In this document: in pieces, positions 1 to 64,000 of the stretch
Layout: each line of letters opens with the position of its first letter
Numbering within the stretch: the stretch's first letter is position 1
Origin: Pristiophorus japonicus
Lineage: Eukaryota
Assembly: GCF_044704955.1 (NCBI RefSeq)
Contig: NC_091989.1
Location: forward strand, 46,004,001-46,068,000
Direction: 5' to 3'
Length of the DNA: 64,000 bases
Translations under genes and position numbers: made by a program
The notes under the pieces: model-generated
Told to the model about the DNA's origin: nothing
The model's input: only the letters and a program-made list of their open reading frames with translations
The model's database searches: none

Positions 1-559
1 CCATATACTTCATGATAAGAGAGAAAAAATCAAATATAAGGGGCTGTCAGTGCTATAATATGTGGAGGTTGGCAGATTATAAACAGCATGCACTCATGTG
101 AACTTCCAGACATACATTCAGTTACAGAACAGCAGTGCTGCTATGTTGGGACTGCCATCTGCTCATTGGCTGCTTCCCAAAGTGCTACAAAATAGTTCAG
201 GCCCAGTTATCAGGTGGTTCTGATTGACTATGGTATCCCCTAACAGCAGCAGTGCTCCAAGCACTTCAAGCACCGATGGAGCAGAGGAGGGAAGAAGAAC
301 CAGAGAGATAATTGGATGAAGAAATGAGAAATTGAAAGTAAGTAGAGGGAAATAAAAAAGAAAGTTCATCTGACTTCGATCTCCTGTGACTAAAAATATA
401 CTGTGAGAAGCAGAGCCTGTCATGGCTAAAACATCAAAGTTTCTGTATTATTTTTAGATAAACAATGCAATGTAATTTTAAGTGTCCCAGCACTGTCTCA
501 AACTAAACCAAACTGTTTGCAACTTCGACATCCTATTTGACCGAGCTGAGCTTCCAACC

Positions 560-1165
560 CTATAATCCCCTCCATCACAAGGACCGCCCACGTCTCCCTC
601 CGTAACATTGCCCCTGTCCACCCCTGCTTCAGCCCATCTGCTGCTGAAACTCTCACTACAAGACATTCAATGAAACCAACCAGCACAACGCAAACCTACA
701 AACTACATGCATACACTGAACAGGCAAACAAAAACAAAATGGTGTCAAAACTTGTTTATTGAATGCGATATTATTAAATTGAAAATGTTGGAATGTTAAG
801 ACAAAGAAAATAAATAGAAGTCACGAGAAAACATACTTTTGTTACCTTCAGACTTGACTCTCCCATCTTCCACCTTCCATAAACTTAAGCTCATCCAAAA
901 GTCTGCTACCCGAATATAACCCGCACCAAATCTGTTCACCCATCAACTCCAGTGCTCGCTAACCTACATTGACTCCTGGTCCACCAATGCCTCGATTGTA
1001 ACTTCTCAATGTCGTGTTCAAATCCCACCAGGGCCTCACCCATCTCTCTCTCTCTGTACTTCCTCAGGGCCCAACAACATTCCAAGAACTCTGTATTCCT
1101 CCAACTCTGGCCTCTTGGGCATCCCCCACTTCCTTCACCCCACGTGCCTTCAGCCATCTCGGCCC
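560..1165 (+). mobile_element. Degenerate L2/CR1-clade LINE 3' fragments (560-660 and 840-1165)
   Basis: Pyrimidine-rich segments resembling the RT C-terminal region of L2-like LINEs (e.g. 'ctcatccaaaagtctgct', 'catcaactccagtgctcgctaacctacattg'). Recognised from memory; no intact ORF. Confidence 0.5.
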
Positions 1166-1167
1166 TA

Positions 1168-1625
1168 AGAAAGAAAGAAAAACTTGCATTTATATAGTGC
1201 CTTTCACAACCACCGGAAGCCTCGAAGTGCTTTACAGCCAATGAAGTACTTTTGGACTATAGTCACTATTATAATGTAGGAAATGCGGTAACCAATTTGT
1301 GCACAGCAAACTGCAATGTGATAATGACCAGGTAATCTGTTTTTTTTGTTATGTTGATTGAGGGATAAATATTGGCCAGAACACTGGGGATAACTCCCCC
1401 GCTCTTCTTTGAAATAGTGCCATGGGATCTTTTATGTCCACTTGAGAGAGCTGACGGGACTTCGGTTTAACGTCTCATCCAAAAGACGGCACCTCCGAAA
1501 GTGCAGCACTCCCTCAGCTCCGCACTGGAATGTCAGCCTAGACTTATGTGCACAAGTTCCTGGAGTGGGATTTAAATGTACAACCTTCTGATTGAGGCTA
1601 CCTACCCACTGAGCCACAGCTGACC
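1168..1625 (-). mobile_element. Deu-domain tRNA-derived SINE (SacSINE1-like)
   Basis: Reverse complement gives a tRNA-like head (gtggctcagtgggtag), the Deu core (ggatgagacgttaaaccg...aaaagatcccatggcactatt) and a gctatataaatgcaag tail. Similar copies at 7950, 13046 and 32636. Confidence 0.85.
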
Positions 1626-1630
1626 ACTAA

Positions 1631-2632
1631 GGGCCCGACTCTGGTGGACCACCCAATTCTCGGCGGTCTCGCAGTGGTCGATCAATCTTCACCGCCCGGT
1701 AGAGCTCTGGCACCATTGGTCCGGGCGCTCCTGAGTGGTGCGTCAGCGGAATGCGACGGACGGTCTGCTCCGGCAGTGCAGGGTATGTTGTCTGGGACTC
1801 GGGACTCTTCAGGTCCCGAGTTCTGCGCACGCACACTCCTCCATCGACCTCCGTCAACCCCCCCTCCCACCCCAACCACCGAGAAGGTATGTTTAGATTT
1901 TTAATTGTTTTGTGCAGTGTTTTTGATTTATTTATAATACTTATATTGTTATTTATTTATTTATTTGTTTTTGCGTTTTTTTTGGGGGGGGGTGGAATAG
2001 ATCTCTGGGGGTGGGATTAGATCTCTGGGGGAGATTAGATCTCTCTGGGGGGGGGATTAGGTCTCTCTGGGGGGGGATTAGGTCTCTCTGGGGGGGGATT
2101 AGGTCTCTCTGGGGGGGGATTAGGTCTCTCTGGGGGGGGGATTAGGTCTCTCTGAGGGGGATTAGGTCTCTCTGAGGGGGAGGGATTAGGTCTCTCTGGG
2201 GGGGATTAGGTCTCTCTGGGGGGGGGGGGGATTTTGTCTCTCTGGGGGGGATTAGGTCTCTCTGGGGGGGGGGATTTTGTCTCTCTGGGGGGGGGATTAG
2301 GTCTCTCTGGGGGGGGGATTAGGTCTCTCTGGGGGGGGGATTAGGTCTCTCTGGGGGGGGGGATTAGGTCTCTCTGGGGGGAGATTAGGTCTCTCTGGGG
2401 GGGGGATTAGGTCTCTCTGGGGGGGGGATTAGGTCTCTCTGGGGGGGGGATTAGGTCTCTCTGGGGGGGGGAATTAGGTTTCTCTGGGGGGGGATTAGGT
2501 CTCTCTGGGGGGGGATTAGGTCTCTCTGGGGGGGGGAGAAGGACTAGATCGCTGGGGGGGGGGGACTATATCTAGGGGGGGAGAAATAGATTGCTGGGGG
2601 GTGATTAGATCTCTGGGGGATTAGATCGCTCT
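1631..2632. mobile_element. Truncated GC-rich MITE-like element carrying a minisatellite
   Basis: Starts with GGGCCC like the other MITEs, followed by a CpG-rich arm, an AT-rich spacer and a G-rich array. No matching right TIR found. Confidence 0.45.
1996..2630 (+). repeat. G-rich minisatellite, unit about ATTAGGTCTCTCT(G)n, 20-25 bp
   Basis: Roughly 25-30 directly visible tandem copies with variable G-run length. Confidence 0.95.
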
Positions 2633-2664
2633 GTGACTAATAACTTTTAAGTGAGTCACAGCTA

Positions 2665-2983
2665 CTATTGCAAGAACCATGAAAACGGAGCAAGAACTCT
2701 CCAAACTTCTCCAGGTCCAAATAGCTCTTTTGCTGTCCCACACCTTCTGGAAAGGAACGTCAGAGAGTTGGTGTCAGCCTGGGTTCGAATGGAACTGCTC
2801 CCAGCACACATGGTTCGGTCAGAGCCCCTTTTGACTTGTGGTCCAATCAACTTGTGGCTTGAGCTCTTCTGCTTCTCCAGAACAGGCCCTTCCATGAACG
2901 AATATTTCCCTGGGTTAGCAAAGAAGCTATTCCCCATCAGTTTCTCACAGCTTTCAGACAAAACAGAGTGATAGTAATTGAGT
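2665..2983 (-). CDS. Candidate terminal exon of an unidentified host gene (LNYYHSVLSESCEKLMG...WFLQ*)
   Basis: Non-repetitive, about 105 open codons after a good acceptor (ctcactttcttcttcag|), and phase-compatible with the candidate exon at 23099-23228. Protein not recognised; a plus-strand reading is also possible. Confidence 0.25.
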
Positions 2984-3679
2984 CTGAAGAAGAAAGTGAG
3001 GAACAACATAAGTATATCCAGCAGCTTAAGAAGCAACAAGAGTGGAGGAAATATAATTAAAATTAAAAGTACAACAGAGGATAAAGCCTTCAAGAAGAAA
3101 GGAAAGGTGATAAATAAAAATGAACAGGAAATATCATTTAATTAGTAATATTCAGAGAAGGATTATTCTTTCTCTAGGATTAATATCTTAGTCAATATTA
3201 TTTGGGGGGAAGTAACAATGTAACAGCAGTATAATTAATGCACACTGTAGAGGTCATAGAATTTAATTGAGTCGATTGTAGCAATTAGGGGAATATCTTC
3301 TAACCCAACACAGGAACTGATTTATATTTAGTAATCAAACTGAGCTTGTGTTGAAGTTTAAGATTTAATTAGATAGTTTGCATTTAATGCTACAGAGAAA
3401 TATTAATAAGTTTGAAACACATTCAAGGACATTATGCCATGGTTGAATTAATTCATACTTAATAGTTTTAAAATCTCTGAAGAAAGAGAATTTCTGCACC
3501 GTCAGCACAATGAACAGAATAAGGCTGCTAAAAATGTATAAAGATTTATATTTTACTGTATTCTTTTTCATTTTGAAATAAGTTGGTTTGTTGATGAAGA
3601 AATTCAAATATAAAATCCAGGCGAATTCTTTTTTTTATAATTATCAGGATGTGGGCGTCACTGGCAAGGTCAGCATTTA

Positions 3680-6612
3680 TAAGAACAGAAGAATATAAGA
3701 AATAGGAGCAGGAGTAGGCCATATGTGCCCTCGAGCCTGCTCTGTCATTTAATACAATCATGGCTGATCCGATCATGGACTCAGCTCCACTTCCCCGCCC
3801 GCTCCCCATAACCCCTTAATCACTGACCGGTTAAGAAGCTGTCTATCTCGGTCTTAAATTTATTCAATGTCCCGGCTTCCACAGTTCTCTGAGGCAGTGC
3901 ATTCTACAGATTTACAATCCTCTGAGAGAAGAAATTCCTCCTCATTTCAGTTTTAAATGGACGGCCCCTTATTCTAAGATTATGCCCCCCAGTTCTAGTC
4001 TCCCCTATCAGTGGAAACATCCCCTCTGCATCCACCTTGTCAAGCCCCTTTCATAATCTTATATGTTTCGATAAGATCACCTCTCATTCTTCTGAATTCC
4101 AATGAGTAGAAGCCCAACCTACTCAACCTTTCCTCATAAGTCAATCCCCTCATCTCCGGAATCAACTTAGTGAACCTTGCCTGAACTGCCTCCAAAGCAA
4201 GTATATCCTTTCGTAAACATGGAAACCAAAACTTCACGTAGTATTCCAGGTGTGGCCTCACCAATACCCTGTACAACTGTAGCTGTAGCAAGACTTCCCT
4301 ACTTTTATACTCCATCCCCTTTGCAAAAAAGGCCAAGATTCCATTGACCTTCATGATCACTTGCTGTACGTGCATACTAACCTTTTGTATTTCATGCACA
4401 AGTACCCCCAGCACTTTGCAATTTTTCTCCATTTAAATAATAACTTGCTCTTTGATTTTTTTCTACCAAAGTGCATGACCTCACACTTTCCAACATTATA
4501 CTCTATTTGCCAATTTTTTGCCCACTCACTTCGCCTGTCCTTTTGCAGATTTTTTGTGTCCTCCTCACACATTGCTTTTCCTCCCACCTTTGTATTGTCA
4601 GCAAACTTGGCTATGTTACACTCAGTCCCTTCTTCCAAGTCATTAATATAGATTGTAAATAGTTGGGGTCCCAGCACTGATCCCTGCAGCACCCCACTAG
4701 TTACTGATTGCAAATCAGAGAATGAACCATTTATGCCGACTCTCTGTTTTCTGTTAGTTAGCCAATCCTTTATCCATGCAAATATATTACCCCTAACCCC
4801 GTGAACTTTTATCTTGTGCAGTAACCTTTTATGAGCCACCTTGTCAAATGCCTTCTGGAAATCCAAAAACACATCCACTGGTTCCCCTTTATCCACCCTG
4901 TTCGTTACATCCTCAAAGAATTCCAGTAAATTTGTCAAACATGACTTCCTCTTCATAAATCCATGCTGACTCTGCCTGACCGAATTATGCTTTTCCAAAT
5001 GTCCTGCTACTGCTTCTTTAATAATGGACTCCAACATTTTCCCAACCACAGATGTTAGGCTAACTGGTCTATAGTTTCCTGCTTTTTGTCTGCCTCCTTT
5101 TTTAAATAGGGGCGTTACATTTGCAGTTTTCCAATCTGCTGGGACCTCCCCAGAATCCAGGGAATTTTGGTAAATTACAACCAACCTACCCCTGCCGCTA
5201 CTTCTCGTAAGCCCCTAGGATGCAAGCCATCAAGCCCAGGGGATTTATCCGCCTTTAGTCCCATTATTTTACTGAGTACCGCCTCCTTAGTGATTGTGAT
5301 GGTGTTAAGTTCCTCCCCCCCTATAGCCCCTTGACTATCCACTGTTGGGATATTGTTAGTGTCCTCTACCGTAAAGACTGATACAAAATATTTGTTCAGA
5401 GTTTCTGCCATCTCAATGTTCCCCATTACTAATTCCCCGGTCTCGTATTCTAAGGGACCAACATTTACTTTAGCCTTTCTTTTCCTTTTTATATACCTAT
5501 AGAAACTCTTGCTATCTGCTTTTATATTTCATGCTAGTTTACTCTCATAGGGCCCAAGTTTGCCCAGGATTTGCTCCGTTTTTTTTTGGAGTATTTTAAA
5601 AATTGCAATTCTGCCCATTTAATTTTTTCCAGTGTAAGTGAGTTAGGTTTATTTTTAAGTTTAGTTTTTTTTCAAAACGGGGCGTTACCAGCCATTTACA
5701 CCTGTCTTGGCCATTTAAGCAAGTTTAGACAGTTAAAAGTTACTCCAAACTAACTTATGTCAGTGTATGTGACACAGAAAAACCTTGTGGTGAGTTAAGA
5801 AATCAGCGCAGGTAGCCAGAGATAAAGAGGGGGGGGGGGGCTGCGGGAAGGGAAGTGAGAGGACCGTGCAAAGCACTAAACACCTTCACAATAACATTAG
5901 GGAAGCATAAGTACATTTAAAGCACCAAGCATTAAACAAAGCACAAAAATAAGCATTCAATAACAAATGAAACATACAAGGAAGCTGAGAGGACCTGTAC
6001 CTAGCACTAAGACTTACAAAGCACTAAACAAAGCACAAAAAGTAATAAGCAATTAATTAATAAAAAATAGAAGGAACCCTGCACATAAAGCAACAAGACC
6101 AAAGGAATAAGCAATCAATCAATAACAAATAACAATAAATAACAATAACCGTGTCCAAACTACTCCTACACAGTCCCTTTCAGTACCTTCAATAGCATTC
6201 TTTTGCTGGCTCCTGCTTTATTCTAATCAATGGCAAAAATAGCACTCAGCACAATATATAAACCAAGTGCAGTGCACTTACTTCATCCATCGTGTGGTCT
6301 TGTGAACATTGCCAGCATGATTTGTCTCAATGCTTTCCAATTGTTTCAGACATTGGACACCTAACCTAACCCAATCTACTTCTTCTAAACTGATTCCCTT
6401 GTGGAAAACATCAGCATACTAACCAGGTTAAAACGGAGGTGTGCCGTTTTAACCGGAGGGGCAAACTTGGGCCCCTCGTCTATCTTCCCTTTCTTAATCA
6501 TTCTTTGCTGGCTTTTAAAAGCTTCCCAATCTTCTGTCCTCCTACTAGTTTTGGCCACTTTGTGTGCCCTTGTTTTTAATTGGATACCGTCCTTTATTTC
6601 TTTAGTTAGCCA
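3680..6612 (-). mobile_element. CR1 LINE, 5'-truncated ORF2 (RT) pseudogene, interrupted by a MITE
   Basis: ORFs 4357-5184 and 4040-4432 contain NYRPVSLTS, QHGF, LDFQKAFD, QGSVLGP and KFADNTK, with frameshifts. The 3' tail is at about 3680. The 5' part resumes at 6475-6612 after the MITE. Confidence 0.95.
5550..6474. mobile_element. PIF/Harbinger-type MITE inserted in CR1
   Basis: Perfect 16-bp TIR GGGCCCAAGTTTGCCC / GGGCAAACTTGGGCCC; CR1 sequence is continuous across the insertion. Confidence 0.85.
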
Positions 6613-6829
6613 CACCCTTGCCTATCCCTAATTGCCCTTGAGAAGTCAATGGTGAACCACCTGCTTCATTACTAGCACTGTTCTGTCAATCTAGTCATTC
6701 AGTGCATATGTTGGTCAAGCTCTATATTCTTTGCAATTTAACGTTCTTGAAAATAAAACATCAAGAAACCACAAAAAACTTTCCAAACACAGTCTAAAGA
6801 TCCATTTACTTCGCACTGAAAGACAGACA

Positions 6830-7265
6830 CATGACAGATGAAATTCAAAACAGAGATATGTGAAATGATGCATTTTGGAAGGAAGAGTGAGGAAAAACAA
6901 TATAAAGTAAGTGATGCAATTTTGAAAAGGGGTGCAGCAACACAGAGACCTGGGGGTTCACATACACAAATCTTTGAAGGTGGCAGGACAAGGCTGTAAA
7001 AAAAAAGCTTATGGGACCTTGAATTTTATATATAGAGGCATAAAGTAGAAAAGCAAAGAACTTATGTTAAATCTTTATAAATCGCTAGTTAGGCTTCAGC
7101 TGGAGAATTGTGTACAATTCTAGGCACCACGCTTTAGGAAGGATATCAAGCTCTTATGTGGAGAGACTGGGGAAGCCGCGATTGTTCTACTTACAGCAGA
7201 GAAGGTTAAGAGGAGATTTAATAGAGGTATTCAAACTTATGAAGGGATTTAATAGAGCGGATAGA
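6830..7265 (+). mobile_element. Old CR1 ORF2 3' fragment
   Basis: Degenerate 'CEMMHFGRK', 'RDLGV', 'LYKSLVR' and 'RGDLIE' coding remnants. Confidence 0.75.
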
Positions 7266-7709
7266 GATACAGTTGGAAAATGTTTATAAGGACAGGCGCC
7301 CATTCCGCCTCTCCCTCGTCCTTTGAGATGCTCCTTTAAACCAACCAGTTTTTGGTCACCTGTCCTAATGTCTCATTCGTTGGCTTAGTGTCAACGTTTT
7401 TGTCTGATTATGCTCCTGCAAAGCACGGCATTTTACTACGCTAAAGGTGCTATATAAATGCAAGTTTTTGTTGGTGTATTGTTCCAACTGTCCTAATAAA
7501 AGGAATTCCACATAATATAGGGCCTCTATATATTATCTGAATCCAAAAACTGTTGCTAAATGTTCTCACTTCCATCCGCCTGCCATTGTTAATTTTCAGT
7601 AGATTCTTACTGTTGTCAATTTCAGTCGGTCACTCATAAAATGAAAATTGGCATAATATACAAAATTAAGCACACCCAAGATGGGCTTACAAAGCTGTAT
7701 TCCAAACAA

Positions 7710-7832
7710 AGGCCCGGATAATGTCTTAGGATGCTTTTACACTATAACTGTAGTGTTGGTATGAGGCAGTTTTGCTTCACACCTACACTATAGTTATAGT
7801 CTAAATCCATCTTTAATCCATAGTCAGGGTCC
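7710..7832. repeat. About 120-bp imperfect palindrome (mini-MITE or hairpin)
   Basis: tttacactataactgtagtgt pairs with acactatagttatagtctaaa (2 differences from a perfect inverted repeat). Inner stem tgaggca/tgcttca; outer ends ggccc/gggtcc. Confidence 0.7.
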
Positions 7833-7949
7833 AACCAGGCACCAGTGCAAGTCCTGGCAGTGGTAATCACAGGTTTGTTTCATTTTGCAATCAGTTTGGG
7901 GCTTTACACCCATTTTACACACCATGAACTTTAACTTCCACATTCTTTG

Positions 7950-9232
7950 GTCAGCTATCGCTCAGTGGGTAGCACACCCACCTCTGAGTCAGAAGGTTAT
8001 GGGTTAAAATTTCACTCCAGAGACTTGAGCACATAAATCTAGGGTGACACTCCAGTGCAGTGCTGAGGAAATGCTGCAATGTCTTTTGGATGAGATGTTA
8101 AATTGAGGCCCCATCTGCCCTCTCAGGTGGATGTAAAAGGTCCCATGGCACTATTTCGAAGAGCAGGGGAGTTATCCTTGGTTTCTGGCCAATACTTATC
8201 CCTCAATCAACATAACAAAAACAGATGGGGCCGAAATTGCCCACCGCTAGAATCAGGGCGCACCTATCCTGTTTCCTCTGTTTTTACCGGCTCGGTGGAT
8301 GCAGTGGCCTCGAGCAAAATTCCGCTCTTTGACTTTTTTTTCGGCGGACCAGAAGTCGGTCATAATGGGGGCAGAAGTGCGACGGTGAGTACACTACAGG
8401 GGCGGAAGTTGGAGACAAGCGGACTTTCCACCGCTGTCACTCATCAGCGTAGCGCCGATGATGTCATCATGGTGCCGCGTCACCACGTCTCAACCCTTCA
8501 CTTAAAGGGGAGAGCCTGCCGAATTGTTTAAGTTTGGTCTACTGGGCCACCAGGGAAGGTTTCGGCCGGGCCAGTGGTCTGGCACCCAAGAGAGGGTGCC
8601 AGGTTGCCTATTGGCGGCCAGTCGAGCCTGGGGACATAATAATCGGCCCAACAAGGCAGTTGGCCGACAAAAAAAAAACCATGGTGGCAGTGGCAGTGAC
8701 AGTGCACCCTCCCCTTTAATGGGAGCCGCTCCGCCATTTTAGACGGACTACAACCTCACAGCACCAGCAGAAAAAAGCAGCTTTTGGCACCACTCGGCGG
8801 GGGCAAAATTTTTTCAGCAGAATTTCACCCTCGGGGGTGGGGGGGGGGAACATCAGCGGTGCACACTCTTATGACGCACTTAGGACGGATCGGCAGCAGC
8901 GGAGCATTAGGGGGGGGGAGCAGATCACTGCTGGGATTACACAAGAGCGGAATTTAAAAACTGGCAGCCATTACATGAGAAAAGGGCAGCCATTCCATTC
9001 CGTATCATGGCTGCCAGTTTCCGACCGTAACAGGCCTTAAGGGAAGGGTACAAGTTCGGCCCCATTATCTGGTCATTATCAATTGCTATTTGTGGGAGCT
9101 TGCTGTGCACATATTGGCAGCCGCATTTCCCACAGTACAACAGTGACTGTACTTCAAAAAGTACTTCATTGGCTGTAAAACGCTTTGGGACGTCTGGTGG
9201 TTGTGAAAGGCGTTATATAAATGTCATTCTTT
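7950..9232 (+). mobile_element. Deu-domain SINE split by a MITE
   Basis: SINE 5' half 7950-8226 and 3' half 9064-9232 join to give the same sequence as the intact copy at 13046. Confidence 0.85.
8227..9063. mobile_element. PIF/Harbinger-type MITE
   Basis: TIR GGGGCCGAAATTG / CAAGTTCGGCCCC, an 'at' duplication at the SINE target, and a CpG-rich body. Confidence 0.85.
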
Positions 9233-10076
9233 CCGCGGATCTTTAGCTGAAGTTAGGCTGGAATGTCAACCCCTAGAAGTTTAGCATCAATACAAAGCCA
9301 AGACTGCTTCACAACATGTAGTGTAAATGCACCCCTAAACGACATCAATGAAGCACCAGCAGTTTGTAACTACCACTTGAATGATGAGATTCGATCACAA
9401 GGGTCAGTTATCTGTCTCTGTGCTCAATTTGTCCAAAATATCCTGGTTAGATCACTTGCAAATTAAACTCTATGAGTTTCTATATTAATTACCATTCCTT
9501 TTATTATGGGACAGTGAATACATTTGGCTTCTATCAATATTAATAACAAAGCATATTTCAGATCAAAAATAGCTGTCTACTACATATTACAAGCATCAGA
9601 TATGTCAGTGAATCTAGTTAATGATTCAATTTCGTATTTCAGATGATGGACATAAACACTTCGGCTTTCCTCCGCTGGTCTATGACATCAGCTGAAACCC
9701 TCGAAGGGATTAATGTTTTAGAATTTTCTGGTAACCAATCAGCATCCTTTGTATAGGTGCAGCAAGGTTACACCTCAGTGAAACAGAGAGGGCCTGAAAT
9801 TGGACCATGGAATAACAACAATTGAATGCTCAATGTGCTCATCTGAAATCTTTCTCTTTGTTATTTTAGTGCAGGTGTTCATCTAGTTACTTTAAAAAGG
9901 AGCTAGTTCGTATGTTAAATAGCAGGTAGAGGAATTTCAAACAAGTATGTTAAGCATTCATAAGCTAATATCCTAATGAAAAGTGTCAGAGTCAAAGTGT
10001 ATTTTATCTTCGTAACTTGTATCTTATTAGTTGGCCACAGTATACTCTTGATTTAGCAAGGCACGATTGTAAAATA

Positions 10077-10420
10077 CAAGTTGAACCTCCCTTATCCAGA
10101 ACTCCCTTATACAGAACCACTCCTCGTCCAGAACCATTCCCGGCCACCGGTTGGCACATGCGCAGAACTCCGACATGAACAAATTGAAGTCCTTCCTCGT
10201 TGCCGACTCCCACAATCACTGGCCTGATCCCGCGATCCATTGCCACCATGCCCCCACCCCCCCACTCTGCCGCACTTCCAGCCCCAGGCCAGCCAGCCCC
10301 GATATCTTCTTGCTCAGTACCTCTACCATCCAATTTAATGTGACCACCCCTCGTCTGGAAAAATCCCTTGTCCAGAACAGGTCAGGTCCCGAGGGTTCTG
10401 GATAAGGGAGGTTCAGCTTG
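10077..10420. mobile_element. Tc1/mariner-pogo (Tigger-like) MITE
   Basis: 26-bp TIR CAAGTTGAACCTCCCTTATCCAGAAC / GTTCTGGATAAGGGAGGTTCAGCTTG (1 mismatch), flanked by TA on both sides. Confidence 0.9.
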
Positions 10421-10614
10421 TAGCTTATTGTCCTTCTCTTGACAAACAGCCCTCTGTAAGAGCTCTGCAGCCATAATGCCAGCAGTTAGTGATGCGAACT
10501 GAAAATCCATCTTTGTCACTTAGTCTCCCATGGGAAAACTTTGAAAAGTTTTCTTCTAAAAACATATGCTTAAGGCTGTAGTACACTCTTGGGGTTCCGA
10601 TGACTGTGTAAAGC

Positions 10615-11380
10615 AAAACATTTTATAAATATATTGAGAGGAAGAGAGAGGCAAAGGAGAATATGAGCCCATTAAAGACGGAGGCAGGAGAGACAATAAT
10701 AGATAAGGAAATGGCAGACTTGTTAAATGAACACCTTATATCTATTTTCATAGTGGAGGAAGAGGACAAAATGTCAGCATTACAAGGAAACTTAATAATA
10801 AGTCCAAGGGAGGAACCTAGTGGATTTAATATAATTAAACAAATGATAATGGAGAGAATAATGGGGCTCAAGGTAGACAAATCTCCAGGACCCGATGGTT
10901 TCCACCTCAGGGTATTAAAAATAGGTGAAGAAATTAGAGATGAATTAATCATAATTTTCCAAAGCTCTCTAGATTCAGGAATTGTGTCTTTGGATTGGAA
11001 AATTGCAAATGTGACCACATTATTTAAAAAAGGACTGAGACGCCTATACAGGGCCTTCACCAATATGGTAGGGAGCGCACTTTAGGTGTAGAATGTGAGC
11101 AAGCACGCTGCCCTCCCTATTGGATGCTTAGGCATCCGTTTTATTACTGTATTCTGCAAAAGGGAAGAAGTTATGCTTCAGTTGTACAGAGCCTTAGTCA
11201 GACCATATCTGCAGTACTGCATTCAGTTTTGGGTACCTGACCTCAGGATTCACAAGAATGATACAGGAGCTAAAATGGTTAAATTATGAGGACAGATAGT
11301 ATAAACTTGGCTTTGTTTAAATTTAATAGGCAGAACAGGCTCAAGAGGATTAATAGTCGACTCTCGTCCCTATGTTCCTA
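10615..11380 (+). mobile_element. Internally deleted CR1 ORF2 fragment
   Basis: KSPGPDGFH and DWKIANVT in ORF 10663-11085, then a jump to LYRALVRP and the 3' tail. Confidence 0.85.
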
Positions 11381-11733
11381 AGTTGTAAAATTCAAAGATT
11401 ACTATTGAATTTTAATACTTAAATAAGGCCACACATGCCAGTAGCATGCTTTAATTATTTGGCCCAGAATTGTACCCAGTAAAACTGGGCATGCAAATGA
11501 ATTAGGTTTAAAATACAACATATTCCAATTACTTGACCTTGGTGATATCATATAATAGATCAATGTTACTAAATGTTATTTCATCACTGACTTCACGTTA
11601 GATAATAAATCCACTATAATTATTGGCTTAAATAATTAACACCTTAGTTTATGTTTGCTTAATATTAGAATTGTTCACGAACACAAACTTCATTCCATTT
11701 GCTGTTTTTTATAGATGTAATACTGAAATAAAT

Positions 11734-11747
11734 CCACCAGGTGGCAT
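11734..11747 (+). promoter_or_regulatory. CTCF-like motif
   Basis: CCACCAGGTGGCA matches the CTCF core consensus in unique AT-rich DNA; motif only. Confidence 0.4.
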
Positions 11748-13045
11748 CATTTTAAAGATAGTGGTAATATCGTTTGACAAATACCTTCGAATACAGATTT
11801 TACTATTGCTAACTTCACGTTAGATAATAAAACAACCGCATAAAATAACAGCAGTGATTTTAAGGTAAGAATTCTCACATGCATTCAGAGTACTTTTCAG
11901 GGTTAACACCTCTCTCCTTGTACATAATGCACTGTCAGTGCTGTTTCTACTCTCTGTGACCTCTTGGCGATGCATGGCCACATTCATCAGAAGTGTAACA
12001 AAAAAGTTCAAATGCATTCCGTTCAGCTGAAAGATCAAATCATCAAGATCAGTCCTATCAGATCAATATAAGCTCGGGCTTGGGCCTGCTTGTGTGTGTC
12101 ATTGTCGACATGCCAGCCTTGCATATTCCCACAGGAGCTATGCGATTCTTGAAGAACTGTCACTTCATGTTAGATTTTCTCACTGATCAAAAGCAGAAAC
12201 TGTTCGACATTTATAAAACCTCATCTACAATAAAATGCCAACAAAGTGCAGAAAATAAAGAGTCAAGTTATCAGTTAAATCTAAAAGCTATACATAGTAG
12301 CAACAGTGACATCGAAAAATATCTAACACAAATCAAAATGTGGGCAAAATCAGATACTAGAATCCAATATTTTTACAGAAAAGCTATCTACTTCCATGCA
12401 AAAAGTGTTATGGAAATCCACTTGTGGAAAACTACAAATAATTACATTTTTTAAATGTATGGGAGATGAACAGGTGTTTTTTCATTAATTACATGATAAA
12501 ATATGAAATAAGATAATCCTAAGGTACTAACCCACTTCCACAGCACAGTTAACTTAATTGACAAGGTGTTACTTTAGTGCACATTTTAATTGTATCGTCA
12601 TTAACGTAAAGATTGGAGTTTGACAGAAGGATTTTGTTTACTGCTTTAATTATTGCACATAGTCCTCCCCCAACTCACTTTCCGTCTCTTTTCTATCTCT
12701 ATCCATCCTCACTGGGATGTCCCCAAAGTACCGAATATCAATTTTATTTTTTCACATGTAGCACAGCTCAATGATAAGACTATTAAACTGGGTCAGCATT
12801 GTGCTATCTCTCTTCGTCCAGGGACAGGGCGAGCCGCTCTAATCTATGATCTTCACTCTACGTGACTGTAAAGCCCTTTCGAAAGATTTCTCAACCAGTT
12901 CGTATGCCACCACTGGAGACTCAGCCTGTCTGCCTTGTCCCACTGTCCTACCTTATGCAGTTGCAAGGCTTCCATGTATATAAGCAGAACAGTCCTCACC
13001 ATTACCCTATCCAGCGTGAGGCACAGGCAATATACTAATTATGTG

Positions 13046-13510
13046 TCAGCTGTGGCTCAGTGGGTAGCACCCTCACCTCTGAGTCAGAAGGTTGTGGGAC
13101 TTGACCCTTCAGGGACTTGAGCACAAAAATCTAGGTTGACACTCCAAAACAGTGCTGAGGGAGTGCTGCACTGTCGGAGGTGTCGTCTTTTGGATGAGAC
13201 GTTAAACCGAGTTCCTGTGTGCTCTCTCAGGAGGATGTAAGTGATCCCATGGCACTATTCCGAAGAAGAGCAGAGGAGTTAACCTTGGTGTCTTGGCCAA
13301 TATTTATCCCTCAATCAACATTACTAAATCAGATTATTCGGTCATTATCACATTGCAATTGTCGGAACTTGCTGTGTGCAAAACGGCTACTGCGTTTCCT
13401 ACATTATAACATTGACTACACTTCAAAAAGTACTTCATTGGCTGTAAAGCGCTTTGGGACATCCGGTGGTCATGAGAGACAGTGTGTAAATGCAAGTCTG
13501 TCTGTCTATC
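13046..13510 (+). mobile_element. Deu-domain SINE, full length
   Basis: tRNA-like head, Deu core and 3' tail, as in the other copies. Confidence 0.9.
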
Positions 13511-13683
13511 TGTAATGTATGTAGGAACCTCATGTTGCCAATGGTTCTGATGCATTGGATAATACTTGTACGACACATTCATGGGTTCAGATAATATAAA
13601 CAAGAAAAAAGAAAGGACATGCATTTATAAAGCACCTTTCACATCCACAGGATATTGCAAAGTGCCTTACAATCAATGGATTA

Positions 13684-14165
13684 CATAAGAACATAAGAAA
13701 TAGGAGCAGGAGTAGGCCATACGGCCCCCTTGAGCCTGCTCCGCCATTCAATAAGCTCATGGCTGATCTGATCATGGACTCAGCTCCACTTACCTGCCCA
13801 CTCCCCATAACCCTATATCCCCTTATCGTTTAAGAAACTGTCTATTTCTGTTTTAAATTTACTTAATGTCCCAGCTTTCACAGCTCTCTGAGGCAGCGAA
13901 TTCCACAGATTTACAACCCTCTGAGAGAAGAAATTTCTCCTCATTTCAGTTTTAAATGGGCGGCCCCTTATTCTAAGATCATGCCTTCTAGTTCTAGTCT
14001 CCCCCATCAGTTGAAACATCCTCTCTGCATCCACCTTGTCAAGCCCCCTCATAATCTTATACGTTTCGATAAGATCACCTCTCATTCTTCTGAATTCCAA
14101 TAAGTAGAGGCCCAAACTACTCAACCTTTCCTCGTAAGTCAACCCCCTCATCCCCAGAATCAACA
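13684..14165 (-). mobile_element. CR1 3' end fragment
   Basis: ORF 13813-14166 (RRMRGDLIETYKI...VVNLWNSLP) with a (ttcttatg)n tail. Confidence 0.92.
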
Positions 14166-14627
14166 TAGTACAACCAAGTTATCTTTGTAGTACAGTCACT
14201 TATGTAAACAAATTACAAAATAAGTCATGAGCTTGAAATTTATTGTTTGTGTTATTCTTTATAATGCATGCAATTGAATTGCAAATTCTGCTTTTGATGA
14301 ATAATTTAGAAAAGTTAAAAATGTAAAAAGTGTGGATAGCACTGTGTTATACCAAGTAAATGTTAGAACTGTAAGAAACAGGAATTTCAAAATGGTCAAC
14401 AGTAAGATCAATCCTAACAATGGGAATAGTATCCCTCTGAATCCATCGAGCTATGTAATAATGCATGAGAGTTAAATGTTGCTGGGGCCATTAAGAAAAC
14501 TCTAGTCTAAATCCTGTAGTTCTCAAAGGGAGGGGTACAGAGTTATCGCTCTGCCTCTGGTGCTCAAGAAGACAAAGGGATCCACCAAAGGATGCCATCA
14601 AGCCATCTTTGTCGGGTTTGATTTGTT

Positions 14628-14975
14628 AAAATTCATTCATGGGATGCGGATGTCGCTGACAAGGCCAGCATTTATTACCCATCTAATTGCCCTTGAGAAG
14701 GTGGTGATGAGCCACCTTCTTGAACCGATGCAGTCCGTATGGTGAAGATACTCCCATAGTGCTGTTAGGGAGGGAGTTCCAGGATTTTGGCCCAGCGACA
14801 ATGAAGGAACATTGATATATTTCTAAGTCAGGATGGTGTGTAACTTGGAGGGAAACTTGGAGGTGATGGTGTTCCCTTGCGCCTGCTGCCCTTGTCCTTC
14901 TAGGTGCTAGAGGTCACGGGTTTGGAAGGTGCTGCCGAAGAAGCCGTGGCAAGTTGCTGCAGTGCATCTTGAAGA
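14628..14975 (-). mobile_element. 3' end of a second LINE family (CR1/L2 group)
   Basis: Minus strand encodes a WNSLP remnant and ends in (atga)n. Short related pieces at about 3645-3680 and 6612-6665. Confidence 0.65.
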
Positions 14976-15931
14976 TGCACTCACAGTGATTAACAATTCA
15001 CAGTACAGCCTACGGTCTAAATTCAGCTGTAACCTTATACGCCCAATATCCCCATCTCTGAATGTTTCACTTCTGAAATCGTCTTTCCCCCCTCTCTTTT
15101 TAGCAGCATGGGTAGTAAGTAGAAGATAGAACTGTTGGCAAAGGTAACTAGGAGGTAATGAAAAGAGTAAAGCAGCAACCACCAGAAGAGTTATTAAAAC
15201 ATAAAAACCTCAAAATTACATCTAGTGATATTAGCAAAAACATGTCTAGATTATTTGAATAGACTAATGACTCCGCTAAAATAATAGACAAAGCAACACA
15301 CAAAATGTTAAGTATTCTTCCATCTATAGCACCAATAATGATTTTGAGTCTAGATTCTTATATGAGAGATAATAATGTGAGGTGCTGTAACAGTGCACAA
15401 GAAAACGCAGAACATGTTCACTACTAGCAGCTGAAAATATTGCCATTTAGTAAATCCAGTGTTTGTCTGATTACAGTTGTTTTAATGAATTTATTGGTCC
15501 TGAAATTCCAGTCGGAGGCTTCTTTTGGACGAATGCCTCCGACCGGAGAATTTTTACGAAAGTACCTGGTGGTCCAGGAGGAGCGTGGGATTCTGTTGGG
15601 GAGGCCTTCTCTTCCCGCGCTGCGAAGCGTGCTCCCGTCCTCGAGGTTCCCACGCAAAAGGTGCAGTCACGTGTGACTGCTCAGCCAATCAGGTACAGTA
15701 TTTCACAGCTTTCTCATTAATAGCAATGAGAACTGTGTATCTACGAGTTCTCACTGCTATTAATGAGAGAAAAAAAACAAACACACTACACACCATAATA
15801 AAAAATAAAAAACACACCTCACATAATTAAAATTAATTGAAATTAAAGTTAATAAATGTCTTAGAAAAAAAAATGATTTTTTAAAAAGTTTTTTAAATTA
15901 TGGTTTAAAATAAATCAGGGTTTTTAACAAT

Positions 15932-16362
15932 TGATGTGGAGTATGACAAAGGCACTCAACACAGGCCTGTTGTGGAGAAAATAATTGTTTAATTGCTTGA
16001 TTAAGGGAGACATGGTCTACACCAGTTCCTTAACTGGATACCTTCCCACCGTTCTCATCTAACACTTCAGGAGCTGCTTCTTTTATCCAGAATTTCTTTG
16101 CAAAGTCATCATTTACATTATCATTGGTCAGTCTTTCTACCGCGTGACAATTTTTTCAACATCCTCCCTGGGTATGAACATATATACCCTGCATCCTGCC
16201 ACTAACAGGAATCTATTTCTTAGTTCTGAATAACAACTGGAAACCACTTCCTAGGCCTACAACATTAGCTCTGAATAACAGGAATTGCACCATTGTCCTA
16301 CAGCAAATTGTGTTTTTGCCTTCCTAATCTAAAACATGTTTAACTCTTTAATTCCCACTTCA
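15932..16362 (-). repeat. 3' LTR of the ERV (431 bp)
   Basis: Direct repeat of 21654-22110, preceded on the minus strand by PPT AGAAGGGGGAAT (16363-16374). Contains CCAAT, GATAAAA and ATTAAA in order on the minus strand. Confidence 0.95.
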
Positions 16363-16482
16363 ATTCCCCCTTCTGCTACATGGTTATTCTATTAACCCAC
16401 CGTGACCAATCTTTTTACCTTACTAGTCTTGTGTGTCTCCCGCCCCAATTTCGTTGATCAGGCGATAGGATCACGACTCATA

Positions 16483-18756
16483 TCAGGTGTTGGTTTGGTT
16501 CGTCGCCCCTGTTACTTTCAGCAAAGGCTTCCTTTCGGATTTCTGAGCGGCTTTTACCAACGCTTTCATCCTTCTCCTCCTACATCTAAAGCACCATTCA
16601 AACAGTAACATAAGTACAATCAACATCTGCACTATCACTAATACATCTGATATAATTCTTATCCAAGGGTGTACATGAACATTAATTCCAAAATTCCATT
16701 GGCCAACACTTTCTTTGTGTCCTTTTGCAGCTTAACAATCTTTTAATCACGATGATGTATTTTTTTCGTTGCTCACAAACACTCTTCTCCAACTCTGTCT
16801 GTTCCTCACTTAGTTTGGGAATGGATTTTCCCTGAGGCTCTTCGAAGACCTCGTACCCTGCCTTTATAGTGTCTACCACCATTCCACTGGTAGTTTCTTC
16901 TTTTAATTCTGGGTATATAATCTGTCCCTGAATATTAACCTCTTCTCTGGTCGTGAAGCAAAAAGTCGGTGGTAGTGATGGGGCAGTGTGTTACTCCTCC
17001 CACAAACATGTTAGTGGCTATGGAGCTGACACACCATTGCTCGTTACTTTGTGATGCTGCTGTTGTCTCGAAATCCAGCATCAACGGGGTTATGCTCAGG
17101 ACGCATCCTTCTGTGCGGCTGTATCCACAATCACCTTGATCAAATTTGGGATCTTCTCGGCACAAAACAACCTGGTTATTCTTATAACAATCTTTAATGC
17201 ACACACCCTTGGTATCATCTCCCTTCTTAATAAAGTATTGGTGCAGTTTGTGGTATCTGACCCGTGTGTTTGGTTTCTTATTTCTCCTACATTAGAATTC
17301 CATAGAAAATAGGTGCAGGAGTAGGCCATTCGGCCCTTCGAGCCTGCACCGCCATTCAATGAGTTCATGGCTGAACAATGCAACTTCAGTACCCCCTTCC
17401 TGCTTTCTCGCCATACCCCTTGATCCCCCTAGTAGCAAGGACGACATCTAACTCCTTTTTGAATATATTTAGTGAATTGGCCTCAACAACTTTCTGTGGT
17501 AGAGAATTCCACAGGTTCACCACTCTCTGGGTGAAGAAGTTTCTCCTCATCTCGGTCCTAAATGGCTTACCCCTTATCCTTAGACTGTGACCCCTGGTTC
17601 TGGACTTCCCCAACATAGGGAACATTCTTCCTGCATCTAACCTGTCTAAACCCATCAGAATTTTAAACGTTTCTATGAGGTCCCCTCTCATTCTTCTGAA
17701 CTCCAGTGAATACAAGCCCAGTTGATCCAGTCTTTCTTGATATGTCAGTCCCGGTATCCCGGGAATCAGTCTGGTGAACCTTCGCTGCACTCCCTCAATA
17801 GCAACATTGTCAACTCTATACAGGAGGTTTCCCTTGGTCACATCATATTGTGGTATTGACAGTACAAATCCAATTATATTCTGATGACCAGTTACACATT
17901 TAGTTTTAGGAACCCATGCATGGCTGTTTCACCTGATTTCACAGGCATCTGTTTCCCTTTTTCTCAAGGTCCATTCCCTGAATACATCATTGATAATCCA
18001 ATCTGGGACCTCCCCATTTTGTAGTTGTTCGAAGTTATGTTCTACTGTACTTATCATCCATGCTCCATACCCGGCGCAAATCGCGGCATTTCATCCGCTT
18101 TCGCTATATTACTTTTGGTTTGCATTTATTAAGTTAATTGTCTTGGCATGATCCCTTAGTGTGTGGGTCATTTGTAACAATTCTCGTTCGGCCCCATCTC
18201 CCAATTGGGCATGCATTTTCTCATTATCATTTCCCCTTTCCAGCAACCCTCTTAGGGTTTTGGTGAATGTGCCAACCTGCTCTTTTACCATCTGGAGATC
18301 TATAGTGTTTACCGTGGCTACGCCCGCCACATATCCCACGCCCATCATTTCTAATATCCCCCTTTTTCGTCTAAGCTTCCCTTTTAATTAGATAAACCTC
18401 AGGGTCTTAGACTCGGGTCCATCTAAGGCCCGCAGTGTCAGATTTTTATACGTGCTTATTGTTTTTGACATGCCGGAACTTGGGATTGTTAGATCGATCA
18501 GATTTAGAAATATCATGATTATCTTCTGGCATATTCTAGTGCGTTTTTTTCCTTTGTGTATTTCATTACTAACCCCACTTTGGCCCCCTTTGTTATGTGA
18601 GGGCACATTGGAGTTCTCCTCATACACAGGAACATCGTTTCCTCTCCTGTATGATTGTGTCAACTTGTACTTCCCTCTGGGGCAGGTGATGGGCTATTAG
18701 TTTCTTCCTTGTCCTTGTAGAATTATAAGGGCGGTGGTGATCATGTTTATATGCAT
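16483..18756 (-). pseudogene. env: env pseudogene, class I fusion glycoprotein resembling Mononegavirales F
   Basis: Joined by hand across stops, frameshifts and a CR1 insert: signal-like MITTALIIL; furin site RRKR (18361-18372); fusion peptide GILEMMGVGYVAGVATVNT; heptad region; IIGFVLSIP..LYRVDNVG; Cys cluster C-x8-C-x10-C-x7-C; TM IISDVLVIVQMLIVLMLLF; basic tail CFRCRRRR; stop at 16483. Confidence 0.8.
17294..17803 (-). mobile_element. CR1 3' fragment inserted into env
   Basis: [15 protein letters not shown]...WNSLP. Flanked by the 5-bp duplication ACATT (17289-17293, 17804-17808); removing it restores env DNVGEIRN. Confidence 0.95.
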
Positions 18757-18796
18757 TCTGTTGATAAAGCACACCCTGGATATTCCAGGCTTTTAG

Positions 18797-18940
18797 TTAG
18801 ATTCTTACCATTTCTACTTCTACCGGATTGTTTGTACCGTTTCTCCGGGCATGTGACCTTTCCCAGGTCCATTTTATTATGGCAAGTACACCTAGTATTG
18901 CAAATATTAATCCTAGTCCCCCGAAAAGTCCATCTATCAA
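18797..18940 (-). CDS. Putative small single-pass membrane accessory ORF of the ERV (47 aa, TTG start or spliced)
   Basis: LIDGLFGGLGLIFAILGVLAIIKWTWERSHARRNGTNNPVEVEMVRI*, lying between the pol stop (18957) and the env start; no ATG. Confidence 0.4.
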   Translation of the reverse strand: MIDGLFGGLGLIFAILGVLAIIKWTWERSHARRNGTNNPVEVEMVRI

Positions 18941-18956
18941 TGCATCCCTCCACTCC

Positions 18957-20155
18957 TTATTCTTTCAGCTGGGACCAATGTTTCCATCGTCCCCCACCTT
19001 TCATATTGACGCATGCACACGTGTCTCCGCTAATCAGTACCTCATAGTGTCCGCTCTGTCAAGGGACCAATCCAGATTTTTCTGGTAATACCCTAACCAT
19101 TACCCTTGCCCCCACCTTGGGTACTCCCGCCGGGGGTTTTGTTCTTTTATCCTCGTCTTCCTCTTCCTGCTTATCTCGCACTTCCTGTCACATACCTTTC
19201 CACTGCCTACTCAGTTCCATCACATACTTCCTAATTCTATCACACAAAGGTCCTAAATCTACTCCTCCTGTAACTATTCCCTCAGGGAGTTTCATTGCTC
19301 GTCCAGTCATTAGTTCACAAGGGGTGAATCCTGTTGTGCGGTTCGGTGTAGCACGCAGTCTCATCAATATGGTGGGCAGGAGTTCCGGCCATGCCTGTCC
19401 GGTTCCCTGGATTGCTTTACTCTGGGAGGTTTTGAGGGTTCTATTCATTCTTTCTACCATTCCCAAACTCTGGGATGGTAGGGGATGTGGAATTTCTGCT
19501 TAATGTTCAGTATTTTACAAGTTTCCTTCATTACCTTTCCTATGACATGAGTTCCTTGGTCCGAATCTATCTGAATGGGAATCCCCCATCTAGGAATGAC
19601 CTCTTCCGCTAATATATGGACTACTGTGGTTGCGGTTAATTCTTCTACACCATCCAGCGGTCCCTGCATCACTACCTCAAGATGCTGGTTTAATACCGCC
19701 CATCCCGTACGTGGGTGGCCGTCGACGTACCGTCGGGATCCGTCCACATACAATGTGAGACCTGGGTTTTCGAGAGCTACCTGACTTACATTCCCTGGGG
19801 AATCTTCCCATTCTAATGCGTTACACTCGTGGGGCTCCCCACTAGTGAGGATTCATTCTGCCGTGTTTTCCCTGGTGTCTCTGACTATCTTTACTGATTC
19901 ATCGTGGGGCAGTAAAACGGCTTCCCACTTCGGTCGGCGGACATTGGAGACGGCCTGGAGCTTTCCAGTATTCAACATTTCTACCAGAGTGTGTGTGGTG
20001 TGTGGGACAATTTTGCCTGCCATCACGACAGGTTTGCTGACCTTGACTGCCCATGTGGCGCAGTCTAGTGCAGCCACGCATCTGGACAAGCCCGCGGCTA
20101 CTGGTGATCATTGGGGTGAATAGTAAGCTATGGGTCTCATTCTGTCCCTGTGCAT
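18957..20155 (-). pseudogene. pol: pol remnant: tether (degenerate RNase H), RNase H N-terminus, integrase core and C-terminus
   Basis: RPIAYYS..SPVAAGLSRCVAA (tether); YVDGS...GWAV (RNase H); WGIP..IDSDQGTH, YHP, GMVERMNRTLK (integrase); GHYEV...WKHWSQLK (C-terminus). RT and protease are absent. Confidence 0.9.
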
Positions 20156-21039
20156 TTCTGTCTCTCATCAGAGAAAATGGCATTTTTAGATTGTTTCCAA
20201 ACTTTTACTATTTTTTTCCGCTAAACTGTTTAGTATTACTTCTTTTACAAAGGTTTCCAATACAACCAAAATGTTTATCAAGAAGAATATATCAAACTCC
20301 CAGTTCAAATACTGTACTGCAAATCTTTTTATTTAAATCTCTTTTACTAAACTAGAAGCTTTCACATCATTTAAAATAAGATCCTACTCAAAGGAAACGA
20401 GGGCAGAGCTTCCCCAGCCTCAAGAAACCCACACAGGCTTTTTAAGAAAAAAAATGACATTACAATCTTCCCTTCTCCTTTCTTTATCTCATTCATAGAC
20501 TAAATTTAGTATCTTTCAACCCAATGTAATCAATGATTACGTGTTTTTTTTTAACACACGTAATTGGGCGTCTCAGCCTGCAATAACCAAATTGAAAAGA
20601 CAACACTTTGTTTACGATTCTAATTGATTTAAAATAAGCCACACATTTTTAATTGAAGTGTTATCTTTTGTTACACAACCCTATCCTTTGTGCATTTCCT
20701 AGCTCCATAACATCAAAATAAATCCATATCTGTGTTTCTAACTTAAAGTGTCATTCAATTTGACATGCACAATTCAACTTCTTCACATTTTCTGAAACTT
20801 CCCACAGCTAGGACAATACTACAAGGGTTAAAAACTTTCAGCTCTCTGCCCGAAAAAGGTGGGTGGAGCTAAAACAAACATACAGATACACCATTTCTCT
20901 TTTAAAAGACCGGCTTTCAGACAAATGAAACATTCATTAATTCCCATCTCAAATATTCTACAGTCAAGAAGACTTCCATGCAACCACTTTCATTCAACAA
21001 AGCTTATCTTTCTCTTCCTCAGCACAAAAGCTGAAGCTT

Positions 21040-21325
21040 CTGTGATGGTGTTATATTCTTCTTAGATCTACCCACTCTATCTCCTATTCTTAATTTGCGC
21101 AATTCCTCTAATTGAGACCTGGCCATGGCCTTATATTGCAAACATTGACTAACCATCATCAAACCTGTTTTGGCCGTGTGTTTATTTGCCTTTCTCCCAC
21201 CATAATTTTGTTTGCGGGTTTTCTTTCGGATCCCATCCTTCACTTAACATCGTAACTAACAATTTTTTGTGGTCGTCAGCAAAATACCTACTCAGCGAAC
21301 CTTCCGGCCCCCAACCTGGCATATT
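21040..21325 (-). pseudogene. Probable N-terminal gag remnant
   Basis: Frameshifted MPGW.PEGSLSRYFADDHKKLLVTMLSEGWDPKENPQTKLWW...SQLEELRKL after the leader. Assigned by position only. Confidence 0.4.
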
Positions 21326-21633
21326 TTTTCACGCCATCTATTTTTGGTACGTCTACCCCTCTATCGGTTCGTTGTCCCCTTTAACCTGGTTTCCTCAAAC
21401 CTAGGGTCTGCAATTACAAACCTACGAAGCCGATCCTACTTTGATAATTACTATTGTGGCCTCATAACTACCCTCAAGTCTTTTACACCATTACAGACCT
21501 TTCTCACAAGCTCGGACACCCCAGGCAACCGACACGTTTCGCGGCAGATTATATCGGATTTATGAGTGGTATTTAGAATATTTACTCACTCGTGATGGTC
21601 TCCAAACGTCTGCCTGACTTTCACCCGGGCGCG

Positions 21634-21651
21634 TCCTGCCAGACTACGCCA
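21634..21651 (-). promoter_or_regulatory. Primer-binding site, tRNA-Ser
   Basis: TGGCGTAGTCTGGCAGGA, 2 nt after the 5' LTR. Complementary to the tRNA-Ser 3' end UCCUGCCGACUACGCCA with one extra base. Confidence 0.85.
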
Positions 21652-21653
21652 TT

Positions 21654-22110
21654 TGATGTGCAATATGACAAAGACACTCAATACAGGCCTGTTGTGGAGA
21701 AAAGAATTGTTTAATTGCTTGATCAAAGGAGACACGGTCTACACCAGTTCCTTAACTGGATACCTTCCCACCGTTTTCGTCTAACACTTCAGGAGCTGCT
21801 TCTTTTATCCAGAATTCTTTGCAAAGTCATCATTTACATTATCATTGGTCAGTCTTTCTACCGCGTGACAATTTTTTCAACATTCTCCTTGGGTATGAAC
21901 ATTTATATCCTGCATCCTGCCACTAACAGGAATCTATTTCTTAGTTCCTAATAACAACAGGAAGCCACTTCCTAGGCCTACGACATTAGCTCTGAATAAC
22001 AGGAATTGCACCATTGTCCTACAGTTGCACCTGCTAATTTCACCACATCAGCAAATTGTGTTTTTGCCTTCCTAATCTAAAACATGTTTAACTCGTGAAT
22101 TCCCACTTCA
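21654..22110 (-). repeat. 5' LTR of the ERV (457 bp)
   Basis: About 21 substitutions plus 1-bp and 27-bp indels versus the 3' LTR (manual count, about 5%). Confidence 0.95.
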
Positions 22111-23098
22111 ACAATAAAATGTGTTTTTTCAATTTTATTTTATTATGTTTTTGTGCATTTTAAAACTCTTACGCCTATAAAAGTAGGCTATGCACCTGCT
22201 TTTATCAGGCGCAAGAGTTTTCAGGACATCTGCTGGGCAAGATATGGGTAAATACCACAATCTTGCCCTTGAAAATGTCCTTGCTCCCGAGATGTGGAGG
22301 ATCTATCAAGCTGGAGGCTTGACAGATCGGAAAAGCTAGTTTTCAGCGCATGCGCATTGTACGCTAAAAACGGCTTTTGCGATGCCTTCCCGGGTCCATA
22401 CACACTCCGTATTGACCCGGGGGGGCGGGGATTTCTGAGCCAAAGTTTTCTTTGCTGCTGTATGCAGAGGGGAGCCCGAGATACTGTTTGCTAACGCCTT
22501 GGTTGCACTTGAGTGAACAAACAACCACGTTTGTCTTCCTTAACCATATCTAGTGATGCACGCGAACCGGGGAGTTCAGGTGAACACTGGGTCAAACAGG
22601 TAAGGCTCCAAACCTTTGTTAACTATGATTATTTGTTCAGTAAAACCATTTTTTTTGTTAATGGCAGAAACAGATTCCTGAATTAATCACATGATATAAA
22701 ACGAACTACTACCGTACCAGATGATTTGAATTGAAGGGATGCCAGGGATTATTTCAGTGCGCGAAACAGAAGCCAATACCCTCTAAAATAACTTAACCTT
22801 AACTCTGGAAAAACAATTGAAGTATTCGGGCGATCAGATGTTAAGACACTTGGGGAGCAGCAGACAATGCTGCAAATTTTGACAGTACCACAGCATCTTA
22901 ACGTATCAGCAGCTTTCAGTTAATAACACTCACGCAAATGTTACTTAAAATGATTGCAGTTTACAGCCTCAAAGAGTAAACACTTGAACTGAATTCATAA
23001 ATGTGATATCATATATTGGCTGGAGGTAAAAGGGAAAAATGGAAACCAAAGCAAAAAACACAAAGGTGGCCCCTTTTATGATATGGAGCTGCTTGTAC

Positions 23099-23228
23099 CT
23101 GTCAGATAACTGTTCATATGCAAAGATAATTCTGCTTGGCTCCAAAACCACATTGGCAATGACAGAAGGGCACAGGATGGCTGAGGCCATGGTCGCACAC
23201 ACTGTTTGCCAAGAAATAATAATTTGCC
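23099..23228 (-). CDS. Candidate internal exon (130 nt; QIIISWQTVCATMASAILCPSVIANVVLEPSRIIFAYEQLSD)
   Basis: Good acceptor ccattcctctgcacag|, weak donor AG|gtacaa, open frame. Protein not recognised. Confidence 0.25.
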
Positions 23229-23544
23229 CTGTGCAGAGGAATGGTGGAACTCGACTGATGCTACGAAAAGATCAAAAAATGAAAGTTGGGAACAATTAAT
23301 AATGGTCTGGATCACACCAAATGTCACAAAGCCTTGAAAAAAACACATGGTGGACTAAGCTAATGATCAAAAAACACTCCAATCTATTTGTCAAGGGAGC
23401 AAGCACGTTCTTAGAGTCCAAATAATAAGTGTGACAAAAACCTTTAAAAAAACGTTCCACTCACTATCCGCAAGCTGAAAGCAGTGTTGATAACATCCTT
23501 TAAACACATGCTATCATTAATTTGTAAAGTCATGAAATCACTGA

Positions 23545-23925
23545 ACATAGGAAGTGCTATAGGCCATTCTGCTCCTCGAGTCCATTCCACCAATCAATTA
23601 GATCATGGTGGATGTGTATATCAACTCCATTTAGCCGCCTTTGGTCCATATCCCTTGATACTCTTGCCTAACAAAGATGTATTAATCTCAGTCTTGATAG
23701 TTTTGAGGGAGTGATTTGCAGATTTCCACCACCCTTGATGTGAAAGATGTTTCCAGGTAGCATTCCTAAATGGCCTGGCTCTAATTCTGGGATTATGGCC
23801 TTTTATCCTGGATTTCTCGACCACAGGAATTAGCTTCTCTGTGTTTACCCTATCGAATCTTTTTTAGCATTTTAAACATCCCAATTGGATCACCCCTCAA
23901 CCTTCCGAATGTATGGAATATAAAC
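23545..23925 (-). mobile_element. Old CR1 3' fragment
   Basis: Degenerate 'KSRIKGHN.RIRARPFR' and 'IKGYG' remnants with a CR1-type 3' UTR. Confidence 0.75.
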
Positions 23926-24924
23926 ACTTTTGAACAGTAATTACTGTTGGTTCTGTGTTTTATAAATTCCAGCTTCTGTAAATTGCTTTATAAGCTGAAA
24001 AAAATTACAGAAAAACTTTGAAAGAATTATGATTTTACCGGGGTGTTTAAAATGCTGAAAAGGTTCGATGATTTTACTGGCAGGAGAGAAGTCAACTATT
24101 AAACATTTTTGAGGCTTCCCAAATCAGAGGAAAGAATATGATAATATCTTGGGGGCTCCCAGCTGACGTTTGCTCAGTCTTCACCTCCCCGGCTCCATTT
24201 AAAATCTGATAGATTAACATCATTTCTTTCAATTACTAACATAAGTGAAAAGTTCTTTTTTATCACAGGTTTAAAAGAAGGTTTCTGAAGATCACAAACA
24301 ATTCATTTACACCATTAGATTTGCTTTTTGAACATTTATAACCCTGAAGTGGGCTTCTTGTTGATTCAGGGAGGGAGAGACACATGTGTTGTTATACATC
24401 TTTCTTGAGCAGTGCAATGATGTCTTCTGATGCAAATTACATTATTGCATTATATTGATAAATTCCATTCGATATCTATGGCATTGACTTTTCAACAGCG
24501 CTCATGGCCCTTTAACTAATGATTCAAGTGTCACCAAGGATTTGAATTTTAATGCTTGAGTTTTTTTTGTTGGTGACAAGCAGAAGAGTTCTCAATTGAT
24601 TCTGAGTTTACGTAATCAATTGGGGAGGAACACATCACTGTTCTGTTGGGTTTCACAATGTCATTATACTAATCCTTTGAATTGTGGACCTTGAGTAAGT
24701 TCGCAATGCTTTTTTTTAAACTTAATTGAGAACCGATCAATGTATTTGTGTAAAGCAGGCATTTCAGTGCAAGCATGCTCATTGCAGTTACTGTGATTGA
24801 TGGACAACTCTTACACAATCTCAACTTGCTTCTGATCACCAGTTTATTTTGCTCCTGAATCGAGGGGACAGCACAGTGGTAGCAAGCATCTCTTGTTCCA
24901 GGTCAGCCCTTTATACGCACGGTG

Positions 24925-26410
24925 GCTGCAAAGGGATGTAGACAGGCTGAGTGAGTGGGCAAGAACATGGCAGATGCAATATAATGTGGAGCAGAGTGAA
25001 GTTATCCACTTTGGTAGGAAAAATAGAAAAGCAGAGTGTACTTTTAAATGGTGACAGTCTGGGAAATGTTGGCATTCAAAGAGACCTGGGTGTCCTTGTA
25101 CACGAATCACAGAAAGTTAATGTCATGTGTCCAGTTGGGTAATGCCCCAAGAGAGGCCCCGCTCAGCCTGTGGCCCTGGCCCACCAAGCCATGGTCACGC
25201 ATTCACGTTGACTACGCGGGCCCGTTCATGGGAAGCTGTTCCTCATTGTAGTAGATGCGTACTTGAAATGGATCGAGTGCATCATCCTGAATTCATGTAT
25301 GTCATCCACCACCGTGGAAAGCCTATGTGCGATCTTTGCAACCCATGGCTTGCCGGACATCCTGGTTAGTGATAATGGCCCGTGTTTGACGAGCTATGAA
25401 TTCCGGGAGTTTATGTCGGTCAATGGCATCAACCACTTCAGGACTGCGCCGTTCAAGCTGGCCTCCAATGGCCAGGCGGAATGGGCGGTCCAAATCATTA
25501 AGCAAGATATGCTCAGGATTCAAGGACCCTCCCTACAATGCCGCCTATCGCGCCTCCTGCTGGCCTATAGATCCCGCTCGCACTCACTCACGGGGGTCCC
25601 GCCTGCAGAGCTACTCATGAAACGGACACTCAAAACTCGGTTGTCCCTCATCCACCCAGTCCTGACTGACATTGAGGGCAAGCGCAAGTCACAAAATGAG
25701 TACCATAACCATAATTGAAGGGGGAGATGTATAGAAATAAATGATCCTGTATTTGTCCTCAATCATGCCATGGGGCCCAAATGGCTTGAGGATACTGTAA
25801 TTGACAAAGAAGGGAATAGGGTCATCGTGGTAAAACTCAACAATGGCCAGATATGCCGTAAGCATCTGGACCAAGTAAAAAAAAGATTCAGCATGGACTC
25901 GGAGGAACCTGAAGAAGACCATGAGATGGAGCTCACACTACCGCCAGCGAACGTGCAACAAGAGCAGTCGGAAGAATGCACAGTCCCTGAGGTCAATCCG
26001 GACAGGCCGGAATCACTACAGGTGACAGTCACCCATGTCAGTGTCCAACAACCAGAGCCCCAACTGCGGCGCTCCACGAGGGAGCATAGACCACCTGAAA
26101 GACTGAACCTATGATCCCAGTAAGACTTTGGGGGGGGGGGAAGGTGATGTCATATTTGTAACTACAATGTAACACCACTGTATTACTGTATACACTCAAA
26201 TTAGATGCACACCTTGACCACAGGGGGGTGATCTTGTGGGAGACACTCCTTACCTGATCACACAGGTCCCACGCAGGATCATCACTCTGGAGTCCTGTAA
26301 TAAAGAGTTAAGGTCACAGAGTGGCCTTGTCCCTGGAATGTGCCTAATGTGGTTTCATGCTGTAGAGTAAGGACTTAACAGTTAGCATGCAGGTACAGCA
26401 AGCAATAAAC
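24925..26410 (+). mobile_element. CR1 fragment (24925-25120, 26381-26410) split by a Gypsy derivative
   Basis: LQRDVDRLSEWARTWQMQYNV...RDLGVLVHESQKV continues as SMQVQQA after 26380. Confidence 0.85.
25121..26380 (+). mobile_element. Internally deleted Gypsy LTR retrotransposon (integrase plus 3' LTR 26148-26380)
   Basis: PWSRIHVDYAGP, LVSDNGP, SNGQAE, a G-run PPT, and LTR TGTCAT..TAACA. The left end also starts TGTCAT; TSD GTTAA/GTTAG. Confidence 0.9.
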
Positions 26411-26415
26411 TCAGA

Positions 26416-27540
26416 CTCATAGAAAATAGGAGCAGTAGTAGGCCATTTGGCTCTTCGAGTTTACACCGCCGTTCAATATGATCATGGCTGATCCTCTATC
26501 TCAACACCATATTCCCACTTTTTCCCCATACTCCTTAATGTCTTTTGTTTCTAGAAATCTATCTATCTCCCTCTTAAATATATTCAGTGACTTGGCCTCC
26601 ACCACCTTCTGTGGTAGAGAATTCCACAGGTTCACCACCCTCTGAGTGAAAAGGTTTCTCCTCATCTCGGTCCTAAATTTCCTACCCCGTATCCTGAGAC
26701 TGTGACCCCTTGTTCTAGATTTTCCAGCCAGGGGAAACATCCTCCCCGCATCCAGTCTATCCAACCCAGTCAGAATTTTATATGTTTCAATGAGATCCCC
26801 TCTCATTCTTCTAAACTCGATGTGAATACAGGCATAGTCAACCCAATCGCTCCTCATACGACAGTCTTGCCATCCCAGGAATCAATCTGGTGAACCTTCA
26901 CTGCACTCCTTCTAAGGCAAGTATATCCTTTCTTAGGTAAGGAGACCAAAACTGTGCACAATACTCCAGGTGCGGTCTCATCAAGGCCCTGTATAATTGT
27001 AGTAAGACATCCTTGCTCCTGTACTCAAATCCTCATGCAATGAAGGCCAACATACCATTTGCCTTCCTAACTGCTTGCTGCACCTGCATGTTTGCTTTCA
27101 ATGACTGGTGTACAAGGACACCCAGGTCCCTCTGTACATCAACACTTCCCAAGCCATCACCATTTAAATAATACTTTGTCCTGATGTTTTCCTATCAAAG
27201 TGGATAACTTCACATTTATCCATGTTATACTGCATCTGCCTTGTGTTTACCCACTCACTCAGCCTATCTAAATCGCCTTACAGCGTCTTTGCATCCTCCT
27301 CATAACTCACAATCCCACCTAATTTTGTGTCGTCAGCAAACTTGGAAATATTACATTTGGTTCCCTCATCCAAAACATTTATATATCTATATTGTGAATA
27401 GCTAGGGCCCAAGCACTGATCCCTGTGGTACCCCACTAGTCACTGCCCGCCACCCTGAAAAAGACCCGTTTATTCCTACTCTCTGTTTCCTGTCAGTTAA
27501 CCAATTTACAATCCATGCCAATACATTACCCCCAATCCCA
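26416..27540 (-). mobile_element. CR1 ORF2 3' fragment
   Basis: SGVPQGSVLGP, KFADD and RRMRGDLIETYKIL...WNSLP on the minus strand. Confidence 0.92.
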
Positions 27541-28215
27541 ATTAGGAAAGCAAATGGTATGGTAACCCTCATTAGGAAAGCAAATGGTATGGTAGCCCTC
27601 AAGGGATTGGAGTATAAGAGTAAAGAAGTCTCACTATAATTATATAGGTCTTTGGTGAGACCACATCTGGTGTACTGTGTACAGTTTTGGTCTCCTTACC
27701 TAAGGAAGGATATATTTGCCTTAGAGGGAGTGCAACGAAGATTCACTAGACTGGTTCCTGGGATGAGGGGATTGTCCTATCAGGAGAGATTGAGTAGACT
27801 AGGTCTATATTCCTGAGAGTTTAGAAGAATAAGAGGTAATCTCATTGAAACATATCAAATTCTTACAAGGCTTGACAGGGTAAATGCAGGGAAGATGTTT
27901 CCCCTGGCTGGGGAGTCTAGAACATGGGGACATAGTCTCACAGTAAAGGGTCGGCCATCTAGGACTGAGATGAGGAGAACTTTCTTCACTAAAAAGGTTG
28001 TAAATCTTTGGAATTCTCAACCCTAGAGAGATGTGACTGCTCTGTTGTTGAGTATATTCAAGACAGAGATCAATAGATTTTTGGATACTAAGGGGATAAT
28101 GTGGGAAAGTGGAGTTGAAGTAAAACATCAGTCATGATCTTATTACATGGTGGAACAGACTAGTGGGGCCGAAGGACCTATTCTTGCTCCTATTGATAAA
28201 GTTCACATGTTCTTA
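27541..28215 (+). mobile_element. CR1 3' fragment, head-to-head with the previous one
   Basis: IRKANGM...LVRPHL...RFTRLVPG remnants; a 30-bp tandem duplication at the junction. Confidence 0.88.
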
Positions 28216-28334
28216 CATTCTTATTCTTTGCACTGTTTTGTTCCAGGTTAGTGTGATTATAATGAACATGTACAGATGGAAGTGGCAATCTTTGAAAGAA
28301 ACCATTGAAAAATAGCCAATTTATTTCAGTATTC

Positions 28335-28510
28335 ATCTCAGTCCTAAATGGCCAAACTATTAATGTGAGACTGTGACCCCTAGTTCTAGACGCCCCATCC
28401 AGGGGAACATCCTCCCAGCATCCACCCTGTCAAGCCCTTTAAGATTTTTATATGTTTCAATGAGATTACTTCTCATTCTTCTAAACTATAGGGAATATAG
28501 CCCTACTCTA
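28335..28510 (-). mobile_element. Short CR1 fragment
   Basis: Similar to the 26660-26815 CR1 segment. Confidence 0.75.
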
Positions 28511-29054
28511 CTTTGTAGTGATGCAGTCAATAAAAGCAGATATTTGGGATAGGGGCAGCATATGGATAAATTGCAAGATAATATTGGTCTATTTCAAGAG
28601 CATTTTTTGTTAAATAAGAAATATGTGTGTCGCTTGTAAATGAGCAGGGTCAGTGGAAACTGAGATGTTCACAAGAGTTGTAGGGATTTTGGTGAACCCA
28701 GAACATTGCCTACATACGTAATCGCATTTATTTATCAATAAAATCGTTGTCAACATATGTTTTCAATAATAAAGCCGAGTGAGAAGCATTAATTCAAACT
28801 CTAGACACTTTTATTAAATAACTCACTGCCTTAACAAAGTACCAAATTTACAATCAAGACATGGGAAGATTGGTATAGCAGCAGCAATTTTGATGGAGAA
28901 AGTGGACACTGAGCAATAAAGTTGAATTTCATGATATCGTAAGATGCCGTTGCTCCTTTTTATTTGCCAAGATGTAGAAGTCTGTCATTGTTTGGTGCGT
29001 CTGTAGCTGTGTCAATGGAGACAACTAAACGTAAAGGTGGTCTGATTTTTTTTG

Positions 29055-29478
29055 TGGGGGCCCGGGTTATTTTTTAATGCGGTGGAGACCGAAAAGATCT
29101 ATCTGTTAGCAGACCGGCTGAACCCGCGGCTATAATTGTTGGCCCAACCTGACAATCGGCCAACAAAAATAAACATGGCGTCGCCGGCAGCGCCACCTCC
29201 CCTTTAAGGGCAGCTGGGCCACCAAGCCACACAAAGGCAAAGCTGTCGTGGGCACTGACCAGTGGCAGTGCTGCTCCCATGGGGCAATGCCAGAAAAGGG
29301 GCAATTTTGGGAAGGGATCGCCACCGGTCAGTCAGGGATCGGCGCGTGCTCCGGGAAAACAGGCGGAATGGTCCCCTACGCCGCTCCAAACCTGAGGAAG
29401 GGCAATTTAAAAAATGGTGGCCCCTCCGCAGAGACTCGGCGGCCATTCACCTGAAAGAAAGGGGCAATTTCGGCCCCC
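29055..29478. mobile_element. Partial MITE (right arm)
   Basis: Ends GGGGCAATTTCGGCCCC, the same TIR as the 8227 element; CpG-rich body related to it. Confidence 0.7.
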
Positions 29479-31673
29479 TAGAATTGTAAATGAAATCTAC
29501 CTTGTACTAACTTTTCAGTTAACAGTCATGAATTTTCTGCTTGAATTCTAAAAGTGCAGTCAATGATCCATTGACAGTGTTGGAGCAGAGTCCTTTAAAG
29601 GTTATTACTGCTGTGCTAATACCTATTTTATTATTTTCACACAAGGCTCCCTGATTGTTGCCATTTGTTACCTGGCTACTTTATTTTGTAACATTACAAA
29701 AAAAAATAATGTGGTGCATTAAAACATTTTTCTCACTTCCAGTCTGGTTTGCTTGCAAGTTCATAACTTCAAAACTGCGGATTGGTGATAACATAATCAT
29801 CAATGAGTTACAGAGCAAACCAAGGCTGCGTGTCACATACATCAGGGAGGTCCTGACATCCATGCTGCTCCTGCCTGTTTTGCATGTACTGTTAATCGTT
29901 ACATCATGTGTAAGCTGTTGGCACCACATCGACTGCCAACAGATTTTAATGTCAAGCCTTAATCACCTACCATAGGACACAGGATTCAAACTGTTGTAAG
30001 AGATTGAAATAGACTGCAGAATGTGGCATGGCTGCACACTGGAATTCTTCAATTAATACAGGTGAGAGATTGCATAACAGATGACTTGATGCTTTGATGA
30101 TTTAAGGTTAAATTTCAGTATGACATCATTTGCAGAACCATATTTTATACTTAACCCATAAGCAGACGTTGAACTAGTTCAAGCTATCTGAATTGATAAG
30201 AACTCATTATTATTACAACCCAATCCCAATAATTAGCTGTTACCTTGAAACTTCTTGCCACTTCTCATCGTGCTCGATCACTCTTGTTAACAGATGATTT
30301 TATTTTTCAAAATGCCTTCCATTGTGCTCTGTTCAGAAATGAATTGCCACGAAGAACAGCACAATTTGTAACGTTACAATACTGTTCTTCATGGCTCTTT
30401 ATTGCTGTTATAGAGGAAGAACTGCATATATTCTTGCAGCCTGTTGGTCTTGAAGTGCTGAGCGTCTCAACTCGTTGGTTTGGGTGAAAAATGATCCTCG
30501 GGTTCAGCAAATCTTGTTCAATAATGGATTTTGCATCCCAGCCCAATCTTTCATATCAGCTCAGTTCACCTTAAGCCATCGTAACACTTAGCCAAAGCAG
30601 CTGTTCATACAAGAATGTTCTAAAATAACATTTAAAAATGTTCATGCTAAACGAAAGCTTCCAACTGCAATCTCTGTGTTCTGGAACAAGAACCACTTCT
30701 GAATTAATGGTGTCTAAAATACCATTTAATAAGGAAAAATATAAATTGGTATCACTACAGGTAATACTCTGGCTCCTCTTACAAGGAGCCTGTAAGATAA
30801 ACTAATGTGGTTGTTCCATGTAAAGGACACCGGTATTCTCAAGTTATTTACCGAACATGCAGTTTGATTGCAGCGGTTGGTAAGCTTTTTACTAAAGACG
30901 AGCACCACATGTGAATCAATTGAAATGGAACCAAATTGAATTTATTCTGGCACAGTTTGTATGGGTACGGTTTGATTCCTCCCACAAGATATTATAATAT
31001 GACATTTTGCATGGTACCATTTTAGCAGCTGCATACCAAATGTTCATGTATTTGTATCTTTCAACTGCCTATAATGGAGCCTTCCAATTTTTTTAATGAC
31101 TCCTGTTCCTATATGTATATATGTTTTTTGTCAAATTAATTTGATTTCAATGGAATTCTGGTTGCCACCCATTCCAACATATCATTCCCTACAATGGGCT
31201 GGAGAGGTATTTGTCCATAGGAATTTGATTTCCATTGTGCTGCCGTGACGATGTCTCTGAGGTAATCTCGCTGTACATCTGTCTGTGATATCTGTTTCCC
31301 TGGCAGCTTAGGTGGACATCTGCCAATGACATCTGTTTCCCTGGCATCCCAAGGATGCTCTCCTCAATAACTTTGTGCACTTGTACAGATTTTTCTGGAC
31401 TGCACAATCTGAATTTCAGGTGACCCAAACATGATTATCTTGTTCATCTCTACCTTGTCGAGGTAAATTATTCTGTCACTGAGAACACAATCATTTGTGT
31501 TTTTGTGTGTATTGAAAATCTTAAAAATCTACTCCATAATTAGAATAGAAATTATTTCTAAATTAATTGAGAAATGTATCAATTAACAAACAGTTGTGGT
31601 TATACATTTATCAATGAAATAGCTCTCTTTTATATAATTAATTTTGTATCCTTGTAATTACAATTCACATTAT

Positions 31674-32632
31674 GGGCTGGATTTTCCTTTGAAATCGCCC
31701 CCGCCCGATCCTTAGCAGTGTTTTTCAAACGCGGGAATCCCGCTGGTGCGCGCTCCCGCCGTTTTCGGGTGCTCATGTCGGCGGTGGTGAAGCGGTGCAG
31801 GAGCGAAGTGGAGCAGGCGTTGTGCGGCAGAGGAGGCCTATCGACTCGGGAATCTTCGGCTTCCAAGTTGTGCGCACGCACGCGCCTCTGTCAAGCTCTG
31901 CCCCCCTCCAAAGGCACCGAGGAGATGCCAGAGACTGCCGGCCTGAGATCACTGTGGGGGAGGGATTGCTGTGTGGGGGGTGGGAAAGAGAGGTCGCTCT
32001 GTGTGGGGGGGCGAGAGGAAGAGAGATCGCTGTGTGGGGGGAGGGGAAGAGAGATCGCTGTGTGGGGGGAGGGGAAGAGAGATCGCTGGTGGGGGGAGCG
32101 GTGAGATCACTGTAGGGGGTGTGACAGATTGGTAGGTGAGATAGATTGGGGGGGTGAGAGAGACTGGGGGGTGAGAGAGACTGGGGGGTGAGAGAGACTG
32201 GGGGCGGGGGGCAGGTAGTGAGTGAGACTGGGGGGGGTGAGTGAGATTGGGGGGGTGAGTGAGACTAGTGAGTGAGAAAGACTAAGGGAGTAAATAAGGC
32301 TTTATTAGACCATTTATATTATTGCCTAACACTAGAAAATACTACAATCCATTGTAAAAATACATCAAACTGTGGAGAACTCTAAAGATCTGTGTAATAT
32401 CAAACAAACCTGTCAGATCTGTGTCCATACCGCCCACTTAAGATCCAGTAAGATCTGATTTTTCAGGACAGTATTAAGGTTCGGTGGTAAACGGATCTTA
32501 ATGATGAAACTTCCATTTTGGGTGGTAATATATGGGCGGACAATATCGAATACCGCCCGGCGGTAATGACTGGAATTTACCGCCAGGTGTTATCTGGCGG
32601 TAAATGAGCAATTTGAGAGGAAACTCTAGTCT
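31674..32632. mobile_element. PIF/Harbinger-type MITE with an internal G-rich minisatellite (about 31940-32280)
   Basis: GGGCTGGATTTTCC / GGAAACTCTAGTCT with TAT on both flanks; repeats of gagatcgctgtgtggggg and gagagactgggggggt. Confidence 0.75.
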
Positions 32633-32635
32633 TAT

Positions 32636-33245
32636 GGATTCAAGTCCCAATCCAGAGACTTGAGCACATAAATCTAAGCTGACACTCCAGTGCAGTGCTG
32701 AGGGAGTGCTTCATTGTTGGAGGTGCCATCTTTCGGACGAGACATTACATCAAGTCTACTCTCTCAGGTGGACATAAAAGATGCCATGGCACTATTTGGA
32801 AGAAGAGCAGAGGAGTTATCCCCCGGTGTCCTGGCCAATATTTATCCCTTAATCAACATAACAAAACAGATTATCTGGTCATTAGCATCTTTGATGTTTG
32901 TGGGAGCTAGGGTGTGTGCAAATTAGCTGCTGCATTTCCCACATTAGAACAGTGGCTACACTCCAAAAGTACTTCATTCGCTGTAAAGTGCTTTGAGATG
33001 TTCAATGGTCATGAAAGGTGCTATATAAATGCAAGTCGTTCTTTCTTTCTAAACTCCTTTGTCTCTCCACCTCCCGCTTTTCCTTTAAGACCCTCATTAA
33101 AAGCCACCTGTTTGACCACCTTTTCTGAAACCGCTTTTAATATCTCCTTCTTCAACTGGGCACCCATTTTTGTCTGATTATGCCTCGGTGAAGCACATTG
33201 AGATGTTTACTGAGTTATAGGTGCTAAAAAAATGCAAGTTGCTGC
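32636..33245 (+). mobile_element. Deu-domain SINE (5'-clipped) followed by an L2-like tail
   Basis: Deu core present. The tail at 33050-33245 resembles 7270-7470. Confidence 0.8.
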
Positions 33246-34579
33246 AACCATGTGCATATGTTTGCTTCTTATTATGTATATACACAAGTTTGACTGTGGA
33301 AAATAACAGCCAATTATCATATTCAACTTGTGTATTTGTTTGATTTGAGGAAAGATTATAATCCATAAATGTGCGAATAATACTGTAAGGATGGAGTCAG
33401 CTCAGAGGTTCAGAGCCATTCAAGCGAACCAGAAACGCTGTAAAGGTTATCATAAAAGTAATACGAACTTAATACATGTGCCGTATTCACTCATTCCCCA
33501 CGGCCAGTTAAATACCAGAAGAAATGAGTTACTGTCCATCAATTAGCATTTTGTAATCATCAGGGGCTGAGATAGCAAAGGTATGAACTTATGAAAATGA
33601 ATCCTGCCAAAAGAGCACAGAATGGTGCAGAAATAAATGTATAAATGGTCGAACTAACATTTCAAGAAAAGACTCCTCAATTCAATGGTTATTATAGTTG
33701 AGTTGTGATACGAGTATAATGGAAGTTCAGTGTGTGATTGGCAGGTTATGAACACTGCAGCAGAGTCAGTTTTGAATGTCCTGCGTGAGTCAATGCTGTG
33801 CATCTCATAAATCTCAGCACAACCGAAGTTACCGTCAAATTATTTCAATCACGAAGTGCTCCCAATATCAATAGGTTTGTTTGATAAGCTCTCACCAGGA
33901 AAATAATTTGCCTCCAGTGTTCTTCATTTGTAGCTCAAAGGGTGGTCTGGTTTGCAGTGTGCTCATTTTTTTATGCAGGGAACCAATACTTGATCTGTTT
34001 TTCAAAATTGCCTTCTGCTGATTTTTCCTATTACTTCCGGTCAACGTTGTCTTCCGAAGCTGGTCATTATGTTATTGAAGAACAGCCAGAGAGGTTCTCA
34101 AGTACTGTCCCACAAAGAACTTCGATGGACGTCTGCAAATAACAACGTTAATAAGACGTGAGAGGCTGTCAAACAAAATGTATTTTTGCTTTTACAAAAA
34201 GTAAATCCGACCGGAAATGGAAATTCTGGAGAGTGATGGAGTATGGTGCTGATTGCCTAAACAAAAGCAACACTAGGGGACATTGGAGGACACGATGGCT
34301 GGGAACTTTGTTTGAAACTTTTTTAAAAATCTACTTTTGCTCCCTCCCTGTGTCTGATTTTAAATGGGCAGTGGAAGCTGTGTCAGCTCTGATTCTGGTG
34401 TTCAGAAATTCCACTGAAACTAGTGTAACTGGCTTTGTAAAAACCTGATAATACAGGTCCTGGGAATGTGGATTGACTGGTGTTTGGGAGTGTTGCCCCC
34501 ATTTGGGTGTGCCTTTGTGGTCCAGTGCAAAATTGTCTGGGCCAGCTGTAATCCCCAGATGATATATTGGCCCTGGAGA

Positions 34580-34931
34580 TCAGGGCCCAGAAGAGGCGTG
34601 AGTTCGGGGCCAGGGGCTCAGGGGCAGCACGGGCCAGCCCACACTGCGATATGTGTACACACTGGGTCCGTGCAGCAGAGCAGGTGTCCAGTCATCTTGG
34701 AGAACCCTTGCCACTGGACCAAGGCCTAGCTCTGTCAAGCCCATGTGGTAGCTGATGTGCAACGGCCACCACACATTAAAAAAATCCACGCACAGGCATC
34801 TTCCACACTTCAAGATGTAGTTCGGAATCTGGAATATTAGGTCCTTTGTTGAAACACCTGTGAACTCATCCTTTTTTGGCGTGGAAGCAAGTCATCCTCG
34901 ATACGAGCGACCGCCTATGATGATGATGATG
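34580..34931 (+). mobile_element. Non-autonomous retroposon with a (TGA)n tail, family not identified
   Basis: A second copy lies inverted at about 52453-52790; ends gaccgcctatgatgatgatgat. Confidence 0.65.
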
Positions 34932-35221
34932 AGTATCTTTTCTTGTCTTTTAAATTTCAAATAACAAGAATGTTAACATAAATGGAAATGATGAATGCAG
35001 TGTTTGCAATCTGTTCTGACAAGATTTATGATTTGGAATTCCTGTCACAGGTCAAAATTTCTTGTTCTCTGCATTGTCTAGTTAAGTCTAATTTTTATGA
35101 GAAATCATGTAAGAGCAGACTACATCTCAAAAGGAATGCTGATTCCATCTTGTATTCTTAAAAGGAAATGTTCGAAGCAGACTGGTGAACTATATATTAC
35201 AGTGTAAATCATTGTTATTTT

Positions 35222-35773
35222 ACATAGAATTTTACAGCTGAAAAGGAGGCCATTCGGTTAAAAGAGTTCTTTAAAAGAGCTATCCAATTAGTCCCACTAC
35301 CCTGCTCTTTCCCCATAACCCTGCAAATGTTTGCTTTTCAAGTATATATCCCTCTTGAAAATCACTATGGGCTTCCACCAACCTCTCAGGCAGTGCATTC
35401 CAGATCAGAACACCTCACTGCGTAAAAGAACTCTCTTTGCCCCTCTGGTTATTTTGCCAATTATTTTAAATCTCTGTCCTCTGGTTACTAACCCTCCTGC
35501 CAGTGGAAATAGTTTCTTATTTACTCTATCAAAACCATTCATAACTTTGAACACTTCAACTAAATGTACTCATAATCTTCTCTGCTTTAAGGAGAACAAT
35601 CACAGATTCTCTAGTCTCTCCACATAACTGAAGATCCTTGTCCCTATCATTCTATCATTCTCGTAAATCTCCTCTGCAGCCTGACATCTTTCCTAAAGTG
35701 GTGTCCAGAATTGGATACAATACTACAGCTGAGGCCTAAGCAGTGATTTATAAATTATGATTTTGCACTCAAT
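35222..35773 (-). mobile_element. Old CR1 3' fragment
   Basis: Degenerate RT C-terminal remnants and 3' UTR; continues for a few bases after 36599. Confidence 0.7.
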
Positions 35774-36599
35774 GGCCGGAATTGTCTCAAGGGATAGGGC
35801 CTCGGGGCCTCCGAGGCGAGCGGGAAACCCAGGAGTCCGGGCTTCCTGGAGGCCGTGCCGGCTTTAACAGCAGGGCCAGATTTGTATGTGAAGCCTTGGA
35901 TTCCTGCCTGCAGCCAGATTGAGAGACTGGCCGGCTACAGGTGGGTAGGCTTGCAGATGCAAGGGGAGGGGTCACTGGGTGGGGGGGGGGGGGGGTGTAA
36001 TCGGCAGTCAGGGATCGTGAGGGGGTGTGGGGGTGGGGGGGGGTCAGCCAGAGCATTAGCAGTGGGGGAGTTGGCCATGGATTGTGGAGTTCAGCAGGGG
36101 ATCGGGATCGATGGGGCAGGGGGGGGAGTGAGAGGCTGGGGAAGAGGATCGGGGATGGCTGCTAAAGGATTGTGGCTGGGCTCAGCATCATCTGTGGGGG
36201 TGGGGTGGAGGAGGGAGGGGATCAGAGGCCTGGGAATGCGATCAGAGGCCTCGTGAGGGGTTCTCCGATCGTAGGGGATGGGTTAGGTCAGAACCTGGAT
36301 CCGGGGGTAGATATAAAGCAAAATACCTCCTGGATACAGCAGTCCCCACCTGGTGTGGAATTGTGTGAAACGCGTCCACGTGCAGTTATAAACAAAATGG
36401 AGGTTAATAAAGAGGCTTCCAACCTGATTATAATATTTAAATTGGTGTTCTACCCCCTGGGAGCAGGTTGGTCGTCCACTCCCGTTAAAACTGGAAGTGG
36501 GCGAGTTAGAGGCGGGATCAGGTCGGGAATCCCATTTATAACAATTTAAATGGCCCCACGCTACAAACCCACCCGTTTTTTAGGTGGAAAATTCCAGCC
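35774..36599. mobile_element. MITE with a G-rich interior
   Basis: GGCCGGAATT / AATTCCAGCC termini with flanks aat/tat, inside a CR1 relic. Confidence 0.7.
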
Positions 36600-37321
36600 T
36601 ATGCCTTTATTCATCTCTGGTATTTTGGTAACCATGAATCGTCTATAGGAAAAATAACAGCAATGAATATTAATTTTAAATATCTAATCATGGATAAGAG
36701 GTTGAATATGATGTTTATTCTACTGGTGGCAAAGGCCTAAGTAATTCAATTGTAGCTTTGATATTCCAAATATTATACAGGGCTCCTTCATCATTGGAAT
36801 AAATATTACATTCAATAACTTTCCACCTAGCACTTTATTTGAGAATGCATGAATTACATATTTTGTTTCAAATTTAAAAATAAACATAGCTTTCAGTTGT
36901 ACAATGTTGGCCAGTTAGCATGATCTTTTTCTTGTACTGAGTTGGAACACCGTGAAGTAGCATCATGGTTGCCATGACTGGGCTGCTTGTTGATTGTACG
37001 TTGTGAGGGAGATTGATTGTTACACTGTGCCAGTTGTGTGGGTTGCTTTATTTGTGTTACTGACAGTACAAAAGGCTCAGTGGCAGTTACGATGTGCAAG
37101 TTGTTATGGTTACAGCTGGCAGTTCCTGCTACAAGTGCAATTGCTGCGACAAGTGCAATTGCATAGCAGTTAAAAGTCTTTTTTGAACTGCCGTTAACTT
37201 GTGGGAATGTAATTCTGGTCATGTTGTTTTTGCCTGCCAGTGGAGTATGGCATTTAATTTAAATAGGATGACAATCATTTATCCACAGCATGATTGGCTG
37301 AATACATTTTGTGTAAAGAAT

Positions 37322-38018
37322 GCCCCAGAAATTGCAGTTGGAGGCTTTCCGCGGATGCTTCCGACTGCAATAATTTCTACAAAAGTAGCTGGCAGTCCCT
37401 GAGGTTCGTTGACTTGCAGTCCTAGGGCTCTACGCAGAGGCCAGCTGACGGGCCCACGTATCCCAGGATCGTACGGGTTTCATACGGATCTCTGGGATCA
37501 CGTATGCCAGCCCAACTTATCAGAGTAGGGGGATCCCCATTCACACATAGTAAATCTGTATGTACGGAGCTGTCATAAGTATGAATGGGAATACCCCCAA
37601 AAACACAGAAACACTGAAAATAATTTTTTAAAACACCACATAATATATTTAAAATTCATTAAAATGCAATGTAATTAAATATTTTATAAAAAATTTATTT
37701 TTTGGAATATGTTTTAACAGGGCTAAAAATAAACTTGCCTTAATGGACAGGGTTTTTAATATATAAATGAGTGATATATTTTTCTATTTTTAAAAAACTC
37801 TTATGCTGGTAAAAGCAGGACATTTGCTGGGCAGGAACTCTCTGCCCACGGAGGCCCCTTTCCTTCGCATGAGTGCAATCTGCCAATAGGATTTTTGACA
37901 GATCGCAAGTGCTGGGTTTCGGTGCATGTGCATCTCATACATAAACCCGGAACTTGCAGGGACTCCACAGGCATGTGCGCACTTCGTATGCGCCCATGGG
38001 GAGCGCAATTTCAGGACC
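37322..38018. mobile_element. MITE, relative of the ERV host element
   Basis: GCCCCAGAAATTGC / GCAATTTCAGGACC termini, an internal palindrome at about 37528-37598, and an AT-rich spacer. Confidence 0.75.
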
Positions 38019-41000
38019 ATTGTCTCTATGATGCCACACAGGAGAAGATTTAAATGGCATACACCCCATTCACGCAAGACAAGCTGACTAGTCCCATAGC
38101 ACGCACCAAAAATCAACTGGTATCCAAAATGTTTATTCTGCTGGAACACCTGGAGAACACTAAATATGCATAATTATCCAAAGTAAATTTAGGCCCTTTA
38201 TGTATGCAAAGGGCCTAATGCCTGTTTCAGATGCCAGTCCTGGACGCATATTTTGATACATATACCAATAAATCAGGCAGTCATTTCCAGATCAGAACAC
38301 GCTGCCTGCCATATGGATATTTCTACGCCTGTTTTATGCCTGTAAAATGGGTGCAGCTTAATTGAATTTCCAGACCAGGCTTTCTTCAGAAGTGGGGCAT
38401 GATGCTTCAGTGTACAGAGCCTTGGCCAGATCCCATCTACAATACTGAGTTCAGTCTTGAGCACAGAATCTCAGAAAGGCGGAAAGAACAGATTCACTAG
38501 AATGAAATCAGGACTTAAAGGTTACATTCTGAGGGCAGGTTGTAGAACAGCAGAATGACAAATGATAAAAATCTTCAACATACACAGAAAATGCTGGAAA
38601 TAGGTCAGCTGGTCAGGAAGCATCTGTGGAGAGTGTTAAGCTCATAATAAAGTATTGCAACTGAGTACTGTAGACAATGAGTAAGTGTGACCTTAGCTCC
38701 TTTAATTAAATGCCAGAGTGCTGGTATAGCATGGGAGGCCTGCTTATATACAGTGCTCCCAAGGGATGCTGGGATCCCTTGGGACTCCAACAGGTAGGCC
38801 CTCTGGTGGCGGTATGATACAGGTTGCCTAGGGTTGCATACATAACATCACTCCCTCCCAAAGGCAATAGTACACTTATTTACAGGTGAGACGATCTGGA
38901 GCTTTTCGCTCCCTTGTCGATCGTCTCGGTACAAATGCAGGTGTGAGTGAGTTGGTTGGTTCTTCGCTGGGCTGCTGGGGATGGTGAGTTCAGCTTCGTG
39001 GTCGACCATGATGTCGGTTGCCACTACTGTGTGTGTTGGAGGGTCGAAGTTGGTGGTGTCCTCTTTGGGTTGCTCGTAGCTGTGAATCGCAGTTTGGTTT
39101 AGTCCAAATGTTTTCTGCAAGTTAGTCCATTTGCAAGTTTGACCTGAAACACCCTACTCCCTCCTTTGGCTATGACGGTACCAGCAAGCCATTTGGGACC
39201 ATGTTCATAGTTGAGTACAAATACAGGGTCATTGACTTCAATATCGCATGGCAAGTTTGCGCGATCATGGTATATTGCTTTGTTGATGCCGCCTGCCCTC
39301 GACATGATCATGGAGATCAGGGTGGACAAGAGAGAGCATTTTTTTGAGCACCCTTGTCATGAGCAGCTCGGCTGGGGGAACCCCGGTGAGCGAGTGGGGT
39401 CTGGTGCGGTAGCTGAGCAGGACTCGGGACAGGCGGGTCTGCAGGGAGCCTTCCGACACACGTTTCAAACTTTGCTTGATGGCTTGGACTGCCCATTCTG
39501 CCTGGCCATTGGATGCAGGCTTGAACGGGGCAGATGTGATGTGCTTGATCCCATTGCGGGTCATGAATTCCTTGAATTCAGCACTGGTGAAGCACAGCCC
39601 ATTGTCGCTGACAAGGACATCAGGCAGGCCGTGCATGGCGAACATGGCTCGTAGGCTTTCGATGGTGGCAGTGGATGTGCTTACAGACAATATTACACAT
39701 TCAATCCATTTTGAATAAGCATCCACAACAACCAAAGAATTTTGCCTAGAAACGGGCCCGCAAAGTCCACGTGGATCCTAGACCATGGTTTGGAAGGCCA
39801 TGACCACAAACTTAGCGGTGCCTCTCTGGGTGCATAACTCAATTGATAGCAAGTGTTGCATTGGCGCACGCACGACTCTAGGTCTGAGTCGATGCCGGGC
39901 CACGACACATGGGATCTGGCTATAGCTTTCATCCTTACTATGCCTGGGTGGGTACTGTGTAAGTCGCGCATGAACGTTTCCCTGCCTCTCTTAGGCAAAA
40001 CCACGTGATTACCCCACAAAAGACAGTCTGCCTGTATGGACATTTCGTCTTTGCGCCGCTGGAACGACTTGATCTCTTCATGCATCTCCACTGGGACGCT
40101 GGACCAGCTCTCATGGAGGACCCAGTTTTTTTACATGGGACAGTAAAGGATCCTGGCTGGTCCAGGTCCTGATCTGGTGGGCCGTAACGGTTGACTTTTC
40201 GTTTTCAAATGCATCCATCACCAAGAGCAAGTCTGCAAGCTGTGCCATTTCTACTCCGGTGTGGGAAATGGTAGACGACTGAGATCATCAGCGCAGTTCG
40301 CTGTGCCTGGTCTGTGCCGGATTACATAGTTGTATGCAGACAGCGTGAGCGCCTATCTTTGGATGCAGGCAGAGGCATTGGTATTAATCCTCTTGCTCTC
40401 TGAGGATAGCTATACGAATGGCTTATGGTCAGTTTCTAACTCAAACTTAAGACCAAACAGATACTGGTGCATTTTTTTCACCCCATAAGCACATGCCAGA
40501 GCTTCTTTTTCAATCATGCTGTAGGCCCTTTCGGCCTTCGACAAACTCATGAATGCATAGGCGATCGGTTGCAATGTTCCCGATTCATTTGCTTGTTGTA
40601 ACACACACCCGACCCCGTATGAAGACACATCGCAAGCTAGCACTAAATGTTTACATGGGTTATACAAAACAAGCAGTTTGTTGGAACATAACAGATTTCT
40701 GCCTTTCTCAAATGCAGCCTCTTGTGATCTCCCCCATACCCAGTCGTCTCCCTTGTGTAACAGCACATGTAGGGGTTCTAGCAAGGTGCTTAACCCAGGG
40801 AGGAAATTACAGAAATAGTTGAGTCCCAGGAGCGACTGCAGCTCCATCACGTTCTGTGGTCTTGGCGCATTCTTGATGGCCTCCGTCTTGGTGTCGTTGG
40901 GTCTGATGCCGTCTGCCGCGATTCTTCTCCCTAAGAACTCGACCTCTGGTGCCAGGAAAACATACTTCGAGCATTTCAACCTGAGTCCCAGGCGATCTAG

Positions 41001-42149
41001 CCGACTTAGAACCTCTTCCAGGTTCTTCAAGTGATTGATGGTGTCCCGACCTATGACCAGTATGTCGTCCTGGAAAACCACAGTGCACGGAACCGACTTT
41101 AGCAGGCTCTCCATCTTCCTTTGGAAAATTGCCGCGGCCGATCGAATCCCAAACGGGCATCTATTGTAGATAAACAGACCTTTGTGCGTGTTGATGCAGG
41201 TGAGGCCTTTCGAAGATTCCGCCAGCTCCTGCGTCATGTAGGCCGAGGTCAGGTCCAACTTGGTGAACGTCTTTCCTCCTGCCAGCGTCACAAATAGGTC
41301 GTCTGCCTTGGGTAGTGGGTACTAGTCCTGTTGCAAAAAACGGTTAATTGTTACTTTATAGACCCCACAAATTCTGACCATGCCATCGCCTTTGAGAATT
41401 GGAACGATCGGACCGGCCCACTCGTTGAACTCCACTGGCGCGATGATGCCTTCTTACTGCAGCCTGTCCAGCTCAATTTCCACTTTCTCTTGCATCATAT
41501 ATGGCACCGCCCGTGCCTTGTGGTGGATCGGTCATGTACCGGAAACCAAGTGGATCTGCACCTTCGCCCCCAAGAAACTTCCGATGCCTGGCTTGAACAA
41601 CAATGGGAACTTGCTCAGAACCTGGGCACATGAGGTGTCACCGACGATCGAAAGCGCTCGGATGTCGTCCCAGTTCCAGCGGATTTTTCACAACCAGCTT
41701 CAGCCGAACAGTGTGGAGCCATCTCCTGGTACCAACCATAGCAGGAGTTCATGCACTGCTCCATCATAGGAGACTTTTACTGCTGCGCTGCCAATAACAG
41801 GGATCAGCTCTTTAGTGTAAGTTCTTAGCTTGGTATGAATGGGGCTAAACTTGGGCCTGTGTGCCTTGTTGCACCACAGCCTGTCGAAGGCCTTTTTGCT
41901 CATGATAGACTGACTCGCACCCGTGTCCAATTCCACAGATACTGGAATTCCATCCAGTTCGACTTTTAACATGATCGGTGGACATTTCCTGGTGAAGGTG
42001 TGTACCCCGTACACTTCTGCCTCCTCGGTTCAATTCTCTAGTTCAGCCTGATCCGCCATGGATCGATCCTCCTCTGCAACCTGATGGTTTGCAGCTCGTC
42101 TGCACATTCCCTGGAGGTGTCCCATTGTACCACAGCCTTTGCACACATA

Positions 42150-43246
42150 GGGCCCAAGTTTCCACAAGAAAAAAAATGGGCGCCCCTCTGAGCTGGGCGC
42201 CCGTTTTTCGCGCCTAAAATGGCGCCTAAAAAAATCCTCGGTATTCTCCACCTACTTACAGGTCCTCTGGCCCTCGGTGCAGCCAGCACGAGCTGTGGGG
42301 GGGGGGCGGAGCCAGGTCCCGGCGCTGAAAACAGTGCCGGGACCTCTGCACATGCGCGCTACAGTCGGCACGCAAGTGCAGTAGCTCCAGGCACCGAACT
42401 GTGTGGGAGGGGCCTGAAGCACGCAGCCCCTAGCCCTGGCTGAATGGCCTCACTGGGGCTACGTGAATAAGGCTCCTCCCACGGCCAGCTCCTGCTCCCC
42501 CCCCCCACCCCCGCCCCCGACCGGACCCGACACCCGCTCCCCCCCCCCCGCCGACCAGACCCGACCCGACACCCGCTCCCCCCCCCCGCCGACCAGACCC
42601 GNNNNNNNNNNNNNNNNNNNNNNNNNNNNNNNNNNNNNNNNNNNNNNNNNNNNNNNNNNNNNNNNNNNNNNNNNNNNNNNNNNNNNNNNNNNNNNNNNNN
42701 NNNNNNNNNNNNNNNNNNNNNNNNNNNNNNNNNNNNNNNNNNNNNNNNNNNNNNNNNNTGGCTGCAGAATTCTCCCTGGCTGAAGCACTTTCACACAGGT
42801 AGGAAGATGGTTTATTTAATCTTTTCTTGGCTTATAAATGTTTATTCAGGTTGGATTTATTTGTATAATATTTGTAGAAGTATAAATAAGGATTTATTGT
42901 CGAATTTAATGAGTTCCCTCCCCCCCCACCTCATTCTGGACGCCTAATTTGTAACCTGCGCCTGATTTTTTAATGTGTAGAACAGGTTTTTTCAGTTCTA
43001 CAAAAATCTTCACTGGCTCCATTCTACTTTAGTTTGGAGTACATTTTCACTGTGGAAACTTTCAAATCAGGCGTCAGTGGCCGGACACACCCCCTTTTGA
43101 AGAAAAAATTCTGTTCTAAAGTAGAACTATTCTACCTGACGAGAACTGCAGAAAAAAAAATGTGGAAAATTGCGATTTCTAAAATAGTCCATTCTCCACC
43201 AGTTGCTCCTAAAAATCAGGCTCGAATCATGTGGAAACTTGGGCCC
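42150..43246. mobile_element. PIF/Harbinger-type MITE inserted in Gypsy gag
   Basis: Perfect 17-bp TIR GGGCCCAAGTTTCCACA and 3-bp TSD ATA; removal restores CRFKHYVCKGC. Confidence 0.92.
42602..42758. other. Assembly gap (N run) in a C-rich tandem repeat
   Basis: 157 N, preceded by repeats of gacccgacacccgctcccccccc. Confidence 0.99.
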
Positions 43247-43918
43247 ATAGTGTTTGAAGCGGCATTGATGGGCTCGATGATCACCTCCGCAGCACCAACA
43301 AGGTGTTAATTGCCTCGCATTAACGACTGATGGCGGAATCTGGGTCATCTGAGGTCGTGCAGCTGCAGGCGTGTACGTTCTGCCACATGCATTTCTGCCT
43401 GAAAACGACATTACTTTGTATACAGTACTTGCTGAAACCTCTTTATGCTGTGAAATTTGTTTGGTGTTATTGCTGGTGGACATAAATGCCTGGTCTATCG
43501 TTATGGCTTTGCTCAGGTTCGATGTTTCAACTGTCAATAGTTTGTGAAGGATAACCTCATGGCCAATGCCAAGCACAAAAAAGTCTCTTAGCATTTGCTC
43601 AAGGAATCCATAAATTTGCAATGTCCTGCAAGGCGCCTTAGTTCGGTGACGTAGCTCGCCACTTCCTGGCCTTCAGACCGTTGACACGTGTAAAATCGAT
43701 ACCTTGCCATCAGAACGCTTTCCTTTGGATTTAGCTGCTCCCGGACAAGCATACACAGTTCTTCATACAATTTGGTTGTTGGTTTCACCGGAGCTAGAAG
43801 ATTCTACATGAGGCCATAGGTTGTTGCCCCACAGACGGTGAAGAGGATCGCCCTTCATTTGGCAGCATTCTCGTCCCCTTCCAGCTCGTTGGCCACGAAG
43901 TATTGGTCAAGTCACTCC

Positions 43919-46900
43919 TAGGGAACTAGGAGTTAAATTAAAAAGCAGCACCTCAAAGGTAGTAATCTCAGGATTGCTACCAGTGCCACGTGCTAGTCAG
44001 AGTAGGAATTGCAGGACAGCTTAGATGAATACGTGGCTTGAGCAGTGGTGCAGCAGGGAGGGATTCAAATTCCTGGGGCATTGGAACTGGTTCTGGGGTA
44101 GGTGGGACCAGTACAAACTGGACGGTCTGCACCTGGGCGGGGCCGGAACCAATGTCCGAGGGGGAGTGTTTGCTAGTGCTGTTGGGGAGGAGTTAAACTA
44201 ATATGGCAGGGGGATGGGAATCTATGCGGGGAGACAGGGGGAGGTAAAATGGGGGCAGAAGCAAAAGATAGAAAGAAGAAAAGTAAAAGTGGAGGGCAGA
44301 GAAACCGAAGACAAAAATCAAAAAGAGCCACATTACAACAAAAGTCCAAAGGGACAAAGTCTGTTAAAAAGACAAGCCTGAAGGCTCTGTGCCTCAATGC
44401 AAGGCGGATTCGTAATAAGGTGGATGAATTAACTGCGAATATGATATAATTGGGATTACGGAGACATGACTCCAGGGTGGCCAAGGCTGGGAACTCAATA
44501 TCCAGGGGTATTCAACATTCAGGAAGGATAGACAGAAAGGAAAAGGAGGTGGGGTAATGTTGCTGGTTAAAGAAGAAATTAACACAATAGTAAGGAAGGA
44601 CATTAGCTTGGATGATGTGGAATCTGTATGGGTAGAGCTGCGGAATACCAAAGGGCAGAAAACACTAGTGGGAGTTGTGTACAGTCCACCCATTAGTAGT
44701 AGTGAGGCTGGGGACAGCATCAAACAAGAAATTATTGATGCGTGTAATAAAGGTACAGCAGTTATCATGGGCGACTTTAATCTACATATAGATTGGGCTA
44801 ACCAAACTGCTAGCAGTACAGTGGAGGAGGATTTCCTGGCGTGTATTAGGGATGGTTTTCTAGACCAATATGTCGAGGGACAGCCATCCTAGACTGGGTG
44901 ATGTGTAACGAGAAAGGACTAATTAGCAATCTTGTTGTGCGAGGCCCATTGGGGAAGAGTGGACCATAATATGGTAGAATTCTTTATTAAGATGGAGAGT
45001 GACACAGTTAATTCAGTGACTAGGGTCCTGAACTTAAGGAAAGGTAACTTCGATGGTATGAGACGTGAATTGGCTAGAATAGACTGGAGAATGATACTTC
45101 AAGGGTTGACGGTGGATAGGCAATGGCAAACATTTAAAGATCACATGGATGAACTTCAACAATTGTACATCGCTGCCTGTAGTAAAATTAAAATGGGAAA
45201 GGTGGCACAACTGTGGCTAACAAGGGAGATTAGGGATAGTGTTAAATCCAAGGAAGAGGCATATAAATTGGCCAGAAAAAGCAGCAAACCTGAGAACTGG
45301 GAGAAATTTAGAATTCAGCAGAGGAGGACAAATGGTTTAATTAGGAGGGGGAAAATAGAGTATGAGAGGAAGCTTGCTGGGAACATAAAAACTGACTGCA
45401 GAAGCTTCTTCTATAGATATGTGAAGAGAAAAAGATTAGTGAAGACAAACATACGTCCCTCGCAGTCAGAATCAGGTGAATTTAAAATGGGGAGCAAAGA
45501 AATGGCAGACCAATTGAACAAATACTTTGGTTCTATCTTCACGAAGGAAGACACAAATGTCCTTCCGGAAATACTAGGGGACCGAGGGTCCAGCAAGAAG
45601 GAGGAACTGAAGGAAATCCTTATTAGTCAGGAAATTGTGTTAGGGAAATTGATGGGATTGAAGGCCGATAAATCCCCGAGGCCTGATAGTCTGCATCCCA
45701 GAGTACTTAAGGAAGTGGCCCGAGAAATACTGGATGCATTGCTGATCATTTTCCAACAGTCTATCGATTCTGGATCAATTCCTATGGACTGTAGGGTAGC
45801 TAATGTAACACCACTTTTTTAAAAAGGAGGGAGAGAGAAAAGGGGTAATTATAGACTGGTTAACCTGACATCAGTAGTGGGGAAAATGTTGGAATCAATT
45901 ATTAAAGATGAAATAGCAGCGCATTTGGAAAGCAGTGACAGGATCGGTCCAAGTCAGCATGGATTTATGAAAGGGAAATCATGCTTGACAAATCTTCTAG
46001 AATTTTTTGAGGATGTAACTAGTAGAGGGGACAAGGGAGAACCAGTGGATGTGGTGTATTTGGACTTTCAAAAGGCTTTTGACAAGCTCCCACATAAGAG
46101 ATTGGTGTGCAAAATTAAAGCACATGGTATTGGGGGTAATGTACTGACGTGGATAGGGAACTGGTTGGCAGACAGGAAGCAGAGAGTTGGGATAAACGGG
46201 TCCTTTTCAGAATGGCAGGCAGTGACTAGCGGGGTGTTGCAGGGCTCAGTGCTGGGACCTCAGCTATTTACAATATACATCAATGATTTAGATGAAGGAA
46301 TTGAGAGTAATATCTCCAAGTTTGCAGATGACACTAAGCTGGGTGATGGTGTGAGCTGTGAGGAGGATGCTAAGAGGCTGCAGGATGACTTGGACAGGTT
46401 AGGTGAGTGGGCAAATGCATGGCAGATGCAGTATAATGTGGATAAATGTGAGGTTATCCACTTTGGTGGCAAAAATATGAAGGTAGAATATTATCTGAAT
46501 GGCGGCCCATTAGGAAAAGGGGAGTTGCAACGAGACCTGGGTGTCATGGTACATTCGTCACTGAAGGTTGACATACAGGTGCAGCAGGCGGTGAAGGCGG
46601 CAAATGGCATGTTGGCCTTCATATCTAGGGGATTTGAGTATAGGAGCAGGGAGGTCTTACTGCAGCTGTACAGGGCCTTGGTGAGGCCTCACCTGGAATA
46701 TTGTGTTCAGTTTTGGTCTCCTAATCTGAGGAAGGATGTTCTTGCTATTGAGGGAGTGCAGTGAAGGTTCACCAGACTGATTCCCAGGATGGCAGGACTG
46801 ACATATGAGGAGAGACTGGATCGACTGGGCCTGTATTCATTGGAGTTTAGAAGAATGAGAGGGGATCTCATAGAAAAATTTTAAATTCTGATGGGACTGG

Positions 46901-47261
46901 ACTGGTTAGATGCAGGAAGAATGTTCCCGATGTTGGTGGAGTTCAGAACCAGGGGTCACAGTCTTAGGATAAGGGGTAAGCCATTTTGGACCGAGATGAG
47001 GAGAAACTTCTTCACTCAGAGAGTTGTTAACCTGTGGAATTCTCTACCACAGGGAGTTGTTGATGTCACTTCATTAGATATATTCAAGGGGGAGTTAGAT
47101 ATGGCCCTTACGGCTAAAGGGATCAAGGGGTATGGAGGGAAAGCAGGAAAGGGGTACTGAGGTGAATGATCAGCCATGATCTTATTAAATAGTGGTGCAG
47201 GCTCGAAGGGCCGAATGGCCTACTCCTGCACCTATTTTCTGTGTTTCTATGTTTTTATGTT
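43919..47261 (+). mobile_element. Near full-length CR1 LINE (ORF1 esterase 3' part plus ORF2 APE-RT) nested in Gypsy gag
   Basis: ORF1 SGNH-like VVISGLLPVP...DGLHL (43920-44200); ORF2 CLNAR, MGDFN, QHGF, QGSVLGP, FADD to 47160; (ttctatgt)n tail. Several stops and frameshifts. Confidence 0.95.
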
Positions 47262-47869
47262 ACGAATGCCTCCCAATCGTCCCCTTCTGAGAATTTCTCC
47301 AGGATGCCAACAGTTCTCTGCATTTTCGCGTGATTGTTCGTTATCTCATCACCAGTTGTTAAGCTCATAATAAAGTAATGCAACTGAGTACTGTAGACAA
47401 TGAGTAAGTGTGACCTTAGTTCCTTTAATTAAACTCCAGAGTGCTGGTACAGCATGGGAGGCCTGCTTACATACAGTGCTCCCAAGGGATGCTGGGATCC
47501 CTTGGGATTCCAACAGGTATGCCCTCTGGTGGCGATATGATACAGGTTGCCTAGGGTTGCATACATAAGAGAGAGAGAAGCAGAGTTAATGGCTGGAATT
47601 GTAACTGTTCGATGCACTGGTAGCAGGGGACCCCTGTAACACACAGAGAACACGGAAATTTCAGCAGCGCCTTTGTCAGTGGCTTTCTAACGAATCCATT
47701 GCATTAGCATCAGACCTCCGGGCTTCACGGCCAATTAGCATGAGCAAGCCTGATGAGGGCACACATGAGTCTATTTCAGTGGAACTATTTAAAGGGTCTC
47801 TGCAAGGGTGAAAGTTGAAGGATTGTCCAGGTGGGGAAACCAAGGGAGAAACAGTACTAATAGAGTCCC

Positions 47870-47930
47870 AATGTGGCAAAGCTGCACCTCGCTTAAATGA
47901 TGCCTCTCGAGAGCTGATGCTGCATTCTGA
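47870..47930 (+). pseudogene. Possible Myb/SANT-like ORF remnant of Harbinger
   Basis: KAAPRLNDASRELML resembles the R.PRFSD..LE.L start of Harbinger Myb/SANT proteins; convergent with the transposase relic. Confidence 0.4.
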
Positions 47931-48010
47931 GCCTGAAAGGAGATTCTCTTCCCACGTCAACTCCAGCACATCACTCCTCACACGTATTTACTTTGCAGGT
48001 GCACCCATTC

Positions 48011-48895
48011 CTATCTGTCCAGGCACTTAAAGCGCAACTTCAGCATTCCGATTGCTTGCTCGATGACAGTTTTCATGGTCATGTGGCTTTGATTGTATCT
48101 CTGCTGGGCCTCATTGTTTGAGCTTGTGGTCATCATCCATGTCTTCACGGGGGTAGCCCTTGTCTCCAAGGAGCCAACCGCTAACTCTGCTTCGAGGTCC
48201 GAAGAGCTCTGGGAGGGCGGACTGGCGCAGGATGAAAGGATCATGGCAGCTGCCTGGCAATCTTGCATACACCTGCATGATGATATTTTTGCAGTTGCAT
48301 ACGAGCTGAACATTAATGGAGTGGAAGCCCTTTGTGGTTGATGAAGACTCCAGGGTGATCTGGGGGCACCTTGATTGCCATATGTATACAATCGATTACT
48401 CCCTGAACCTGTAGGAAGCGAGTGAAAGCTACATTCTGACTGGCCTCATCGGTTGCAAAGTGTACATAATTGCCCGCCCTGGCAAACATGGCAGCGGTCA
48501 CCGGAGTGATGCATTTGTGATCAGCAGATTGCGAGATTCTGCAGATATCTCCTGCAGATTCCTGGAAGACATTGAGGCCGCTGGCAAAGTGTGCCCACCA
48601 GGTCTACTTGGCAGGATGTCTTCCTCCAGGAGGCTGCAAATGTCTACGACCACCTGATGCAATACCCTGAGCCTCCTGAGGCACTGGTGTTCCGACATGT
48701 CCAGGAAGCTGATCCTCTGCCTATGTATCCTGTGTTGGGGACATCGCCTCCTGTGAGCTGTACCCTTGTGCTCATCCTCTCTCTCCTGTGGAGCGGCAGG
48801 TCAGTGAGGAGAAGGCTGCTGCTGTTCCTGCTGCTGTTGCTGCTATCTTGGTCCTCATCTGAGGTCCGAGGTAAAGTTGCATAAGCAGTACCCAT
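48011..48895 (-). pseudogene. PIF/Harbinger DDE transposase pseudogene (HARBI1-like)
   Basis: MSEHQCLRRLR; QGVIDCIH (D); [11 protein letters not shown]; PGSCHD; WLLGDKGYP (D); VIEQAIGMLKLRFKCLD (E); frameshifted. Confidence 0.9.
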
Positions 48896-50195
48896 GCTGA
48901 ACTAATGCTAGACAGATGGAAAGTGTAGATCAGACTCACAAAAAGCTAAGATAGCAGAAATGGCCTCCGAAGTTGTGGAAATCGCCTGCAAAGTAGTGAA
49001 AGCACTCTTGGAACAAACACCTTTCACTTGGGCAAGGAAGCAGGTGTGAGGACTGAGTACGTCTAGGATTGTTTGCCTGCCATTTGTTCAGCCCCCTCAA
49101 TTCTCGCTGTTCGCTTGCCATGGCGAGTTCCATGAAGCCCGAGAAACTTGTGCACTAAGAGTTAAAGCTCGAATCTTCAATTAAAACAGCTCTCATTTGC
49201 CTCTTAACATCTTTTAATTGCCCACCCACCTCCCCCATGAGGGTTTCTTGCACGCAGCCAAATGCGCTACAGTTCAAAGTGAAGTCGGCGAGTCCGTTGT
49301 CAGTTTCCTCACTTTTAACCACCCGTCTGCTCCCAAACACACTCATTTTTTTTTAAGTGTTTCAGGTCAGTGATCTTTCATCAGAACTGGAAAATGTTAC
49401 AGATAATGTAACAGGTTTTAAGCAAGGTCTGTGAAAGGGTGGAAGGAAGGAGTAATTAAATGACAAAAGATATGGATGTGAAGCAAAAGAAGATGGTAAT
49501 GGGACAAGTAAAGAAACAAAAGATGGGTCTAGAGGAGGTGCAAATGGGAATAGCAGCATCAATACCGACAGCTGCTGTCTGAAAAAATGTAAGCAGTGGT
49601 TATAATCTGGAATTATTGAGTCCTGAAGGCTGTGAAGTGCCTAATTGAGCTTACTTTGAGCTTCATTAGAACAGTGTAGGAAGCCGTCAACAGAGAGGTC
49701 AGAGTGGGAGTGGGGCAGATAATTAACATGGCAAGCAACCTGAAGCTCAGGGCCACACTTGAAGACTGAATGTAGGTGTTCAGAAAAGCCATCACTCAAT
49801 CTACGTTTGGTCTTTCCAATGTAGAGGAGATGACATTGTGAGTTGCCAATACCGTATACTAAATTGAAAGGAGTGCAAGTAAATCACTGTTTCACCCGGA
49901 AGGAATGTTTGGGGCCATCGAACATCAAGTCATCATTCTACAGACCATCACTGATCTCATCTCCTCTGGAGATCTTCCTCCTCCCCGCCCCCATGGCCTC
50001 AAATCTCATAGTTCCCCCAACTCCACACAGCCCATTTCTACCTCCTTCCCAAGATCCACAAACTGGACTGCCTTGGTAGACCCATCATTTCAGCCTGTTT
50101 TTGTCCCACCAAACTTAGTTCTTCCTATCTCAACTTTATTTTGTCTCTCCTTATCCAGTCTCTTGTGACCTACATCCGCGACTTTTCTGACACTC

Positions 50196-51230
50196 TGCTG
50201 GAAATCAGAGGTGTTCAAAATGTATATGGTTATGCAACTAAAACTGTGATGCAAAGAATGCTGTGTTTAAATGGTTGTGTTGAAGTGGAGACAAAGGGTT
50301 TCCTCAGATTGGAATTAGATGCTTAGAGATGCTAATGTTTTGTTCCCTGCTGAGATAGCATTCTGCACAATGACAACCATTATCTGTTGTTTTCAAGTTA
50401 AAACTTCAACTTTGTTTATGTATCTTTAACACAATCTGTTATAGAAAGATTTAGAATGGAGGGAAGTTAACAGACAATTTGCCACGTCGTAAAGGAGATA
50501 ACGACCCTGAAACAAGCAATTTTCTGGCTTGGGCCTCATGAGATCAAAGGGAGGATAGGAATGAGAGAGATTAAATGAATTTCAAAGGATGAACTCTGGG
50601 AAAGTATAAACAGAAAAGTCATGTGGCCAAAATCATGAGACATCTTTAGGGAGGGTTCTTGATTCAGAATCAAAACAAAGAATTCGACATGGCATTGGAC
50701 AGGGAGTTTTTAGGGGAACCTCTACAGGTCAAATGGTCTTGTCAATATCCTATGGCAGGCCCACCCCTAAAAAGAGAATAAAAGTAGCCTCCTCAATGCA
50801 ATCCTCACAAATGGTGTGAGGGAAGAGCGAAACGGAGGTTGGGCTGGCTGAATGCTGTGTGTGTGATTCCATGCTTTAGCGAAGGAAGCTCTGGATGAAG
50901 AGAAAGAGGCTGCAAGCTAGAGAACTGCTCACATGCATCAGTCGTTTATCCGATCAGGATCGGCATCAGCTACTTGTCATGGTCCTATGTTTTTGCTGTA
51001 TAACTAATGTGTTATATCCCATCTTAAACTCTGATAAAACACACCAGATTGATCTTGATTATTAAAGTGACCAGGGATAGTCTTAACTTGGCTATTTCTA
51101 ACACTCTGCCACTTTAACAGTTTATTCGCCCTAATCATCTTCTTTTCACCAGGGACATCCAGTTGTTCTAAACTTCCATCCCCACCAAGATGACTTGTTC
51201 TTGAATGGAGGTTTAACCAATTTCCATCCA
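50196..51230 (+). mobile_element. About 1-kb insertion in the Penelope RT, possibly a solo LTR
   Basis: Ends TGCTGGAAAT / ATTTCCATCCA; TATA-like gtataaa and AATAAA inside. TSD not resolved. Confidence 0.5.
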
Positions 51231-52452
51231 TCACCACCTTCCTTCACCAGGCTGAACTTGTTCTGACATTGAACAACTTCTCGTTTGACACGTCTCATTT
51301 CCTCTGCATGAGTTCTGGCTATGCCTGCCTTTTTGTGGGATACTTTCTTTGTTCCTATCCTACTCAGATCCTCTCCCTCATCTCTTTTTCTGGTACTTCC
51401 TGGTCTCACCTCGAGCTGGAAAATTTCATCAACTTTGCTTCAAATTTCTTCCCACCCTGGTCTTCACATGGTCCATTTAGGATTCTTGCTTTCCCTGCCA
51501 CAATTTCACTATCCCCATTTCTGGGGATAGGCTGTCAACCAACATCTACCGTACAACCATTGGCTCCCAGCTAGCTTGATTACACTTCCTCCCACCCCAT
51601 TCTTGCAGTTTCTCCGTCACATCTGTTCTGACAATGTCACCTTTCACAACATTGCTTCCCATATGTCCTCCTTTTTCCTCAACGGAGAATTCCACTCTAC
51701 CATGGTTAACACCCTCAATCGTGTCCATCCCATTTCCCGCACTTCTGCCCTCACCCCTCCCTCTCCCTCCCAGAACCTCGATAGGGTTCTCCTTGTCCTC
51801 ACATTCTATCCCACTAGCCTCCAAGTTCAATGGACCATCGTCCGGCATTTACACCATCTCCAGCGTGATCCCAGCACCAAACACATCTGTGACATCCTGG
51901 TCCACTCTTCCAGCACCTCCAACACCCGCTCCAGTTCCCACAGCACCTTCCGATGAAAACGCAGGAGGTGCAACACCTGCCCTTTCATCACCTCCCTTCC
52001 CACCGTCCAGGGCCCCAAACACTCCTTCCAGGTGATACAGCGATTTACTTGTACTTCTTTTAATCTAGTATATTGTATTTGCGACTCACAAGGCAGTCTC
52101 CTCTACACTGGGGAGACCAAATGTAAATTAGGTAATCACTTTGCGAAACACCTCCATTCAGTCCGCAAGCGTTACACTGAGCTTCCAGTCACATGACATT
52201 TTAATTCTCCGCCCCACTTCCACTCTGACCTCGGCCTCCTACACTGTTCCAATGAAGCTCAATGGATGCTTGAGGAACAGAACCTCATCTTTTAATTAAG
52301 TACTTTTCAGCCTTCTGCCAACATTGAGCTCAACAATTTCAGACCATAACCACAGCTCCCATTTTGTCAGACAGCAGGTGCTGGTAATGATTCTATGGTT
52401 GCCATTTACAGCTCCTCTAGACCCATTTTCTGTTTCTTTAGTATAGTATAGT

Positions 52453-52790
52453 ATTAGGCAGTCCCTCATGTCGAGGATGACCCACACCAAAAAAAGATGA
52501 GTTCACAGGTGTTTCAATGAGGGACCTGACATTCTAGGTCCTGAACTACACCTTGAAGGGTGGAAGATGCCTGTGCATGAATTCTTTTAATGTGGGGTGG
52601 CCGTTGCACACCAGCCACCACACAGGTTTGACAAAGCAAGGCCTTGGTCCAGTGGCAAGGGTTAACCAAGACAACTGGAGACCAAGCTCTGCTGCGTCAT
52701 CCCTGGGCCTCGACCCCATTGTTGTTATATGCTGCGCCGCTCCTGGGCCACGACCCCACCGCTTCTGGGCCATGACCCCGCCGCTCCTCG
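52453..52790 (-). mobile_element. Second copy of the 34580 retroposon, inserted in the Penelope tail
   Basis: Reverse-complement similarity to 34580-34931. Confidence 0.7.
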
Positions 52791-52975
52791 ACTCCGACAC
52801 CACCGCTCCTGGGCCCATTACCACACCTTTCACTTTGCACCATCATCCCTTTTGTCACAATCTTTCCTCCCTTCCACCCTATCGCAGACCTTCCCTTTTA
52901 TTATTTCCTCCCCTTGCCTCTCCCCTTTTCGTGTCTCTGTGCTTGTTTAAAATCTGTACATCGGTAACATTTTCC

Positions 52976-53012
52976 AGATCCGACGAAAGGTCACAGATCT
53001 GAAACATTAACT
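52976..53012 (+). ncRNA. Degenerate minimal type I hammerhead ribozyme motif (other copies 49357-49390 minus, 59872-59906 minus)
   Basis: Consensus of three copies: agtt CTGATGAA aggtc nnn gacct GAAAC ntt aact. Each copy has a core mutation or truncation. Confidence 0.6.
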
Positions 53013-53807
53013 CTGTTTCTCGCTCCACAGATGCTGCCTGACCTGCTGAGTATTTCCAGCATTTTCTGCTTTTATTTCAGATTTCCAGCATCTGCAGTAT
53101 TTTGTCTTTTGTATTCAAATCTTCAAGTTACTCTTTCTATTTCATGAAATAGAATTCAATTAAGTTTTGTATCTAGGTCTTTGCAATGATTTGTCATTGA
53201 GAGTCACAATTTAGATCCTAAATAACATTTTGCAAGATACGATGGCATTGGCCGATTGTTCAAGTTCTTCTTTCAGTCAGACTCAAGCAGAGAAACCTTT
53301 ACCCAATGCCAAACATGTTTTTATTGTGACATTTATATTTCTTTGAAGCCAGATTAAATCTTTCTACAGGAGTGCAGAAGTAAAGTTTTAATTTTGCTTA
53401 TCTTCTGAATGGATAGAAACTGTCCCTGTCCAAATAAATTCACCCCATCAATTCCCGATTCCTTGCCATCATATCTACATTCAGTAGTTGGCACAATCAC
53501 TGTGGTAATATCCATGCTCTTGCCCATTAAACAGCAATGTTAATTCTTAATTCATGGTCTGTAAAATGGCTGCATTTATTGATGTGTGTTTATGGTGAGC
53601 TACAAAGTTGTGTTCTCTCTCCCCAACACAAGATTTTCCAATTCTGGCAATCATGCAATCCATTACGTCGAACACATCAGTAGTCTGCAACACTGCACAG
53701 ATTCAAGGTGAATTATATTTCTTTATATCACATCACAATGTATCTCGTATGCAACTGTAAGTATTTGTGACATTCTGTAGACTTTGCCCCAGACTGTGAC
53801 AAACTAT

Positions 53808-54814
53808 GAGCTCAATTTTCCCCAGTGATTTGCGCCGTTTTTTTGGAGCAAGCTGCTTTTTTTGGCCTAAGTTAAAAAAACTGTTTCCCGATCAATTTGC
53901 ACCAGTGTAACACAGTTACAATTTTTTTAGGCAAGTTTTTTTTCAGCCATAGGGGGCGTAACCTGCCACGCGTGCCATTTCTGCCCATTGAGGGAAGTTT
54001 GGCCAGCTACTCCAGTTCTGCTTAGGCCAGTGTATGTGGCCTCTGCAAAAAAACCCTTCCAGAGAGTTAAGGAAATCAGTGCAGGTAAGTGCAGCAGATG
54101 CCCGGACAGCAGCAGCAGGAGAGATAAGAGAGAGGTGGGGGGGAGAGTGGGGGGGGGGGGGGGGGAGGTGGGGTAGGGGAGGGAAGCCTTTCGGGTATAG
54201 TTAGGTGTGGGGACCGGGAGGGAGGAGCCCATTCAGCCTGGGATAGGGGCGGGGAAGCAAAACCACGAGGCCCTTCCTCCTGGGATAGAGACGGGGGAAC
54301 GGGACTGGCAAGGCACCCGGGGCTAGGGGCGGGTGGGGGAGCGGACCGGGAGGCCACTTGGGGCTAGGGGTGGGAGAGCGGGACCGGCAAGGCTTCGGGT
54401 CTAGGGGCGGGAGGCCACTCGGCCAGGGCTAGGGACGGGGAGCAAAACCAGGAGACCCTTCCGCCTGGGATAGGGATGGGGATCGGCACCGGCATCGGGG
54501 GGGGGGGGGGGCGGGGGGGTCACTTTAATAATTGGAAGTAAGTTGCTGCAATGTATTTTAATGTGTTGTGAGCTGGCTGTATGTTTCACTTTGCAGCCTC
54601 AGCCCGTATTGTGTCCCTGGTTACTGTGGCAACCTGATCTTTTTGGAGCAGATCAAGGTTCCACCCCCAAAACTAAAGGACAGGTTAGGCTGTGCCAAAA
54701 TGAAGAAATCAAATGGGGAAATTTGGAACTTTTTTTGGGATGTACTTGGGCCCCAATAAAACGGACGTAACTCTTCAAGTACACCAAAAAAAAGCTTTGT
54801 GGAAAATTGAGCTC
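53808..54814. mobile_element. MITE with a G-rich repeat interior
   Basis: Perfect 14-bp TIR GAGCTCAATTTTCC with AT on both flanks; arm similar to the 5550 element. Confidence 0.88.
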
Positions 54815-56598
54815 ATGGTTGTAGAAATATACACGAACGACATAAATGCTAGAAAATAATTAAACCAGTTAACTGCTTTAAAAACGAATGTAATTCATTG
54901 TAAATGGATATGCATGTTTTATATTTGTTGTGTGTCACATCTTACTGTGCATGATTGAATTGTGAAATGTAATGAAAATGTGTCTCAAACAAACAGTGGA
55001 TGAAGGATTTCTCTGGTTGCTATTTATAGTAACAATGTAAATACATTCCAAAAGAAGTCATGTACAATAGTGCGACACACAGTGAGCAGGGCCCCACCCC
55101 GCCCCCTCCAGCCCCGCCCCTCACCACTTCCCCTAGAATAGAGGGGAAGAGGAATAAGGTCTGTGAGTGGCGGAAAAGAGGAGTTTGTCCCCTCCTTCCA
55201 GGACGAGTCTGGAATTAGTATAAAGACAGCCAGCCGCAGAAGGGACTGACGATGCTGCTTGATCAAGTATTGGCGAGGAGGCCTGGTCATGTGCCAAGTG
55301 CACTCCAGCATACAGTCCTTGGATTTGAGGTTGCAAATTGGCTGCTGTATTAGTGTCAATGGTGGGGTTGGGAAAAGGCCGTCAGCAGCAGAGGCAATGA
55401 AACCGTTTAGCAGCTTGTTAAAGGTGTTGACGTGATGACAGGTGGCAGGTGAAAGGAGGGTTTCGAGATGGTGCTTTTCATAAAAAATAAAATTGATTTG
55501 AGCAATTCATCAAGAATCCCATAATTTGAGCACTGGGAATGTAAATTTAAAAGCATAGACACTTTTTACTTAAATTTAAATTCTACACAAGGCTGTAAGA
55601 ATATCATTACAGGTTGGATCACCATCAGTGCCACCCAATGATCAGCTGACGTATAGCACCATCGATTTCTTATGTAGTGCCCACTCTGCCCACACACACA
55701 ATTCTGTTAATGCAGTACAGTACTCCTTTGTTAATAGTTGACAATCTCGCCTGCCCAAAGATGGCAACTTAAAATCTGCCAATAGATTTTGATGCACTTC
55801 CTCTCTCTCCCCCCACCCCCAATTTTTGCAGGGACAGATGGGTGACGTAATGCGGTTGGGAGATGAGAAGGCGCATCGGATGGCAAGAGAGAAAAGGAAA
55901 TGAAATGTCAGAGGCGTTGTGGCCTAAGCTTGGTGCCAGACTGTGGGCATCAGGAGAGGAGTTTATATACAGACTGGAGGAGGAGGCAAAAAAAAGGTGG
56001 CAGGAGTTGAGAAATCACTGGGTGCAAAGGCCACGTGAGGAGGGCAGATAAGATATTATGGAGAATGCTACCAGGGAGTTTGGGAGGGCAGTTGAAAATG
56101 ACGATCTCGAAGGAGTAAAAAAGTATTTTTAAATTCACCAAGTGCTGAAACAGAGAAAAGGACAATGTATTCACTCCCTAAAAAACAAACATCTTATCAT
56201 AGGTTACATTCTTCAAAGTAAAAAATAATAACTATTATTAACAATTTTTCTCAATTGTTTCTATTTCTTATAGCAGCATGACTGAACACACTTATGTTTC
56301 AACACAAACAGCTGTTTCCCTTTCATCCATGTACTGCAGTAAATTGTGCACTAAACAACAAATATTTCGTTATTAACCACAATGCCCCAGTAAATCAGAG
56401 ACATAGATTAACCATTAAAATGAATTCCCACAGTCACTGCCTTAATAACATCTGCAGTGCCAATAGCTTTAATTTCATTAGTTTCAGGTGATGCCAAATC
56501 TAATATATCATAGTATAATTTTCTGACACTGTGCTTTAATCCTCTAAGTCCATTTCAGTTTTATTCTGAACTTTTCATTCCAAATTCTAAAATTTATT

Positions 56599-57042
56599 GG
56601 CCCTGAATTCACAGTCAGCAGGGAAGCGAAGTTTCTTAACATTATTAATTTTTATTAAAATGGACAGATTTCACACTGCACAAAATTAAAATTAGTCATC
56701 CAGGCCCTCAGCATTTGTGTAGCAGTCAATATGCTGTTAAAACCCCAGTTACACCTAATCCCTTTGGGCCTAACTTTTAGTGGAGAATTTAACAGCGTAA
56801 TTACTGCGGAAGAGCCGTCTTTTTCATTAGTTTCAATGATTTACGATATTTCACTGATTGCCGGCTCTGTGGGGGGGGGTACAAAGGAAGCCAGTTTCGG
56901 AGCCGTCATCGACAGATTGCAACTTCGGGATCTCCGCCTGCACTTGCGCATACGACAAATCACAAAGTTGCGGTCAATTTAAAAGGCGGTATGACGCCGT
57001 ATTCTGAGAGTACACCGTCATACCAACTGCAAAGTCAGGCCT
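56599..57042. mobile_element. Degenerate MITE
   Basis: GGCCCTGAATT / AAGTCAGGCC termini. Confidence 0.55.
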
Positions 57043-57225
57043 CTTGTTTCTAGAAATTGGAAAAACTATCACCGATTGCTCGTGGGTTATCCATCAGACT
57101 GCATTCAGAAAGTTTCCAACACTATCTTGGTTTGTTTTCATAATTCTCCGGTGGTAACTATAATGAACATAATTGCTGTGAAGTAGGATAAGTCAACAAA
57201 TTCTTGATGCAATTCAATCACAATG

Positions 57226-57836
57226 TGACCGATTTTGATCAAAGCCACCCCCCGCCCAAGTGCCGCCCAAAGTGCTGCCGATGGCCACTGAGGTACTTTG
57301 GGTGGAATATTCATTGCCGAGGTCCCTCGAAGGTCGGCAGGCGGCAAATGGATGAAGCATGCCGCCAATCTGGATGCCAGCAGGTGGGAGGTCTCATTCT
57401 CGGCGGCAAAGGCGCTTGCCGCCCAAGTGCCGCCGAGGATGGAGTCGGGCCCACGGAGGGTCGAACAGCTGAAAAAAATTCATCAGTAAAAAATCTTAAA
57501 ACTATCAGGACCCCATCCAGGTAAGTCGCTGTGGAAAAAAATGTATAAAATGTTCACTCACCTTTTTTTCAGGTTCTTCACACTTACAATCGGGGACAGA
57601 CCAGCCTCTTCACGACGGTCCAGCCCCGTTCTGGCACCGACCCCCGCCCTCATGAATATGGGAGCTCAGCGGGCGGGAGGTCATTTGCACCACTCGACCG
57701 TCCGCTGACATCAGCGGGCGGTTCCTGGCAGCTCTCCCCTCCTGCCCGCTCCAGCCCACCTCGAAAGTGGCACTGGGCGGATCTTCCAGACGAATGTCGG
57801 TGACAGTGGGCGGTGAGTTGATGAATTTTGGCTGCA
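57226..57836. mobile_element. Degenerate CpG-rich MITE
   Basis: Weak TIRs, GC-rich arms and a short AT-rich spacer, as in the other MITEs. Confidence 0.5.
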
Positions 57837-59804
57837 AAATGTCAGACTGTGAACACAGGTAAGTGGTTCATAATGAAATCCATTCTCTGCCTTTAAACGT
57901 GACAACACACAGACACAGCTAAAGGTCTTTCCGGTATTTAGAACAAGGATGGACATGTGCCTCTCATCCGCCAGTGGTTACACCTGTGTGACTACACATT
58001 AACATCCTCAGCCTAAAAGTTACCAATATTAACAGTCAATAGTTAACTTTTAACAGAGGTGTTTACTTATTTGTTTTAAATGGGTTAATGCTTCTGCTAA
58101 AACATCAACCCGTTCAATCGCTAATATTATATGTTCTAGGGTTTTCTACTTTCATATCAGCAAGTAAGAAAACACATACCAATCATTCCTACACTCTAAA
58201 CTCTGTTCCTGACCCCTCTAGAGTGCAGGCACAAGTTGGTTGCTTGCTGCAGGAAGGAGACTGGAAATATAATGTGAATGGCAAACTGTCAGCCTTCTGG
58301 CCGTCCCCTGAAGTGCTGGAAGACAGCAGATCAGTCCCCTTTGTAAGAGAGCCAATCAGAGCAGGCAAATGAAGAATTTCCAGGGTTTTCCAGGTCAGGA
58401 CCCAATCGGTCCATTTCCAACTCTTACCCAACCGGAACGCTGACTTCATTATGGCATCCAGGTTGAAGGGGGTTGGGAGGCAGGGGCTAGAAATGACCAG
58501 CATGAGGAATCCCTCCCCTCGACCCTATTCACTCCGAAGTCATGTGCCATGTTTGGAGCAGACAGAGATTTCACCTGCTCCAGATCCAATCAGAAATTGT
58601 TTGCCTACCAGCATTGTGGAAAACAATTGGCGTTTCTGGATCCTGCAAGAATTTCCATTTCCATTAGGATTCCTGCACCGAACTTGTACCTGAGATCCCT
58701 GTTACGCCTAAGAATTTTCAGTGACACCTAAAAATGACAAACTTAAAATCGTAAACTAATTTGCATCTCTCATTTTTCACCATTTTACCCTTTCGTTCTT
58801 GCTTTTGTGATCTCAGTCAGTTACACATAGAAATTCATGAATAACAAAAATTCAACTGCCCCAACCAAGCAATGCAAAATTTCAAATCCAAATATTCACT
58901 TGTTGTCACACCCCTGCAGGGCTAAAGAGGTTGTAAGTAGGAAGCTCAGTTGCTAATACACAATAGATGGACTGCTGCTGTTTTATAGAGCTTTGCACAT
59001 GGTTGACTGCACAGAAACAAAAAGGATTCTCAATAGCTCATCATTTAAGAAGATTGAACCAGTTTTAAAATTCAGAGACTACTTCTAAAAGCTAACCATC
59101 TTAAGTCTGGAGATATATACGGCAATTTTATGTGATAGTATTATATCATCTCTAATGAGACCCATTCTTGTACAGAATTGAACAGAAAGGGTTTTTTTTG
59201 CACATTTTTAAAATCATAAATGTTTTATTCTTAAACATGCAAAATTCTGCTGCAGCTGTAAGTGATATCAATGGTAAAATACAGAATTCATAGAAACAAG
59301 TCTGAATATCAATATAAACATTCTCCTATCTGACTCTACTCCATCTCTTCTAACTTAAAACCTGCCCATCCTTTGAGAGATTGTAACCTAATAGGCTTTT
59401 TTAGACAATTTCCTATCTCTGCAATGAGGTGTTTTGACCCTCCATTTGAGCTTGAACCTTCAATGCAATTTTGTCCATTCATGCCATGTCTAAAAAAAAG
59501 CACTCCTTCATTGTTACAAGATAGATGAGAGCCCAGTTAATCTAAATAACAATCCAGCATTTTTCCTCCTTTAAAAAAACCCCATTCCTAAAAGCCAAAT
59601 TTCCCCAAATAACCAGTGAACGATCCAGCACCCAACCTCGTACACAGCCTGCAGGAATTTACTCATCAGCAATGGGACAGATGTCTATGGTGGACTTATA
59701 CAGCACAGCTTCCAGTGTGTTAGCCAACTTGATGTTCTAGATGCTATGCACCAAATGCTTCTGTCCGTTCTCATAGTAAGGGAACAAATGTGGATTAGAA
59801 ATCT

Positions 59805-59906
59805 TAAATAAAAACAAAAAATGCTGGAAATACTCAGCAGGTCAGACAGCATCTGTGGAGATAGAAACAAAGTTATTGTTTTAGGTTGATGACCTTTCAT
59901 CAGAAA
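59805..59906 (-). mobile_element. Penelope-tail-derived short repeat
   Basis: Reverse complement of 52976-53080. Confidence 0.8.
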
Positions 59907-60268
59907 TCCCAAAAGTTAGGGGGGGGTGGGTGGGGGGAAGAATGAGGGCAATCAGATAGCAGAATATTTATATTGAGATTACAATTTCTGCTCAAAATGT
60001 TTCTTGGGTTTACCAAATGGTTGATGTCACAGAGAGCTGCTGCTGGATTTAATATTGAGGGCTTTGTCCTGCCATAAAGTTGACTCCAGTAGGGGGCCAT
60101 GTGTTTTGAATGCTAATTTATATAGTCAGGGACCAGTCGATATTTGTTGGAGTGACATCAAAGCACACAACATTCCAGAATTGTATTTCATGACTAGAGT
60201 AACATGAATCTTATTTATGATTTCCCAGGATTACTGCTTCTTTATGCTGAATTGTCAGCTGTCTTGTC

Positions 60269-63252
60269 TGTGGTGCATGTAGGCACCTTTAGTAATGACT
60301 CCATGAGGCAGGGTATGGTACTTAAACTGTGCAGACCTGCAGTCCTTTATTAGCAGCTCCTGAGTGACGACAACAAGCTGTGTGTTCCTTTTTATACTGG
60401 GTTACCTGCCGTGTGCAGGCAACCCCTGGGTCTCCAGCAACAGCACCCTCTAGTGTACCGGTAAGGTGTGTACAGTACAAGGGTACATTCAATGTGGCAT
60501 GACAGTGTTACAGACATCACACAGTGAACAGGCATGCCTACACAACAATACTCCCCCTGAGCATTTTTCATATCCTAGTTGTCATGACCAGGGGAGTTGA
60601 TCAGTGGTGGGCTATTGGAGGTTGTGGTGAGGGTTGTGTGGTTGCCAGGTGTGACCCCTGTGCTTGAGGCTGGCCTTGTACGTTTCCCCTCCCTCACACA
60701 CAAACCAAGTGGGTGTCACTGTTGTGGGATCCCTCGGGGAGGTAGCCACGGCAGCAGTGGGTGGTGTGTATACACTGTGATGTGGGTAGTTGTGGGGTGG
60801 TGGGCAGGGCCACAAGACTGGGTGGGCTCCTTGTCCACCAATGGGGATGAGGGTCAGGTCATCCCAGGGTTTGCCAGGGAAACTGCAGGGTATTGGCCTC
60901 ATGTTTCTGGTGTTGGCCCTGGTGGCCAGAGGCTGTAGGGCTGGTCTGGTGCAGGTTGCCATTGGTGGTGGCTAGGCTGTCCCTGTAGTGGGTCTGCTCC
61001 CACTGCCTGTGTGTGTGTCCTGCAAGGGGCATCACATTCGTTCCACAGGTCCAGGCTACATGGTCAGGTAGCCTGCTGGAACTGGGGGTCTTGCACAGGG
61101 GGATTCCATTGGCATTAGCATGGTCCCTGTAGGACCCAATGTCCTTTGGCAGTGTCCTACCGGTATACATGACACCTTGGCTCTGATCACACATAGTCGA
61201 GCTTGCATTATACATTCTAGCACTTGCATCACTTTTGGGTGTCCTGGTTTCAACAGACATGGTTACATTAGGCATTTAACAATCTCTATCATTATTGTTA
61301 AGCATAATAAACTTGTTCTTAAACTTACTGACACCTGCATTAATTTCATTAGTCACATTAGTTAAACCAGCATTACAATTCATGGTTACATTGCATACAT
61401 TTTCATACTTGCATCCTTTAATTGCATCTTTAGCTTTAAAACTGTGTACTCAAATAGTTGGAACTTCCCCTTTAAATTTTTTTTGTTACCTGTCTCCTTT
61501 AAGGGAGCATTCAAATTCGATTTGTCGCTCGATGTCACATGATGCTCCTCCATGTTGACTCGTGGCATGGAGGAGGCCATTTTGTGGTGCTCTTTTCTTC
61601 CACATGCTTGTGGTGCTGCAGCCATTTTGTGGTCTTATTGCAGGCAGGCTGTGGTGCTCTTTTCTTCCACATGCTTGTGGTACTGCAGCTAATTTGTGGT
61701 CTTGCTGCAGGCAGGCTGTGGTGCTCTTTTCTTCCACAGCACCACTTCACCTGATGTGGACCCGGTTCATCCAATTCCTGCCCAGCAGCGTAGGACCGTC
61801 GTCGGCTACAATCCACAGGGGGAGTTTGTGCAACATGCCACCCTGGGAGCCCTGGACGTCCATACTGTCAACGATTTGGATTTTACCTTTGGTATAGATG
61901 AGCAGCTTTGCCTGGACAGGAGATAGTTTTGGTTGAGTGGCAGGATTCCTCCAAATTTTTTCAAAGGTCTTTTGGCTCATCACAGACTGGCTCGCCCCTG
62001 TGTCGACCTCCATGGAGACTGGGACCCCGTCGGTCCACTTCCATCATCCACGGAGAACTTCCGGTGGAGCATGTAAAGATCCCATACTCTTCTCCCAGGG
62101 TTTGAGCAGCTTCATCTGTGTCGGAGCCCCAGGGATTAGCCAACTCATCAGAGACACAGTGAGTGTAGCCTTTTCTGCACATTCTCTGAAGGTGCCCTTT
62201 TTCCTTGCAGCCTTTGCATGCATTGTCTTTGTAGCGGCACTGGTGGACCCTGTGGTTTCCTCCACAGCGCCAGCACGGGGCCATCCGGTTTGCCCCATGT
62301 GGTGGACTCAGGGTTGCAGGACTCGGGGCAGCATTTCTGCCTTTAGAAGTGTCCATGCGGTGCACTGCGCTCGCCGGTTTAGAGTCCTGGTCAGTATTCA
62401 TGTGGAGTCGCTAGCCGAAACCATGTAGGCTTGGCTCACTTGAATTGCTTTCTGCAGGGTGACCGTTGATGTCAGCCAAGAGCAATTTGTGTAGGAGGCC
62501 TTTGTGGACGATTCCGATGACAAATATGTCCCTTAGTGCTTCATTAAGGTGGTCGCCAAACTCACACGGTGCAGCTAGTCTTCTTAAGTGTGCAGCATAC
62601 TTGGCAATTTCTTGGCCCTCAGGTCGCCGGTAAGTGTAGAACCGGTGCCTGGCTGTGAGGATGCTTTCTTTCGGTTTTAGTTGTTCCTGTATGATTGTTA
62701 CAAGTTGCTCATAGCTCTTGGTGGTTGTCTTCTCCAGGGCTAGTAAGTCCCTGATGAGACCGTAGATGGTGGGCCCACAACTGCTAAGCAGGATGGCCCT
62801 GCGTTTGTTCGGTAGTGTGGCCGGTGTGTCCCCGTCCAGGTTGTTGGCTATAAAGAAGTGTTCCAATCTTTCCACAAAAGCGTCCCAATCCTCCCTCTCC
62901 GTAAATTGCTGAAAGTTGCTGAAGTTAGATATGTTGAGCGTGTAAGTTCGTGATCCCGTATTCCCATCAGCAGTTGTGGTGCATGTAGGCACCTTTAGTA
63001 ATGACTCCACGAGGCAGAGTATGGTACTTAAACTGTGCAGACCTGCAGTCCTTTATTAGCAGCTCCTGAGCGACGACAACAAGCTGTGTATTCCTTTTTA
63101 TACTGGGTTACCTGCCGTGTGCAGGCAACCCCTGGGTCTCCAGCAACAGCACCCTCTAGTGTACCAGTAAGGTGTGTACAGTACAAGGGTACATTCAATG
63201 TTGCGTGCAGTGTTACAGACATCACACAGTGAACAGACATGCCTAAACAACA
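60269..63252 (-). mobile_element. Non-autonomous Gypsy LTR element (gag and protease only)
   Basis: LTRs 60269-60547 and 62975-63252 (about 9 substitutions and 1 indel), TSD TTGTC, PPT, gag EDWDAFVERLEHFF, CWRCGGNH/CKGCKEKGH, protease VDTGA. No RT, RNase H or integrase. Confidence 0.93.
61576..61740. repeat. About 67-bp tandem repeat inside the Gypsy derivative
   Basis: tgtggtgctcttttcttccac occurs three times at regular spacing. Confidence 0.85.
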
Positions 63253-63607
63253 TTGTCAATATTATATGATCTGTAATTTCAAAGTTGGCTGCTAAAATCA
63301 ATCCAACCAAGAAAATCAAAAGAAATACGTTATGTAAACATTAACACTCTTCCACAATGGTCGGCCCACTGGACCCACAGCTGATGAACGGGAAGATGTT
63401 AGAAATGAACCGCTTTTAAGTAAGTACAGAGCCAGGGCAAAGGGGGCAGGGAAAGAACAACATATAGCGTAGATTTGATTCAATAACAAAAGTGATGATG
63501 GAGCAAGGAAAAATGTGGTGATAATGATAATGAATCATTGCTGGGCTGTTTTCGAATCGAAAACAACCTGAAGCTTGGGTAAATTAAGCCTCTGTGGGTA
63601 ATTTCCA

Positions 63608-63990
63608 GATATAAAATTCTGATGGGATTGGACAGGTTAGATGCAGGAAGAATGTTCCCGATGTTGGGGAAGTCCAGAACCAGAGGTCACAGTCTAAGGA
63701 TAAGAGGTAAGCCTTCTAGGACCGAGATGAGGAGAAACTTTTTCACCCAGAAAATTGTGAACCTGTGGAATTCTCTACCACAGAAAGTTGTTGAGTCCAG
63801 TTCGTTGGATATATTCAAAAGGGAGTTAGATGTGGCCTTTATGGCTAAAGGGATCAGTGGATATGGAGAGAAGGCAGGAGTGGGATACTGAAGTTGCATG
63901 ATCAGCCATGATCATATTGAATGGTGGTGCAGGCTCGAAGGACCGAATGGCCTACTCCTGCACCTATTTTCTATATTTCTATGTTTCCAT
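63608..63990 (+). mobile_element. CR1 3' end fragment
   Basis: GLDRLDAGRMFP...WNSLP...GYGEKAG with a (ttctat.t)n tail. Confidence 0.93.
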
Positions 63991-64000
63991 ACATTTAGTG

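Follow-up and report, generated by a model that had tools for sequence, protein, structure and literature searches.

Structure of the provirus

The stretch of DNA analyzed here (the window) comprises 64,000 nt of the Pristiophorus japonicus genome, and all coordinates are positions in it. A retroviral element occupies 15932..22110 on the minus strand, with the following features in the direction of its transcription:

22111..22115, plus strand: target-site duplication ACAAT, right copy
21654..22110, minus strand: 5' LTR, 457 bp, TG..CA, 84% identical to the 5' LTR/leader of the RT-bearing copy L035
21634..21651, minus strand: primer-binding site TGGCGTAGTCTGGCAGGA, following the 5' LTR
21081..21330, minus strand: gag 5' remnant (matrix region), frameshifted, 48-50% identical (tblastn) to the gag N-termini of relatives
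20162..21080, minus strand: AT-rich non-coding spacer, 34% GC, replacing capsid, nucleocapsid, protease and RT
19650..20161, minus strand: 3' part of the tether and 5' part of RNase H, 88% DNA identity to L035
18958..19636, minus strand: integrase core and C-terminus, broken, rve E=6.3e-7, 91% DNA identity to L035
18800..18964, minus strand: small single-pass membrane ORF, 5'-truncated, between pol and env
18576..18799, minus strand: replacement env 5' end with short hydrophobic leader
17806..18575, minus strand: 5' part of the env F core (F2-like segment, RRKR, fusion peptide, heptad repeat A), 90% DNA identity to L035 env
17294..17805, minus strand: inserted LINE 3' end, ACATT on both flanks
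16483..17293, minus strand: 3' part of the env F core (Cys-rich domain, heptad repeat B, TM anchor, basic tail), with frame changes
16363..16374, minus strand: polypurine tract preceding the 3' LTR
15932..16362, minus strand: 3' LTR, 431 bp, TG..CA
15927..15931, plus strand: target-site duplication ACAAT, left copy

The provirus described in an earlier note on this DNA is thus present with all its parts (TG..CA LTRs, ACAAT duplication, primer site, polypurine tract, pol remnant and env), and its shark host was borne out by a protein (P0007) that carries the UniRef label Pristiophorus japonicus and is 100% identical to the genome over 386 aa. The LTR pair is approximately 5% diverged (K2P 0.051 to 0.056), and about 27 bp of the 5' LTR are missing from the 3' LTR. 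In the sawshark genome the LTR gave 40 scored matches, many of them paired, and sister copies are likewise flanked by 5-bp target duplications, which excludes a chance origin.

The element belongs to a family termed F1a; F1b (represented by L036) and F2 are further families with an F-type env, and the gamma-env families carry TLV_coat. The primer-binding site, which we take to be of the tRNA-Ser type, is common to F1a, F1b and F2, and the gamma-env families use a different one.

No RT, protease or capsid was found in the window element. Its gag consists of a 5' remnant of about 100 codons, and DNA homology to L035 stops at 21081. The adjoining spacer of about 0.9 kb, missed in the earlier note, is common to the RT-less copies and absent from RT-bearing ones. 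The RNase H part stops at a deletion that is also present in 6 of the 16 RT-less copies; this internal RNase H/integrase deletion had also been overlooked, as had the small ORF for a membrane protein that separates pol from env. The latter is 66-68 aa long in RT-bearing F1a and F2 copies, and family searches with it returned none.

The env features claimed earlier were all recovered: the RRKR cleavage site (18361-18372) is followed by a fusion peptide, hydrophobic by sequence, and a Cys-rich region and a TM anchor (about 16594-16656) lie downstream. The 5' part of the core contains four in-frame stops. The segment that the earlier note proposed to remove from env (17294-17808) corresponds to the LINE insert, which ends at 17805 and was absent from every sister copy examined. 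Seven further homologous LINE pieces lie elsewhere in the window.

Placement of the pol gene

Since the window lacks RT, its RT placement is borrowed from RT-bearing sister copies. The RT motif is PQG in L035, P0003 and P0094, unlike the PFG found in 24 of 24 published lokiretroviruses. RT trees set the lokiretroviruses apart at 100/99 and group the RT-bearing family copies with MLV, epsilon and SnRV; these trees hold three lokiretroviral references (L071, L073 and L076, recognized by motif match) and no named foamy, ERV-L, beta/lenti, WDSV or SSSV sequence. An RT clade of the family and lokiretroviruses is rejected by the AU test (p=0.0003). The window integrase groups with L035 and L023 at 100/99 within a 19-row clade (99/97) apart from the lokiretroviruses, in a tree without CGIN1. 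RNase H is 25% identical to lokiretroviruses, compared with 41-57% to SnRV, MLV, class-I-like and fish references; the RNase H tree, which has no foamy reference, lost its lokiretroviral rows. The RNase H typical of lokiretroviruses is that of group I, to which foamy viruses belong as well. A lokiretroviral RT query retrieved nothing above 40% from the sawshark genome, and two lokiretroviruses share 69%. These results oppose the earlier assignment to the lokiretroviruses or their relatives by pol. The accompanying remark that cartilaginous fishes were possibly an unreported host group agrees with the defining paper, whose Fig. S1 shows them in 0 of 6 chondrichthyan genomes (PMC7947760).

The best PDB match of a related RT is MLV/XMRV (240 bits), with foamy virus at 170 and Ty3 at 98. 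Taken over the family copies, the layout is that of a canonical retrovirus, with LTRs, primer-binding site, polypurine tract, target duplication and gag-pro-pol-env with PR-RT-tether-RH-IN; the dual RNase H of these copies (RT_RNaseH_2 plus RNase_H) is common to all retroviruses. A Ty3/gypsy errantivirus was rejected because gypsy RT rows separate at 100/99 and because of the dual RNase H. Membership in class I (gamma/epsilon) was rejected as well, since the shark RT clade lies outside a ten-row clade of MLV and epsilon-like sequences (100/99; WDSV not included), in the adjoining polytomy.

A position between SnRV and class I received moderate support in two RT trees (98/97 and 94/96). SnRV, represented by a single sequence recognized by motif match (P0009), falls outside the clade of shark families plus class I in the RT trees and inside it, on a long branch, in the integrase tree. 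By sequence comparison, the family is thus assigned, with moderate support, to an unclassified lineage of canonical fish retroviruses that lies between class I and the SnRV clade. That it simply belongs to the SnRV clade (class III), its Env being divergent yet of an ordinary type, appears unlikely. The RT shares motifs and 42% identity with that of SnRV, and SnRV-related ERVs are known from the elephant shark (PMC4422223), but SnRV is excluded from the shark-plus-class-I clade in both RT trees and nearer fish relatives reach 47-55%. Moreover, TLV_coat does not match the Env, whose predicted fold is that of F, while the published SnRV-related anamniote ERVs are described with gamma-type Env (10.1101/2021.11.23.469661). 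The name given to the pol clade leaves the envelope exchange reported below unchanged.

Fold and kinship of the envelope

An earlier fold prediction of Env had reached a pLDDT of 34. The model used here is that of L036 (F1b), a relative 67% identical to the window-family Env (pLDDT 69, pTM 0.49). Foldseek searches with it retrieved RSV F (E=3e-11) and hPIV3 F (1.5e-10), although with large rmsd (5-33 Å). The top nine VIA rows are all paramyxo- or pneumovirus F (Z 8.3-10.4), the best Atlas match is Fusion F0 (score 0.94), and a BFVD search also matched walleye epsilonretrovirus and foamy Env. The predicted model has the nested domains and the pair of heptad repeats of a class Ib F core.

At the sequence level, a Pfam search of the shark Env matched no family, Fusion_gly included, and a single-sequence PDB search gave no match. 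The best match of the Env profile among PDB sequences was foamy 8rm1, weak at E=0.06, with a structural Z of 7.4. Alignment with lokiretroviral Env by hhalign gave 98% (E=2e-14, 17% identity over 356 columns); a shark-only profile scored just 7.5 bits on lokiretroviral Env, against 1.2 for the best of 200 shuffles. A gamma-type Env (TLV_coat/ISD/CX6CC TM) was rejected because TLV_coat was absent from the window env pieces, P0001, P0005 and P0006 in Pfam searches, whereas the gamma-env sister families score 2e-16 to 1e-12.

Judged from the predicted structure, the window-family Env is an F-type (class Ib) fusion protein. The paramyxovirus-F-like env of the earlier note is thereby upheld, Atlas, Foldseek and structure comparisons all giving F; the test it named between paramyxovirus F and baculovirus/errantivirus F did not discriminate, as all matched together. 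Such an Env would be cleaved at RRKR, exposing the fusion peptide at the new N-terminus, and would refold through its heptad repeats as paramyxo- and pneumovirus F do. The variable Cys-rich N-terminal module of the RT-bearing copies would be the likely receptor-binding part.

Apparent envelope exchange within the shark clade

Pol and env of the family have different nearest relatives. Pol identity is 72-73% between F1a and the gamma-env families and 58-59% between F1a and F1b; env identity is 67-68% between F1a and F1b and 30-32% between F1 and F2. On the pol tree, F1a is sister to the gamma-env families (100/100), and F- and gamma-env families interleave. AU tests rejected monophyly of the F-env families (p=6e-87), of F1a plus F1b (6e-6) and of the gamma-env families (9e-7); env type defined the groups, yet earlier trees were already known when the tests were made. 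The nearest pol of F1a belonging to gamma-env families and its nearest env to a remoter F-env family, at least two envelope swaps are indicated. The parent of the window element would thus be a recombinant, with pol from a branch with gamma-type env neighbours and env from a remoter F-env branch of the shark clade. In the literature we found no paper describing such an exchange of F-type and gamma-type env.

F-env relatives were detected in five other shark and skate genera and in three frog genera, and lokiretroviral Env lies on a long branch outside this group, with weak support. A single, fairly recent env capture from a lokiretrovirus or mononegavirus, making the F-type env a derived oddity of sharks, would accord with the homology to lokiretroviral Env, the mononegaviral F-like fold and the common Env/Pol incongruence of anamniote ERVs (10.1101/2021.11.23.469661). 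We regard it as improbable: the F-env families branch earliest in the shark pol clade and have diverged by about 70% (F1 versus F2), and these two points, together with the wide host range, the outside position of lokiretroviral Env and the BFVD matches to walleye and foamy Env, argue for old ancestry rather than recent capture.

Spread of the deleted copies

The genome-wide search proposed in the earlier note did find RT-bearing relatives such as L035, to which the window is 84-91% identical in DNA over LTR, gag 5' end, tether/RNase H, integrase and env. The 40 scored RT matches, L035 itself counted, are 87-92% identical to L035, and 17 of them have an F-env match no more than 10 kb away (counted by eye). 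The left pol breakpoint falls within 6 nt in 14 of 16 RT-less copies, and 15 of the 16 share the env 5' replacement, a short leader where RT-bearing copies carry a Cys-rich N-terminal module of about 180 aa. LTR K2P values of the deleted copies range from 0.018 to 0.078, and each has different target duplications. Shared breakpoints combined with separate target duplications suggest copying in trans by helper proteins; against this picture count the two dated RT-bearing copies, which at K2P 0.08-0.09 are older than most deleted ones.

We infer that the window element is a dead, non-autonomous, helper-dependent ERV derivative. Its autonomous parent would have carried gag-pro-RT-tether-RNase H-IN, the small membrane ORF and env. 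The derivative would have lost capsid, protease and RT and had its env 5' end replaced, keeping LTRs, primer site, leader and purine tract, so that helper-virus proteins could copy it in trans; the window copy would afterwards have taken the LINE insertion and point mutations.

It is quite improbable that the deleted element instead spread by reinfection with the Env it encodes, forming a split genome with helpers that lack env and receive the envelope from it. Env was indeed kept in 16 of 16 RT-less copies despite the loss of gag-pol, and the younger F2 family has gag/pol-deleted copies with open env and a pairwise dN/dS of 0.20 (28 pairs). In the window family, however, dN/dS is 0.58 (36 pairs), leader and fusion core of env are in different frames in 11 of the 15 copies in which both were located, and just 15 of 124 env matches are stop-free (counted by eye); all these pairwise ratios also contain selection predating the deletion. 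Altogether, we assign a probability of about 85% to the reading that the window holds a dead, deleted canonical sawshark retrovirus, spread via a helper, whose parent was a recombinant with an F-type env.

Comparison with known systems

Lokiretroviruses likewise have gag-pol-env with dual RNase H (PMC7947760; PMC9040795), and their Env, with RXKR, fusion peptide, coiled coil and TM, is homologous to mononegaviral F and to the shark Env. They differ in the RT motif, in RT, IN and RNase H phylogeny and in Env, at 17% identity; a His-type primer motif has 12 matches in their consensus set, and the shark primer motif one, inside coding sequence. That the family represents genuine lokiretroviruses (lokiorterviruses) of a cartilaginous fish is scarcely credible and already largely refuted, since the Env homology, the integrase (43% to lokiretroviruses, 36% to MLV or SnRV), the dual RNase H and an in-frame gag-pol stop as in L073 are met by the RT and IN trees, AU test, motif and RNase H identity, the low Env identity and the failure to find lokiretroviral RT in the genome, dual RNase H and in-frame stop being features of canonical retroviruses too.

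The SnRV clade, clade Huo and CmiERV lineage I are canonical fish retroviruses with similar RT motifs and 42% RT identity, known from chimaera (PMC4422223, PMC6001957, PMC12193657). SnRV differs in lying outside the shark-plus-class-I clade, and no F-type Env is described for its clade in the accessible parts of these sources. The gamma-env sister families of the sawshark fit the epsilon- and SnRV-related anamniote ERVs with gamma-type Env, among which Env/Pol recombination is frequent (Chen et al., 10.1101/2021.11.23.469661); according to the accessible part of that paper, gamma- and beta-type Env were screened, so that swaps between gamma and F types are invisible there.

Foamy Env is another case of a class Ib F core in a canonical retrovirus (Fernandez et al., PMC11468914; PDB 8rm0/8rm1). 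It comprises a leader peptide and, between its subunits, a large insert for receptor binding; the shark Env, in contrast, has a minimal F core with the variable module at its N-terminus. Paramyxo- and pneumovirus F, lispivirus glycoprotein, baculovirus F and errantivirus F-type Env belong to the same fold superfamily (10.1101/2023.10.26.564294, PMC12583693) but share 9-15% identity and sit on negative-strand RNA, DNA-virus or Ty3/gypsy backbones. Predicted structures of walleye Env (WDSV, WEHV-1), described as having none of the gamma-type hallmarks (PMC9967133), match the Env model at E=8e-10 and 3e-8; these proteins are much longer (1159-1317 aa) and are likened to the shark Env by predicted structure alone.

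Implications for retroviral envelopes

The preferred model of retrovirus origins holds that canonical and lokiretroviral lineages acquired Env independently, because their Envs share no detectable similarity (PMC9040795). Here a canonical RT lineage bears an Env detectably homologous to that of lokiretroviruses, linked structurally also to foamy and, by prediction, to walleye epsilonretrovirus Env. A single ancestral F-type Env, later replaced by the gamma type, thereby becomes testable, a point of relevance to the proposal that epsilonretroviruses ancestrally had a gamma-type Env (PMC9967133). The published anamniote and chondrichthyan Env surveys, as far as their accessible text describes, used gamma/beta or syncytin queries; given these and the blindness of Pfam, shark envelopes of this type, an abundant class, have probably gone unnoticed so far.

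We tentatively put forward a wider picture, at somewhat below even odds. F-type (class Ib) Env would be the ancestral retroviral fusogen, kept in lokiretroviruses, foamy viruses, walleye epsilonretroviruses and an undescribed shark, skate and frog lineage, with the gamma type a later replacement. Sharks would hold a clade repeatedly exchanging both unrelated fusogens on one gag-pol chassis. Some of the F envelopes would be accompanied by an SH/Vpu-like small membrane ORF, and one F-env family, very young and present in many copies, would still have intact reading frames in the germ line. The window copy itself is a dead, ordinary locus and the interest lies in its family, in which two unrelated fusogen folds appear exchangeable on a nearly unchanged gag-pol in a single host genome.

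Structure of the provirus and its surroundings

The complete proviral frame described in the earlier note (paired LTRs, target site duplication, primer binding site, purine tract, pol and env) was confirmed in the window. The following features are used below:

15932-16362, minus strand: direct repeat (3' LTR), starting with TG, ending with CA, flanked by ACAAT
17294-17805: 3' end of a LINE inside env, missing from every sister copy examined
18800-18964: small membrane ORF, truncated, between pol and env
21654-22110, minus strand: direct repeat (5' LTR), starting with TG, ending with CA, flanked by ACAAT

From the 5' LTR, the element consists of a primer binding site, presumably of the tRNA-Ser type, a gag 5' remnant (~100 codons), an AT-rich non-coding spacer of ~0.9 kb, the tether, a partial RNase H, a deletion, the integrase (Pfam rve, E=6e-7), a truncated small hydrophobic ORF, env, the purine tract and the 3' LTR. 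The env reading frame retains an RRKR site, a fusion peptide, a Cys-rich region and a TM anchor, and is disrupted by stops, frame changes and the LINE insertion. Divergence of the LTR pair (K2P 0.051-0.056) would correspond to ~12 My with the mammalian rate of PMC7947760, or to ~120 My with the shark rate assumed in PMC4422223.

The window is composed mostly of repeats. Remnants of LTR-retrotransposon pol (gypsy-like by their RT_RNaseH domains) are located, together with a gag-like frame and with RT frames of LINEs, at 40410-41321, 62411-63052, 4357-5214 and 44923-46764. At 15712-15768, 160 bp off the provirus edge, the arms of a 23-bp inverted repeat (96%) enclose an 11-nt loop. No host gene is evident among the window frames of 200 aa or more, and Rfam gave no match on the whole window.

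Deleted and RT-bearing copies of the family

An LTR search of the source genome (G000, 5.9 Gb) yielded 40 scored matches, many of them in pairs. The earlier note had proposed such a search to find copies with RT; in none of the 11 elements fetched from these matches was a capsid, protease or RT of this type present. Copies of the window's family (F1a) that carry RT are L035, L052, L027 and L025. With the RT of L035, 40 scored matches at 87-92% were obtained, and for 17 of them an env match is no more than 10 kb away (counted by eye). Since the window provirus is 84-91% identical to L035 in each shared part, the RT of the family can stand in for the one absent from the window.

Compared with L035, pol restarts at one point, within 6 nt, in 14 of 16 RT-less copies, the second deletion of the window provirus is common to six of the 16, and the env 5' end is replaced in 15. 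The LTR pairs of these copies diverge by 0.018-0.078 and their target duplications differ. Together with the shared breakpoints, this implies that the deleted form was copied as such, which would have required Gag and Pol in trans, plus Env in case it left the cell. The env of this form was probably defective by then, since leader and core are in different frames in 11 of 15 copies.

Patches of the AT-rich spacer (20162-21080 in the window) are shared at 70-85% with deleted copies (L045, L049, L028, L055-L060, L067), including ones from other F1 families and from F2, a further shark family with F-type env; they are missing from all 10 shark elements with RT that were checked, and from the one loki element. 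That deleted copies of different families have these patches in common suggests recombination among co-packaged defective genomes, and the spacer is possibly a cis-acting element.

The pol gene is related to canonical retroviruses

The provirus had been proposed to be a member or relative of the lokiretroviruses, a reading that was not supported by the RT motif, the RT trees, an AU test or the placement of the window integrase. At a conserved RT site, 24 of 24 published loki RTs have PFG; PQG is present in the window's family and its relatives. As references, three real loki elements (L071, L073, L076) were obtained from a metagenome motif scan, the seven loci of which comprised these three, one gypsy-like element and three unrelated loci that were dropped. 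All three are lokiretroviruses that are nearly complete and have open frames; the public metagenome contigs containing them are presumably host DNA, and the Env of L073 matches PF00523 at E=0.002. Homolog searches supplied SnRV Pol (P0009, assigned by its motifs) and the Pol of Rauscher MLV (P0136); foamy viruses, ERV-L and WDSV are not among the named rows of the trees.

In RT trees, a split at 100/99 sets the lokiretroviruses apart from every canonical row. Gamma/epsilon rows, several unnamed fish lineages and the shark families form one clade (98/97; 94/96 in a second tree), with SnRV branching just outside it, and a constraint joining shark and loki RTs was rejected (p-AU 0.0003). In an integrase tree, as the earlier note had proposed to build, the window fragment groups with L035 and L023 (100/99), inside a 99/97 clade that leaves the lokiretroviruses out. 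RNase H identity was 25% to loki and 28-30% to the frog and coelacanth rows, and 40-57% to SnRV, MLV, other fish and class-I-like references; window and loki rows are absent from the RNase H tree. A contrary signal comes from integrase identity, which is higher to loki (43%) than to MLV or SnRV (36%). Taken together, the sequences argue that the window's family is canonical by descent and not a lokiretrovirus.

Loki RT was not found in G000 by motif pattern (0 matches), by RT query or in opened loci, all of which are lower bounds. With the loki RT as query, 147 matches were scored, at 36-40%; the five opened showed no env match and no PFG at the RT site, and four of them have the canonical PQG. 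Loci L078-L082 belong to a very abundant canonical ERV family with many open frames of 1423 codons and motifs resembling frog and coelacanth proteins (P0010, P0124); no F1 or loki env match was seen in the five loci opened. According to supplement Fig S1 of PMC7947760, six chondrichthyan genomes screened in the loki-defining paper contained no loki.

The envelope is of the F type

The second element of the earlier proposal, a paramyxovirus-F-like envelope in a shark, was supported by the Atlas ranking, a structural model with its structure matches, and homology to loki Env. Pfam returned no family for the window env pieces or the unbroken env frames of the family, PF00523 over G000 gave one weak match and none above cut-off, and a PDB search with a single env sequence gave no match. 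With an env profile, only foamy Env (E=0.06) and coiled-coil noise were returned. Atlas ranked Fusion F0 first (0.94), followed by Baculo_F and Gypsy clusters. An env query returned as sole homolog a Pristiophorus japonicus protein (UniRef), 100% identical to G000 over 386 aa; going by this label, the host is a sawshark. The profile search collected 41 proteins, 20 of which were looked up (three without a name); the named ones come from the shark and skate genera Pristiophorus, Mustelus, Chiloscyllium, Heterodontus, Scyliorhinus and Rhinoraja (a skate) and the frogs Pelodytes, Xenopus and Mantella. Frog and unnamed F-type kin of the shark Envs (P0051, P0074, P0068, P0065, P0067) did not match the short motifs of the published loki set.

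For modelling we used the env of L036, a member of the F-env family F1b that is 67% identical to the core of the window's family. The model reached pLDDT 69 and pTM 0.49 with 43 sequences (pLDDT 34 with eight). Foldseek matched it to RSV F (E=3e-11) and hPIV3 F. The top nine VIA rows were all paramyxo- or pneumovirus F (Z 8.3-10.4; for example 3maw with Z 10.4, rmsd 19.5 and 300 aligned), and foamy Env scored Z 7.1-7.4. BFVD matches included baculovirus F, glycoproteins of lispiviruses, and the Env of WEHV-1, WDSV and feline foamy virus. The predicted Env structures of walleye epsilonretroviruses (BFVD Q9WHI8, A4GTG3) match the F-type model, for which we found no statement in the literature.

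Alignment of shark and loki Env with hhalign gave 98% (E=2e-14, 17% identity); loki Env scored 57 bits with a broad profile and only 7.5 bits with a shark-only profile, and in the Env tree branches are long and deep nodes weakly supported. The homology is real but remote. By analogy with F, Env would be cleaved at RRKR, after which the fusion peptide would insert and two heptad repeats would refold. The Cys-rich N-terminal module varies, being distinct in F1a, F1b and F2, and is likely the attachment part; none of the three modules matched a Pfam family or showed an Ig domain. Another env type with a different N-terminal module occurs in the same pol clade (L018:1907-2788); a short stretch of it matches the beginning of the F2 core (47%, E=2e-7), and the remainder was not seen in the locus.

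Envelope exchange between pol lineages

Within this genome, the families closest to the window's family in pol (L015, L017, L019, L020, L021) carry a gamma-type TLV_coat env. In a pol tree of RT, tether, RNase H and integrase (19 rows), the F-env families F1b and F2 branch first, and the gamma-env families fall into a 100/99 clade in which F1a is nested as sister to L015/L020/L029 (100/100). The pol of F1a shares 72-73% identity with those gamma-env families versus 58-59% with F1b; its env shares 67-68% with F1b versus 30-32% with F2. AU tests reject monophyly of the F-env families, of F1a with F1b, and of the gamma-env families. Under this model, these data show at least two envelope exchanges. 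On the simplest reading, the F-type env would be ancestral, a gamma-type env would then have been gained, and F1a would have regained an F1b-type env by recombination, the direction being inferred. Two independent gains of the gamma-type env would need an equal number of class changes, but would leave the closeness of F1a and F1b env unexplained.

A young family and a small membrane protein

F2 (L061-L068, found across G000) combines a canonical pol with an F-type env and is young and abundant: 77 of the 107 best env matches are without a stop (counted by eye). In several copies all three frames, gag, pol and env, are unbroken and the LTR K2P is under 0.01, indicating a recent germ-line invasion. 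Other copies (L055-L060, L067, L070) have lost nearly all gag and all pol and keep env open, the reverse of the usual env-less amplification. Their pairwise env dN/dS of 0.20 suggests apparent purifying selection. L070 consists of two tandem deleted copies, 99% identical over 4.8 kb, with one LTR in common.

Between pol and env, F1a and F2 encode a single-pass membrane ORF of 66-68 aa (L035:6115-6318; after the pol end in L066). Pairwise scores exceeded those of 2000 of 2000 shuffles. The ORF was not found in the seven F1b, four gamma-env and one loki elements checked; it matched no Pfam family, and all Atlas leads were below 0.9. Its position is reminiscent of pneumovirus SH or HIV Vpu.

Discussion

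The predicted envelope of the window's family would work like that of a lokiretrovirus or foamy virus, and the descent of the family is that of a canonical retrovirus. Parts of this were known: an F-like Env in a canonical retrovirus from foamy viruses (PMC11468914), SnRV- and epsilon-related ERVs from sharks (PMC4422223, PMC6001957), and Env/Pol recombination among gamma-type envelopes (10.1101/2021.11.23.469661). In the literature searched, with subscription papers and Repbase/Dfam outside its scope, no paper was found that describes a minimal F-type Env combined with this pol lineage, gamma/F envelope exchange, or an F-type Env with canonical pol in sharks; supplements of bioRxiv Env surveys may list some of these pol lineages. 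Canonical and loki Env have been stated, in PMC9040795, to share no detectable similarity, and the window's family contradicts that statement.
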